Source of the DNA: an uncultured Planctomycetota bacterium
GTDB lineage: Bacteria; Planctomycetota; Planctomycetia; Isosphaerales; Isosphaeraceae
Assembly (NCBI GenBank): GCA_963737655.1
Contig: CAVTTN010000002.1
Coordinates: forward strand, 7,136,001 to 7,200,000
Length of the DNA stretch: 64,000 bases
Direction of reading: 5' to 3'
Shown: positions 1 through 64,000 of the stretch, in pieces
Layout of the letters: every line of letters starts with the position of its first letter
Position numbering within the stretch: position 1 is the first letter of the stretch
The notes under the pieces: model-generated
What the model saw: only the letters and a program-made list of their open reading frames with translations
Told to the model about the DNA's origin: nothing
Database searches by the model: none
Program-made: the position numbers and the translations under genes

Positions 1-400
1 CATGGAGATCCTGTCCCACCTCCGCCCGGAGTTCCTCGACGCTCGTCTGGATCGCACTCACATTCGCGCGGCCGAGTGCGTCGATGAACTCGACGCGGGT
101 CAGCCCGGCGATCTCGGCCCCTTTGCCCTGCGAGATCCAACCCCGATCGTACCAGAAGATGGCCGCGGACAGTCGCAACGCGCGGGCGAAATCCTCGTCG
201 TCGCTCGTCACCGGGAGATCGATGTCGTCGGGCAGTTCGATCGTGATCGTCTTCGTGGTGCGCCTCCCCGTCTCGATGATAATCCCGGCCCCTTCCCGCG
301 GGCGAGTTCCGCCTCCAGGTCTTCCTCGCCCACGTAGGACCACGGCACCTCGTGGCGCTTCCACGAACTCTTCCGGCACGTCGAGGCTCACCGTCGCCAT
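1..400 (-). pseudogene. UPF0175-family protein(s), putative antitoxin of UPF0175/DUF3368 PIN pairs; an internally deleted first copy fused to a second copy; runs off the left edge
   Basis: Manual translation from ATG 400 gives MATVSLDVPEEFVE...TKTITIELPDDIDLPVTSDDEDFARALRLSAAIFWYDRGWISQGKGAEIAGLTRVEFIDALGRANVSAIQTSVEELRAEV, which has the UPF0175 ISxGKxAEIAGLxRxEF motif. An alternative frame holds a second UPF0175-like C-terminus, KRHEVPWSYVGEEDLEAELARG. Confidence 0.7.
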
Positions 401-416
401 GAAAACCTCCCCACGA

Positions 417-3400
417 TCAGAACCCCAGCCCCTTCTTCCGTGAGAGCACCCCATCCACCCAGCGCTTCTCCTCCGTCCCCGGAGGATAGAGGGCCGAGAA
501 GGATTGTGCCAGCTTCCAGAACCGGGTGTCGCCGCCGGCCCCCGATTCGGTGAGGAACGCCTTCAGCGCCTCGGCCCTCCCGGTGCCGAACAGGATCATC
601 GCCTGATGGACGCGGTCCAAAACGGTCGCGCCGGGCCTGGGCGGGCCGAAGTCGGCTCCCGGGCCGGCCGACGCGACGGGCGAGGCCACGTCCTCCATCC
701 CCGTGAGGAAGCCGGCCCGGGCCCTCGGCGGCTTCCTGGGCGGGGGGGCGGCCTGCCCCTCGCCCTTGCCGAAGAGGTGGCGGGCCCGTTCGGAGACCGG
801 GAGCAGGCGGGCCGTCTTCCCCTTGACCTCGACCACGCTCGTCAGGCTCTCGAGGTTCGCCCCGAGGCCCTGGGCGATCTTCCTCGCCGCGTCGAATTCC
901 AGGCCGAAGCCCTCGGCCTTCGAGGCCCGGCCGTCGGGTTCCTCGTCGTCGGCGTCCGGCTCCTCGTCGGGCCCGTCGTCCGGGGCGGGGCGACCGCCCG
1001 AATCGGTCGCGCCGGTGGACAGGGTCCAGAGCCACATGGCGGTCAGGCGGGCGTCGGCCTTCAGGCCGCCCGCGTCGGCTTCCTTGAAGATCAGGGAGAG
1101 CGCCTCGTTGGAGACGGCCGCCCAGACCTCGACCAGATACTCCTTGAGCGAGACCGCATCGCCGCTGGCCTTCTCGACGCGCGAGTATCGGGAGAAGACC
1201 TCCAGCGCCGGGCCGAGGCAGGAGAAGATGGCGTCCGCCCCGACGACCCCCTCCGCGGCCAGCCGCGGCATCCACTCGTGAATCCGGCGGGGCAGTTCCT
1301 GGAGCACGTCGCGCCAGTCGCCGACCTCGTCCGTCCGAATCGAGCCGTCGGGATGTTCGCGCGGGCGGCAGACGAGATGGACCGACGATGCCAGCCGCGC
1401 CTGCCCCTGGGCGGCGACACGGGTTTCCATCTCGGTGTCGATCGGCCAGGAGCCCGTGATGATGAACCCGGCATCAATGACGGCCTGGAGAATCGCCTCC
1501 CACGAAGCCGTGGTCTTGCTGGCGAAGACGATCGTCCCCACTCCCGACGGGGCGAGCACGCGACGGCCCTCCGCGAACGCCTGGTCAGTTCGCTCTCATA
1601 GAAGGCGATGTCCTTGGTGCTCTTGCTGAGTTGGTGCGGGCAATCGACGACGATCTCGGCATCCTTGGGGACGCCACCTTCGCGGAAGAGTCACGGGTGG
1701 CCATCCGCCAGCGTGCGACGCATCGAGACGTAGAAGAAATCGGAGAGATAGGCGTAGGGGACAGCGTCGTAATGTGGCGGATCGGTGACGAAGGCTGACG
1801 CGGCGTCGTCCGGGAGTGGATTGTTGGTCGCTGAGGCTTGCTCGACGTGACCCTGCGACCCAGATGTGTCACCCATTACTTAAAGCAGTTGTGACGATCG
1901 ATCGACATACACGTCGAATCCCCCACTTGCACCGCCAGTCGGTACTCCCTCGCTGAAGTCCCAACACATGCAGATAGCCTGTCGTGCAAAGAGTTGGCGC
2001 GGACATTGCGCAATAGGCTCCCAGCGGCTCAAGGTATTGCCCAAGTCTGTTCGTTTACACACCTGCATAGCAAGTATGGTAGTCACTGCCTCCGCGAGCC
2101 CCGGATCGGACCCCCTGGCTCGCGTGAGGCGCTCACACACCTCGCGCACGAGTCGCGCGAGGGTGGTCAGTGCGAGGGCTTGACGGGGAGAGAAGAGGTC
2201 GCCCCAACGCTCCATGCCATAGATCGGAACGCTCACCCGACGTAGCTCGTTTAATGAGATCACTTCGTCGGGGACCAGGCTCCGCCGACTGCCCCGACCG
2301 GCCTCGACTCCTTCTCCCTCCCGCCGCCCCTTCCTCGATCGCTCGGCTCCGTCTTCCTTCTCGCGCCGCTCCAGTTCCGCCGCCGCGGCGTCGAACGCCT
2401 CCTGATCGCCCTTCGTCGGCAGTCGGTAGAATCTCCCTTGCTCCGACTTCCGCGTGGTGACGACGCAGAACAGGCGGCTGTCGGCGGCTCCCCCCCGGCG
2501 GGCCTTGAGCTGCGCCCGACTCGCTCAACCCTGATGGTGAAGCCGGAGACCGGGCAGGTGGCGCTGCCCCGGGCCACGGTCCCGCCCCCCACGTCGGACT
2601 CCTTCGCGGGCTCGAAGATCTCCAGGAGGGGCCGCCGCACTCGCTTGAGGACTCGCTGTCCGTCCTCGACGTAGGCGACCTCGACGGTCTCGGTCTGGAC
2701 GACGCCCTTATCGTCGCGGACCCACCGCAAGGCGCGCCGTCGCCCGGCCTTCTTGGCGAGCCATAGCGACCGCATGAGCGGCACCTCGACGGGGGCGTCG
2801 CCCTCGCCGGGGGCTTCGGAGAGGATCGTCCGCGCCCAGAGCTAGGCGATGGGCGTCGATCCGTCCGGGTCGTCGGGATAGAACCGGGCCAGCTCCTTCT
2901 CGGCCTCGCGCTTGATCCTCTCGCCCCACGTCCGCACCTCGTCGGCGAGGCGCTGGCCGTACCTGGGGATGTACTCCAGGACGACCTTGCTGAGCAGGAC
3001 GGGGATGGGGTTCAGGTCGCTGGCGCCGACGCGGAGGGCCTCCAGGGGGATCGAGCCGCCGGCGAACGGGTCGACGACCAGGGGCCGGGAGCCGGGGGCG
3101 CCGCCGAGCGACTCGTGGGCGGCCCGGGTCAGGGCTCGGCTGGCTTCGAGGTAGGCGGGGACCGTGGAGTTGTCCCAGTTGGCGAAGTCGGCGATGAAGT
3201 CCAGGAGGGCGAACCGGAGCTTGTTGAGGTGGATCGGGTCGGACGTATCGAAGCCGAGCCCCTGGTCGGCCGCCCGGACGATCCCCTCCCACTGGCCGAA
3301 CGACTCGACCGACGCCGAGGCATGGAGGGCCGCCTTGTGGACGACCGTCGAGGCGAACCGCGAGAGGACGTCCGCCGCGGCGTCGCGGAACGCCTGCGGG

Positions 3401-3594
3401 CAGAGGGGATCGGCCGGGTCGGGCCAGAGCGAAGCACAGATCACGGCCCGGCAAGCCGCCAGGGGCCGCCGAGCCCACCAGATATGAAGGGTCGAGATAT
3501 GGCCATGCCGGATCGACTTCTCGCGCCGGGCGTGGGCGCTGATCCGCCGGATGGGGAGATCGACCTCGATCAGGCGCTTGGGGTAGACGGGCAT
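417..3594 (-). pseudogene. DUF1156-domain adenine-specific DNA methyltransferase, broken by nonsense codons and frameshifts
   Basis: N-terminus MPVYPKRLIEVDLPI...RHGHISTLHIWWARRPLAACRA (DUF1156), motif I DPFAGGSIPLEA, motif IV FVTDPPHYDAVPY, C-terminus WPIDTEM...LASSVHLVCRPR. Split over ORFs 2842-3705, 2260-2784, 1880-2263, 1691-1876 and 417-1559. In-frame TAG at 2842-2844 and TAA at 1880-1882. Confidence 0.88.
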
Positions 3595-3746
3595 GGTGGA
3601 CAAAATTCCGGGAAACACGATGACGAATGTGTCGATCGCCGAAACGCAAACCCTTTCCGCCGAACAACCTTTGCTTCCCGAGTCTAATCCTAACGGCGGG
3701 TTCATGGCGATGGCGATTCGCCGTGAGAAGCGCCGTTAGCCCGCGG

Positions 3747-3977
3747 TTAGAAGCGTTTTCTCTCTTGTCTGCCAGGACATAGGACGTCCAGCGGCCTCGC
3801 GCCAGTCACGGCCCCGTCGTCCTCGATGCCGATCGGGAGATGTCCGCTCGAGGAATTCGCCAGGGCCACGACTTCCTCGTCGATCTCCTGATAAGTCAAA
3901 CGGCCGCGGTCCGACTGGAACTCGCATTCGAGCGATTCCCCCGCGGCGATCGCCCGGGCGAGTTGAGGAGCCTCCAT
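3747..3977 (-). pseudogene. AlbA_2 (Schlafen-like) DNA-binding protein remnant, internally deleted
   Basis: MEAPQLARAIAAGESLECEFQSDRGRLTYQEIDEEVVALANSSSGHLPIGIEDDGAVTG matches the AlbA_2 pattern (E-F-K ... A-x-A-N ... GxxDDG). Its start overlaps the helicase stop (TGATG). It joins directly to a C-terminal-like RWTSYVL segment. Confidence 0.7.
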
Positions 3978-6758
3978 CACGACACCGCCTCGCGGATCGC
4001 GTCCGGGCCGATGTGGTAGTGCTCGACCTGGACCACGGGGGTCCAGCCCAGCTTCGCGGGGTCCTGGATCGTGTGAAGTTGCGGCGACCCGGCGCAATTG
4101 AAGACCGCGTAGAGCCAGTAGTCCGCCCTCAGCCGCCCGGCGGTCTTGTACTCGTTGGCCGTCAGGGCGATCTCGCCGACGCCCGCCCGGCCCTTGACCT
4201 CGATGAATCGGACCTCGATGAACGTCCTGGCGTCCTCGGGGTGGGGCCGACGGGAGATCAGGTCGAAGCCGCGGTTGTCGGCCTCGACGCTCTCGACCTG
4301 GAAGCCCCTGGCCTCCTCGGACCTGGTGGCGACCTCGACGGCGATCCGCTCGACCTCCTCGTCGCGGACCATCGGGGCGAGCCGGGGCGTCGTCCGCTCG
4401 GGGTGGGGCAGGACCCACGCCCGGCCCAGGTGGGCGATGTCGGCGATCGTGCAGTGCCGCTCCATCTCCAGCTCGCGGAGCCGAGCGTCCAGCCGCTCAT
4501 TGAGGCGGTCGAGGTGCCCCTCGGCCTGCGAGATCAGGCCGTCGAGCCCGGGGACGTTCTGCCCCTCGACCTGGCGGTTCAGGAAGTCGGCCAGTTGGAG
4601 GTTCTGGCGGTCGATCAAGGTCCGGAGCGAGATCTCGACGTGGCGGCGGACCATGTCGTTCCGGTGCTCGCGTTCCTCGGTGACTTCGGCCAGGAACGGC
4701 TGCAACGCCCGCTCCAGGAGCGCCCGCTCGACGGCCTGGCGGTCGGGGAGCGCGTCGTCGTCGGGGATGGCCGAGCCGGGCGAGGCGGGGACCAGGCCGT
4801 CCAGGAACACCGTCGGCTGGCGGACGGCGATCCCGCCCGAGAGGTCGCACTCGACGACGAAGAGCCGCCGGTGGAGGCAGTCGCCGCGCCCGTCCTTGAT
4901 CGAGGCGGCGAAGGCGTCGAGCCGGGCGGGCTCCTTGCGCTGGAGGTCGTGGAAGACCGCCCCCCGCCGCAGGTGGTCGGCCACGCGGTCGATGACATCC
5001 TCGCGGACGACCTCGAAGAGCGGGTGGCCGGGCGTGACCCACTCCAGGGTGGGGTCGGCGGGGAGGAGGGCCTTGTCGAAGGCCACCTTGGGATAGTCGC
5101 CGCCCAACCGCCCGAACCGGGGCTCCAGCCGCTGGCCGATCGCGACCAGGGGCCGGGGGAGCTTCCCGACGCGGTAGACGTGCCCGCCCTTGCCCGTCGC
5201 CTTCGGGTGGACCCCCGAGACCGGGGCCGCCTGGACGAAGAAGTCCTCGATGACCTCGGGGACCAGCCGCCGCTCCCGCGCCTCGACCGACTCGCCGACG
5301 ATGGCCGAGAGGTTGAGTTCCTTCCTGGCCAGCCCCTCCAGGGTGGAGTCGGTGATCGCCCGGAACCGCTCGGGGTTCACGTCGCGGACGATCCGGGCCT
5401 CGATGTCCGGGACGTTGGTGCGGCGGGTGTAGAGGTCGCGGAACAGCCGCTCCAGGAGGTTGCCGGGGAAGACCTCGCCGACCACGTCGAAGACCTGATC
5501 GGTGCCGAGTTCCTTGCGGATCTCGCGGAGCCGCTCCAGGAGCTTGGCGAGCACCCGCCCCTCGTTGGTGTTGACCGCCACGAAGTTGAAGATCAGGCAG
5601 TCGTGCTCCTGGCCGTAGCGGTGGATGCGCCCCATCCGCTGCTCCAGCCGGACCGGGTTCCACGGGATGTCCACGTTGACCATGACGTGGCAGAACTGGA
5701 GGTTGATCCCCTCGCCCGCCGCCTCGGTGACCACGAGGACCTGGGCGTGCTCGCGGAACTCGCGCTCGGCATGGATGCGGCTGCCCGGCGTGTCGCGGTC
5801 GCCGATCTTCATCCCGCCGTGGATCTGGGTGACCGACAGCCCCCACTCGCGGAGCTTGCCAAGCGGCCTGCCGTCCTTGCCGTCGCCCGCCAGGGAATCG
5901 AGGGTGTCCTTGTGCTCGGTGAACAGCAGGAGCTTGGTCGAGGGGTCGGTGAACGCCCCGATATCGGTCAGGACGCGCCGGAGTTCCGCGAGCTTGGTGC
6001 CGACGCCCCGCGCCTCCAGCCCGCGGGCCTGAGCGATCAGGGCGGCCAGCCGGGAGATGCCCTCGCGGAGGACGGCCGGGTCGACCGAGATGACCTCGTC
6101 CTCCAGCCGGGAGAGGAGTTCGGCCTGCTCGTCGTCGGGGAGTTCGTCGAAGTCGTCGGGGATGCGCCGCTCGATCCTCTGCCTGCGGTACGCCTCCGGG
6201 TCGGCCAGGATGTCCTCGCGCTTCGCCCTCATCTGCTCCAGCGATCGCCGGACGGCGTAGATGCTCGACGCCATGCGTCGCTGGAGCATCGCCATGATGA
6301 ATCCGACGGCCCGCCCCGCCGCCGAGTCGTCGGCCGAGGCCCGGATCGACTGGTCCTCGACGTAGCGTGTCAGGGCGTCGTAGAAGTCGAACTCCTCGGC
6401 GTTCAGGTCGAACGTGGTCGTCTTGACCTCGCGCTTCGTGAAGAGCTTCTTGACCTCCCCGCTGTCCGGGTCGGGGAAGGAGACGAGGGACTCCTTGGTC
6501 CTCCGCAGGTAGAACGGTGCGGTCCCCCGCCTCATGGCGTCTTCGAGGCTCTTGACGCTGCCGTACACGTCCTTGTCGAGCAGGGCGAGGAACCGGCAGA
6601 AGTTCTCGGCGTCCCCCTTGTGAGGCGTGGCCGTCATGAGCAGGAAGTGGTCGGTCATCGACGACAGGGACTCGCCCAGGCGGTAGGCGAGCGTCTTGCG
6701 GTCGTCGGCGTAGGCGCTCATCTTGTGCGCCTCGTCCACGATGATCAGGTCCCAGTGC
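3977..6758 (-). pseudogene. SNF2-family helicase with C-terminal DUF3883 (PD-(D/E)XK) nuclease domain; N-terminus including Walker A is missing
   Basis: WDLIIVDEAH (motif II), MTATPH (III), TEAAGEGINLQ (V), PWNPVRLEQRMGRIHRYGQ (VI), C-terminal GFDLISR...FIEVKGR...LTANE. The 5' end is replaced by IS66 sequence at about 6758. Confidence 0.88.
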
Positions 6759-8294
6759 GGAAGCGGCTCGTCGTCGTGCCCCACGATGCGCCTCCAACCA
6801 AGCGTCGGGCAGGAGCTCGCCGAGCGCCTTCCAGGGATGCGTCGGCAGCCGTTCCAGGACGTCGTTGAAGTAGGCGAACGGATCAATTTGGTGACGCTTG
6901 CCACTGGCCACAAAGCTGTACAACGTCGCCGCCGTCCGGCCACCTCGGTCGCTCCCGACGACCAGGTAGTTCTTGCGCCCGATGGCTTGAGCACGCAGAC
7001 CCCGCTCCGACACGTTGTTGTCGATGCTCAACTCGCCGTCGCGGGTGTAGGTCTGGAGATCGTCCCACTGATTTCGCGCATAAGACATCGCTTGACCGAC
7101 CGGACTCTTGGGCAGAATTCTTCGACTCTGCTCGTCCAACCATTCACCGAACGCTTTCAAAAGTGGGACCGCATCCCGTTGTCGGAGCGCACGGCGTTCT
7201 TCGGCCGCGAGATCGACACACGCCCTCTCGATCTCGTAGAGTTGCCCGATCCGAGCCAGTACTTGGTGAGCCGGTAACGGAGCGGTGTGCCGGGCGTCGT
7301 AGAACTTGCGAGGGACGTGAGCCCAGCAGGCCACGCGAATCACGTCCGCCCCGGCGCGGAGCCGATCGTACCCGGCGAAGGCCTCGGCCTGGAGATGACC
7401 CGAAAAGCCTTCGAGGAACCGTTCGGGACCGTCGCGGGTGTGACGCGGCGTGAAGTCGTACACGCAATAGGGATTCCCGGCGTCGCCGAGATAGACCCAG
7501 AACCGCCCGGTCGGCGTCCTCGGGAGCGTCGGGTCCCAGACCGGAACCGTGGCGTCATCGGTCCAGATGATCCGCGAGCCACGGACTCGCCTGATCATCA
7601 GGTTGTAGGGCGGTGTGAACAACTCGGCGGATTGGGCCAGCCAGCCGAAGAGCATACTCCGCGAGATCGTCACGCCGTGATGCGCCAGGATCTGCTACTG
7701 GCGGTAGAGCGGCAGATGGTAGGCGAACTTGTTGGTGTTCACGTGGGCCAGGAGACCCGGGCCGGCCAACCCCTTGTCGATCGGCTGAGGTGGTTTGGAC
7801 GGAATCGCGACATGCTCCTGGCACGATCGGCAAGCGTACTTGCGACGGATGAATAGCGAGGCCGGGACGTAGTCCAACTGCTCGGAGATTTCGTCGTCGA
7901 AGTGGGCGCGAAGCCCGCCGCAACCCGGGCAGGCCCGCTCCCGCTCGGTGGGTTCGATGACGACCGGCACGCGAGGCAGATGCTCGGGGAGCGTCTGCCG
8001 ACCGCGACGCTTCCAGGTGCGCTTCGGCTTCTCGGGACCTTCGGGCTCGGCGTCGGCGTCGGCGTCTTGCGGCGAGGCTGACTCGTCGCCCTCGTCGGTG
8101 AAGAGCCGTAACAGGTTCGGATCGAGGCGCTCGCTGCGCGGGCCCTACTTCTGACGCAGCAGGACAACCATCGCGTGTTCGAGCTTCTCGATCCGCCGCT
8201 GAGCCCTGTCGAGGGAGTCCACCTGCTGGCGGATCAACTCATGACAGAGGGCCAAGTCGTTGGGGAGTTCAACCTCGGCGTCATTTATGCGCAT
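6759..8294 (-). mobile_element. tnpC: IS66-family TnpC transposase pseudogene
   Basis: Coiled-coil N-terminus then (Y>TAG)GPRSERL, zinc finger CPGCGG..YACRSC, KFAYHLPLYRQ, CWAHVPRKF, IDNNVSERGLR..AIGRKNYL, DPFAYFNDVL. In-frame stops at 8145-8147 and 7695-7697. Confidence 0.9.
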
Positions 8295-8490
8295 ATTACA
8301 TGCGCAATCACGTGTCCGACTGGGGGCCGACCCCGAGAAGTCCGCGAGTGATGCGGGATCGCGGACGTAGCGCGGTCGTCGCTTGACGCTCCGGAGATCG
8401 ACGCCATCGAGCAGCATGATCATGTCGGTCGCGTTGACCGTCACGCGGGTCGCGTCGGCGGCGCTCGGAGCAGGGAAACGGAACGTGCCT
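8295..8490 (-). pseudogene. tnpB: IS66 TnpB accessory protein, C-terminal fragment
   Basis: GTFRFP...VNATDMIMLLDGVDLRSVKRRPRY is the typical C-terminus of IS66 TnpB, and it lies immediately upstream of tnpC. Confidence 0.75.
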
Positions 8491-9075
8491 TACCACCTCC
8501 ACCGCGCGGCCCTTCTCGCGTCGCTTCCACACGGTCGCGTAGCAGGTCTCGGCCGAGACGACCTTCGCCGGCTTGGTCGGCCGGTCCGGCCCCTTACGCC
8601 TCGGGCGGGGCGTCTCGACGCCGTGGAGCTGGCGGACCGCCATCTCATGCGGGGTACGCTCGTCGCTGGTCAGCAGCACATCGGCCCGTCCCCCGGTCCG
8701 ATCGTGGACCTGGCGGATCAGCCGCTCTCGGGCCTCGTCGTCGCGCTGGCTGAGCGCCAGGGCCAGGAGCGAGCTGCTCTCGGGATCGACCGCCGTGTGG
8801 TCCCAGTCGTCGCCGCGCAGCCGGTCCAGAGGTTTGGCCGGGTCGCACGACGCCTTCGCTTGATAGACTTACCCCAATCGCTCGTCGACCGGGACCTCAC
8901 GGGTCAGGGGAAAGAGCTACGAGTTCATCGTGGAGTTTCTCGGCGTGGGGGCCGGCCTTGGCCAGGTAGCGGATGACGATGTCCTTGTCCGCATCGACCG
9001 GGCGGCCCGTGGACCGTGGACCGCGTCCCCCATCCTTTGCTGAGGTCGAGAGCGCGTTCTGGACGCCTCAGATTT
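8490..9075 (-). mobile_element. Degenerate DDE transposase remnant (IS1-like planctomycete family)
   Basis: Frame-shifted fragments DKDIVIRYLAKAGPHAEKLHDELVALS, GDDWDHTAVDPESSSLLAL, GRADVLLTSDE and CYATVWKRREKGRAVEVVR. Confidence 0.55.
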
Positions 9076-9511
9076 CGCCGCCCAGCCAGACGACGTTCTT
9101 CAGTCCCCTGACCAGCCACGACCCGGCCATCGCCTAACCCCGCCGGTTCTGGGCGCCGGCCGCCCCATGGGAGGTCAGGACGCTTGGGCGGCCACGGCGG
9201 GACCGGCATGCCGCTGCCTGGGCCGCCTCCGGCCCCAGGCGGTCCCGCCGCCGAGCCGGGACCGGCCCTCGGGGACCGGGCGGTGGACAGGACGGTCGCC
9301 GGGACCCCGCCCGAGGGCTGCGTCGAACCGGCCCAGCAGGTCCTCGATCGCCCGTCGGAGCCGTTCGATCGCCTCACCAGGCCAACGGGCCGGTCGCCCT
9401 CCACGCCGGTCCTGCCCCCCGGACGCCTCTTGATCGACGTGCCGTCCCCGGTGACCGCCGGGGCCGCGCGGGGCGGCGAGGCGGCCCTCGCCCCCACGGG
9501 ATCCGGCCGAG

Positions 9512-9946
9512 TTACCCGGTCCTCTCCGGGCCCGCCACGGCCTGCTCCAGCCTAGCCAGGGCCCTGCCGAGCAGGTCCGCCGGAACGAACTCCGCCAGCA
9601 CCGCCACCACCCGATTGACCACGAACGCCACCGCCTCCGGCGACGCCGCCGACCCCTTCGCCTCCAGGGCCGCCTTGCGCTCGGCCCTCGCCCGCAGCGA
9701 CTCGTCGATCTTGTCCTGGCGGGCCAGGTACGCCACCGCCGCCTTCAGGGCCAGGTGGCCGTCTTCGGACTCCACCAACTCCACCAGCCGCTCCGACGAC
9801 CGGCCGGCCGCCTGCCGGCTCGCCTCCGCCACCGCCTCGCGGAACCCGGTGTCCTCCCGCAGTTCCCGCTTCAGCGTCGAATAGCTCGTCCCGGCCACCC
9901 GGGCGGCCCGCACCCGCCCCGAACCCCGCTCCAACTGGCCCAGCAC
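9512..9946 (-). CDS. HTH protein resembling a terminase small subunit; the true start may lie further upstream near 10027
   Basis: RVRAARVAGTSYSTLKRELREDTGFREAVAEA (HTH followed by a DxxFREA helix) then ALKAAVAYL, a pattern seen in TerS-like proteins. Confidence 0.45.
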   Translation of the reverse strand: MLGQLERGSGRVRAARVAGTSYSTLKRELREDTGFREAVAEASRQAAGRSSERLVELVESEDGHLALKAAVAYLARQDKIDESLRARAERKAALEAKGSAASPEAVAFVVNRVVAVLAEFVPADLLGRALARLEQAVAGPERTG

Positions 9947-10022
9947 GATGGACCTCTGGGTTGGATCAAGCCGCCCCCGCAGCGGCCCCGAATCCTCCGC
10001 CTCGTCGAACCCGCCGATCGCG

Positions 10023-10447
10023 TCACTCGCCCCTTTCCGCCGGCCCTGGACCCTCGCCCCGGACCCCGCGACCCCCCTCGCGGCCCGGACCCCCCGGACC
10101 CTCCGGCCCGGGCCTCCCGGACCGCTCGGCCCGGTCGGCGCGGGCCCGGTCCAGCCGCTCCCTCCTCCGGTCCGCCTCGCCCCGCTCCCACGCCCGCTGC
10201 GACTCCTGGCGGTCCGACTCCAGCGACGCCGCCCGCCGGACCGCCCGCCGGGCCAGGTAGCTCAAGACCGCCGGCACGATCGCCAGGGCCGCGCAACGAT
10301 CGCCAGGGCCGCGCAGAGCAACGCCGCCCACCCCGACACCACCTGCGACTGGGCGAGCACCGCCGAACCCGACGCGCCGGCCGTCCCGGCCACCGTCAGC
10401 CACACCGACGCCGGCCCCGGGCCTAGGCCCGACGACATCCACGACAT
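10023..10447 (-). pseudogene. Small membrane protein (one or two TM segments plus charged tail), frameshifted by a 20-bp tandem duplication
   Basis: Removing one copy of ACGATCGCCAGGGCCGCGCA (10276-10295 and 10296-10315) restores MSWMSSGLG...WAALLCAALAIVPAVLSYLARRAVRRAASLESDRQE. Confidence 0.5.
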
Positions 10448-10512
10448 CCCCCACCCCCCTCCCCGCCAGGCCCCACCCGGACCGTGTGCTCGCCTCGGTG
10501 CGGGGACCGGGG

Positions 10513-10529
10513 GTGGAAGCCGCTTCCAC
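10513..10529. repeat. 17-bp palindrome, A-type, GTGGAAGCCGCTTCCAC
   Basis: Perfect 8-1-8 inverted repeat, intergenic; one member of a dispersed family. Confidence 0.9.
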
Positions 10530-10549
10530 CCGCGACGCGCCCGGCGACC

Positions 10550-10900
10550 TCAGACCCCGAGCCGGTCGAGCTCGCGGTCTGAGGTCGCCGCCAGGGCCCT
10601 CGCGCGGCCGGCGGCCGAGTGTCGGGGCGGGGCGGCCTCGCCGGCCTCCGCCGCCTTGACGTCCTCGAAGAACCGGTACAGGCCGGCCAACGTCACGCAC
10701 CGGGTCCCGCCGACATGAACGTAATCCAGCTTACCGCCGCAAGATCCGTTCATTCATCGATAGATCGTGGCGACGTGGGGCGGCCGGCCGCCGCGGCGGC
10801 GGGGCAAGTACCGGCACGCCTGCGCCGGCGTCATCAGGTCGTGCGGCCCCGGCACGGGGCGGTCGGCTCGGGGGAGGTCGGCGGGCTCGTCGATGCTCAT
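10550..10900 (-). pseudogene. DUF1580 domain protein (excisionase/AlpA-like HTH of planctomycete integrative elements), Trp codon replaced by TGA
   Basis: LMTPAQACRYLPRRRGGRPPHVATIYR*MNGSCGGKLDYVHVGGTRCVTLAGLYRFF...DRELDRLGV. TGA at 10754-10756 sits where the conserved W is expected. Confidence 0.75.
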
Positions 10901-11141
10901 CGTGCGAGTACCTCATCGGGTCGGGGTCGCGAGCGGGGTCCGATCGCCCCGATCCCCGGCCACGGCCCCCATCTTCGGGCCTCTCGCCGGGGCCGGGCAG
11001 AGGACGCGATCGGCCACGGACCCATGCGACGAGCCAGGCGGGCCCGGCCCCGCGGCCGTCCGGTGGGGCGTCCCCCGCGGGTCTGGACCCTGCGCTTCCC
11101 GCCGCCTCGGTCCCCGGCGGAACGCGCCTTCGAACCCTGGC

Positions 11142-11158
11142 GGGGACGCGGCGTCCAC
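11142..11158. repeat. 17-bp palindrome, C-type variant, GGGGACGCGGCGTCCAC
   Basis: One mismatch to GTGGACGC-S-GCGTCCAC. Confidence 0.7.
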
Positions 11159-11230
11159 GCTCCGCGGCGAGGGGGGAACCTTCGGGGGCCGATGCAATCC
11201 GGGGCGATCCCTGCCCGCTCCGCGGGGGCC

Positions 11231-12448
11231 TCAGCGAGCCACCGCGCGACGCATCGGCTGGCGGCGTCCGTAGGTCAGCGACCTCCACGCCCATTCCGCC
11301 GGCCCGAACCGATACCTCCTCAGCCACGCGGAGCTGAAGGCCAGTTGGCCCGCGTAGAGGGCCAGCCCCACGAGTGCCGCGGGGGCCGATCCGAGGTGGC
11401 CGGACCACCCCAGCCCGTATCCGTAGAAGATCAGGCCCAGGGCCAGCGACTGGGCCAGGTAGTTCGTCAGGGCCATCCGGCCCACCGCCGCCACCGCCGA
11501 GACCAGGGGCCGTCCCCTCGATCCGCGCCCGGCCAGGAGCAGGATCGAGGCGTAAGCCAGGGCCAGTGGAAGGGAGGAAGCGGCGTCCAGCAGCCGACCG
11601 GGCACCGGGGACGGACTCCCCGTGGAGGCCGAGGCGACATGCAACGCCGTCGCCGACCCTCCCACGACACCCCCCGCGATGGCGACCACCCAGAGCAGGC
11701 CCCGATGGCCCGGCGGGTCGCGGACAACCCCGGCCCTCCAGGAGGCCAGGCCCAGCAGCATCACGCCGAGGGTCCTGGGCAGGACGCCCAGCAGCAGCGG
11801 GATGATCAACTGCCGAGTCTCGGCCCGGTGGAATGCGAGGACCTCCGCATAGCTGCCCCGAGCGTACACGCCCCTCGCCTCGGCGGCCATCGACCTCAGG
11901 GCGTCCTCGTCGGGGATCGCGGGGCCGAGATCGACCACCCACGGGAGGGCCGCGGCGACGACGCCGGCGACCACCTGGGCCGCCACCGGCAGCCGCAGCA
12001 CCGGCAGCAGCAGGAGGCCGCAGGCCGCATAGAGCGTGAGGATGTCGCCGTTCCAGACCAGCAGCATGTGGGCCAGGCCGATCCCCAGGAGGACCGCGAG
12101 CCGCCTCGCCAGGAGGAGGCGGGCGCCGGCCCCCCGGGCCGCGGCCCTCTTGTCGAAGCCGCCCAGGCCGGCGCCGAACAGGAGGGAGAAGAGGGTGATG
12201 GCCTTGAATTCCAGGAACGCGGCGACGAGCACGTCGACGAGGCGGTCGAGGTGTCCGGTCGCGGTGTGGAAGCGGAGGAGGTGCTCGGCCAGGGGGATCC
12301 GGAAGTCGCTCAGGAGGTTCACCAGGAGGACGCCGAGCAGCGCGACGCCGCGGAGGACGTCCAGGGCCTCGATCCGGTCCGCCCCCTCGACGGGCCGCAA
12401 GGGGCCGTCCCCCTCGCCGGCCCCGGCCGCCCCACGATCCTCCGTCAT
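11231..12448 (-). CDS. DUF418 (YeiB-like) inner-membrane protein
   Basis: RIEALDVLRGVALLGVLLVN, KAITLFSLLFGAG, GDILTLYA, GRMALTNYLAQS, FGPAEWAWRSLTYG. Confidence 0.9.
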   Translation of the reverse strand: MTEDRGAAGAGEGDGPLRPVEGADRIEALDVLRGVALLGVLLVNLLSDFRIPLAEHLLRFHTATGHLDRLVDVLVAAFLEFKAITLFSLLFGAGLGGFDKRAAARGAGARLLLARRLAVLLGIGLAHMLLVWNGDILTLYAACGLLLLPVLRLPVAAQVVAGVVAAALPWVVDLGPAIPDEDALRSMAAEARGVYARGSYAEVLAFHRAETRQLIIPLLLGVLPRTLGVMLLGLASWRAGVVRDPPGHRGLLWVVAIAGGVVGGSATALHVASASTGSPSPVPGRLLDAASSLPLALAYASILLLAGRGSRGRPLVSAVAAVGRMALTNYLAQSLALGLIFYGYGLGWSGHLGSAPAALVGLALYAGQLAFSSAWLRRYRFGPAEWAWRSLTYGRRQPMRRAVAR

Positions 12449-12602
12449 TCGCAGACCTCCGCTCTGCGGGACCGGCACGCCCTCACGGGCCGTCGCCCCG
12501 TTATACTGGCCGGGGAGACCGGGGCCCAACGTCCGGCGCCCGGGACGGCCGGATTCGAGCACGGCCATGAGAGGCCGTCGGGCCTCCCGGAGGAGGACCC
12601 GC

Positions 12603-13514
12603 TTGCCGACGCGACGCGACAGCCCCGACACCGGACGGGTCGCCGTGGCCTGGGCCGTGATGTTCGGCGGCCTCGTCGGCTTCTGGGGCCTGCGATCCCG
12701 GCTGGACGACCGGGCCTTCGGTTATGGGCAGGTCGCCGTCCTGCTCACGACCTGGAAGGTCGCCTCCCTCGTCCTGCTCCCGCCCCGGTCGTGGCGGAGG
12801 TTCACGCCCCTGCGCTTCCTCGCCTACCTGGTCTGGCCCGGGATGCAGCCCCGGCAATTCCTGGTCGGGGCGAGCGTCCCTCCCGGCGCCCCGATCCCGA
12901 CCCTCCGCGACTTCCTCCTCAACGTCCTGGTCGGGGCAGCCCTGTTCCTGCTGGCGAGATGGGGACTGCCGGCCGGGACGCCCCGCGCGGTCCGCTTCTG
13001 GGTCGCCCTGATCGGCTTCGTGACGCTGTTCCTCGTCGCGCGGCTGGACCTCTGGGCCCTGGTCTTCCGGAGGATGGGCTTCGCGGTCGAGAAGCTCTGG
13101 GACGGCCCGATCGCCGCCACCGGCCTGGGGGACTTCTGGGGCCGGCGATGGAATCGGATCGTCTCGGGGTTCCTCCGCGAGGCGGCCTTCGTCCCGCTGT
13201 CCCGCCGCGCCGGGCCGCGGGTGGCGTTGCTGGGCGTATTCCTCTACAGCGGCCTGTACCACGAGATGGCCAGCGTCCAGGCCCGCTCGGGCTACGGCGG
13301 GCCGATGCTCTACTTCCTGGTGCAATACCTCGGGGTCGCGGCCGAGGCCAGTCGCCCCGGGCGTCTCCTCCTGCGAGGCCGGCCGTGGCTGGGGCGGGCC
13401 TGGACGCTGGCCGTGGTCGTCGCGCCGCTGGGCCTGCTGCTGCGTCCGGGGTTCGTCGACGGCTACCTGGTGCCCCTCCTGGAGAGGGCGGGCGTGCCGG
13501 GGCTCCGCGGATAG
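12603..13514 (+). CDS. Membrane-bound O-acyltransferase (wax synthase/MBOAT_2-like)
   Basis: Multiple TM segments, DFWGRRWN and SGLYHE (catalytic His). AGGAGG precedes TTG 12603; alternative start ATG 12567. Confidence 0.8.
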   Translation: MPTRRDSPDTGRVAVAWAVMFGGLVGFWGLRSRLDDRAFGYGQVAVLLTTWKVASLVLLPPRSWRRFTPLRFLAYLVWPGMQPRQFLVGASVPPGAPIPTLRDFLLNVLVGAALFLLARWGLPAGTPRAVRFWVALIGFVTLFLVARLDLWALVFRRMGFAVEKLWDGPIAATGLGDFWGRRWNRIVSGFLREAAFVPLSRRAGPRVALLGVFLYSGLYHEMASVQARSGYGGPMLYFLVQYLGVAAEASRPGRLLLRGRPWLGRAWTLAVVVAPLGLLLRPGFVDGYLVPLLERAGVPGLRG

Positions 13515-13889
13515 GCGGCGACCGATCCCATCGGAACCCCGGAACGCCCGGCGGCCGGACGCCGCGCCCACCCGCGACCCGGCGTGCTCGTCGCGGGCCA
13601 CAGACCGGCCCCGGCTGCGGTGAGGGCGGCGAGGCAGCGGCCCCATCGACGCCGGGGCCCAGGCCGCTTGACCTCGGGCTCGACGCGGGAAGGGGACCAG
13701 CCCTCGCGGAGCCGTGCCTCCGGGTCCCTCATCACCGGGGCCACCTCGGGTGCCGCGCGGGATCGCCCGAACGGCGCGACCCCGCGGCACCGCTCCCGGG
13801 CCTCTCCCTCGTGCCGGTCGGACGGCAGCGGCTCGGCCAGGTACACCTCGTCGGACCTCGGCCGGTCCGCCACAACCGCTGGCCCGGGG

Positions 13890-13906
13890 GTGGAAGCGGC
13901 TTCCAC
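13890..13906. repeat. 17-bp palindrome, A-type, GTGGAAGCGGCTTCCAC
   Basis: Perfect palindrome with GC-rich complementary flanks. Confidence 0.9.
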
Positions 13907-14001
13907 CCCGGGGGAGTGGGAACAGGACCGGGAAGGGCATCCGGCCTGGCCCGCTCCGGGTCATTCGGACATGCAAGTGGGGCGAAAAACGCCCGATGTC
14001 G

Positions 14002-14018
14002 GTGGGCGCCGCGTCCAC
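14002..14018. repeat. 17-bp palindrome, C-type variant, GTGGGCGCCGCGTCCAC
   Basis: One mismatch; starts 112 bp after the A-type copy. Confidence 0.7.
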
Positions 14019-14196
14019 GGCCCCTTCGACCGGGCCTCCCTGCCCGACCCTCGCCGCACGGCCCGCAGAGGCCCCGGACCGTCGGCCCCGCACCCGCCGC
14101 ACGACCGTCGCCCAGGCTGGGCAGCCCCTGGGACCGCGGTCACGTCGGCCCGTCGGCGTGGTGCCCGACGCCCACGGCCTCCCGACCGTCGCGGGC

Positions 14197-14379
14197 CTAA
14201 GGGGCCGCGACCTCGGGACAGGCCGGATCGTGCCGGCGAGACGGGGGCGACTCCCCCCCGGGGGTGCAGACCTCGCACCCGAACGGCAGCCTCACGACCG
14301 GCCCGCCCTTCAGCCTGGACCGCGACTGTCGATGCATCGTGACCTGGCGGCAAACGCGGCAATATCTCCTGGCCAGCAT
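14197..14379 (-). CDS. Putative 60-aa zinc-ribbon protein
   Basis: GAGGGAG RBS, then MLARRYCRVCRQVTMHRQ...FGCEVCTPG with two CxxC motifs. Confidence 0.35.
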   Translation of the reverse strand: MLARRYCRVCRQVTMHRQSRSRLKGGPVVRLPFGCEVCTPGGESPPSRRHDPACPEVAAP

Positions 14380-14850
14380 CGCTCCCTCCGATTTTTGATC
14401 ATCTTCGCCTCGGCGTCGTCCAGGCACGCTCCCGCCCCTCATCGCGGCCCGAAGGACGTCGGGACGGCGACGAGGGAGGCGGTCGCTCGCGTCTCCTGGC
14501 GGATCGGAGTCGAGACTACCGGCACCCGGCCTGCCCCGGGAGTGGAGCGGCCCCGGTCCCTCGCACGAATCGCGAAGGGCGGGGCCGCCCCGGCACCGGC
14601 GCCCGAGGGCGCCCGCGAGAACGCCGCGTCGGGCACGCCGCGTCGCCCCGGCGATCGGGGCCCCGGGTATCGAGGGGGACGGCACATCATACATGAAAAA
14701 TGCACACATCATGAATATAACAGGGTGAGTCGTGCGACGAGCCGTCGACGACCCGAGGAACTCGGGGAGGAGCCTCCGGGCCGGGGGATGCCGGCCGGCG
14801 TCGTGGTCGCGCCCCGGCCGCTCGGGCCGTGCCCCGGGGGGACAACGGGC

Positions 14851-14867
14851 GTGGACGCCGCGTCCAC
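14851..14867. repeat. 17-bp palindrome, C-type, GTGGACGCCGCGTCCAC
   Basis: Perfect palindrome upstream of the Prim-Pol gene. Confidence 0.9.
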
Positions 14868-14963
14868 GGCGACGAGGTCGGCCGGACCGCAAAGGGGTCG
14901 GCGGGGGCTGCCCCGCCACTGTTCGCGAAGGGCGGAATCGCCTGAAAATAACGAGGCCCCGGA

Positions 14964-16715
14964 GTGGCGATCCCGGGGCCTCGCATCGAGATCCTCGGTC
15001 GTCGCTGGCCTGGCGACCTAGGAGTGCTGACTACGCTACATGAGAGCGTCGCCGTGCGTGAATATCTTATCGGAATCACGACCGGGATCCCAGAGACGGT
15101 TGCCCCGCGGCACCGGGACCTGCCCGTTGCGCCGCCGCTCCTGGAGAGCATGAGACAGGTCACGCGGCATGGCCTCCGCATCTTCCCGGTCACCCACACC
15201 ACGAAGAGGCCGATGGGGGCGGGCTGGCAAGCTGCCGCCACGTCGTCCCCGGAGGTCCTGGTGGGCTGGATGCAAGCCAACCGCCCGGGCCGGCGCTGCC
15301 GCTCCTACCTGGTCCGCACGGGCGTCCCGATGCCCGACGGCCGCTACTTGATCGGTTTCGACGTCGACCCCCGGTCGGGAGGCCGCGAGAGCCTGGGGCG
15401 ACTCCTGGCCCTCCACGGCCTGACCCCGGACGACCTGCCCCCGACCCTCACGGTCCGCACCGGCGGCCATCCCGAAGGCAGGCACTATTATTACGGGTCT
15501 AGGGTCCCGTGGAAGGGCGTCAGCCCCATCCCCGGCTTCCCGGGCCTCGACCTGAAGGCCGACAGGGGCTACCTCATCGGCCCCGGTTCGCTCCATGATT
15601 CCGGCCGGACCTACGAGTTGATCCGGGGCTTCGACGAGGGGGTCGCGGACCTGCCCGAATGGCTGACGAGCACGCTGGAGGGGGCGGGCGAAAAGCACGA
15701 GGAGTCGGCACGGCGCGACCCGGGCCGCCGTGCCGGTCAAGCCGCCGGCACGCCCCAGGATGCCCGCTGGACGCCGGGCGTCCGCCCCGAGGCCATCCGG
15801 GGTGATGACGTCCCCGACGCCCCTGCGAGCGGGCCGCAGTCCCCCAGGGAGGCCGCACCGAGGGCGACCCCGGCCCGGGCCGCCTGCACCCGCCGGGCCG
15901 ACCCGGCGGCCCTGGCCGAGGAGATCGACCGCCGCTACCCGATCGAGGCCATCCACACCCGGCACAACGTCGAGCTCCGGGCCATCGCGTCCCTGCTCGG
16001 CCGCGGGTAATGCCCCGAGGACACGCTCGCGGCGGTGGCGATCCGAGAGACCCGGGCCGGGCCCTGGGCCTCCTCGGATCGTCGCCCGCCGCGGCCGAGG
16101 CCGACGCCCTGCGGATCGCCGAGGACTGCCTGAACGATCCGCACTTCGTCGTCGGCAGGCCCGGGGGCCGGTCCGCCGTCCCGAGCAAGACGAAGGGGGA
16201 CCACCGGGACGGTGCCGCAGGGGTCGCCATCCCCGCCTCCGTTTGCATGATCATTCGATCATCAATCATGGGGGCCGCGGCGCCCGAGGGGGGGAACGAA
16301 TCATCAAATAGACCCGGGTTAAAACCGGTTCACCACCGCTACCGGCTCGACAAGCGTCTTGCTGATCGTCCAGTCCCTGGTCCAGCACCTTGTTTACCTG
16401 CGGAGGGAAGGGCTGTGGTCGCGCGGGCGGACGTTCGCGACCACCGACGCGGAGCTCGTCACGCTGGCCACGCGGCTCGACCCGTCCGTGGCCTGGGATG
16501 AGGGCGGCTCCGACTTGCTCGCCGTGAAGCAGGACCTGATCGATCGCTTCGACTCGGGCCCGGCCCGCCGGCACGCCTTCGCCCGCGAGGTCGTGCGGGG
16601 CGACCGCCGGGCCGGCGAGGCGGTGGGCCGGCCGTCGGAGTACGAGCCGACCGGCCTGCTGGATCTCCTCGCCGCCTACGACACCGAGGTCGCCGCGGAG
16701 GCCCGCCGGGTATGA
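14964..16715 (+). pseudogene. Bifunctional DNA primase/polymerase (Prim-Pol, AEP) replication protein; C-terminal part broken
   Basis: GLRIFPV..TKRP..GWQAAAT, LIGFDVDPRSGG (DxD), TLTVRTGG..GRHYYY, GLDLKADRGYLIGPGSLH. TAA at 16008-16010, then frameshifted fragments to 16715. Start uncertain (14964-15150). Confidence 0.8.
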
Positions 16716-16737
16716 GCAGGGCGGCAGTCCGGCCGGG

Positions 16738-16754
16738 GTGGAAGCCGCTTCCAC
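16738..16754. repeat. 17-bp palindrome, A-type, GTGGAAGCCGCTTCCAC
   Basis: Perfect; the palindrome extends to CCGGG/CCCGG flanks (16733-16759), just after the rep gene. Confidence 0.9.
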
Positions 16755-16770
16755 CCCGGACCCCGCCGGG

Positions 16771-17019
16771 TCACTCGCCCCGGGCTTTCCGCTCGGCCTC
16801 GCGGCGGTGGAACTCGACGAGGAGCCGGCCGGCCTCGGCGTCCTCCTCGGGGGTGAAGTCGAGCTCCTCGGCGAGGACCCGGCCGTCGGCGTCCCGGAAC
16901 CGGCCGTCGGGTCCCTCGGCGTAGCGGCCTTCGAAGCGTTCGCGGCGGTCGTCCCGTCGCTGCGGATCGTGCACGGCCCACCCCCGGATTATCGGCGGAG
17001 GTCGCATCCCCGGATTCAT
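16771..17019 (-). CDS. Small hypothetical protein
   Basis: Charged ORF ...GRFRDADGRVLAEELDFTPEEDAEAGRLLVEFHRRE with GC3-rich codons; start uncertain. Confidence 0.3.
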   Translation of the reverse strand: MNPGMRPPPIIRGWAVHDPQRRDDRRERFEGRYAEGPDGRFRDADGRVLAEELDFTPEEDAEAGRLLVEFHRREAERKARGE

Positions 17020-17565
17020 TATCGAGTGGAAGCGGCGACCTCCACGAGCCTCCGGCGGCGCGATCGTTTCGATGTCCGCGCCGCCCCTCGGGGACGCCGG
17101 ATCGTGGAGTGGGACGGCCTAGCGGCGACCTGTAACGATCCCGAGGGCCGGAAGCGGGACTACGCCATCAGCTTCGGGCTCGGGGCCTTCAACGACGAGG
17201 TCGACGCGATCCTGGCCCGCGTCAAGCCGGCCAATCCGGGGGAGCTCGTCCAGGAGGTCCGGGACGTCTTCACGCGGGCCGATCACGACGGCGAGGTCTT
17301 CAAGGACGCCCGGACGAGAGCGCCCATGCGAAGGGACATCGACGGGCCTCGGGGCTGAATTGACGGGCGCTCGCCCGAGCACACGGATGCGCCCGGGACT
17401 TTCGATCCGCCCGGGGTTTGCGGGCCCATTCGGGGTCTTGGTAGACTCGTCGCGCCCGGCCGCTAGGCCCCGGCCGCGGCGGCCACAGGCGAGGCGACGG
17501 TGCCCGGTCCTGGTCCGAGTGCGGGCGGCTCCTCGGTCGAGGCGGCCGAGAAATCGCCCGCCTCG

Positions 17566-17594
17566 GCGTGAGTTTCCCGCGCCTTCGCCGTCTT
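17566..17594 (+). promoter_or_regulatory. Putative ECF-sigma promoter (GTGAG ... CGTCTT) upstream of the sigma gene
   Basis: GCGTGAGTTTCCCGCGCCTTCGCCGTCTT is 24/29 identical to the sequence at 21458-21486. Confidence 0.65.
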
Positions 17595-17612
17595 CTTCGA
17601 ATAGGAAGGGAC

Positions 17613-18173
17613 ATGGACCGCGACGACGGCATCGGGCCCCGGCCGATCGAGGCGTTCCGCGAGTACCTCCGGCTCCTGGCCCGGTTGCAGATCGGCCCGG
17701 ACCGCCGCTCGGCCGTCGATCCCTCCGACGTCGTCCAGCAGACGCTCCTGCGGGCCCATGAGAGGCGAAACCAGTTCCGGGGGACGACCGATGCCGAGCG
17801 CGAAGCCTGGCTCCGCGCGATCCTCGCCAGCCAGATCGCCGACGCCCTGCGCCGTCCCGAGCGTCGGGGAGGAGGCCGGCTCGTCTCTCTGGAGGCGGCT
17901 CTGCACGAGTCGTCGGCGCGGCTGGACGCCTGGCTCGCCTCCGAGCAATCCAGCCCGAGCGTGCGGGCCATGAGGGCCGAGCGGCTGGTCGAGCTTGCCG
18001 ACGCGCTCGCGACGCTGCCGGAGGATCAGAGGGAGGCCGTCGAGCTGAGGCACCTGAAGGGGCTCTCGGTGCCCGCGGTGGCCGAGGCGATGGGCCGCAC
18101 GACGGTCTCGGTGACGGGCCTTCTCTATCGGGGGAGCAAGGCGTTGCGGGAGAAGCTCGGCGGCGAACGGTGA
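17613..18173 (+). CDS. ECF RNA polymerase sigma-70 factor, planctomycete-specific subfamily
   Basis: YLRLLARLQI..VDPSDVVQQTLLRAH..FRGTT..AWLRAIL; region 4 LPEDQREAVELRHLKGLSVPAVAEAMGRT. Confidence 0.92.
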   Translation: MDRDDGIGPRPIEAFREYLRLLARLQIGPDRRSAVDPSDVVQQTLLRAHERRNQFRGTTDAEREAWLRAILASQIADALRRPERRGGGRLVSLEAALHESSARLDAWLASEQSSPSVRAMRAERLVELADALATLPEDQREAVELRHLKGLSVPAVAEAMGRTTVSVTGLLYRGSKALREKLGGER

Positions 18174-18191
18174 ACCGAGGCAGGGTGGGAC

Positions 18192-21100
18192 ATGGCCGAT
18201 CGGATTGACGTCTAGGCGAGGGGCGACCGCGAGGAGCGGCTGATCGCGATCATCGCGCAGTACTACGAGGCCGTCGAGTCCGGCGCGGCGCCGGATCGCC
18301 GAGCCGTGCTCGACGCCCATCCAGACCTCGCCGCCGAGATCGACGAGTTCCTCGTCGAGCAGGACCGCCTGCACCTCCTGGCCGAACCCTTGAGGCCCCT
18401 CGCGGAGTCGGCGGGGCTCACCGAGCCGGACGACGCGACCGCGCCCCTCGGCCCCTCGGGGTCGGCCGACCCCGGCCCGGACACCCTGGACGGGGACGGC
18501 GCGACTCCCCATCGGCCCGGGGGGCGCGTCCCCTACTTCGGCGATTACGAGCTGCGCCGCGAGGTCGGCCGGGGCGGCATGGGCGTCGTCTACGAGGCCC
18601 GCCAGGTCAGCCTCAATCGGGTCGTCGCGCTCAAGATGCTCCTGGCCGGTGCCCTCGCGGGCGAGGACGACCGCCGACGCTTCCGCGCCGAGGCCGAGGC
18701 CGTCGCGGCGCTCGACCACCCGAACATCGTGCCGATCTACGAGGTCGGCTCCCACCGGGGCGATTCCTATTTCAGCATGAAGGCGATCGACGGCGGCACG
18801 CTCGCCTCTCGCCTCGACGAGTTCGCGGGCCATCCGCGAGAGGCCGCCCGGGTGGTGGCGACCGTCGCGAGGGCCGTCCACCACGCCCATCAGCGCGGCG
18901 TCTTGCACCGCGATCTGAAGCCCTCGAACGTCCTCCTCGACGAGAATGGCGAGCCGCACGTCACCGACTTCGGCCTGGCGCGTCGCGTCGATGGGGGCGG
19001 CGACCTGACGCAGACCGGCGCGATCCTCGGGACGCCGAGCTACATGGCCCCCGAGCAGGCCACCGGGCGGCGGGGAGCCATCACCACGGCGACCGACGTC
19101 CACGGACTGGGGGCGATCCTCTACGCCCTGCTGGCCGGGAAGCCCCCCTTCGGCGGCGACTCGGTCCTGGAGACGCTCGACGAGGTCCGAGGGCAGCCCC
19201 CGAAGCCGCTCGGCCCGGGGATCGACCGCGACCTGGGGACGATCTGCCGGAAGTGCCTGGAGAAAGAGCCGGCGGCGCGGTGTGCCTCGGCCCTCGACGT
19301 GGCCGAAGACCTGGAGCGCTGGCTCCGGGGCGAGCCGATCGCCGCCCGTCCCGCCGGCCGGGCGGAGCGGCTCTGGCGCTGGTGCCGCCGGCATCGGGTC
19401 GCCCTGATCACGACGCTCCTGATCGCGTCGTCGCTGGTCACAGGCACGGTGATGAGCGTCCGGCAGGCGCGCCGCGCCCGACGCGCCGAAGCCGCCGCGG
19501 TCGGCCAGCGCGACCGGGCGCGGAAGTCGGTCGATGACATGTACACGCAGGTGGCGGAGAAATGGCTCTCGCAGGATCCCGATCTGGACCCCCTCCAGAG
19601 GGAATTCCTCCTCAAGGCCCTGGCGTATTACGAGGAGTTCTCCCGCGAGGGGGCGCCGAGCGCCTCGGAGCTGGAGGAAAAGGCCTCCGCCGAGCAGCGC
19701 GTCGGGGACATCCAGAGGAAGCTGGGGGCGCTGGACGAGGCGGAGCGGGCCTATCGCTCGGCCGTCGCGATCCAGGGAGAACTCCGGGACCGATCCCCCA
19801 GGTCGCCCTTCGACCGGACTCGCCTCGCGGGAGGGCTGACCGGCCTCGGCGAGCTGCTGCGAGCCGAGGGACGGACGGATGAGGCGGAGCGCGTCATGCG
19901 CAACGCCCTGGAGCTGAACGAGGCGGTCGCGGCCGAGTTCCCCGACGTCCCTCGATATCGGACCTATCTGGCCAGGAGCTACACCCGACTCGCCCTCCTC
20001 TTCCGCGAGACGGGCCGGTGGAAAGCGGCCGAGGAGGCGGACACGCGGAGTATCGCGCTGCTCGAGGCGCTCGCCGCCGAGGGGCCCGAGGATGCCGAGG
20101 ACCGCGGCGCCCTCGCCTCCAGCTACGCGAACCTCGGCGTCCTCCTCTCCCAGACGGGGCGCGCCACGGAGGCCGAACAGGTCTGGGGTCGGGTCGTCCG
20201 TCTTTATGAGGCCCTCCTGCCCGAATCGCCGAAGGACGGCGCGGTGCGGTCGGGCCTGGCGCTGGGGAACAACAACCTCGGCGTGCTGCTGTACGGAGAG
20301 GGGCGGCTCGAGGAGGCGGCCGAGGCCCTGGGTCGGGCCGCCGAGCTGCAAGAGGGGCTCGCGGCCGACTCCCCCGGGGCGCCGCAGTATCTCAAGGGCG
20401 TCGCCGATTCCCGCTCGAACCTCGCCCTGGTGCTCCTCGCCCTGAAACGCCCGGAGGAGGCGGAGGAGGCCTTCCGCCGCGCCATCAAGCACTATGAAGC
20501 GCTCGCGACCCGATGGCCCGACGTCCGCGACCATCGGAGCGGCCTCGGGGCCGCACTGAACAACCTGGCGGTCCTCCTCCAAGAGCGGGGCGAGGCGCGG
20601 GAGTCCGCGGATCTGTACCGTCTCGCCATCGAGCAACAGGGCGCCGCGTCGCGGGCCAACCCGCGGAACCCGACGTACCTCGCATTCTTGAGGAACCATT
20701 TCGACGGCCTGTCCCAGTCCCTCCTTCAGCTCGGCGATCACGCGGGAGCGGCGGAGGCGAGCGAGGAACTGGCACGGATCTCGCCCCGGGGGCTGCCGGA
20801 CCTCCTGCTCGCCGCGACCCGCATCGCGCAATGTCGCCGCCGAGCGGAGTCGGACCCGGGGCTTTCGCCGAGCCGGAGGCGCGACGCCGCCCGGGCCCAC
20901 CTGGAGCGATCCCGGGAGCTGTGCGAGAAGGCGGCCCTCGCCGCGAAGGACGACCCCGACGCCCTGAACAACGTCTCCTGGTTCCTGGCGACCTGCCCGG
21001 AGCCCGATCTCCGCGACCCGGCCCGCGCGGTCGAGCTTGCCCGAAAGGCCGTGGAGCGGGCTCCGCAAAACGGCGAGTGCTGGAACACGAAGGGAGCGGC

Positions 21101-21389
21101 CGAGTACCGCGCCGGGCATTGGGACGAAGCGATCTCGGCCCTCTCGCGGTCGATGGAGCTCTCCTCGGGCGGATCGCCGGCCGACTGGATCTTCCTCGCC
21201 ATGACGCATCGGCGGAAGGGGAACGACGGCGAGGCGCGGTCGTGGTTCGCGAAGGCGAGTGCCTGGATGGATCGGAATCGATCGACCGATGAGGATCTGA
21301 TCCGCCTGCGCGACGAGGCCGCGGCCCTCCTGGGCCCGTCGGACGGGGATCGCGCGATGCCCGCCGGCCCGGACGCCTTCGCCCGATGA
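18192..21389 (+). CDS. Ser/Thr protein kinase with a TM-like segment and TPR repeats; in-frame TAG at codon 8
   Basis: GRGGMGVVY, VALKM, HRDLKPSN, DFGLA, GTPSYMAPE, then many TPRs. ATG 18192 is in frame with ORF 18306-21389, with TAG at 18213-18215. Confidence 0.9.
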
Positions 21390-21457
21390 TGGGTGTGACG
21401 TCCGGGGCCGCCGCGAGTGATCCGGGAGCGTCCGGGGACCGGCCTCGAAGAATTCTC

Positions 21458-21486
21458 GCGTGAGTTTTTCGAGCCTCCGGCGTCTT
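21458..21486 (+). promoter_or_regulatory. Second copy of the putative ECF promoter, upstream of the secreted beta-propeller gene
   Basis: GCGTGAGTTTTTCGAGCCTCCGGCGTCTT, with the same spacing as 17566-17594. Confidence 0.65.
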
Positions 21487-21594
21487 GAAACCTGTCGCGG
21501 CGGGCGGAACGGGCGCGGCGTCGGCGAAGACGCCGTGATGAGGCCCGTTCGCCACAGCCGCGCCCCGATGCCCCATCCCCCGGAGACCCCGACG

Positions 21595-23276
21595 ATGTTC
21601 CGCCGCCTCCTCCATCCGTCCGCGTTCCGCCGCGCCCTGCCCGCCCGAGTCGCCTCGCACGCCCCCCCCGGACGGACCCGGGCGCGGCCGCGGCTCGAGG
21701 GGCTCGAAGGGCGGTGCCTGCTCTCGGGGATCTCGGGCACGGCGCAGTATCCCATCCCGATCGGCAGCTCCGTTTACATCACGGGAGGGCCCGGCGGCAA
21801 CCTCTGGTTCACCGATCAGCAGACCAACGGCACCTGCTATGTTGGCACCATCAATTCCGCGACCCGCGCCATCAGCGAGTATCCCATCCCCACGACCAAT
21901 TGCTATCCGAGGGAGATCACGACCGGCCCAGATGGAAACATCTACTTCACCGAATTCGGGGCCAACAAACTCGGGAGGATCAACCCGACGACCCACGCCA
22001 TCACGGAATTCAGCATCCCGGCCGACTCCCAACCCTGGGGCATCGTTACCGGCCCGGACGGGAACCTCTGGTTTGCCGAGAGGGGTGGGAACTCCACGAC
22101 GGGCAGCGCGATCGATTCCTTCAATCCGACGACGCACGTTTTCAGCTCGTATGCCACGTACCTCGGCAACGGGAACTATCTCGGCGTCGGGCCGACAGGG
22201 CTCACGACCGGCATCGACGGCAACCTCTGGTTCACGACCTACGACGGCGCCGTCGGCAGCATCAACCCGACGACGCACGTGATCCAGGAATATCCCATCC
22301 CGACCAGCGGGGCCACATCCTATGACATCGCCACGGGTCCCGATGGCAATCTCTGGTTCACCATGCCCTCTGCCAACCCGGGGTCCGAGGGACAGCAGGT
22401 CGTCTCATTCAATCCGAACACGCAGGCCTTCTATCCCATCGCCGTCCCCGGCGGGGGCGAACCTTACGGGATCACGACCGGCCCCGACGGCAACCTGTGG
22501 TTCGCCGAGGCCGGAACCGGCCAGGTCGGCCGGATCAACCCGACGACCGACGCCCTCACCCAGTTCCCGATTTCGGCCGGCCGGGGGATCACGACTGGCC
22601 CCGACGGCAACCTTTGGCTCGCCTCCGGCTCGACCATCACCGTCGCGACGCCGGGCCAGTCCGAAACCGACCTGGTGGTCACGCAGCAACCACCATCCAG
22701 CGTCACCGCGGGGGCCGGCTTCGGCTTGACGGTCGCCGCCGAAGACGGCTCGGGGGACGTCGTCACGTCGTTCAACGGCACGGTCACCCTGTCGCTCGGC
22801 AACAACCCCGGCGGCGACACTCTCGGAGGGACGACGGTCAACGCCGTCAACGGCGTGGCGACCTTCTCCGGGCTGTTGCTGACGAAGAGCGACCCGGGTT
22901 ATGCGCTCGTGGCCTCGGCGGGCCTCGACGGCGAGGGCGTCACCGGCGCGTTCGCCGTGACCCCGGCGGCGGCCTCGCAGGTCGTGGTTACGCAGCAGCC
23001 TCCTTCGAGCGTCTCGACGAACTCGGCGTTCACCGTCATCGCGGCGATCGAGGACCAGTACGGCAATATCGTGACCTCGGCCAACGGCGCCGTGACGATC
23101 GCCATCGGCACGAATCCGGGGGCTCCACGCTCGGAGGGACCACGACGGTCTCGGCCGTGGACGGTGTCGTGACGTTCTCGAACCTGACTCTGAACAAGAA
23201 GGGCAAGGGCTACACCCTGAAGCTCTCGTCGGCGGGGCTCCTCGGCACCACGACCTCGGCGTTCAAGGTCGGCTGA
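21595..23276 (+). CDS. Secreted Vgb (virginiamycin B lyase)-like beta-propeller with C-terminal Ig-like domains and an N-terminal LEPR-XLL-type motif; frameshift near 23120
   Basis: RPRLEGLEGRCLLS; seven ITTGPDGNLWF-type repeats; LVVTQQPPSSV Ig repeats. The C-terminus continues in another frame to TGA 23276. Confidence 0.85.
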
Positions 23277-23780
23277 GGCCTGGGCCGCCCGCCACACCGG
23301 TCTGCGACACCCCCGGGCGGAGGGGAGTCGTGGGTCGCGGCGGCCGGCCCTGCCAGCCGGCGGAGGGACGCGTCGGTCCGCCATACCGAACGTTGCAAAC
23401 AATCGAGGGCCGGTACGACTTTCTGGCGATCGGCGTGACCGACTCCGGGGCCTGGGCTCCGTCGGGCGCCCGTACGGCGGGGGCCGCCGGGCGGAGGTAC
23501 GGCAGCGGACGCATGCGTCCGATCGAACCGGCCCGCCGGTCCGTCCCGCCATGCGGTCCCGTGCGATCGGCGCGGCCTCCTCGGCGGAGTCCCTGACGGC
23601 CTCGACGTCGGGAGCCTCGGCGCACGGCCCCGGGCCGGGTGCCGGCCGGTAACGATGGCGAAGGGTCGGGGAGGGCCGGCCGCCAGGCGGCGATCGGCCG
23701 GCGGGGCCGAGGCCCGGGGGACCGATGGGCCAGGCCTCCCCCGCCCCGACCCGACCCGACCCGACCAGGGACGCGGCGGT

Positions 23781-23797
23781 GTAGACTCCGCGTCCAC
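23781..23797. repeat. 17-bp palindrome, degenerate C-type, GTAGACTCCGCGTCCAC
   Basis: Two mismatches to the C-type consensus. Confidence 0.5.
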
Positions 23798-24484
23798 CGA
23801 TCCCTACCGGGTCCTCCTGATGAGGGGGATCAAGGGATGTTTCTGAGCTCGACGGACGCCGAGACCCGGATGTACCTGGCGGACCTGCTCGGCGGGAGGG
23901 CCTGAGATCGATCGCGGGCCAGATGACGAGGGACTGCCCTCCGCGATGTGGACTTCACCTCCACGACTACCGGAAGACTACCGGGTCGGACGGCGGGATA
24001 CCGCGATTCCTCGCGATTTTTCGCTCCGGTAGGAGGACGCTTGCGAATCCGGTCCGGTCTGGCAAGATGATTTTGGGCAACGGTTTACGAGGCTTTCCCC
24101 CGTCGCCCTCGGCCGCAAGTCACGCCGCGGTGGTCGTGGGTCACGGCGAGCGAGGGGCGACGGTCGGCGTGCGCGGGGCAGAGGCCCTCGTGCTGGGGCC
24201 GGCCGTCGCAGCCTACGGCCGCCCGCCGGAACCTCCGGTCACCGACCTCATGCGCCGATCGGAGCCGCTCGAACGCCTGGCGGCCCGCCGCCTCATCGCC
24301 ATGGGCGTGGGCTTCCTCGCCGCCGCCGGTCGCGAAGCGGGGCCGCCCCGAGCTTCGGGCCCGCGGCCACGGATGGCAAGCCGGGTGCGGGGCCCGGTCC
24401 TGCCGGGCGTCGATCGCCGGTGCCTCGGAGAAGCAGCGGCCCGAGGGCCTCCGCCCCGCGTCCCGGAGCAGCGCCGGGATCGGG

Positions 24485-24501
24485 GTGGAAGCGGCTTCCA
24501 C
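24485..24501. repeat. 17-bp palindrome, A-type, GTGGAAGCGGCTTCCAC
   Basis: Perfect palindrome downstream of the integrase. Confidence 0.9.
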
Positions 24502-24627
24502 TCCGCGGCTGGTCGACGCCCCTGGGAACCCTTGGCGGAGGTGGTCGTGGGACTTCCGACCCGGGCGTGGGCGGGCCGAACCGCGTTCGAGATCAAGCAT
24601 GAGCACTCGACATTCGGCCGCGACGGG

Positions 24628-24644
24628 GTGGACGCCGCGTCCAC
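24628..24644. repeat. 17-bp palindrome, C-type, GTGGACGCCGCGTCCAC
   Basis: Perfect; starts 143 bp after the A-type copy, about 50 bp from the integrase stop. Confidence 0.9.
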
Positions 24645-24693
24645 CGGTCGCCCACAGGCTGACACCCGACCGCCGGGTGGGCAGGGCCCGTCC

Positions 24694-25589
24694 TCAGCCG
24701 ACCTGGCCCATGACGGCGATGGCCTTCTGCCGATCGGCCTCGGCATAGATTTCGGTCGTCAGGGCCGAGGCGTGGCCGAGGACGACCCGCGCGACCTCGA
24801 TCCCGTATTCCTTGCGGAGCCGGGTCGCGGCCGAGTGCCTGAGCTGAGGGGGGTGCCATGGCGCGACCCCGGCCTTCTTGCACCCATAGCGGACCGCGTG
24901 GAGGTAGGTCCGTGGGACGTAGCGTTCCTCGGGGGGGCGGCCCGGGGCCTTCCGGGACCGGTCCTTCTGGGAGGGCGGGACGGGGGTCTTGCGGGCCGCC
25001 CGCTTCCGCTCCTGGCGTTCGGCCACCGCCTCGCGACCCGCGCCCTCCTCGACGGTGGCGCGGGCCGTCGGCGCGCCTGGTGGACTGAGGGCGGGACCAT
25101 CTCCTCGGCCACGGCCCACTTGAACAGCCGCACGATCCGCCCGACCCTCGGGTTGACCTGGTTGCGGCACAGGCCCGAGTCGACCATCGCCTGGCGGACC
25201 GCCTTCAGGGCCAGCGGGCCGAACGCGGTGGCGGCGGTCTGGTCGTAGAGGCGGCGAAGCGGGCGGAGGGAGAGCTTGATGTTGTCGAGCTCGTGGGAAC
25301 TCCGGCCGGCAACGGGGTAGTGCCGTCCCGCGAATTCGAGGTAGGCGACGAGTAGCTCGGACACGGTCAAGGCCGGCGGCGCGGGATCCCCTCCGAGGGT
25401 CCGGGCGTCTCGGGGTGCGTCCCGGCGGCCGTGGGCGAGCCACTCGGACACGAGGCGATCGTACTCGGCACGGCTGTCCGGGGAGCCGTACCTGCCGAGG
25501 TAGCGGTCGCGACCGGAGAGGGTCACGACGGCCTGGCCGGAGGGCCTGTGGAGGCGGTAGGAGGGGGTGCGGGGCGAGCGGGCGGGCAC
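24694..25589 (-). pseudogene. Tyrosine integrase (planctomycete phage-integrase type) with internal deletion and frameshift
   Basis: N-terminal PSYRLHRPSGQAVVTLSGRDRYLG; C-terminal HPPQLRHSAAT, VLGH, TTEIYAE. The box containing the first catalytic Arg is absent; junction at about 25030-25080. Confidence 0.88.
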
Positions 25590-25697
25590 GGCGGGCCGCC
25601 AATCCGGTCGTCTACCGGAATTCTTGGAGGCTTTCGGCCGCGCGATCCCGCCGGGGATCGGTACACAAGTGTGGCGTTCGGCGGGGTCCGTATTGAG

Positions 25698-25771
25698 GGT
25701 GCCTGACGGGATTCGAACCCGCGATCCCCAGATCCACAATCTGGTGCGTTAACCGCTACGCCACAGGCACC
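25698..25771 (-). tRNA. tRNA-His (GUG) with G-1; CCA not encoded
   Basis: GGTGCCTGTGGCGTAGCGGTTAACGCACCAGATTGTGGATCTGGGGATCGCGGGTTCGAATCCCGTCAGGCACC folds into a cloverleaf with anticodon GTG. Confidence 0.97.
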
Positions 25772-25802
25772 GTCTTTTTCGCTTGCGCGAGGCTGCCAAA
25801 CC

Positions 25803-25831
25803 AGGATACGGGCGTGCCCGGACGGCGTCAA
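25803..25831 (-). promoter_or_regulatory. Sigma70-type promoter for tRNA-His
   Basis: TTGACG-N17-TATCCT, about 30 bp upstream of the tRNA. Confidence 0.6.
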
Positions 25832-25990
25832 GGAGGTGGCGAGGGATCGGAATGGCGAGGGGCCGCGGAATTCCGACGGATCGTCTCTTGACGGAAGGGG
25901 ATCGGGTCTGATGGGATGATCCGATCGGGGTCGTCGGCCGAGGGTCGGGCCGGGGGTCGGGTGTTCGAGTCGGGGGAGGGGGGTCGGAAC

Positions 25991-26977
25991 ATGCTCCGCC
26001 TGGGGATCGTCGGGTGCGGCCGCGCCGCGAGGATCCACTTGCCCCGGCTCCTCGCTCGCGAGGGGGTGCGGGTCGTGGCCCTGGCCGACGTCGAGCCCTC
26101 GGCGGTCCGGGACATGGCCGCGATGGTCCCGGACGGCGAGAGCGGGCCGGTCCTCACGTTCTCCGACCACAAGGAGCTGCTCGGCAAGGCATCGCCCGAC
26201 GCCCTGGCGATCTTCGCTCCCCATCGCCACCATTACCGGCTGGCGATGGACGCCCTCCAGGCCCGCTGCCACGTGTTCATCGAGAAGCCGCTGTCCACCA
26301 ACGCCCAGGAAGCCGACGATATCGTGGGGCTGGCCCGGGGCCGAGGGCGGATCGTGGCCGTCGGGCATCAGTACCGGCTCTCGCCCAGCCTGATCGAAGC
26401 CCGCAGGAGGATCGACGCCGGGGCGATCGGCCCGATCCGCCTGGTCACGGCGTCGCTGTCGGCGCCGTGGCTGGCCCGGCATCAGGAGAAGGCCGACGCC
26501 TGGCGGCTCGACCCGAAGCTGGCCGGCGGGGGCATCCTGGCCGACGCCGGCGACCATCTCCTGGACGCCCTGCTCTGGACGACCGGCCGACCGGCGGCGG
26601 AGGTCGCGGCCTTCCAGACCCGGCACGCCCCGGGCCTGGACATCGTGACCGCCGCGGCCCTGAAGCTGGGGGACGGCATCCCCGCGACTTTGGCGATCTC
26701 GGGCGTCTGCCCGGGATCGTTGTTCGAATTGGTGTATTATGGAGAGTCCGGGCGGCTCCGGGCGACCGACTCGGCCCTGACGACCGCCTCCGGCTCCGGC
26801 CCGGAAGAGGCGGTGGGCCTCGCCGGCGCCTCGGAGACCATCGACGGCGACTTCGTGGCGGCCGTGGCCCGGGGCGGTTCGCCGGCTTGCCCGGCCGAGG
26901 ACGCCGTGGCGACCGTCCGGCTCCTGGAGGCGATCGCCCGGTCGGCGACCTCCGGGCAAGTCGTTCGACTGGGCTGA
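25991..26977 (+). CDS. Gfo/Idh/MocA family oxidoreductase
   Basis: LRLGIVGCGRAA, HVFIEKPL, GGGILADAGDHLLD. Confidence 0.92.
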   Translation: MLRLGIVGCGRAARIHLPRLLAREGVRVVALADVEPSAVRDMAAMVPDGESGPVLTFSDHKELLGKASPDALAIFAPHRHHYRLAMDALQARCHVFIEKPLSTNAQEADDIVGLARGRGRIVAVGHQYRLSPSLIEARRRIDAGAIGPIRLVTASLSAPWLARHQEKADAWRLDPKLAGGGILADAGDHLLDALLWTTGRPAAEVAAFQTRHAPGLDIVTAAALKLGDGIPATLAISGVCPGSLFELVYYGESGRLRATDSALTTASGSGPEEAVGLAGASETIDGDFVAAVARGGSPACPAEDAVATVRLLEAIARSATSGQVVRLG

Positions 26978-27209
26978 ACGGTGCCGAGGACGGCCTGGGA
27001 CAGGCTCGTCCTCAAGCGGGGGGCTGGGGTGCCGAAAATCGTCCTAACGCGAAGCTTGACATCGCCCCGCGCCCCGACTACCAGTGATGGCTCTGCGCTC
27101 GGGGCGACCGATCGAGGTCGGCCCGGGCGGGCCGACAGATAGGGGATCTTACGCCCGGGGGCGGGCGACTCGATCGACCCCCGGACCTCCTTGCCTAAGG
27201 ACCGACCTG

Positions 27210-27533
27210 ATGTGGGACCGTCTGGACCAGCTTGCGATTCTCGAAGAGGGCCTTGCCGACCGGCCGGCTCACCCCCTCTTCGACCGCCATCCCGAGGAGG
27301 AAGCCGACGAGGAATTCGACGACGAGATCGACGACGAGGATGATGACCTCGACGACGATTTGGAGGACGACGACCTCGACGACGACCTCGACGACGAAGA
27401 CGACGACCTCGACGAGGACCTCAGCGACATCGACGACATTGACATCGACGAGGAAGAGGACGACGACCTCGACGATGACCTCGATGATCTCGACGACGAC
27501 GAGGACGAGGAGATCGAGGACGAGGAGCCCTGA
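27210..27533 (+). CDS. Highly acidic low-complexity protein (107 aa)
   Basis: Short N-terminus followed by about 80 residues of DDDL/EED repeats. Confidence 0.7.
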   Translation: MWDRLDQLAILEEGLADRPAHPLFDRHPEEEADEEFDDEIDDEDDDLDDDLEDDDLDDDLDDEDDDLDEDLSDIDDIDIDEEEDDDLDDDLDDLDDDEDEEIEDEEP

Positions 27534-27731
27534 TCCCCAGACCGGCGGCCCGCCGTCTTCCCGGGAACCAGACCCGGGCGGATGTCGGGCCGCGCCTTCC
27601 TGTGGACTTCGGGAAACTTCGACTGGTCAGGCGAGGCCCGGACGGACTATCATCACCAATTCCCCGGCCTCGGCCCTCGCCCGATCGCGGCGAGCCGCCG
27701 ATCCCCGGCCGGGGGAGGAGCGCTCACGCCC

Positions 27732-28151
27732 ATGGCCGCCGCCGAGGATCAGCCCGCCGACCGAGAGCTCTCGACTCGCCGGCTTCGCGAGCAGACTCAG
27801 CGCGATTTCGAGCTGGAGTTCCTCGGTCGGGTGCTCGAGCGCGACCCGTTCTTCGTCGACGTGCTGAGGGTCCACGCCAATAATCTGGCGGCCCGAGGGC
27901 AGTCCGCCCGCGCCCTCCAGATCGACCGCCGACTCGTCCGCCTCCAGCCCGACCGCTCGATCCCGTGGTACAACCTCGGGTGCAGCTACGCCGTCCTCGG
28001 GATGGCCGACCCGGCGTTTTCCGCCTTGCAGAGGGCCGTGGACCTGGGCTATCCCCGGATCGACCACATGGCCCGAGATCCGGACCTCAAGGCCCTCCGC
28101 CGAGACCCCCGATTCGTCCGCCTGATGAGGAAGGCCCTGAGCGCCGAGTGA
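27732..28151 (+). CDS. TPR-repeat protein
   Basis: [45 protein letters not shown]. Confidence 0.85.
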
Positions 28152-28183
28152 GGTCACCGGCCGATCGCCGCGAACTTTCTTCC

Positions 28184-29014
28184 ATGCACTACCACCAATA
28201 CGATCACGTCCACGAGGCCGTCCGGGCCGTCCGATCCTCCTGGTCGGGGTCGCCGACCGTCGGGATCGTCCTGGGGACCGGCCTGGGCGCCCTGGCCTCG
28301 GAGATTGCCTCCGAGGCGACGATCCCCTACGACCAGATCCCCCATTTCCCGCGTTCCACGGTCCAGAGTCACGCCGGCCGGCTGGTTTGCGGAACGCTCG
28401 CCGGGCGGTCTGTGGTGGCGATGGAGGGGCGGTTCCACCTGTATGAAGGCTACACCTCCGCCCAGGTCACCTTCCCGATCCGCGTCCTGAAGGAGCTGGG
28501 TTGCGCGACCCTGATCGTCTCCAACGCCGCCGGGGGGATGAACCCGCTCCACGACAAGGGGGACCTGATCGTCATCGAGGACCACATCAACCTGATGGCG
28601 GTCAATCCCCTGATCGGCCCGAACGACGAGAGGCTCGGCCCCAGGTTTCCCGACCTGATCGAGCCCTACGACCGCACTCTCCAGGACCTGGCCCTTCGCG
28701 CGGCCCTGGAGGAAAACATCGTCGCCCACCGGGGCGTGTATGTGGCCGTGACCGGGCCGAACCTGGAAACCCGGGCCGAATACCGGTTCCTCCGGGCGAT
28801 CGGGGCCGACGTGGTGGGGATGTCCACCGTCCCCGAGGTCCTCGTGGCGGTCCACGCCGGGATGAAGGTCCTGGGGTTCTCGATCGTCACCGACCTCTGC
28901 CTCCCCGACGCCCTGGAGCCGGCGAAGATCGAGGACATCCTGGCCGTCGCCCGGGTCGCTGAGGGGAAGCTGCGGACCGTCGTCACCAAGGTCCTCCAGA
29001 GGCTCGACGCCTGA
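28184..29014 (+). CDS. punA: Purine-nucleoside phosphorylase (trimeric type)
   Basis: [47 protein letters not shown]. Confidence 0.95.
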
Positions 29015-29150
29015 GATCGGTCCCCACGAGCGAGCGAACCGAAAGTCGTCCGGCCGCGTCCGTCCCAGAGGCGACGAGGCGGGGTTGAGCCGGTCCGGGA
29101 AGATCGGCGACAATCGGAGAGACCCCGTCGGGCTCCCGGAGGCGTGGACC

Positions 29151-29393
29151 ATGACCGATGCGACGACCAAGGCTCCGCTCCGCGTGATCCCTGCGGAGGG
29201 GACCGGGCCTTATCTCAGGCTTCCGCTGTCGCAACTCGCCGATGTCCGTCGGTTGCTCGATTCTCACGGGATTCGCTACTGGCCCGACCCGGAGGCGATC
29301 TCCATGAACGGCGGTCCTCCAATCGCCTATATCAACTTCAGCCGGACGGTCGAGGCCGAGACGGTGCAAGATCTTCTTGATCGCCAGCCCTGA
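29151..29393 (+). CDS. Small hypothetical protein (80 aa), possible partner of the downstream HEPN protein
   Basis: GGAGG RBS; MTDATTKAPLRV..GPYLRLPLSQLADVRRLLDSHGIRYW. Confidence 0.7.
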   Translation: MTDATTKAPLRVIPAEGTGPYLRLPLSQLADVRRLLDSHGIRYWPDPEAISMNGGPPIAYINFSRTVEAETVQDLLDRQP

Positions 29394-29409
29394 TGTCCGG
29401 AGTCCTTGG

Positions 29410-30123
29410 ATGGGCTTGTCCGACGACCTTCCCCCCCTCGCCGATCGGGTCCTGGCACGCCTTCATCAAATGGTCGAGTATCATGTCAACAGCATGCGAG
29501 CATGGCGACTGATCGAGGAGGCAGTCGCCGGAGGTCTCTCATTCTCCCTGATGGACATGACGAACGGTCAAGAGACGAGTGACGGCGGCCGGATCGTCGT
29601 GCTCTCTCAGCGTTACCTGGCGGAAGAACTGCCGTCGTCTACCCTCGAGAAATCGGTGGCCGTTCTCGAGGAGTTCCTGATCGGTTTCTACCGCCTCTGG
29701 TTGAAGTCATATCCGGTTCCGATGGCGAAGCGGCAAATCGCCTTTGATGAGATCGAGAGACTGCCCGACAAGGAGGCCATCGTCGAGCGATTCGTCGATC
29801 GGGTGATCCGTGAACTCGCTTACAAAGGGCCGGCCGACTGGTTCAAGACGCTCAAGGAAACGACGAAGCTCGGAAATCCGACGGACGACGAGATCAGGAG
29901 GTCTTGCGAGATCAAGGCCACTCGGGATGTCTTGGTCCACAATCAGGGCATCGTGAACTGGCTCTACCTCGATAAGACCGGGGCCCTGGCGAGGTTCGCC
30001 GAAGGTCAGCAGGTCGAAATCCCTCACGATTACCTCGTCGAATCGACCGTCCTGATCAGGAAGATCATCGAAGACATGACCGCGGCGGCCGTCGCCAAAC
30101 ATTCGCGACCCGAGAAGAACTAG
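29410..30123 (+). CDS. HEPN-like protein, putative RNase
   Basis: Helical protein with EIKATRDVLVHNQGIVN (R-x4-H motif); GC lower than neighbouring genes. Confidence 0.65.
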   Translation: MGLSDDLPPLADRVLARLHQMVEYHVNSMRAWRLIEEAVAGGLSFSLMDMTNGQETSDGGRIVVLSQRYLAEELPSSTLEKSVAVLEEFLIGFYRLWLKSYPVPMAKRQIAFDEIERLPDKEAIVERFVDRVIRELAYKGPADWFKTLKETTKLGNPTDDEIRRSCEIKATRDVLVHNQGIVNWLYLDKTGALARFAEGQQVEIPHDYLVESTVLIRKIIEDMTAAAVAKHSRPEKN

Positions 30124-30141
30124 GAATCATTCGACCCGATC

Positions 30142-32970
30142 ATGTCCACCAACACCAAGCCCTTCAAAGAGACGCTGAACCTCCCCGCGACCCGGTTCGA
30201 CATGAAGGCGAACCTCACGGCCCGCGAGCCCGAGCGCCAGGCCAAATGGCGGGCGATGGACCTCTATGGCCAGGTCCGGGAGATCCGGAAGAACGCCCCC
30301 CGGAAGGTCCTCCACGACGGCCCTCCCTACGCCAACGGCGACATCCACATGGGGCACCTCATGAACAAGGTGCTCAAGGACGTCGTCGTCCGCTACTTCA
30401 CCATGACCGGGTGGAATAGCCCGTACGTCCCCGGGTGGGACTGCCACGGCCTGCCGATCGAGCACAAGGTCGTCAAGGACCTGGGCCCGAAGGCCGCAGC
30501 GATGGACCCGAGCGAAATCCGCGAGCGGTGCCGCGTCGAGGCCTTGAAGTGGGTCGATGTCCAGCGCAACCAGTTCCTCCGCCTGGGCGTCTCCGGCGAC
30601 TGGTCCCATCCGTACCTGACGCTCGATCCCCGGTACGAGGCGGGCATCATGGACGTCCTGGCCGACCTCGTCGAGGCCGGATACGTCTTCCGCCAGCTCA
30701 AGCCGATCCACTGGGACATCCACGACCGCACCGCCCTGGCCGAGGCCGAACTCGAATATGAAGAGGTGACCTCGCCCACCGTCTTCGTCAATTTCCCGAT
30801 GGCCGAAGGCGTCCCGGCCTCACTGGGCGAGGGGCCGTGGCACGCGATGATCTGGACCACCACGCCGTGGACCCTCCCGGCGAACGTGGCCATCGCCGCG
30901 CATCCCGACCTCGAATACGTGGGCGTGGCCTACTCGGACCCGAAGACCGGCCGGGAAGTCCGGACGATCCTCGCCGCCGATCTCGCCGCGAACGTCCTGG
31001 CCAGGGGCGGAGTCGAGGCGTTCCGGGAAGTCGGCCGATTCCGGGGCCGGGACCTCGAACCGGCCACGTATCGCCACGTCTTCCTGCCCAGGGAAGGCCG
31101 GTTCGTCCTGGCCGATTATGTGAGCGCCGACGACGGCACGGGCCTGGTCCACACCGCCCCGGGCCACGGGGCCGAGGACTACCGGACCGGCCAGTCCTAC
31201 GGCCTCCCCACGCTCAGCCCCGTCGATGCGTCGGGCCGGTTCACGGCCGAGGCGCCGGAGAGGCTCGTCGGCAAGACGGTCTTCGCCGCCAATCCCGAGG
31301 TCGTGGCGATGCTCCGCGAGGCCGGCGCCCTGTTCCATCAGGAGGACATCCGCCACAGCTACCCCCACGGCTGGAGGAGCAAGAAGCCGGTGATCTTCCG
31401 GGCCACCTACCAGTGGTTCATCGGCGTGGACCGCAACGGCCTCCGCCAGGCCACGCTGGAGGCCATCGACCGGGTGGAGTGGCACCCGGGTTGGGGCCGG
31501 TCCCGGATCGACGCGATGGTCGGCAACCGGCCCGACTGGTGCATCAGCCGCCAGAGGGCCTGGGGCGTGCCGATCCCGGCCCTCTACAACGAGGAAACGG
31601 GCGAATATCACCTCACGGCGCAATCCGTGAGGTTCTATCGCGACCTGTTCCGCCGGGAAGGGGCCGACGCCTGGTTCAAGAGGCCCGTCGCCGATCTCGT
31701 GCCGCCCGACCTGGACCACGCGCGATTCCCCCTGGAGACGTTGCGGAAAGGCTCCGACATCCTCGACGTCTGGTTCGAGTCCGGCTCCAGCCATCGGGCC
31801 GTCCTGGACGAGCCGACCTACGGCCTGGGCGGCTCGCCCGCGGCGATGTACCTCGAAGGCTCGGACCAGCATCGCGGCTGGTTCCAGTCGTCGATCCTGA
31901 CCTCCGTCGGTTCCCGGGGCCGGGCCCCGTTCGAGGCCGTCCTGACCCACGGCTTCGTGGTGGACGACCAGGGCCGGAAGATGTCCAAATCGCTCGGCAA
32001 CGTGATCCCGGCCGTCGAGACGACCGAGAAGCACGGCGCCGACGTCCTCCGACTCTACGTCGCCAGCCTCGACTATTCCGACGACGTGAGGATGAGCGAC
32101 CGAGGGATCAAGGAGGCGTCGGAAGCCTATCGCAAGATCCGCAACACGTTCCGATACTTGCTCGGGAACCTGGAGGATTACGCGACGTTCGATGAGTCGA
32201 CCGTCCCCGCCTCCACCTTGCAGCCGGTGGACCTCTGGGCCCTCTCGCAGCTCGACCGGGTGATCGAGGAGGTCCGCGGCTCCTACGAGAAGTTCGAGTT
32301 CTACCGCGTCTATCAGCGGATCTACCAGTTCTGCGCCGTCGATCTGTCGAGCTTCTACCTCGACGTCCTGAAGGATCGGCTCTACGCCGACTCGCCGAAT
32401 TCCGAGGGGCGTCGGGCGGCTCAGTTCGTGATGGCCAGGATTCATTCGGCCCTCGCCAGGCTCCTCGCGCCGATCCTCCCGCACACGGCCGATGAGGTCT
32501 GGGACTTCCTGCCCGACTCGCCGGGGAAGGCGGCGAGCGTCCACCTGGCCGAGTTCCCCAAATCCTCCGGGGAACGTGCGAGCCTCGTCAGCGATTGGCC
32601 GCAGTTGTTGATGCTTCGAGGCGACATCCTGCAACGGCTGGAGAAGCTCCGGAGCACCAAGGAGATCGGCAGCAGCCAGGAGGCGTCGGTGACACTGGGT
32701 AGCGACGATCCCGCGACCCTCGCCTTCTTGATGTCCTCTCAATCGCTCCTGGCGACGATCTGCATCGTTTCGGAGGTCACGGTCGGCGGCCCGAGGCCCG
32801 AAGGGGCGACCCCGGCCAGCGATCCGGCGATCTGGATTCAGGCCGCGAAGTCGCCGCACCCGAAATGCGAGCGGTGCTGGAACCTTCGCGCCAGCGTCGG
32901 CGAGGCCCCGGACTACCCGACCCTCTGTCAGCGATGCGCCGGGGTGATTCGGGAACGCGAGAAGGGCTGA
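30142..32970 (+). CDS. ileS: Isoleucine--tRNA ligase
   Basis: HDGPPYANGDIHMGH, GWDCHGLPIE, WTTTPWTLP, GTGLVHTAPGHG, WCISRQR, KMSKS, C-terminal CERC..CQRC zinc finger. Confidence 0.98.
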   Translation: MSTNTKPFKETLNLPATRFDMKANLTAREPERQAKWRAMDLYGQVREIRKNAPRKVLHDGPPYANGDIHMGHLMNKVLKDVVVRYFTMTGWNSPYVPGWDCHGLPIEHKVVKDLGPKAAAMDPSEIRERCRVEALKWVDVQRNQFLRLGVSGDWSHPYLTLDPRYEAGIMDVLADLVEAGYVFRQLKPIHWDIHDRTALAEAELEYEEVTSPTVFVNFPMAEGVPASLGEGPWHAMIWTTTPWTLPANVAIAAHPDLEYVGVAYSDPKTGREVRTILAADLAANVLARGGVEAFREVGRFRGRDLEPATYRHVFLPREGRFVLADYVSADDGTGLVHTAPGHGAEDYRTGQSYGLPTLSPVDASGRFTAEAPERLVGKTVFAANPEVVAMLREAGALFHQEDIRHSYPHGWRSKKPVIFRATYQWFIGVDRNGLRQATLEAIDRVEWHPGWGRSRIDAMVGNRPDWCISRQRAWGVPIPALYNEETGEYHLTAQSVRFYRDLFRREGADAWFKRPVADLVPPDLDHARFPLETLRKGSDILDVWFESGSSHRAVLDEPTYGLGGSPAAMYLEGSDQHRGWFQSSILTSVGSRGRAPFEAVLTHGFVVDDQGRKMSKSLGNVIPAVETTEKHGADVLRLYVASLDYSDDVRMSDRGIKEASEAYRKIRNTFRYLLGNLEDYATFDESTVPASTLQPVDLWALSQLDRVIEEVRGSYEKFEFYRVYQRIYQFCAVDLSSFYLDVLKDRLYADSPNSEGRRAAQFVMARIHSALARLLAPILPHTADEVWDFLPDSPGKAASVHLAEFPKSSGERASLVSDWPQLLMLRGDILQRLEKLRSTKEIGSSQEASVTLGSDDPATLAFLMSSQSLLATICIVSEVTVGGPRPEGATPASDPAIWIQAAKSPHPKCERCWNLRASVGEAPDYPTLCQRCAGVIREREKG

Positions 32971-33017
32971 TGGCCCCGGGTCGGCCGGGGAACTCCAAGT
33001 CCGTCCGACCGCGGCCC

Positions 33018-33045
33018 TTGCGGGACGATCGGTTCGATCTATAAT
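33018..33045 (+). promoter_or_regulatory. Possible sigma70 promoter for the DUF2203 gene
   Basis: TTGCGG-N16-TATAAT in GC-rich intergenic DNA. Confidence 0.45.
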
Positions 33046-33231
33046 GAGGCTTGTCGGTGATGGCGCGGAGAGGGCCCCGAACCCGGGACGAGCCGGGGGA
33101 CCCCGGCGCGGCCTTGGCCCGGGCTTTGCCGAGGAGTCGATCGGGAGATGTCGGGGGGAGCCGTCCGCCCCGGGACCGGTATCCCCGACTGCCCCGAGCC
33201 CACCCGCTCGTCCCCGCGAGGAGTCGTCCCC

Positions 33232-33693
33232 ATGCCCTCCGCCAACCCGGTCGCGACGAAGAAATATTTCAGCGTCGAAGAGGCGAATCGGACCCTGCCC
33301 CTGGTCCGGCAGATCGTCGGCGATGTCGTCCGTCAATTTCAGGTCGTCAGCGAGTTGAGCACCCGCCTCGCGGCGGTCTCCCGCCGAGAACCCCGCCGCA
33401 AGGGCCAGGCGGACCCGTATTCCGAGGAGCTGGCCCACAGCAAGGCCGAGCTGGAGATCGAGGAGGAGAAACTTCGATCCTATCAAGAAGAGCTCGAACG
33501 CCTGGGCGTCGAGCTCAAGGGCAGCGACGGCCTGTGCGACTTCCCTTGCCTGAAGGACGGCCGCGAAGTCTACCTCTGCTGGAAGCTCGGGGAGCCGGAG
33601 GTCGGCCACTGGCACGAACTCAACGCCGGCTTCGCGGGCCGCCAGCCGATCGCGACGCTCCAGACTCCGAGGGCCTCACCCAGGCCCCGCTGA
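33232..33693 (+). CDS. DUF2203 family protein
   Basis: KYFSVEEANRTLPLV...GLCDFP..GREVYLCWKLGEPEVGHWH..AGFAGRQPI. Confidence 0.88.
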   Translation: MPSANPVATKKYFSVEEANRTLPLVRQIVGDVVRQFQVVSELSTRLAAVSRREPRRKGQADPYSEELAHSKAELEIEEEKLRSYQEELERLGVELKGSDGLCDFPCLKDGREVYLCWKLGEPEVGHWHELNAGFAGRQPIATLQTPRASPRPR

Positions 33694-33826
33694 ATCGATC
33701 CGTCTCGCCTTCCGAGCCGGCGAGGCGCCCTGGAAGCGCCGGACCGGCTAGGAAGGCGTGAACTAAGGACCTGGTCAAGTCCTGTCCGGGGCAAGCCCCG
33801 TGCAAGGTCTCCAGAGTCGCGCGCAA

Positions 33827-33900
33827 TACGCCCGGCAGGATTCGAACCTGCGACCCGCGGTTTAGAAGACCGCTGCTCTATCCATCTGAGCTACGGGCGC
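33827..33900 (-). tRNA. tRNA-Arg (UCU)
   Basis: GCGCCCGTAGCTCAGATGGATAGAGCAGCGGTCTTCTAAACCGCGGGTCGCAGGTTCGAATCCTGCCGGGCGTA; anticodon loop CTTCTAA. Confidence 0.97.
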
Positions 33901-33977
33901 CCGGGTCGGTCGAGGACGGGGAAGGACGAGAGGCTGGGGCAGGTCAGACGTTGGGGCCTGAGAGGCGGTCGCGGCGA

Positions 33978-34051
33978 TGCGCCCGGCAGGATTCGAACCT
34001 GCGACCTACGGTTTAGGAAACCGTCGCTCTATCCATCTGAGCTACGGGCAC
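33978..34051 (-). tRNA. tRNA-Arg (CCU)
   Basis: GTGCCCGTAGCTCAGATGGATAGAGCGACGGTTTCCTAAACCGTAGGTCGCAGGTTCGAATCCTGCCGGGCGCA; anticodon loop TTCCTAA. Confidence 0.97.
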
Positions 34052-34112
34052 CGATGCCGATCGTGACACCCCGACTCGATTCCCGGTTCGGGGCCTCGAA
34101 CGGGTCGAATGG

Positions 34113-34141
34113 ATTTTGGTGCGAGCGAGGCCGGATGTCAA
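34113..34141 (-). promoter_or_regulatory. Sigma70-type promoter for the tRNA-Arg pair
   Basis: TTGACA-N17-CAAAAT. Confidence 0.55.
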
Positions 34142-34315
34142 TCGGTGTCCGATGGGGGGCGGGTCGTTTCGGGCGGGGGCCGCGGCGGCGCCTCTCCTCC
34201 GGGCGGGCCGTTCGCGATAGAATGTGTCTTCCTTGGCTGGTGCCTGGAGTGAACGGTCCTTGGGGCGGGTCCGGGCTGGCCGACTCCGCCCTCGGCCTCC
34301 GGGCCGGGATGATTC

Positions 34316-37300
34316 ATGAGCGTCCGCGACCGTGCTTCCGCCCGATATGCCGTCGCCCTCGCCAGCGTGGCGGTGGCCGTGGCGATCCGGTTCGGCCTGG
34401 AGACGACCCTGGCCGGGTCGGTCCCCTACGTCACGTTCTTCGCGGCGGTGGCGTTCTCGGCGTGGTTCGGCGGCCTGGGTCCGGGGCTGACGTCGTTGGC
34501 CCTTGGGGCCCTGGCGGCGTCGCTCCGGCTCGCTCCCGTGGGGTCCTTCCGGATCGATTCGCCCCGGGACCAGCTTGGCCTGGGCCTGTATCTGGCGATG
34601 GGCTCGATCATCGTCGGCCTCTGCCAGGCGCAACGGACCGCCGCGAGCCGGGCCCGCGACCGCGGACACTGGCTGGAGGCGACCCTGGCCGGGATTGATG
34701 ACGGGGTGATCGCCACCGACGTTCTCGGCCGGGTCGTCCTGATGAATCCCGTGGCCGAGCGACTCACCGGCTGGTCGCGGCCCGAGGCCCTGGGCCGCTC
34801 CCTGGCCGAGGTCTTTCGCGTCGTTGGCGAGGGCTCGGGAGGGCCTCTGGGCGACCCGGTGGGCCGGGTCCTCCGGGAAGGGAGGCTGGTGGCCCTGGCC
34901 GAGCGACCGGCCCTGATCGCCCGGGACGAGTCCCGATGGCCGGTCGAGGCGTCGGCCTCGCCGATCCTGGATGGCCGGGGCCAGGTGGCGGGGGTCGTCC
35001 TGGCCTTCCGCGAAATCTCCGCGAGGAGGCGGGCCGAGGCGGCGCTCAAGGAGCATGAAGAGACCCTGGCCTCCGCCTTTCGGGCCGCCCGGATGGTGGG
35101 ATGGACCTACCTGCCCGGCTCCGACCGGATCTTTCGCACGGAGAATGCCCAAGACGTCTTCGGCCTGAGCCCGACCCATTCGGCGGCCGAAGGCTGGCGG
35201 GTCGTCCACCCCGACGACCTGCCGGCGTATCAAAAGACGGTGGCCGACGCCGTGGCCAGCGGCTCGGGCTACATCGCCGAGTTCCGCTTCGTCCGGCCGG
35301 ACACCGGCGAGATCCTCTGGGTGGAGGACCACGGCCGAGGGGTCCGCGATCCGGCCGGGTCCGTGGTCCGGGTCTCGGGCGTGCTGCTCGACGTGACCGA
35401 GAGGAAGAGGGCCGAGGAGGAGCTTCGCCGCAGCGAGGAGCTGTTCCGCGGCCTGGCCGAGGCGAGGTTCTTCGGCGTGACGTTCGGCCACCTCGACGGC
35501 CGGATCTCGTATGCGAACGACTACTTCCTGAAGATGGTCGGCTACTCGCGAGAAGACCTGGCCGCGGGACTCGTGACCTGGGAGGCGCTCACGCCCCCCG
35601 AATCGCTCGAGATCGACGCGAGGACCAAGGCCGAGATGGCCCGGACAGGCGCCGTCGCCCCGTTCCGCAAGGTCTACCGCCGGAAGGATGGCTCTCGCGT
35701 GCCGTCGCTGGTCGGCGTGACGCGAATGCCCCCGGCCCCGGGGCGAGAGGAGACGATCCTCGCCTTCTTCCTCGACCTCTCGGAGATCGAGAGGGCGAAC
35801 CTCGCCCTGGAACGATATCGCCTCCTGTCGCGGCATGCGCGGGACATCGTCCTGTTCATCCGGCCCGATGGACAGCTCGTCGAGGCCAATGACGCGGCCG
35901 TGGCCGCGTACGGCCATCCTCGAGAGACCCTGCTCCGGAAGACGATCATCGACCTCCGCGCCGCGGAGACCTCCCCCTCCTTGATCGACCAGATGAGCCG
36001 GGCCGACGCCGGCGGATTGACCTTCGAGACCGTCCACCGACGGGCCGACGGCCGGCCGTTTCCGGTCGAGGTCAGCTCCCGGGGCGAGACGATCGCCGGC
36101 GAGCGGCTCCTCCTGAGCATCATCCGGGACATCAGCGAGCGGAAGGTCGTCGAGAGGCAGAGGGAGGACAGCGAGAGGCGGTATCGGACCCTGACCGACG
36201 CGGTCCTCCAGCTGATGTGGGCCAACGATCCCCAGGGCCGGACCTTCTTCTGCAACCGCCGATGGGCCGAATACACCGGCAGCGAGCCCGGGGAGAACCT
36301 GGGGACGGCCTGGTATTCGTTGATCTACCCGGACGACCTCGGGGGACTCCGGGCCGCCCGCGAGGAGGGGATCGCCTCGGGTCGGCCCTATGCGTTCGAG
36401 TATCGACTGCGCCGCCACGACGGCCAGTACCGCTGGCACATCGCCCGGATCGTGCCCATGACCGACGCGACGGGGCGGGTCGAGACCTGGTTCGGCACGG
36501 CGACCGACGTCCACGACATGAAGCTTGCCCAGGACGAGCTGCGATCGGCCCGAGACGCCGCCGAGGCCGGGGCCGGCCCGCGACCAGTTCCTCGCGGTCC
36601 TCAGCCACGAGCTCCGCAACCCGTTGATGCCCGTCCTGGCCTCGGTCTCGGCCCTCCTGGACGACTCCGAGACCCCCGGATCGGTCCGCCCGGTCCTGGA
36701 GATGACGAGGAGGAACGTCGAGCTGGAGGCCCGATTGATCGACGATCTCCTGGACGTGACGCGGATCGTCCAGGGCAAGCTCCGGCTGGAAAGTCGGCCC
36801 GTCGATGCCCACGACCCGATCCTCCGGGCCCTGGAGATTGCCCGCGAGGAGATCGACCGCAAGAACCAGTCGCTGGTCCTGGACCTCTCGGCCCGGGATT
36901 CGACGGTCCAGGCCGACCCGGCCCGCCTCCAGCAGATCGCCTGGAACCTGATCAAGAACGCCTCGAAGTTCACGCCCGAAGGCGGCGAGATCGCGATCAC
37001 GTCCCGGGACGAGCCGACCGAGAACGGCCGTCCCCGGCTGGTCGTCTCGGTCCGGGACTCGGGAATCGGGATCGACCCGGACGCGCTGCCCCGGATCTTC
37101 GATGCCTTCGAGCAGGCCGACCCGGCCATCGCCAAGAGGTTCGGCGGCCTCGGGCTCGGCCTGGCGATCAGCCGGACCCTGGCCGAGGCCCTCGGCGGGG
37201 AGCTCGTCGCCTGGAGCGAGGGATCGGGCCTCGGCGCCGAGTTCACGCTGGTCCTCCCCACGATCTCGGCCCCCTCGACCGACGCAAGCTCGCCCGCCCT

Positions 37301-37745
37301 GGTGGCCCCGTCCGAGCCGCTCGCTCCCCTGAGCATCCTCCTGGTCGAGGACAACCCGGACAGCCTCCGGGTGATGGCCCGCCTGCTCGGGGCCCGGGGC
37401 CACCGGGTCACGACCGCCTCCGGAGTGGCCGAGGCCCTGGCACGCGCCAACCCCGACGGCTTCGACCTGCTGATCAGCGACATCGGCCTGCCCGACGGCT
37501 CGGGCCTCGACATCGTCCGGCAAGTCGGCCGGAGGGCCCGCCTCGGAGCCATCGCCCTGTCCGGCTTCGGCATGGAGGACGATATCGTGCGCAGCGGAGA
37601 GGCCGGTTTTTCCGCCCACCTGACCAAGCCGATCGACTTCGGCACCCTGGAAGCCGCGATCCGGCGAGTCGTCCTCCAGAACACTTCGATCCGCCCTCCC
37701 GTGGCCGAAGGGTACTCCCTGGAGGACCGTCGCGCGCAGGTGTAG
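34316..37745 (+). CDS. Hybrid sensor histidine kinase/response regulator (DUF4118-like TM domain, about 5 PAS domains, HisKA, HATPase, REC); frameshift near 36570
   Basis: PAS motifs (VHPDD, RRKDGS, RRADG, RRHDGQYRW); second frame FLAVLSHELRNPL, NLIKNASKFT, GLGLGLAI, ILLVEDN, LISDIGLPD. Confidence 0.92.
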
Positions 37746-37812
37746 AGTCGCGGGACCTCCGGCGATCGGTGATCGGAGGACCATCCGTCTCGGCTCTCCC
37801 GGAGACTTCGCC

Positions 37813-38724
37813 ATGAAGCCCGCGATGATCGGCCTCGGCCTGTTCCTGGGCCTCGCCCTCCCGACCGCGATCCTCGCCGACGAGCCGGCGAAGCCGACCG
37901 TGATCGATCTGTGGCCCGGGCCACCTCCGGGCGATTCCGGTCCGTCCATCGGCGAGGAGAAGCTCACTCGCAAGGCCGGAAGCGAGACGATCCAGAGCAT
38001 CACCAATGTCTCGAAGCCGTCGTTGTCGGTCTATCAACCGGAGAAGAGCAGGAATTCGGGCGTGGCGATCGTGGTTTGCCCCGGAGGCGGCTATACCAAC
38101 CTCGCCTGGGACCACGAGGGAGATCAGGTGGCCCGGTGGCTGAACTCGCTGGGGGTGACGGCCGCCGTCCTGAAGTACCGGGTGCCGAGGCGCCCCGGTT
38201 CGCCCCGCGACCAGCCTCCTCCCCAGGCGTTGATGGACGCTCAACGGGCCCTGGGGATCGTCCGCTCGAAGGCCGGGGAGTGGGGCGTCGATCCGAAGAA
38301 GGTCGGCATCCTCGGGTTTTCGGCGGGGGGGCATCTCTCGGCCTGGGCGGCCACGAACTGGGATCGCCGGACCTATGAGACGATCGACGCGAGCGACTCC
38401 GCGCCCTGCCGGCCGGATTTCGCCGTCCTGGTCTATCCCGGAGGGGTCGTGAAGCGGGATACGCTCGAACTCTCGCCCGAGATCAAGATCACGAGCGAGA
38501 CCCCGCCGATGTTCCTCGCCCACGCCGATAACGACCCGGTTCCCTCGGAGAACAGCGTGGCGATCTACCTCGCCTTGAAGAAGGCGAAAGTGCCGGTCGA
38601 GATGCACATCTACAGCCTCGGCGGCCACGGGTTCGGGATGAGGCCGGGGCCGTTGCCCTCGGCGACCTGGCCGAAGCGGTGCGAGGAATGGCTCCGGGCG
38701 TCGAAGATCCTCGCGGAGAAGTGA
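37813..38724 (+). CDS. Secreted alpha/beta hydrolase (acetyl esterase-like)
   Basis: Signal peptide, CPGGGY, GFSAGG nucleophile elbow, DNDPV, GGHGFG. Confidence 0.9.
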   Translation: MKPAMIGLGLFLGLALPTAILADEPAKPTVIDLWPGPPPGDSGPSIGEEKLTRKAGSETIQSITNVSKPSLSVYQPEKSRNSGVAIVVCPGGGYTNLAWDHEGDQVARWLNSLGVTAAVLKYRVPRRPGSPRDQPPPQALMDAQRALGIVRSKAGEWGVDPKKVGILGFSAGGHLSAWAATNWDRRTYETIDASDSAPCRPDFAVLVYPGGVVKRDTLELSPEIKITSETPPMFLAHADNDPVPSENSVAIYLALKKAKVPVEMHIYSLGGHGFGMRPGPLPSATWPKRCEEWLRASKILAEK

Positions 38725-38831
38725 AGGGAGCCCGGGCCTCCACCCTCGGGCGTCGGAATTGCATGAGGATTTCCCCGGGTTCGTGGCACGATCGGCCCGG
38801 GGAGGTCCCGTTGAGACCGGGGCGCGCACGG

Positions 38832-41366
38832 ATGGCATCGAATGAGGGAGGCCGGCACCGGGACGTTCGCCCGATCCGGGCCCCGTGGTGCGAACGGCCG
38901 GCCGACGATCGGCCGAAGCGGGCCCCGGGGCGTCCGGGCTCGCCCCCTCGGTGGAATTCCGGCGCGAAGGATGGGGTGGGGACGGCCCTGGAGTCGCCGG
39001 GCTCGGCCGGCGCGGCCTGGTTCACGATCGCCCGGGGGGTGCTCACCGAGGTCTTCTATCCCGACGTCGATACCCCCGGCCTCCGCGACCTCGGCCTGAT
39101 CGTCACCGACGGCCGCGACTTCGTCTCGGATGAGAAGGACGACGCCGAGACCATCGTGCAGACTCCGGCCGATGGCGTCCTCCTCCACCGACTGACCAAC
39201 ACCTGCCGCCGGGGGCGATATCGGATCGAAAAGTCCGTCTTCGTCCACCCCGAGGGGGCGGCGATCGTCCAGGAGATCGAGTTCCAGCCTTTGGCGGGGT
39301 CGATGGGCGATTACCGCGTCTTTGTCCTGGTCGATCCGCAATTGGAGAACCACGGGGCGGGGAATACGGCGTGGCTGGGCGAGTCCCGGGGCGTGCCGAT
39401 CCTGTTCGCCAGCCGAGGGGCCTCGGCCCTGGCCCTGGCCTCGTCGGCCCCCTGGAACGCCGGTTCGGCGGGGTTCGTGGGCAAGTCCGACGGCCGGGCC
39501 GACCTGGTCCGGCACGGGAGGCTGACGAAGGAGTACGACCTCGCCGAGGACGGCAACGTGGCCCTGGTCGGGGAGGTGGACCTGGCCTCGTGCGACGGTC
39601 GGTTCCGGCTGGTCCTGGGCCTCGGCAGGGACCCCGAAGAAGCCGCCCACCGCGCCGTCTTCGCCCTCCTGGACGACCCCGGGCGAGGCCGGGCCGGATA
39701 CGTCGGCGGGTGGCGATCCTGGGTGCAGAAGCTCGCGATCCCGGAGCCGCCGGGCGGTTCGGTCCGCAACCTGGGGAAACTCAGCGCGTCGGTCCTGAAG
39801 GCCCACGAGGACCGGAACGTCCCCGGTGCGTTCGCCGCGAGCCTCTCGATCCCCTGGGGCGAGGAGAGGGGCGACGGCTCCGACCCGAAGGGCACGGGCG
39901 GCTATCACCTGGTCTGGCCTCGTGACCTCGCGGAGACGGCCGGCGGCCTGCTCGCCGTGGGGGCGAAGGCCGAGGCCGTCCGCGCCCTCCGCTACCTCCG
40001 CGCCACCCAGAGGGCCGACGGCCACTGGCCCCAGAACCTCTGGACCTCCGGGGCCGAGGCGCTCTCGGGCATCCAGATCGGCGAGACCGCCTTGCCCCTG
40101 ATCCTGCTGGACCTGGCCCGCCGCGAGGGGGCGATCGGCCCCGAGGAGGCCGCCGGGTTCTGGCCGATGGCCAAGAGGGCCGCCGGCTACATCCTCCGCT
40201 CCGGCCCCTCGACCCAGGAGGACCGCTGGGAGAACCAGCGAGGCTACACCCCGTTCACCCTCTCCGCGGCGATCGCCGCGTTCCTGATCGCCGCCGATCT
40301 CGCCGAGGAATTCGACGAGCCGGGCCTCGCCCCGAGCCTCCGCGAGGCGGCCGACCTCTGGAACGCCGCCATCGACAGTTGGCTGTTCATCACCGACAGC
40401 GATCTCGCCCGCCAGTATCAAGTCGAGGGCTACTACGCCCGGATCATCCCCCCGGAGCTGGACCTGACCAGCGCCCCGAGCGAGCGGAGGCTCCGCTGGC
40501 GGGGCAAGCACCCGGTCAAGGCGGAGGAGTTCGTCGAGGTCGTCAGCCCGGACGTCCTGGCCCTGGTCCGGTTCGGCCTCCGTCCGGCGGACGATCCCCG
40601 GATCGTGGACACGATGAAGGTCGTCGATGGGTTGCTCAAGGTCGAGACGCCGAGGGGGCCGTCCTGGAGGCGATACAACGGCGACCTCTACGGCGAAGCG
40701 CCCGACGGATCGCCGTTCACGGACCACTCCTCCGGGGTCGGTCGGGCCTGGCCCTTGCTCTCGGGCGAGCGGGGGCATTACGAGCTCCAGGCCGGCCGGC
40801 CCGAGGAGGCGGCCCGGCTCCTCCTCGCGATGGAACGCCTGGCCGGCGACTCGGGGATGATCCCGGAGCAGGTCTGGGACGCGAAGGACATCCCCGAGCG
40901 CGGCCTCTTCCTCGGCCGGCCCACCGGCTCGGCCATGCCCCTGGCCTGGGCCCACGCCGAGTACCTGAAGCTCCGCCGCTCCCTGGCCGACGGCCGGGCG
41001 TTCGACGTCCCCCCGCAGACGGTCCGCCGCTACGTGGAGGGCAAGGCGCCGTGCGACCGGGCGGCCTGGCGGTTCGACCATCCCCGAGGGGTGATCGCCT
41101 CGGGCGAATGCCTCCGCCTGGAGGTCCTGGAGCCGGCCGTGGTGGCCTGGAGCGCCGACGGCCGGGCGAACCGCGAGGAGATCGCCACGACCGACTCCGG
41201 CCTGGGCCTCCACGTCGCCGACCTGCCCACCCGCCGGCTGGCCGCCGGCACCCGCATCGTTTTCACATTCCGATGGATGGACGCGGACCGCCGGGAAAAT
41301 CGGGATTTCGAGGTCGCCGTGATCGACCCCGAGTCCCGGCCCCGGCCGAAGGGGAGACGGTCGTGA
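38832..41366 (+). CDS. Glycoside hydrolase family 15 glucoamylase/glucodextranase-like; start uncertain
   Basis: KDGVGTA..WFTIARGVLTEVFYP, ASLSIPWG, GGYHLVWPRDL, EDRWE, WRRYNGDLYGE, IPEQVWD, SAMPLAWAHAEY. Confidence 0.92.
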   Translation: MASNEGGRHRDVRPIRAPWCERPADDRPKRAPGRPGSPPRWNSGAKDGVGTALESPGSAGAAWFTIARGVLTEVFYPDVDTPGLRDLGLIVTDGRDFVSDEKDDAETIVQTPADGVLLHRLTNTCRRGRYRIEKSVFVHPEGAAIVQEIEFQPLAGSMGDYRVFVLVDPQLENHGAGNTAWLGESRGVPILFASRGASALALASSAPWNAGSAGFVGKSDGRADLVRHGRLTKEYDLAEDGNVALVGEVDLASCDGRFRLVLGLGRDPEEAAHRAVFALLDDPGRGRAGYVGGWRSWVQKLAIPEPPGGSVRNLGKLSASVLKAHEDRNVPGAFAASLSIPWGEERGDGSDPKGTGGYHLVWPRDLAETAGGLLAVGAKAEAVRALRYLRATQRADGHWPQNLWTSGAEALSGIQIGETALPLILLDLARREGAIGPEEAAGFWPMAKRAAGYILRSGPSTQEDRWENQRGYTPFTLSAAIAAFLIAADLAEEFDEPGLAPSLREAADLWNAAIDSWLFITDSDLARQYQVEGYYARIIPPELDLTSAPSERRLRWRGKHPVKAEEFVEVVSPDVLALVRFGLRPADDPRIVDTMKVVDGLLKVETPRGPSWRRYNGDLYGEAPDGSPFTDHSSGVGRAWPLLSGERGHYELQAGRPEEAARLLLAMERLAGDSGMIPEQVWDAKDIPERGLFLGRPTGSAMPLAWAHAEYLKLRRSLADGRAFDVPPQTVRRYVEGKAPCDRAAWRFDHPRGVIASGECLRLEVLEPAVVAWSADGRANREEIATTDSGLGLHVADLPTRRLAAGTRIVFTFRWMDADRRENRDFEVAVIDPESRPRPKGRRS

Positions 41367-42382
41367 TGGACAACGGGGAGAGAGGGCGCGTGGTGGTCGT
41401 CACCGGGGCCTCGGCCGGGGTGGGCCGGGCCGTCGCCCGAGCCTTCGCCGACCGAGGAGCCCGGGTCGGCCTGATCGCCCGGGGCCGCGCCGGGCTCGAA
41501 GGCGCCCTGCGCGATGTCGAGCAACGAGGAGGCCGGGGGATCGTCCTGCCCCTGGACGTCGCCGACGCCCAGGCCGTCGAGGACGCCGCGGACCGGGTCG
41601 AGGACGCTTTTGGGCCGATCGACGTCTGGGTCAACAATGCCATGCTCTCGGTCTTCTCGCCCGTGAAGGAGATGAAGGCCGAGGAGTATCGCCGGGTCAC
41701 CGAGGTGACTTATCTCGGCACGGTCCACGGCACGCTCGCCGCCCTCCGGCGGATGCTCCCCCGGGACCGAGGCGCCATCGTCCAGGTCGGTTCGGCGCTG
41801 GCGTATCGCGGAATCCCTCTCCAGTCCGCGTACTGCGCCTCCAAGCATGCGATCCAGGGGTTCTGCGACTCGCTCCGCAGCGAGCTGATCCACGACGGCA
41901 GCCGCGTGAGGCTCACGATGGTCCAGATGCCGGCGCTGAACACGCCGCAATTCTCCTGGATCAAGAGCCGATTGCCGAGGAAGGCGCAGCCGGTCCCGCC
42001 GATCTATCAGCCGGAGGTCGCGGCCGAGGCGATCGTGTGGGCCTCGGAGCACGACCGCCGGGAGATCTACGTCGGCTGGCCGACGGTCGAGGCCATCGTC
42101 GGCAACAAGATCGCCCCGGGCCTGCTCGACGACTACCTCGCCCACTCCTGCTTCGACGCCCAGATGACCGACCAGCCCGAAAACCCCGACCGGCCCGACA
42201 ACCTCTGGGACGCCGTGGATGAGGCCGTCGATCACGGGTGCCACGGCTCGTTCGACGACCGCGCCCGGACCTCCAGCTGGCAGCTCTGGGCGGACCTGAA
42301 CCGGGGATGGCTCGCCCTGGCCGGCGGAAGCCTCGCCGGGCTCGCCCTCGCCGCCGCCGTGGGCCGTCGCCACCGCCGATGA
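41366..42382 (+). CDS. SDR family oxidoreductase, translationally coupled to GH15
   Basis: VVVTGASAGVG, VNNA, YCASK; ATG overlaps the GH15 TGA. Confidence 0.93.
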   Translation: MDNGERGRVVVVTGASAGVGRAVARAFADRGARVGLIARGRAGLEGALRDVEQRGGRGIVLPLDVADAQAVEDAADRVEDAFGPIDVWVNNAMLSVFSPVKEMKAEEYRRVTEVTYLGTVHGTLAALRRMLPRDRGAIVQVGSALAYRGIPLQSAYCASKHAIQGFCDSLRSELIHDGSRVRLTMVQMPALNTPQFSWIKSRLPRKAQPVPPIYQPEVAAEAIVWASEHDRREIYVGWPTVEAIVGNKIAPGLLDDYLAHSCFDAQMTDQPENPDRPDNLWDAVDEAVDHGCHGSFDDRARTSSWQLWADLNRGWLALAGGSLAGLALAAAVGRRHRR

Positions 42383-42395
42383 TTCTTGTAGTGAG

Positions 42396-42478
42396 GGGGA
42401 CCGGAACGCAGATTAGGCAGATTACGCAGATTTAAGAATAAGTATCTAGAAATCTGCGTAATCTGCGTTTCGGTCCCC
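42396..42478. repeat. AT-rich imperfect palindrome with CGCAGATTA/TAATCTGCG units (REP/MITE-like, possible bidirectional terminator)
   Basis: GGGGACCGGAACGCAGATTA...CGCAGATTT-loop-AAATCTGCGTAATCTGCGTTTCGGTCCCC between convergent genes. Confidence 0.75.
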
Positions 42479-42498
42479 ATTCCAGCGGGCCAGGGCGC

Positions 42499-45400
42499 TC
42501 ACCGGGGCCGCTTCGGGCGGAATTTCTCGACGGTCGGCTTGATGCCGATCGGTCCGAGGTCCGCTCCGGCGGGCGGACCGCTCCTTGTGGCGGGATAGGC
42601 GGGGTCGAGGGCGAGGTCTCCGGGCTCGACCTGCCCGGGAACCAGCCGATCGACGAGGAGGCGGGCGGCGGGGCCCTCGCCTCCGGGCCTGGGTCCGCTG
42701 GCGTTGCGGATGTGAGACGGTCCCCAGAAGCCGATCCACTCCCGGCGGATGTCGGCCCGGGACACCGGGGGCGGAGGCGCGTCCCCTCCGGCGGTGAAGT
42801 GGGTCAGCGCGTACACGTCGTCGTCCGATTCCCAGAGCAGGACGCCCCGGGGGAGCCCGAGCGGATCGGTTCGGAGGAGGACGGTCAAACCCGGGCCTCC
42901 GCCGTGGTCGAAGGCGTCGAGGAAGACACTCCTCCGCGACGACACCAGCCACGGCCGATCCGGTCCCGGCGGGAAGCCCGTCCAGGGGCCGACCGAGACG
43001 ATCGTGTTCTCCGAGGCGATCGTGCAGCCGGTGATCCTCAGCTCGCAATCGAACCGATCGCGGCGGACGTTCATCGGTTTCAGCGAGAAGGCTTCGGCCC
43101 CGGTCGCCATCGCGCAGTTCTCCAGCGCGATCAACGCCCGGCCCGTCTCGACGCGGATCGCCGTCCCCCCGGTGGCGAGGTAGCAATCCTTCAGGGAGCA
43201 CGACGGCCGCCCGCCGCCCCGCGACCTGTCGGAATTCGCCGAGGGGAACGGCCGGGAGCCTTCGGTCCGGTACGTCAACAGCCGCCCTCGGCCGGTTTCG
43301 ACCTGCCCCGGGGCGGTCAGCCACGATCCCTGGAGGGCCACGTCTCCCTGATCGACCACGACGAGTGAATCGACGCGGGCCCGGGTGTCGTAGGCGAGCC
43401 TCACGCCGGTCAGCGCCAGGTCGGCCCTCTTCACGGCGATCAGGCCGAGGCCGGTCGAATCCTCGGCCGGGTACCAGACCAGAGCCCGGCCCCCCGGAGG
43501 GACCGGCGGGACGAGGATTTCCAGCGAAATGCCCTCGGGCAGGACCAGCGGGGTCATCGGCTTCTCGCCGCCTCCGCGGGCCAGGACGCGGACCCTCTTC
43601 GCCGAGCCTTTCAGCTTCTCCATGACGAACCGGCCCAGGTCGCCCCGGTACTCGTCGGAATCGGCGTCGAAGTTCAGGACCAACGCCGGGTCGGAGGAGG
43701 CCGACCAGGGGTTCTGGGGCGAGCGGCCGAACGAACCCAACGTCTTCGCCGCGAGGTACGGCGAGGGGACCGCCACCCGCGAGGGCATCATCGCCGGGTC
43801 GAGGCCGATCGGCGCGGTCGGCGAGGGGTTTGCCAGCTTCAGGGCCGCCGGGATTTCCTGGCTCTGGCCGTCGCTGTTGGGCGACTTGGCCTTGAGCCCG
43901 GCGAGCAGCCCTTCGGGAGAGGCGGAGGTCCACTGCGAGATCCCGGCGAAGCGGTTGCGGTCGCCCAGCCAGTCCACCAGAGGGGTCGTCCTCGCCGCCG
44001 GGGAGGCCGGGATCTCGCGGAGGGCGATCATCGGCGACGGCGAGATGCCCTCGGCCTCGACGCGGCCGAACGTCGTCTCGAAGGCGTGAAACGTCGCCGG
44101 GACCGCGCCGGAAGCCCCGGCCGAACCGGAAAGCTCGACGATCGCTCCGGTCGCCGCGATCGTCGAACGAAACGCCCGGATCGTCCGTTTGGCCTGCGGC
44201 TCGCCGCCGATCGAGATCGCCGGGCCTCCGCCATCGAGCAGGACCGAGCGGGCGAAATCCACGTCGGCCGGGCCCGAGAGCGTGATCGCCGCGCCGAGGT
44301 TCGCCGGGCCCTTGGACCCGGGCGGATTGCCGGTCCTTCGGATCAGGGTCCTCTCGATCCGGATCCGCGACAGGGGGGCGGCGGTGTGCGCCCGGGCTCG
44401 CCGACCTGGACCACCGAGAACGGATGCGAGAGCGGCCCGACCACCGTGATCGTGCAGTCGCGGAGGACCAGGTCCGCCCCCTTGCAGCCGAACAGGGCGC
44501 CGTTCCTCGGGCCGAGGTCCGGGCCGTTGACCACCAGGTCGATCCCGTCGAGGAACAGCTTCTGTCCGTCCAGGGGGATCAGCGCGGGGCGGTTGCGGAT
44601 CGTCTCGCTGGTCGATCGCGAGACGACCACGATCGGCCGAAACCCCTTGTGGGCCCGCAGGACCCGGCGGGGGCCGGCCATCCTCAGGTCGTCCTCGAAG
44701 AACGGCCCGTCGTCGGTCAGGTCGATGGTCCCGCCGAGGGTGTCGAAGGCGCGGCGGAGGTCGTTCAGGTGGTCGCGGTCGGGCAGGGCGTGGACCCGTC
44801 GGATGTCCAGGAACGGGGCCTCGGCGATCGGCGGGGCCTCGTTCAGGATGTCGGGCATCGCGAGCCGGGCCAGGATCTCGGGAGGAGGCGGGGGCTGGTC
44901 GCGGCTCGGCGGCTCGACGTCGGCCGGCTCCTCCCATCGGGCGGCCCGGGCCCGGGCCTCGGCCTCGGGGTCGCCGGCCCCGGGGCCTTCGAGCTCGGGG
45001 GGCAAGGCGACCTGATCCGGGGGCTTGTCGAAGAAGTACGGCGAGAAGTACGACCAGCCGACGAAGGCCCCGAGCAGGGCGAACGCCACCAGCATGAGCT
45101 TCATCAGGCCGGTCAGGAGCTCGATCGGCGCGGGGCCCGGCTCGGGCTCGGGGAGGTACTCGACCGGAGCAGCCCCGGTCCAGGGCCCCGCTTCTTCCTC
45201 GATCTCCTCCACCTCGGGCAACGGTTCCAGGGGCGGAGGACCCAACCCGGACATCCCCGGGGCCGTCGAGCCCGGCCGGCGGATGGTGGGGAGACTCTCG
45301 GCGGCTTCCTCCAGCTCGGCCAGGCGGGAGAAATCGACCTCCTTCGGCGGCTCGTCCCGACCGGGACCCCGAAGGCTCGGCGCGAAGGCCGTCGAGGCCG

Positions 45401-46460
45401 GCGAGCCGCCCAGGCCGGGGCCCAGGGCGAAGCCTTCCTCGCTCTCGTCGTCCTCGTCCTCGTCGATCAGGGCGAAGAGAGGGGCCGAGGCGACCGAGGC
45501 CGACGGCGCGACCGGCAATTCCAGGTCGTCGTCCTCGTCCTCGTCGTCGATCAGGGCGAACAGGGGCGCGGGCTTCTCGGGCGTCGCCACCCCGGCGCCA
45601 ATCGACGCCGCCACGGCGTCCAGGGCGTCGAGCAGGTCGTCGTAGTCCGCGTATCGCTTCTCGGGCTTCTTGGCCATCATCTTGCGGACGAGCCGGGCGA
45701 GCAGCTCGGGGGCGTCCCGACGGTTTTGACGGATGTCCGGCGCCGGCTCGATCGCGTGGGAACGGAGCTTCTCGGCGATGTCTCCGCCGGAAAACGGCGC
45801 GCCGCCGGTCAGGAGGAAGTACAGCGTGCAGCCCAGCGAATAAATATCGCTGCGGACGCTGGCGGCGCGGCTGTCGCGAGCCTGTTCGGGGGCCATGTAA
45901 TCGACCGTGCCGACGGTCGTGCCGTCCCGGGTGACGCGCTCGTCCTCCATCTCGGTGTGGAGGGCCAGGCCGAGGTCGGTGACCTTCACCAGGCCCTCGG
46001 GCGTCCTCAGGATGTTGGCCGGCTTGATGTCCCGATGGATCAGGCCCCGGGACTCGGCATGCTTCAGCCCCCGGGCCACCTGGCGGATCGCATCGACGGC
46101 CTCGGCCACCGACATCGGCCCCCGGTCGCGGACGAGGTCGTGCAGGTCTCCCCCGGGCACGTATTCCAGGACGAGGTAATAACGGCCCGATTCCGAACCC
46201 CGGTCGTAAATCGCCACCACGTTGGGGTGTTCGAGGGCCTCGGCGCTCTTGGCCTCGCGCATGAACCGCTGGAGGAGCGTCGCGTTCTTGGCGAGATACC
46301 GGGGAAGGATCTTGACGGCGACCTCGTGGCCGGTCTCCTCGTGGACGGCGCGGAAGACCGAGCTCATCCCGCCCGAGCCCAGGGGCTCGACCAGGCGATA
46401 GCTGCCGATCTTCGGCGGAGGCCCGCTGGCGAGGCTCCCGGTCGGTTCGACGTCGGCCAT
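42499..46460 (-). CDS. Ser/Thr protein kinase with acidic linker, TM helix and extracellular beta-helix-like domains; frameshift near 44390
   Basis: LGSGGMSSVF, VAVKIL, HRDIKPAN, DLGLA, GTVDYMAPE; TM LMLVAFALLGAFVGW; C-terminus continues in frame 42499-44390. Confidence 0.88.
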
Positions 46461-46698
46461 GACTGGGCGACCCCCGGCATCGGAACGATGTCGCGTTGAT
46501 GCACCGATCATAATCCGGACCGGGCCGCCGGAGGAACGTCCGTCTCCCGGTCCTCTCGGGGCTTTCGGCCTTCTGGCGGTCGTCGGGCGGGGGTTCTCCC
46601 CGGACTCGGGACGTGGGAGGATTGCGGGGGATCGGCGAGCCGGCTAGAGTCTCGGTCGATCCCATCCGCCGATCCGGCCCGCTCGGGAGTCCCCCGCG

Positions 46699-47149
46699 AT
46701 GCGTCTCCGACCGCTCCTGGCCCTGGTCCTCATCCCTCTGGGCTTCTCCGCATCACGGGCCGACGACGACCCGGCGAAGGAGGAACTCCAGGCGTTCCAG
46801 GGGACGTGGACGACCGTTTCATTCATGAAGAACGGCAAGGCGGCCTCGAAGGAGGCGATCCAGGGGCGAGAGGTGGTCATCGAGGGGCTCGACGTTCACC
46901 GATCGCCAGGGGGAGAAGGTCCACGGCAAGGGCTCGATCAAGCTCGACCCGAAGCCGTCGCCGAAGACGGTCGATGCCACGTTCAGCGAAGGGCCGGTCA
47001 AGGGCGAGACGGCCCAGGGGATCTACAAGATCGAGGGGGACACGCTCACGTCCTGCGTGTCCGAGCCCGGCGACCCCCGGCCCAAGACGTTCGAATCGAC
47101 GGCCGAGAACGGGGCGATGCTGGTCGTCTACAAGAAGAAGAAACCGTGA
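46699..47149 (+). CDS. Planctomycete TIGR03067-type domain protein; frameshift near 46890
   Basis: Signal peptide, ELQAFQGTWT; second frame KLDPKPSPKTVD..GIYKIEGDTLTSCVSEPGDPRPKTFES. Confidence 0.8.
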
Positions 47150-47360
47150 GGGAGACACGACCCGAGGCCCCGCCCGCCGGGTCCAACGCCCTTCCTCCCG
47201 ACGGCCCCTCTGTGGCATGATGGTCGGAGAGGGTGGCCCCATCCCGCCCGAATCCGCACGCCCACCCGCCTTTTCGGTCGTCGCGACGCCCCGGCCTCGT
47301 CTCCCCGACGAAACCCGGGCGCGCCCGAGGCCCGCACCCGTTCGCGAGGGATTGGACACG

Positions 47361-49967
47361 ATGAGATCGAGACTCGCCATCGCCTCGGCCCTCTTCCTGG
47401 CCCTGACCGGCCGATTCGCCGAGGCTGCCGACGCCCCCCGCCTGGATCTCGCGAAGGGGGACCGGATCATCCTGATCGGCGACACCCTGGCCGAGCGGAT
47501 GCAGTATTTCGGCGGGTTCGAGACGCTCCTCTACAGCCGGTTCCCGGGTCTCGACCTCGTCTTCCGCGATTGCGGATGGTCGGCCGACGAGCTCACGCTC
47601 CGCCCCCGCTCCCACGACTACAACGACCACGGCCACACCCTCAAGGACGAGAAGCCCGACGTCCTGATCGCCGCCTTCGGCTTCGACGAGTCGTTCGCCG
47701 GCAAGGCCGGGCTCGGCAAGTTCGCCCGCGACCTGGACGCCTTCCTCAAGGAATCGACCACCGCCGCCTACAACGACAAGAACCCGCCGAAGGTCGTCCT
47801 CCTCTCGCCGATCGCCCACGAGGACCTGAACGACCCCCACGTCATCGACGGCAAGAAGCACAACGAGGACCTCGCCCTCTACACCGAGGCCATGGCCGAG
47901 GCCGCGAAGAAATATCACGTGGTCTTCGTCGATCTCTTCACGCCCACGAAGACCCTGATGGTCGAGGAAGACAGGCCGCTGACGATCAACGGCATCCACC
48001 TGAACGAGTTCGGCGACGCCAAGGTCGGCGCGATCCTCGACGAGGCCCTCTTCGGCCCCCGGCCGAAGGAGATCAAGGCCGACCTGAAGCGGTTGAAGGC
48101 CGAGATCCTCGAGAAGGACCTCCAGTTCTTCTACGACTACCGCGCCATCAACGGCTGCTACATCTACGGAGGCCGCAAGGCCCCCTTCGGCATCGTCAAC
48201 TTCCCGGCGGAGTTCGCGAAGCTGCGGAAGATGATCGCCAGGAGAGACGCCCGCGTCTGGGCCGTCGCGAAGGGCGAGGCCGTCCCCGAGGCGATCGACG
48301 ACTCCGACACCGGCGTGCTCGTCCGCGTCGAGAGCAACGTCAAGGCCGACCCGAAACTGACCTCGCCCGACGAGTCGATGAAGACGTTCAAGCTGCCCGA
48401 AGGCTATGAAATCAACCTGTTCGCCTCGGAGATCGAATTCCCCGAGCTGAAGAAGCCCGTCCAGATGGCCTTCGACGCCAAAGGCCGTCTGTTCGTCACG
48501 ACCATGCCCAGCTACCCGATGTACCTGCCGGGTCGGCCCGTGAACGACAAGATCCTCGTCTTCGAGGACGCCGACGGCGACGGCAAGGCCGACAAGCAAT
48601 CCGTGTTCGCCGACAAGCTGCACGTCCCCACCGGGATCGAGCTCGGCGACGGCGGCGTGTACGTCGGCCAGCAGCCCAACGTCATGTTCCTCAAGGACAT
48701 CGACGGCGACGGCAAGGCCGACGAGCGGAAGCTCATCCTCCACGGCTTCGACTCGGCCGACTCGCACCACGCCGTCCACGCCTTCACCTGGGACCCGGGC
48801 GGCGCCCTGTACTTCCAGGAAGGGACGTTCCACTACTCGCAGGTCGAGACCCCGTACGGACCGAAGCGGCTGAACGAGGCCGGGATCTTCCGGTTCGAGC
48901 CGAAGACCTGGAAGTTCGACGTCTTCGTGTCGTATGGATTCGCCAATCCGTGGGGCCACTACGTCGATCGCTGGGGCCAGAACTTCGTGGCCGACGCCTC
49001 GGGCGGTGCGAACTACTTCGGGACGGCGTTCTCGGGGCAGGTTGACTACCCCCACAAGCACGCCTCGATGAAGCAGTTCTTCCCGATGCAGTGGCGGCCC
49101 ACCTGCGGATGCGAGCTGGTCTCCAGCCATCAGTTCCCCGACGACACCCAGGGGGACTACCTCCTGAACAACGACATCGGGTTCCAGGGCATCCTGCGGT
49201 ATCGGGTCAGCGAGGACGGCTCCGGCTTCAAGGGCGCGCCGGTCGAGCCGCTCTTGAGCTCCTCGGACCCGAACTTCCGCCCGACCGACCTGGAATTCGG
49301 CCCCGACGGCGCCCTCTACGTCGTCGACTGGTTCAACCCGCTGATCGGCCACATGCAGCACTCGCTGCGAGACCCGAAACGAGACGTGGAGCACGGGCGG
49401 ATCTGGCGGATCACCTACAAGGGCCGTCCTCTCCAGGCCAGGCCAAAAATCGCCGGCGCCACGATCCCCGAGCTCCTCGACCTCCTGAAAGCGTACGAGG
49501 ACCGCACCCGCTACCGGACCCGCCGCGAGCTCCGCGAGAGGAAGCCCGACGAGGTCCTGTCCGCCTCGAAGGCGTGGGTGGCGGGCCTCAGCAAGACCGA
49601 TCCCGACTACTGGCACCATCGGCTCGAAGCCCTCTGGCTCCGGCAGAGCCTGGACGAGGTGGACGAGGCCATGCTCAAGGAGATGCTCGCCTGCCCCGAG
49701 CCCAAGGCCCGGGCGGCGGCCGTCCGCGTCCTCTGCTACTGGCGGGACCGGGTGAACGAGCCGTTGGAACTGCTCCGCAAGGCCGTGAACGACGAGCATC
49801 CCCGGGTCCGGCTCGAAGCGGTCCGGGCCCTCAGCTTCTTCACCGGCCCCGACGCCGCCAGGGCCCAGGAAATCGCCATGGAATCGCTGCTCCTGCCCCA
49901 GGACTACTACCTGGAATACACCCTGAACGAGACGAACAAGACGCTCGACGGACGGATCAAGAAGTAG
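47361..49967 (+). CDS. PVC-type membrane-bound dehydrogenase-like protein (SGNH/GDSL domain, beta-propeller, HEAT repeats; no CxxCH)
   Basis: IILIGDTLAER, TINGIHLN, MAFDAKGRLFV, EDADGDGKAD, FGPDGALYVVDW, PRVRLEAVRALS. Confidence 0.88.
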   Translation: MRSRLAIASALFLALTGRFAEAADAPRLDLAKGDRIILIGDTLAERMQYFGGFETLLYSRFPGLDLVFRDCGWSADELTLRPRSHDYNDHGHTLKDEKPDVLIAAFGFDESFAGKAGLGKFARDLDAFLKESTTAAYNDKNPPKVVLLSPIAHEDLNDPHVIDGKKHNEDLALYTEAMAEAAKKYHVVFVDLFTPTKTLMVEEDRPLTINGIHLNEFGDAKVGAILDEALFGPRPKEIKADLKRLKAEILEKDLQFFYDYRAINGCYIYGGRKAPFGIVNFPAEFAKLRKMIARRDARVWAVAKGEAVPEAIDDSDTGVLVRVESNVKADPKLTSPDESMKTFKLPEGYEINLFASEIEFPELKKPVQMAFDAKGRLFVTTMPSYPMYLPGRPVNDKILVFEDADGDGKADKQSVFADKLHVPTGIELGDGGVYVGQQPNVMFLKDIDGDGKADERKLILHGFDSADSHHAVHAFTWDPGGALYFQEGTFHYSQVETPYGPKRLNEAGIFRFEPKTWKFDVFVSYGFANPWGHYVDRWGQNFVADASGGANYFGTAFSGQVDYPHKHASMKQFFPMQWRPTCGCELVSSHQFPDDTQGDYLLNNDIGFQGILRYRVSEDGSGFKGAPVEPLLSSSDPNFRPTDLEFGPDGALYVVDWFNPLIGHMQHSLRDPKRDVEHGRIWRITYKGRPLQARPKIAGATIPELLDLLKAYEDRTRYRTRRELRERKPDEVLSASKAWVAGLSKTDPDYWHHRLEALWLRQSLDEVDEAMLKEMLACPEPKARAAAVRVLCYWRDRVNEPLELLRKAVNDEHPRVRLEAVRALSFFTGPDAARAQEIAMESLLLPQDYYLEYTLNETNKTLDGRIKK

Positions 49968-50028
49968 GGTGCATGAAATGCACCAGCTTCCTTCGTCCTC
50001 GACGATCGAAGCTGGCGCATTTCGTTCC
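49964..50028. repeat. GTAG-type REP (GTAGGGTGCATGAAATGCACC) with a degenerate inverted partner
   Basis: REP at 49964-49984 overlaps the TAG stop; eroded reverse copy GAAGCTGGCGCATTTCGTTCC downstream. Confidence 0.75.
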
Positions 50029-50061
50029 TGAGTTGGGATCGTCCTCCTTGAGGTGCCTTCC

Positions 50062-51850
50062 ATGCCGCCGATTCACCCGGCCCGTCCCGGCCGGATCGTC
50101 GCCCTGATCCTCCTCGTCGTCTCGGCGGGCCGGGCCCCGGCGCAGGGCCCGCGAAGCCCGGCCGAAAGCCCTCTCGTGAAGCTCCTGAAGAACGACAAGC
50201 TCCCCGAGGACCGCCGGGCCGCCGTGGTGGACATGATCGGCAAGCGAGGCACCGCCGAGGACCTCGCCTTCCTGTTCGAGAGGACCTGCATCCCCGGCGT
50301 CTTCCCCCAGCCCATCCGCCGCAAGGCCCTCGATGCGATCGCCGAGGCGACGGCCAATCGCAAGGTCAAGCCGAAGACCGACCTGGCGATGGTCGGCATG
50401 CTGATCCGGTCCAAGGACGACCCCGACCTCCAGAGAGGGGCGATCCGGCTCGCCGGGATGTGGAAGATCCCCCTGAGCGTGGGCGACCTGGCCGCCGTGG
50501 CGGGCGACCCCGGGACTCCTCCGGCGATCCGCTCCGCCAGCGTCGAGGCGCTCGCGGCAATCGGAGGTCCGTTCGCCAAGGGGGCCGTCGAGGACTTCGC
50601 CGGCCCGAAGCGGCCGAAGGAATTGAGGATGGCGGCGGTCGCCGCGATGGCCCGGCTCGACCTCGCCTCGGCCGCGACGAAGGCGGCGGCCCTGCTGAAG
50701 GAGGCCGCGCCCGGCGATGACGTCGCGGCGCTGATCGCCGCGTTCCTGAACCTCAAGGGCGGCCCCGAGGCGCTCGCCTCGGCCGTCGAAAAGGCCAACC
50801 TCCCGGTCGATCCGGCGAAGACCGCGCTCCGGGCCGTCTACGCCCAGGGCCATTCCGACGCGGCGCTCGTGGACGCCCTGACCAGGGCCGCGAAGATCGA
50901 CGCCGAGGTCAAGCCTTTGGCCTCGGGCGACATGGAAAAACTGCTCGCGGAGGTGGCCTCCAAGGGCGATCCGGCCCGGGGCGAGCGGATCTTTCGCCGG
51001 GCGGACCTCAGTTGCACCCGATGCCACGCCGTCGCCGGGGCCGGAGGGGACGTCGGCCCGGACCTCTCGGCGGTCGGCTCCAGCTCGCCCGTCGATTACC
51101 TCGTCAATTCGGTGATGCTGCCCGACCAGGCCGTGAAGGAAGCCTATCACTCGTTGATCGTCGCCACGACCGACGGCCAGGTCTTCCGGGGGATCGTCCT
51201 GGACAAGAATGAGGGCTTCATCGCCTTGAAAGAGGCCGACGGCAACAAGCGAACGGTCCCCGCCAGTCAGGTCGAGGACTCGAAGGACGGCGGCTCGCTG
51301 ATGCCCAAGGGGCTGATCAACCTCATGACCCGCGCCGAGTTCGTGGACCTCCTGAAGTTCCTCTCCGAGCTCGGCAAGCCCGGCCCGTTCGCGATCCATG
51401 CGACGCCGACGATCCAGGCGCTGGAGAGTCCTGAAGTCGCCCTCCCCGGCGATCGTCAAGGCGATCCCCGACGCAAAGGCTTTGAAGGCGGAAGTCCTCG
51501 GCGCCGAGCCGTCGCGATGGCTGCCGATCTACGCCCTCGTCTCCGGCGGGTTGCCTTTGGACGAAGCGGCGACCGAGGCCGGGGGCGCCGTGGTTTTCGT
51601 CCAGGGGGATGTCGAGGCCACGGTGGCGGGAGACGTCGCGTTCCGCCTGGATTCAACCGACGGAGTCATCGCCTGGATCGACAACGCGCCTGCCCCCAAG
51701 GGCGAGGCGTTCACGGTCCCCCTGAAGGTCGGTCGTCACAAGCTCACGCTCAGGGTCGATACGGCCATCCGCAAGGAAAAGACCGTGAAAGCAGAGGTCA
51801 GCAAGCCCCCGGGCACCTCGGCCGAGTTCGTGGTGGTCGGAGGCAAGTAG
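50062..51850 (+). CDS. HEAT-repeat, PVC-type heme-binding (CxxCH) protein; frameshift near 51415
   Basis: GDPARGERIF..SCTRCH..GPDLS..SLMPKGL; C-terminus in frame 51398-51850. Confidence 0.85.
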
Positions 51851-51995
51851 GGTGCACGAAATGCACCAACATTGCGGCGGCCCTCGGCCGCCCTCCATTG
51901 TCCGGTCGGGCGAGCCGGATTCCGGGATGGGCAGCGAACGGGAGAGGCAGGCGGCCGAGGGCCGCCGCGGGGTTGGTGCATTTCATGCACCCTAC
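51847..51995. repeat. REPIN-like element: two inverted GTAG REPs enclosing an inner palindrome, between convergent genes
   Basis: GTAGGGTGCACGAAATGCACC (51847-51867) and GGTGCATTTCATGCACCCTAC (51975-51995); inner arms GCGGCGGCCCTCGGCCGCC and GGCGGCCGAGGGCCGCCGC. Confidence 0.85.
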
Positions 51996-54900
51996 ATCTT
52001 GAGAAACGCCAGGAGGTCGGCCAGTTCCTTCTCGGTGAATTGCCGGTCGAGCCCGGCGGGCATCACGGAGACCGTCCCCGGCTTCATCGCGTCGATCTCC
52101 GCGCGAGGGATCCGCACCTCCTGATTGGGCCCCGTGGCCAGGACGACCTCCTCGGCCGAGTCCTTGCGGATCGTCCCGCTCACGAGGCGGCCGTCCGTGG
52201 TGGCGACCACGACCGGCTCGTAACTGCGGACGAAGCTCGCGCTCGGATAAAGGATCGATTCGAGGAGGTCGCGCTCGGTGCGGGCCTTGCCGATGTTCGT
52301 CAGGTCCGGCCCGACAGTCCCGCCGACGTAGCCGATCGCGTGGCACGCGGTGCAGGCCGCTTTGGGGCTGTTGAAGATCGCCTGGCCCCGACGGACGTCC
52401 CCGCCCTTGAGCCTCGCGACGAGGTCATCGAGCCTCGCCGCCCGGCCGATCGCCTCGGAATCGATCGCGGCGTACAGGGGGCCGGCGGCGTTCTCGACCT
52501 CCGGGCCGAACTTCGCCAGGATCGGCCGGATCGTGTCGAGCCTCAGCGCCGGGGCCGATCCCGAGGCGCTCAGGCTGGCCACGAGCGCCCGGCCGACCTC
52601 GGCGTCGGTCGTCTTCGCGAACGCCGGCAGGAGCCTCGGCAATTCGACGGGGCCGACGCCTCGGATCGCCCTCGCCAGCGCTTCGAGCTGGCCGCGATCG
52701 AGCGAGGCGTTCGTCAGGACCTCGACGGCCCGAGACCTCGCCGCCACCGCGTTCGTCGGCTCGATCCGGGCGATCAGGAACGCGAAGGTCTCGGGCGAGA
52801 GCGCGTCGATCGGCCCGGCGGCGAGGGCATCGAGCCGGACTTCCGCCGGGGCCCCGGGGTCGTCGCCGAGCCTTTTCAACGGGGCGATCAGAGACGGGCT
52901 CACCTTGCCCGACGATGCGAGCGCCCGGGCCGTCGCCGCCCCCTGGCGGACGAGGTCGGCGTCGCCCGACGTGATCGCCGACGCCACCCCTTCGGCCAAA
53001 GGCGCGGGCACGTCCTTCATCGCCGAGCCCGCCAGGCTTCGAAGGACCAGGAGGCGGGAGTCTCTCGGGGTCGCGGCGTCCTTCAACACATCCGCCATCA
53101 CCGATCGGATCGCCTCCGACCGCGAGAACCGGGCGAGGAGCGATTCGAGGTCGTCGGGCGCGGGGACGGCGAACGGCCCGGCGCCGAGCCACTCGCGGAA
53201 CGTCCCGGCCAGGGCGTCTCCGTACTCGGGATGCCGCTCGATCAGCCAGGCGGCCCCCTCCCGGAGGCCCCGGTCGGTCGCTCCGAGGTGGCGGACGACC
53301 GCCGGGGCCGGCATCGGCCGTCCCATGCCTTCGAGGGCGAACATGGCGACGAGCGGGTCGGCCTTCGGGCGCACCGCGAGCATTCGCACGGTCTCGTTCG
53401 GGTCGTTGATCTCGATCAGGGCGAACGTGACCGCATGGCGGAGGATGCGATCGTTCGGTTCGATGGGGGCGTCGAGCAGGGTCAGGATCGACGACGACCG
53501 GCCGATCCTTCCGAGCGCCTCGGCCGCCGCCCTCCGCACCAGAGGCGGGGTCCAACGACTGCGAAGGAGGGCGCCCAAAGGCTCCTCGGCCGAGGCGTCC
53601 CTCCACAGGGACACCGAATGGGCCGACGCCAGCCGAACGGTCTCGTCGTCGTCCTGCAAGCCCAGGCGGGCCAGGGCGCGGGCCTCGGGGGCGTCGATCC
53701 GGCAGGCCGCCCAGATCGCGAGCCGCCTCGACTCGCCCGATTTCGAGAAGCTGAAGAGCCTCAGCAACGCGGGGACCGCCGCCGCGCCCGATCTCCCCAG
53801 CGCGGACACCGCCCGGTCGCGGACCGCCGGCCTCGGGTCCGCGAGCAGGTTGGCGAGCGTCGAGGAGGTCGCCTTCGCCCAGTCGATCGCGAGGCCCCGG
53901 GGGTCCTCGACCCGCGGCATCCCGGTCCGTCGGACCCGGTAAATCCCGCCCAGGACGTCCGGCTTGACGATCTGCGACGTCGGGCAGCAGAGCTTGTACC
54001 AGCCCCCGGTGTCGATCACCAGGACGCTGCCGTCGGCGTCCTCGATCACGTCCGTCGGGTGGAAATCGGTGTCGTCGGAGGCGAGGAAATCCGAGTCCTC
54101 GGTCCGGAACGTGGCGCCGTCGGGGATCAGGACGTGCCTGGAGACCTTGCGCAGGTTGAACTGACAGGCGAGCAGTTGATTGCGGAAGCCCAGGGCGTCG
54201 GAATCGAGGCGGACGAGCCCGCTCGGGGCGGCCGGGCCGAGGTGGGTCATCACGGGCATCACGTCCGGGCCGGTCCGGGGATGGCCGTCGATCACGTCGT
54301 GAATCTTGCCGTAAACGCCTCCATGGATCGCGTGGATCAGGCCGTCGCGGCGGCCTCCGCCGGGGTGCTGGAGGAAGGTGGTCGTGAAGATCGGCTCGCC
54401 CCCCGGCGTGAACACCACGTCCACCGGGTTATCCATGCCTCCGGTCATCACCGGCTCGATCTCGGAGCCGTCGGGGCGGGCCCGGAAGATGTGGGCGGCC
54501 CGGGTCACGAGCGGGGGCTTGCCCGGCCGTTCGTAGGTCTGCGGGGCGAACGCCCCCTTGCACCAGTAGATCCGGCCGTCGGGGCCGGGGTAGGGGCCGT
54601 GGAGGTCATTGGCGCAGCCGGTCAGGGTCTTGCCTCGGAACCACTCCTCGCGGAGGTCCGCCCGGCCGTCGCCGTCGAGGTCCGTGAGCTTCCAGATCGA
54701 CGGCGGCGCGGCGACATAGAGCGATCCCTCGCGCCACATCGCCCCCTCGGGGAACATCATCCGGTCGGCGAAGACCGTCGATCGGTCGAGCCGGCCGTCG
54801 CCGTCGGGATCCTCGAGGCGGACGATCCGATGCGGCTTCTTCAGGAGCTGCTCCTGGACCTTCTCGTTCGACCCGCTGGAATCGGCGACGTAGAGCCTCC

Positions 54901-55075
54901 CGAGTTCGTCGAACGAGGCGACGATCGGCCGGTCTACCCCCGGGGCCGCGGCGACCTTCTCGACCGTGAAGCCGTCCGGCACGACGAACGCCCGGCCATC
55001 GACGCGGACCTCGCCGGCCGCCCCCATCGAGGCACCCAGGAGCGCCACTGCCAGGAATCCCAGGGTTCGCCGCAT
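51992..55075 (-). CDS. PVC-type heme-binding CxxCH protein (dehydrogenase beta-propeller, HEAT repeats, cytochrome c)
   Basis: FDELGRLYVADS, EDPDGDGRLD, GPDGRIYW, GDVRRGQAIF..ACTACH..GPDLT, SVMPAGL. Confidence 0.9.
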   Translation of the reverse strand: MRRTLGFLAVALLGASMGAAGEVRVDGRAFVVPDGFTVEKVAAAPGVDRPIVASFDELGRLYVADSSGSNEKVQEQLLKKPHRIVRLEDPDGDGRLDRSTVFADRMMFPEGAMWREGSLYVAAPPSIWKLTDLDGDGRADLREEWFRGKTLTGCANDLHGPYPGPDGRIYWCKGAFAPQTYERPGKPPLVTRAAHIFRARPDGSEIEPVMTGGMDNPVDVVFTPGGEPIFTTTFLQHPGGGRRDGLIHAIHGGVYGKIHDVIDGHPRTGPDVMPVMTHLGPAAPSGLVRLDSDALGFRNQLLACQFNLRKVSRHVLIPDGATFRTEDSDFLASDDTDFHPTDVIEDADGSVLVIDTGGWYKLCCPTSQIVKPDVLGGIYRVRRTGMPRVEDPRGLAIDWAKATSSTLANLLADPRPAVRDRAVSALGRSGAAAVPALLRLFSFSKSGESRRLAIWAACRIDAPEARALARLGLQDDDETVRLASAHSVSLWRDASAEEPLGALLRSRWTPPLVRRAAAEALGRIGRSSSILTLLDAPIEPNDRILRHAVTFALIEINDPNETVRMLAVRPKADPLVAMFALEGMGRPMPAPAVVRHLGATDRGLREGAAWLIERHPEYGDALAGTFREWLGAGPFAVPAPDDLESLLARFSRSEAIRSVMADVLKDAATPRDSRLLVLRSLAGSAMKDVPAPLAEGVASAITSGDADLVRQGAATARALASSGKVSPSLIAPLKRLGDDPGAPAEVRLDALAAGPIDALSPETFAFLIARIEPTNAVAARSRAVEVLTNASLDRGQLEALARAIRGVGPVELPRLLPAFAKTTDAEVGRALVASLSASGSAPALRLDTIRPILAKFGPEVENAAGPLYAAIDSEAIGRAARLDDLVARLKGGDVRRGQAIFNSPKAACTACHAIGYVGGTVGPDLTNIGKARTERDLLESILYPSASFVRSYEPVVVATTDGRLVSGTIRKDSAEEVVLATGPNQEVRIPRAEIDAMKPGTVSVMPAGLDRQFTEKELADLLAFLKM

Positions 55076-55463
55076 GCCTCGCCTCCCCGAAGACCACCCA
55101 CGCCGGCCGAGAGGTCTCATCTTAGCCCCCGCGCCCCGCCGGCCGCAAACACCCTCCCGGTCCGTCCGCGTGCATGCATGATATTAAAGTGCGGATAAAT
55201 CCTTGCGCGGGCGAGTGTTGATTTTTTTCATCATGACGCGAGGCCGCGTTTCGGGCCGCCGGACCGAACTCCAGGCGTCATCGGGAGTAGGGAGGCAGCA
55301 TCGGGCCATCCATCAAGGCGGGCAACATATGGCAGGCGGATCACGCCCGCGATTTTCGATCAAACGTCTTGCATTCCGATCTTAGCGGAACAAAGCTTGG
55401 ATCTTGCCGGCTGCGAGGGCTGTAAGGGTCGCTGCGAGAGACTCCGCTGAGGGAGGTCAGGCC

Positions 55464-58400
55464 ATGACGCGCATCGTGGGCGTTCGTCGTCCGAGGGTGG
55501 GGATATCGTCTCCCAAGCGGAAGCCGGCGAGGCCGGGGATCGTCGAGCTGGAACGGCGGATCATGCTCGACGGCGCCTTGCCCGACCTGCTCGTCTCGGC
55601 GGCCTCGGCGCCGGCCTCGGCGGTCGTCGGCAACGGGACCACGATCCCGATCTCGTTCACCGTGACCAATGACGGCACGGCCGACGTGCCCGCCCAGACC
55701 TACTGGCAGGACGCCGTCTATCTCTCCCCGACCGCGACCTACAACCCGAACACGGCCGTCTCCGTCGCCTCGCAGTACAACCCGTACACGAAGCCCCTGC
55801 CGGTCGGCTCGTCGTACACGACCTCTGCGAACGCGACGGTCCCCAACTTCCCCGTGGGGCAGGCGTACCTGATCTTCGAGGCGGATGCCTTCAACGGCCT
55901 GGTCGAGTCGGACGAGACGAACAATGCCAAGGCCGTGCCGATCGCGCTGAACTCGCCCGGAAACGTCGATTTGAAGGTCACGAGCGTCTCGTCGAGCGCC
56001 TCGACGGCGATCGCCGGAGACGGCCAGACGGTGGACGTGACCTACACGGTCAAGAACGTGGGGACGGTGGCGGCGGCCGCCTCGTGGTACGACGAGATCG
56101 ACCTGGCGAACGCCGCCGACGGCACCGGGTCGCCGGTCCTCCTGACCACCTCATCCCCGCCCGACGGCACGCCCCCCCTGGCGGCGGGGGCGTCGTACAC
56201 CCTCACGCAAACCGTGACGATCCCCAACACGGATGCCGGCTCGAAATTCCTTTCCGTGACGACCGATCGTTACAACTCGCAGTTCGAGACCGATGCGACG
56301 AACGACCAGGCCTCGATCCCGATCACGATCACCCGGCCGAACGTGGACCTCGCGGTGACGAGCCCCTCGGCGCCGACCTCGGCGATCGACGGCGCGTCGA
56401 TCCCCGTCTCGTTCTCGGTGAAGAACAACGGGACCGACCCGGCGGCCGGGTCGTGGAACGACCAGGTTTATCTTTCGAGCGACTCGACGCTCTCCAACGA
56501 CGACTCGCTGTTGACCTCGCTCTCGGCCAACACGGCGGGAGTGCCCCTGGCCCCGGGGCAATCGTATCTCCAGAACACTTCGGTCTCGATTTACAACGCC
56601 AAGGTCGGCGACTTCTTCCTCCTCTTCGTGACCAACCCGGCCCAGGGGACGAACCGGCCGAGCCAGGCCGAGACCGACGAGCCGGGGCTGGCCAACGACG
56701 TGCAGGCGTTGCCCATCCACCTGGACGCGCCCGACCTGGCGGTCTCCGGCCTCCAGGCGCCGAGCTCGGCGATCCTCGGCGCGACGATCCCGGTCTCGTT
56801 CACGGTCACGAACGTGGGGGACGTCGCCACCGCGACCACCTGGCAAGACGCGATCTACCTCTCCGACACGCCGACCTTCAACTCCTCGACGGCCACCTAC
56901 GTGGCGTCGTTCTCCTCGGACAACTCGGGGTCCGGCGGAGGAGGCGTCGAATCGACCGGCTCGCCCCTGGCCCCGGGCGACAGCTACACCCGGAACGAGA
57001 CCGTCACCCTGCCCGATTCGCCCACGGGCAATCGCTACTTGCTGGTGGTCACCGACGGCGCCGGCCAGTACTCGTACTTCGGACAGCCCGAGCTCAACGC
57101 CGCGAACGACGTCCAGGCGCTGCCGATCTCCCTGGCCGCGCCCGACTTGACGCTGACCGGGGCGACGGCCCCGGCCTCGGCCGTCCTGGGCGACACGGTC
57201 CCGGTCTCGTTCACCGTGAGCAACGCGGGGAGCGTCGAGGCGCCGGCCTACTGGACGGACGCGGTGTATCTCTCTCCCACCTCCACCTACGATCCCAGCA
57301 CCGCGATCTTCGTCAACTCGTTCTCCCAGAACGACAATTCGCCGCTGGCTCCCGGGGCGAGCTACACGAGGAACGAGAACGTCCGCCTCCCCGGAGGGAT
57401 CTCCGGCGACGCCTACATCCTCTTCATCGCCGACGCCTACCACGCCCAGGGGGACGTCAACCGCGCCAACAACGTCGAGTCGCTGCCGATCCACCTGGAC
57501 GCGCCGGACCTCACGGCGACGGCCCTCTCGGCCCCGGCCTCGGCGTCGCTCGGGCAGTCGATCAGCGTGACCTATTCGGTCAAGAACGTGGGGACCGTCC
57601 CCGCGCCGGGGTCGTGGAACGATGCATTCTACATCTCCGACACCGCCACGCTCGACACCTCCAAGGCCACGTTCGTGGGCTATTCCAGCGTGAGCGGGCA
57701 ATCGCCCCTCGCGGCCGGGGCGAGCTACTCGTGGACCCAGTCAATCGCCATCCCGAACACCGCCACGGGCGACCGCTACCTGATCGTCGTGACCGACTTC
57801 AACGACGGCCAGCCCGAGACCGACACGACCAACGACACCTTCGCCGCCCCGATCCACCTGGACGCCCCCGACCTCTCCGTGACCACGGCCTCCTCGCAAT
57901 CGACGAGCCTGGTCGTCGACGGCACCGACTCCGTGAGCTGGACCGTCAAGGACCTGGCGGCCACGCCCGCGGCCGGGCAGTGGTACGACCAGCTCTACCT
58001 CTCGACCAAGTCCACGTTCGACTCCTCGGCCGTGTCGATCGGCCAGTTCTCGGCCAGCGACGTCTCGCCCCTGGCCGGGGGGGCGTCCTACTCGCGGACC
58101 GAGACGGTCACGATCCCCTCCACGGCCCCCCAGGGGAGCGTCTATCTCCTGGTCGTGACCAATCCGTACAACGGCCAGCCCGAGAGCGACGGCGGAGGTT
58201 CCAAGGGGACCAACAACACCTTCGCCATCCCCGTGACCGTCTCCGCGCCCGACCTGACCGTCACCGATGCCTCGGTCACTCCCGCCGAGTTCGAGGAGGG
58301 CAACGGCCAGTCCGTCACCGTCAACTACACCGTGAAGAACCAGGGGACCGTCGCCGCGCTGCATAGCTGGTATGACGACATCTACGTTTCTAGCAGCCCG

Positions 58401-61400
58401 ACTTACGATTCGACGGCCAAGTACCTGGGCTACGCCTACTTCAACAACACGTCGTCGCTGGCGGCGGGGTCGTCGTATTCGGAGAGCGTCCCGGTCACGA
58501 TCCCGGCGACGGCGGCCGGGGCGCAATACATCCTGATCGTCGCGAATCAGAGCTTCTCCCAGGGCGAGAGCGACCAGACGAACAACATGAAGGCGGTGCC
58601 GGTCACCGTCGATGCTCCGGCGGTGGACCTCACGATCACCGCCGCGACCGGACCGAGCGAGGCGGTCGTCAATCAGGCCCTATCGCTCAGCCTCACGGTC
58701 AAGAACGCGGGCACCGCGCCCGCCAATGGGTCGTGGACCGACGGCGTGTACCTCTCGAAGACCTCGACCCTGGACAACACCGCCTTGTACCTGGCCGCGG
58801 GGTACCCGGCCTCGCCCCTGGCGGCCGGCGCGAGCTACACCGAGACCCTCACCGGCACCCTCTACAACGAGACCTCGGGCGATTACTACCTGATCTTCCG
58901 GACCGACGACAACGGCCACCAGGGAGAGACCGACGCCACCAACGACCTGAAGGCCCTGCCGATCCACATCGACGTGCCGGACCTGGTCGTCTCCAACCTC
59001 CAGGCCCCGGCCGCCCTGGAGCTGAACAAGACGTACACGATCAGCTACACGGTGACGAACCCGAGCGCCTTCGACACCCAGGTCCCCTGGGCCGACCAGA
59101 TCTACCTGGGCGATCATCCCACGCTCACCGGGAATTATTCGTCCGTGGCGTACATCGATCAGGGACCCTACGGAGGCTCGAACAACTCGCCGCTGAAGGC
59201 CGGGCAGAGCTACACCGAGACGTATTCCTTGACGGTCCCCAACGGCCAGACCGGCAACCTGTATCTGATCGTGATGGCCGATTCGTACCAGGAGCAGGGC
59301 GTGGTGGACCCCACCCACCTGGTCGCCTCGGTCCCGGTCCACGTCGCCCCCTCGGAGGCCGACCTGACCGTGACCGACGCCTCGGCCCCGGCCTCGGCCG
59401 TCCTGGGAGTGCCGTTCTCGGCCTCGTTCACGGTCGAGAACGCCGGGGATAATGACGCCTCGGCGAAGTGGTATGACGCGGTCTACGTCTCGAACAACAC
59501 CAAGCTCGACTCGACGGCCACCCTCGTGGCGCAGATCGACGAATCGGGCCAGTCCCCGCTTTCGGCCGGATCGTCCTACACCGCCTCGCCGACCCTGACG
59601 ATCCCCCAGACGGCCATCGGCGATCGGTATCTCCTGTTCGTGACCAACTCCAACGGGGCCCAGGAGGAGCTCGATAGCACGAACAACACGAAGGCCGTGC
59701 CGATCTCGCTCAACGCGCCCGACCCGGCCGTGACCGCCGTGACCGCGCCGAGCTTCGCCCTGCCCGGCGACACGATCCACGTGACCTGGACCGTCACCAA
59801 CAAGGGCGACGTCCCCACCACGGCCAACTGGACCGACACGGTCGCGCTGAGCACCGACGGGTCGCTCGGAGGGATCGTCGCGTACCTGACCGGCGTGAAC
59901 GTGGCGTCGCCGACCCTGCCCCTCGCCCCCGGCCAGTCCTACACCCTCGCCCGCGACCTGACCCTCCCGACCGGGATCGCCCCCAGGTCGTATCAGGTCC
60001 TGATCGAGACCGATTCGGGCGGCTACTACACCGCTCAGCCCGAGTCGGACACGACCAACGACGTCGGCACCGCGCCGATCGCCATCGGCGCCTCCGACCT
60101 GACCGTCGATACGTTCGTCGCCCCGACCTCGGCGAACTATGGGGATACGCTGACGCTGACCTGGACCGATCGCAACGACGGCGTCCCCCCGATCAACACG
60201 GCCTGGAGCGACGGGATCTACCTCTCGTCCAATTCCTCGTTCGACACCACGGCCACCCTGCTGCAGACCGTCTCGGCCTCCGACGCCGTCCCCCTGGCGG
60301 CCGGGGACAGCTCGGCCCGGTCGGCGATGGTCACGATCCCGATCACCGCGACCTCGGCCTCCGGCAACTATTACCTGTTCGTGGTGGTCGATTCCCTCAA
60401 TCAGATCGCCGAGACGAACGAGGCGAACAACACCGCGAGCGCGCCGATCGCCCTGACCGTCCCCGCTCTGCCCGACCTGATCGTGACGAACCTGTCCACC
60501 CCCGCCACCGGGTACGCCGGGGTCGCCGCCACGATCACCTGGACCGACGCGAACGTGGGCCAGGCGGAGGCGGATGGGACGTGGGTCGATCGCGTGTTCG
60601 CCTCGCTCTCCGGCTCGGGCTCGAATCCGATCGCCCTGGGGAACTTCCCGCTCTCCGGGCCCCTGGCGGCGGGATCGGCCGTGAATCGATCGATCCCGGT
60701 GACGCTCCCCTCGACGCCCGGGACGTATTACCTGTTCGTGAACACCGACGCCACCAACGTGGTGGCCGAAGCGGCCGGCGAGGCCAACAACGTGACCGGC
60801 TCGCCCGTCCCGGCGGTCCTCACGATCGCGCCATTGCCCGACCTCGTCGTGACCTCGGTGGTCCCCCCGGCCGACGGAGTGACCGGGGGCATCCCGATCC
60901 CGATCCGCTTCACCGTGAAGAACCAGGGGGCCGCCCCCACGCAGTCGCCGGCCTGGGACGACTTCGTGATCCTCTCGCAGGACTCCACGCTCACCTTCGA
61001 CGGCAGTTATGACCAGCTCCTCAACAATCAGCCCGTCCTCGCCGAGTTCCCCAACCCGTCGTATCTGAACCCCGGGCAGTCCTATACGCAGACGGTCAAC
61101 GTGACCCTGCCGAAGTCGGCGTCCGGGCCGTGGTACGCCTACGTGGTGGCCAACGGGCTGGGCTCGCACTATGCACCCGGGCTGGCCGAGAGCGACCGGA
61201 CGAACAACCTGCTCAAGAGCGCGTCGTTCAACGTCTTGCTCTCGCCCCCGGCCGACCTCCAGACCTCGAACGTGGCGGCGCCGGCCCAGGCGTTCTCCGG
61301 CCAGCCCCTCTCGGTGGGCTGGACGGTGACCAACGTGGGCGCCGGCACGACCGATGTCTCGGGGTGGACCGACGAGGTCTATCTCTCGCCCACCTCGACG

Positions 61401-64000
61401 TTCGACGCCTCCTCGGCCATCGACCTCGGCGGGTTCGACCACTCCGGGGCGCTGCGCCGGGGGCCTCGTATCGGGGCTCGGCCACGGTCACCCCGGCGAT
61501 CACCTTGAGCGGGTCGTATTACGTCTTCGTGCAAAGCAACCTCGGCGGCTCGGTGTTCGAGAACGGGGCCACGGCCAACGACCTGGCCGCCGAGACGACC
61601 CCGACGGCGATCGCGCCGACCCCTCCGCCCGACCTCCAGGTCGATTCGGTGACGGCCCCGGCCTCGGCCCTGGCGTCTCATGCGTTGACGATTACTTACA
61701 AGGTCGAGAACGCCGGGTCGACGGCCACGAACGTCGCGAGCTGGACCGACAGCGTGTACCTCGCCCCGCCCGGCACCTTCGACGCGAGCAAGGCCGTCCT
61801 CCTGGGGACCGTCGCCCACAACGGGATGCTCGCGGTGGGCGCGTCGTACACCTCCGCGGCCACGTTCACGCTGCCCGACGGCCTCTCCGGCACGTATGAC
61901 CCCGTGGTCGTCACGGATTCGGCGCAGGACGTGTACCAGCTCGACCGCTCGAACGACACGAAGGCCGGCTCGGCCATCGCCGTGACCTCCAGCCCGGCCG
62001 ACCTGGTCGTGACCTCCGCGACGTCGGCCGCGACCGGGGCGGCCGGGGCGCGGTGCCGATCTCCTGGACGGTCAAGAACGTCGGCACGGGCGATTCGGCC
62101 GTCTCCTCGTGGGTCGATAAGGTCTATTTCACCGGTTCCTCCACGTTCGAGAACGTCACCTTCGTGGGGTCGTTCCTCCACACCGGCTTGCTCGGGGCGG
62201 GGCAGTCGTACACCGGCTCGGGCGTGGTCACGCTGCCCGTGGTGCCGACCGCCACCTACTACCTGTTCGTGATCGCCGATGGCCAGGTCGTCCCGATCGA
62301 GGACGGGACCTCGCTGGCCGCGACCGGCCCGAACGGGACGGTCCACGAGTCGAACGAGGCCAACAACACGTCGGCCGCCGTCCCGATTGCCGTCTCGAGC
62401 AACCTGCCCGACCTGACCATCTCCTCGGTCTCGGCGCCGGCCTCGGCCTCGGGGGGCTCCTCGGTCAGCGTGTCGTGGACCGAGGCGAATACGGGGACCG
62501 GCCCGACCCTCGTGAATGCCTGGTACGACGACATCTGGGCGACCACGGCGAACGACGTGGGGCAGGGGGGCACGGACGTCTATCTCGGCAGCCTCTACCA
62601 CCCGAACGTCCTCGGCGCCGGGCAATCCTACACCGCCTCGGCCTCGGTGGTCCTGCCCGCGACGTTCGCCGCCGGGGACTACAAGATCGTCGTCCGGGCC
62701 GACCGGCCCTCGGCCCCGCCGAACTTCTCGGACCTCGTCAACCGGGTGGTCGAGGCGAGCGAGACGAACAACGACAAGGCGTCGGCGATCGTTCACGTGA
62801 CGGCGGCCCCCGCGCCCGACCTCCACCTGACGACCCTGAACGCCCCGGCCACCGGATTCGGCGGCCAGGACATCACCGTCTCGTGGACCGTCCGCAACGA
62901 CGATCAGGCCACGAAGGCCACCGATTCCTGGCACGACGCGGTCTATCTCTCCCTGGACCAGACGCTCGACCGCAACGTCGATGTCCCCCTCGGATCGGTC
63001 GACGAGGGGGGAGTGCTGGCCTCCGGCGCCTCGTACACCGGCACCCTCACCGCGAGGCTGCCGGCCGGCCTCGCCGGCAATTATTACGTGATCGTGGTGG
63101 CCAACAGCGGCGACAGCCTGTTCGAGGCGGGCCGGACGGCGAACAACCAGGCCATCTCGACCCAGGCGACGAGCGTGGCGGCGGCCCCGCCGGTGGACCT
63201 CGTCGCCGGGACGATCACCGTCCCCGCCAACGCCGTCCCCGGCGCCTCGGCCACGATCACCTACACCGTGACCAACGCGGACAACCAGGCGATTTCCGGC
63301 TCCTGGTACGATTCGCTCTACCTCTCGTCGGGGACGACCCTCTCCGCCACCGACCCGAGGATCGGCCGCGTCCTCCACACCGGAGGGATCGCCGCCAACG
63401 GCTCGTATACCGAGACGCTCACCGCCCCGTTGCCCGCCGAGGCGCCCGGCGACTACCACGTGATCCTCCGGGCCGACGTCCTGAACCTCGTCCCCGAGAC
63501 GAACGAGGCGAACAACCTCTCGGCGTCGATCGACACCTCCTCCGTGGACGTCCCCCCGCTGACCCTGGGGACCCCGGCGACCGGCACGCTCGCCGTCGGG
63601 CAATCGGATTATTACAAGTTCACGGCCAATGCCGGCGACACGATCGAGATCGACCTCTCGGGGACGCCGACGACCGGCGCGACCGAGCTCGACGCCAGCT
63701 TCGGCTCCCTACCCAGTCGCGCCTCGGCCGATTTCCGCTCGGCGAGCCCGTTCGTGACCGGCCAGTCGATCCTGATCCCGTCGGCCCAGGCCGGAACGTA
63801 CTATGTTCAGGCGTACGGGGCGGTCGGGACCGTCAATTTCACCCTGACGGCGAGGGTGATCCCGTTCTCGATCACCTCCGCCTCGCCCTCGGCGATCGGG
63901 AACGCGGGGCCCTCGACGCTGGAAGTCGTCGGGGCGAAGTTCGACCGGGCGACGAACTTCCAGCTCGTCTCGACGACCGGCCAGGTCATCGGGGCCACGG
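55464..64000 (+). CDS. Giant secreted CARDB/Ig-repeat protein (about 21 repeats, then a PPC-like domain) with LEPR-XLL-type N-terminus; frameshifts near 61450 and 62050; open at the right edge
   Basis: IVELERRIMLD; repeated PDLxVT..VxWTVxNxG..WxDxVYLS..ExNExNN units; the frame from 62101 reads open to 64000. Confidence 0.9.

Follow-up and report, generated by a model that had tools for sequence, protein, structure and literature searches.

An orphan ParB-like protein as candidate reader of a dispersed palindrome in tRNA-integrated islands of a planctomycete genome

A 17-letter palindrome, found in two variants (A-type and C-type) in a 64-kb stretch of planctomycete DNA, hereafter the window, is probably the site at which an orphan ParB-like protein encoded by genomic islands binds or loads. 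This candidate pairing was read from sequence comparisons within the genome, among related elements and among phage homologues.

The palindrome in the window

At up to 3 mismatches the window holds 14 matches to the palindrome against 1.9 expected, a number reached by none of 100 shuffles. The nine copies listed in an earlier note on this DNA are all present, with the coordinates and mismatch counts it gave, and its two A-then-C pairs are again spaced 112 and 143 bp. Two degenerate copies at homologous positions (13555 and 23948) were absent from that list. The note had seen none in the 38-kb core, and past 25.8 kb we found 3-mismatch matches only (54408 and 61835), which is chance level. Its view that all copies lie outside genes needs correction, since the copy at 13890 is in frame within a decayed ParB-like gene. 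Genes were called with a home-made dicodon model, and gene starts are approximate. Two 2-mismatch matches, at 11574 (within DUF418) and 17026, were treated as probable chance occurrences.

The leftmost site (A-type, exact, 10513..10529) lies 20 bp behind the stop of an AlpA/DUF1580-like HTH gene remnant (10550..10900, minus strand) that is interrupted by an in-frame TGA. The DUF1580 label given to this gene earlier depends on a weak match (25% identity across 59 aa) to a DUF1580 protein from a related element, Pfam not being reached at E 0.01. The DUF418/MBOAT cargo follows, with a C-type site of 1 mismatch at its left border (11142..11158) and a degenerate C-type site of 3 mismatches at its right border (13555..13571), the latter homologous to C2:2609584. 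The ParB-like gene remnant (13694..13906, minus strand) covers the end of the linker and the start of the C-terminal domain, and carries the in-frame copy, an exact A-type site (13890..13906). A C-type site with 1 mismatch (14002..14018) comes next, then an exact C-type site (14851..14867) upstream of a truncated Prim-Pol gene (PF09250; 15150..16055, plus strand). The exact A-type site at 16738..16754 is flanked by two convergent small ORFs, with stops 22 and 16 bp away.

Towards the integration site, a C-type site with 2 mismatches (23781..23797) occupies m4 in the conserved end module. Position m3 is degenerate (4 mismatches, 23948..23964), is homologous to exact copies in sibling islands and is adjoined by two 11-bp direct repeats (23965..23986, plus strand), putative integrase arm-type sites. 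A 5' remnant of a primase gene (24115..24297, minus strand) has 84% amino acid identity to the start of the primase that is intact in sibling islands, where its gene precedes the ParB-like gene. About 190 bp upstream of this remnant lies m2, an exact A-type site (24485..24501). Position m1, 49 bp behind the integrase stop, is an exact C-type site here (24628..24644) and A-type in the Arg and Gly islands. The tyrosine integrase gene (24694..25589, minus strand) has an internal deletion and a frame change, and the integration site is a tRNA-His (25697..25770, minus strand); a second copy of its 3' part at C2 ~7089956-7090001 puts the island at ~72 kb.

In terms of symmetry, the A/C change is carried in both arms at 22 of 23 de-duplicated sites (P ~5e-6; 4 of 27 sites were removed as near-duplicates for the symmetry tests), as had been noted for the window, with one A/C hybrid at C2:7127288. 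Such pairing would suit REP-like or terminator hairpins acting as single-strand structures, with A/C as a compensatory pair; several copies do lie 11-50 bp behind stop codons, and the genome has eight Y1 transposase matches, one of them in the window's island. This reading is nevertheless very improbable. Beyond the core, site-specific symmetry weakens at positions 1-3 (P 0.014) and is lost further out. A GG stands outside 14 of 19 A halves versus 4 of 27 C halves, which makes the types separate lineages, not a single compensated pair. A T-rich tail is found at 0 of 27 sites, and none is among 7 terminator-like scan matches. The island Y1 gene is 21 kb from the nearest site and has its own unrelated repeats. 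An Rfam scan returned tRNA only and no family matching the palindrome sites. As for REP/RAYT features, no 5' tetranucleotide is conserved, none occurring in more than 7 of 54 flanks. We would read the A- and C-types as two site lineages copied as units.

Distribution among islands and genomes

All 21 exact copies in the genome, and all 27 copies with at most one mismatch, fall within four tRNA-integrated islands, which represent 2.5% of contig C2; 0.012 exact copies were expected. The enrichment in such islands that had been anticipated is thus borne out, and an ordinary REP, with similar density genome-wide, does not fit this distribution. The exact motif is absent from the 40 genomes of relatives. 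Among 400 genomes of the class it occurs in 4, with 1-2 copies each, and all 5 copies are inside called ORFs. A wider contig scan gave at least 118 stretches with the exact motif, with single copies in the 80 listed. Single exact copies also occur in 3 + 11 viral loci, with no ParB or C-terminal-domain match within 10 kb. Among the genomes searched and matches listed, the motif is private to this genome, as elsewhere it is absent or present in one or two copies at most.

Many copies occupy the four homologous positions m1-m4, and two islands share a 4.3-kb block at 99.8% identity, as would be seen if a few backbone segments had been duplicated again and again among tandem elements and the sites were by-products without function. 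We consider this most improbable: for seven copies, including 14002, 14851 and 16738, neither flank is homologous to that of any other copy, and cores are still perfect between flanks of just 70-85% similarity.

Another proposal was that the sites are recombination sites delimiting cargo, that is, site-specific sites bounding exchangeable modules (integron-/shufflon-like), A and C being variants with incompatible overlaps. Half-flank classes do reassort at some sites, class c1 joining three left flanks; on one side window 13890 resembles C2:2609249 at 94%, while on the other side the two show no relationship; and sites border the DUF418/MBOAT block. Outside the CRISPR, kinase/TPR and other repetitive regions, which were excluded from the breakpoint test, homology ends within 30 bp of a site in 12 of 110 cases versus 5% expected. 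These 12 represent about five junctions, however, and the other 98 ends lie elsewhere. The DUF418/MBOAT junction is imprecise, as the Arg-island locus without this block retains 11 extra bases, which places the crossover away from the site centre. Furthermore, A and C interchange at orthologous positions, and the three island integrases fall well short of the integron integrase thresholds, scoring at best 19.8 of 265 bits (TIGR02249) and 24.9 of 435 bits (NF011946). Recombination sites of this kind are therefore quite unlikely. The repeats may also occasionally act as short-homology crossover points, which would explain the module borders found at some sites.

The ParB-like protein and its remnants

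The earlier note reported no visible ParB gene and looked to intact relatives for a ParB/KorB gene. A ParB-like remnant is in fact present in the window, as the in-frame position of 13890 indicates, and two sibling islands hold an intact ParB-like gene, in identical copies (C2:2612022-2613044 and 5914819-5915841), whose product we call P0001. By tblastn the window remnant has 37.5% identity over 64 aa (E 0.068 genome-wide), weak when taken alone. It shares 93% DNA identity over 373 bp with a remnant in the Arg island, in the same frame and position, that keeps a ParB N-terminal start; this homology ends at site 13890.

P0001 is laid out as ParB-N, HTH, linker and a four-cysteine C-terminal tail. 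It matches the ParB-like family PHROG 1033 (E 1.7e-16), and its predicted structure (pLDDT 82.5) has Noc, ParB and KorB as top Foldseek matches (E ~1e-6 to 1e-5). P0001 itself is below the Pfam PF02195 threshold, its C-terminal domain matches no Pfam family, and an ESM Atlas search gave no usable match. Its family profile finds the ParB of M. xanthus at E 1.5e-9, with QxR and DGFHR aligned to ParB Box I and II. In terms of nucleotide motifs, R45 and G84-x-x-R87 are present, and Q43, the Box I Gln of 49 of 52 family rows, is replaced by Ser.

The P0001 gene has degenerate sites ~200 bp upstream and in the linker, the linker copy with 3 mismatches. At the same linker position two decayed paralogues, one of them the remnant with window 13890, have a perfect or near-perfect site. 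Behind its HTH, the palindrome present in the P0001 gene is weak, GC-rich and unlike the motif. Given this, the 3-mismatch linker copy and the Box I Ser, a paralogue since lost may have been the true cognate.

As for other ParB-family genes of the host, no motif copy of at least 12 bits was found near the single-copy paralogue C2:7307953, nor near the two other PF02195 matches in the genome. This paralogue is present in most genomes of the bacterial family.

Related elements and phage homologues

Related elements elsewhere scatter their own, different palindromes, with 18 exact copies in one prophage. In genome G247 all 30 copies of its own palindrome lie within three element clusters, one copy being in frame in a ParB-like gene and another 33 bp before a second such gene. 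In its G247:C3 element, equivalent palindromes separate capsid, portal and tail-region genes, and three ORFs contain such palindromes in frame, a placement that speaks against module-bounding recombination sites. In-gene and dispersed copies were also found in G100:C24, G024:C5, G247:C6 and G247 at 5.09 Mb.

A comparison of G100:C24 with C38 suggests that the HTH reads the site, as their C-terminal domains are 98% identical and their HTH regions (18/32) and palindromes differ. The four-cysteine C-terminal domain, also considered as a binder, was rejected on this pair.

Families of at least 3 palindrome copies occur in 6 of 29 loci with the C-terminal domain (three of the six from one genome) versus 2 of 47 loci with an integrase and no ParB-like gene (Fisher P 0.048); core DNA has the same rate as the latter (2 of 40). 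These counts bear on a further alternative, in which another element protein (a DUF1580/AlpA-like excision protein, an integrase accessory or a primase origin factor) binds the sites and the ParB-like link is incidental. The positions give it some appeal, with m3 adjoining putative integrase arm repeats in five element ends, m1 following the integrase, and sites preceding primase and Prim-Pol. Yet the arm repeats are kept with no palindrome in G387, G002 and G020, integrase-only loci seldom have a palindrome family, and the in-gene copy and the match to phage ParB self-sites would be left unexplained. We regard this alternative as unlikely, and prefer the ParB-like protein as reader.

Viral homologues of P0001 point the same way. 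Of 35 loci (de-duplicated, with the HTH located by pattern, from 80 fetched), 17 have perfect arms of at least 8 bp in the 90 nt following the HTH, versus 0 of 139 control windows from the same ORFs. A clear 17-bp site is present in 26 of 55 rows; across these, in which kin are not independent, the more similar two helices are, the more similar are their sites (partial Mantel r -0.55, 0 of 5000 permutations). Closeness to the present motif tracks similarity to the P0001 helix (Spearman -0.49, P 0.011), with two control regions not significant. The sites of loci L374 and L394, with helices similar to that of P0001, differ from the A-type by a single change in each half, a closeness reached by 1.3% of shuffled half-sites; for L365 and L409, two of P0001's five nearest helices, the distance is 8-9 changes. 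The arms of in-gene palindromes in phage ParB homologues agree with the motif at 14 of 16 bases, a closer match than the KorB operator gives (see below).

Dispersed copies are the exception within the phage family, at least two further copies being found at 2 of 58 viral loci versus 3 of 279 control windows. The palindrome system belongs to a wide phage family and is not special to planctomycete islands, as had been supposed when it was called a system of planctomycete integrative elements.

Possible role

In the proposed mechanism, a dimer would read the two 8-bp halves through its HTHs, close as a nucleotide-gated clamp and then slide, with P0001 reaching the His and Asp islands in trans. 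The distribution, P0001 and the helix-site data support three elements of the earlier proposal, namely island restriction, a likely ParB-family reader and a cognate acting in trans. Partition, which it had also raised, fares less well: none of 10 PF01656 matches (ParA/IncC) lies in the four islands, which makes classical partition unlikely, and a ParA-binding motif is absent from P0001.

Given binding, the lack of ParA in the islands makes KorB-style long-range control the most likely job, and we lean somewhat towards such control of the element's primase, Prim-Pol, ParB and excision region. A sigma-70-like promoter near sites had 0 matches in 9.0-25.8 kb, so the regulatory targets are proposed from position only. 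Tethering or organising the excised circle is a less likely, rather doubtful role. Many window copies may be relics by now. The model requires one protein sequence for two linked site types.

A broader reading, which we offer tentatively as a possibility, joins self-addressing ParB-like modules with site copying, four-island addressing and crossover reshuffling. The recognition helix and operator would sit side by side in one gene, and a new specificity would move as a unit. Some elements would copy the site to tens of tolerated places, behind stops and in linkers; four islands would be addressed by one protein via two lineages of sites, and crossovers at the copied sites would reshuffle island modules.

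Orphan ParB-fold proteins are common on prophages, with almost no known DNA targets or roles according to a survey (PMC12704722). In the present case the sequence yields a candidate target and a candidate protein, together with helix-site covariation across the family, and the role of such proteins thereby becomes testable. If the trans model is true, decayed, non-autonomous islands would still be addressed by a sibling's clamp. Many helix-site pairs could supply orthogonal ParB/parS-style labels, and under the self-addressing reading natural pairs would spell out a protein-DNA code and provide a reservoir of orthogonal clamp-site pairs.

Comparison with known systems

In the literature we found no description of such an orphan ParB-like/palindrome system; its mode of action is probably KorB/BisD-like, although the lack of ParA in the islands sets it apart from a KorB system. 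P0001 belongs to the divergent, ParA-less mobile-element group of orphan ParB-CTPase-fold proteins (PHROG 1033) surveyed in PMC12704722. In its main text, that survey lists no DNA sites ('palindrom' is not found there), describes neither in-gene sites nor a helix-site code, and warns that nucleotide specificity is not predictable in these proteins.

KorB of the IncP plasmid RK2, whose structures are among the Foldseek matches of P0001, is described as likewise having a CTPase-type N-domain, HTH, linker and C-terminal domain, and its operator OB as likewise an odd-centred palindrome, with copies scattered across the plasmid at differing distances to genes (PMC11790492, PMC13768133). The KorB likeness claimed earlier stands for the central 7 bp, shared by OB and the A-type; the outer arms differ, with 9 of 17 bases agreeing with the OB oligo given in PMC11790492. 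Unlike KorB, the islands have no IncC/ParA, and P0001 has no ParA-binding motif, has a four-cysteine C-terminal domain and has a site inside the gene itself. No KorA/TrbA partner was found among 55 island proteins scanned against Pfam. The hosts also differ, tRNA-integrated islands here versus a conjugative plasmid for KorB.

BisD of ICEclc, as presented in PMC12409273, is likewise ParB-like and encoded on an integrated element, loads at palindromes (bisS) and acts at a distance. BisD uses two sites, carries an activator domain and acts on transfer genes together with BisC (PMC12409273), whereas here at least 27 sites are spread over four islands and the C-terminal domain is different. No conjugation genes were found among the island proteins scanned against Pfam.

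The prophage N15 has four dispersed sites, IR1-4. With SopB, these are likewise palindromic ParB-family sites on a prophage; N15 SopB, as described in PMC7205306, and chromosomal ParB-parS work with SopA/ParA, unlike the ParA-less islands. The host parAB (C2:6558476-6559568) has canonical parS-like sites nearby that differ from the motif.

Lastly, the stoperators of cluster A mycobacteriophages, as reported in PMC9283540, represent at least 20 repressor sites in short intergenic gaps of a temperate element. They are asymmetric, transcription-oriented 13-mers bound by a monomeric non-ParB repressor (PMC9283540), whereas the island sites are palindromic. A stoperator-like layout is seen in the G247:C3 prophage, where 11 of 18 sites lie within 20 nt behind a stop.

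Distribution of the palindrome and organization of the islands

The nine copies of the 17-bp palindrome (GTGGAMGC-S-GCKTCCAC) reported in the earlier note are all present where it placed them, and with up to 3 mismatches allowed the window holds 14 matches (1.9 expected). Across the genome there are 21 exact copies, against 0.012 expected under a second-order Markov model, and 27 with at most one mismatch. All of them (21/21 and 27/27) lie inside four islands, which begin at tRNA-Asp, -Arg, -Gly and -His, terminate where the 3' part of the tRNA is repeated and measure 7, 47, 67 and 72 kb, respectively. The genome scan that the note had proposed for the density of an ordinary REP finds every exact copy confined to 2.5% of contig C2. 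The motif copies in the islands are a real feature. As a family, the motif was found in none of 40 relatives. Genomes of the class gave five single matches, each in-gene, in 4 of 400, and viral sequences gave 14, none with a ParB gene nearby. One C-type copy (viral locus L442, position 5479) is surrounded by short direct repeats, within the linker of an apparent phage replication-initiator gene; it is probably a chance match to an iteron region.

Each island is a mosaic in which elements, some of them decayed in part, follow one another in tandem. The elements have a tyrosine integrase, an AlpA-like HTH gene, a primase or Prim-Pol, and cargo that includes ECF sigma and kinase genes, CRISPR-Cas and IS pieces. 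Four homologous site positions (m1 to m4) recur across islands. The first is directly behind the integrase (window copy 24628) and the second about 190 bp before the primase (24485). The other two lie near the element end, about 165 bp apart (m3, 23948, degenerate; m4, 23781). m3 adjoins two 11-bp direct repeats, which we infer to be integrase arm sites; no palindrome was found in the corresponding arm region of three other genomes (G387, G002, G020). In at least 11 of 33 loci, related integrases have a variable palindrome about 40-80 bp upstream of their start (L192-L222; window 25590-25620), which may be an arm site or serve the integrase in autoregulation.

In terms of cargo, the Asp island (C2:1941177-1948323) has no called integrase and contains an ECF sigma gene and a 1761-aa kinase-like gene flanked by two end-module copies; it has the look of a non-autonomous element. 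Two CRISPR-Cas systems are carried as cargo, a Cas8b system behind a WYL regulator in the Arg island (C2:2618679-2635730) and, in the Gly island, a second cas operon with array, named from sequence features (C2:5957621-5970400). The His island combines elements that come from different tRNA sites, stacked on one another. It includes a second integrase element, which bears the 3' half of a tRNA-Gly, and a copy of an Arg-type element end, which bears the 3' half of another tRNA (C2:7113127-7114492 and 7132323-7132475). This island also holds a fragmented defence-type cluster of DUF1156, SNF2/NOV_C helicase and DUF499 genes (window 420-6800).

A-type and C-type sites interchange at m1, m2 and m4. 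The A/C change is mirrored in both arms in 22 of 23 de-duplicated sites, as the note had it. Arm symmetry weakens outside the core, however, and an outer GG flank is found in 14/19 A halves vs 4/27 C halves. This is the behaviour of two lineages, each copied as a unit, rather than of a compensated hairpin.

As for recombination at the palindromes, the alternative raised earlier, module borders would be cut at the sites. The cleanest homology end at a site does have this appearance, window 13890 and C2:2609249 being 94% alike along one flank, whereas their opposite flanks are unrelated. However, only 12 of 110 homology ends fall at sites (5% expected), representing about five distinct junctions, and the Arg locus lacking the DUF418/MBOAT cargo block retains 11 bases that a crossover at the centre would delete. 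Nor are the island integrases integron integrases. The alternative is unlikely, and borders at sites would reflect occasional short-homology crossovers. The REP/RAYT and terminator readings failed their tests. The His island has, at its far end, a gene for a Y1 (RAYT-like) transposase (C2:7093166-7093642), but this has its own repeats, unrelated to the motif.

A ParB-like protein as candidate binder

A 4.3-kb block common to the Arg and Gly islands (99.8% identity) encodes a primase followed by a 340-aa protein, P0001 (C2:2612022-2613044 and 5914819-5915841). P0001 matches PHROG 1033, the profile of its family can be aligned to Box I and Box II of ParB, and its structure model (pLDDT 82.5) is nearest to Noc, ParB and KorB. 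It ends in a four-cysteine domain of about 110 aa, which is undescribed. This domain is present in 985 protein clusters, and among genomes of the class it is confined to this family (21/98 family genomes vs 0/302 others). The N-terminus to which it is joined is either ParB-N/HTH or DUF3102-like (P0087-P0235), and none of 54 proteins scanned gave a Pfam family for it above cut-off.

Degenerate sites precede the P0001 gene by about 200 bp and also occur within its linker. Two decayed paralogues carry an A-type site, perfect or with one mismatch, at the same linker position and frame. One holds window copy 13890, so the earlier placement of all copies outside genes does not stand. The note's statement that no ParB gene is visible holds for intact genes, which are outside the window, and fails for this remnant. 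As a protein the remnant alone matches weakly (E 0.068), but at the DNA level it has 93% identity over 373 bp with the remnant in the Arg island, where the ParB start is retained. No ParA gene was found in the four islands, and the host parAB, with canonical parS-like sites, is at about 6.56 Mb.

A ParB-like protein is, with fair confidence, the candidate binder of the motif, judging from distribution, fold, the in-gene site and helix-site covariation. By analogy with ParB, KorB and BisD (PMC13768133; PMC12409273), an HTH dimer would bind the palindrome, and a clamp would load under nucleotide gating, slide, and control distant element genes, here in trans. The gating nucleotide of P0001 is uncertain, because homologues are reported to bind CTP, ATP or GTP (PMC12704722). 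One P0001 sequence would have to serve both site types. P0001 has Ser in place of Gln in Box I, and the palindrome behind its HTH is weak, GC-rich and does not resemble the motif. The true cognate may be the paralogue now decayed, and a further copy could be missing from the assembly, whose completeness is 88%. The chromosome also encodes one paralogue from this phage-type clade (C2:7307953-7308834, single copy), a domesticated orphan ParB without the four-cysteine tail, which is matched in 109 of 121 family genomes.

Sites in viral homologues

We sampled 80 viral loci of this ParB clade, with the HTH located by pattern in 35 de-duplicated genes. A perfect palindrome (arms of at least 8 bp) follows the HTH within 90 nt in 17/35 genes vs 0/139 control windows. 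These in-gene sites vary with the recognition helix (partial Mantel r -0.55 with N-domain similarity removed, over the 26 of 55 rows in which a 17-bp site is clear; 0 of 5000 permutations, though relatives are not independent). The closer a helix is to that of P0001, the closer its site is to the motif (Spearman -0.49, P 0.011). The controls, helix 2 and the N-domain, gave no significant correlation, and two of the five nearest helices have distant sites. Two viral sites (L374, L394) are one base per half away from the A-type. It is mainly because sites track the helix, and because these two are so near, that we assign the motif to this family.

The proposed likeness to the KorB operator fares less well, with 9 of 17 bases in common with an oligo in PMC11790492 and the L374 and L394 sites much nearer. 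The ParB-family reading is kept, and the feature probably belongs among ParB-family site systems. In the main texts of the full-text literature searched, which lacks most subscription papers, neither palindromes inside orphan phage ParB genes nor this system in planctomycete elements were described. A parB-like gene in TIGR-TasA operons is noted without sites (PMC12045711), and HerB is another orphan ParB-like regulator (PMC13370423).

Dispersed families in other genomes

Another genome, G247, has a different palindrome, of which 28 copies are exact and 2 have one mismatch; three element clusters contain them all. A prophage on its contig C3, with major capsid, Rad52-like and Prim-Pol genes, contains 18 copies over about 51 kb. 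Eleven of these lie at most 20 nt behind a stop and three are in frame in linkers, one within the prophage's own ParB-like gene. In-gene plus dispersed copies also occur at G100:C24, G024:C5, G247:C6 and G247 at 5.09 Mb, the last two in genes joining the four-cysteine domain to a non-ParB N-terminus. The four-cysteine tail is ruled out as the specificity part, because G100:C24 and C38, 98% alike in this domain, differ in HTH region and palindrome.

Dispersal of sites is a minority state in the family. At least three copies within 20 kb or less are seen in 6/29 loci with the four-cysteine domain vs 2/47 integrase-only loci and 2/40 core chunks, and two or more extra copies in 2 of 58 viral loci. 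In G247 (C1, about 977.3 kb; L339, near position 2320), a tandem array of three other ParB-type palindromes comes directly after a dispersed site. One of the three is nearly identical to the site inside the gene of viral locus L404, and the array may be a decoy or a set of operators gathered from other phages.
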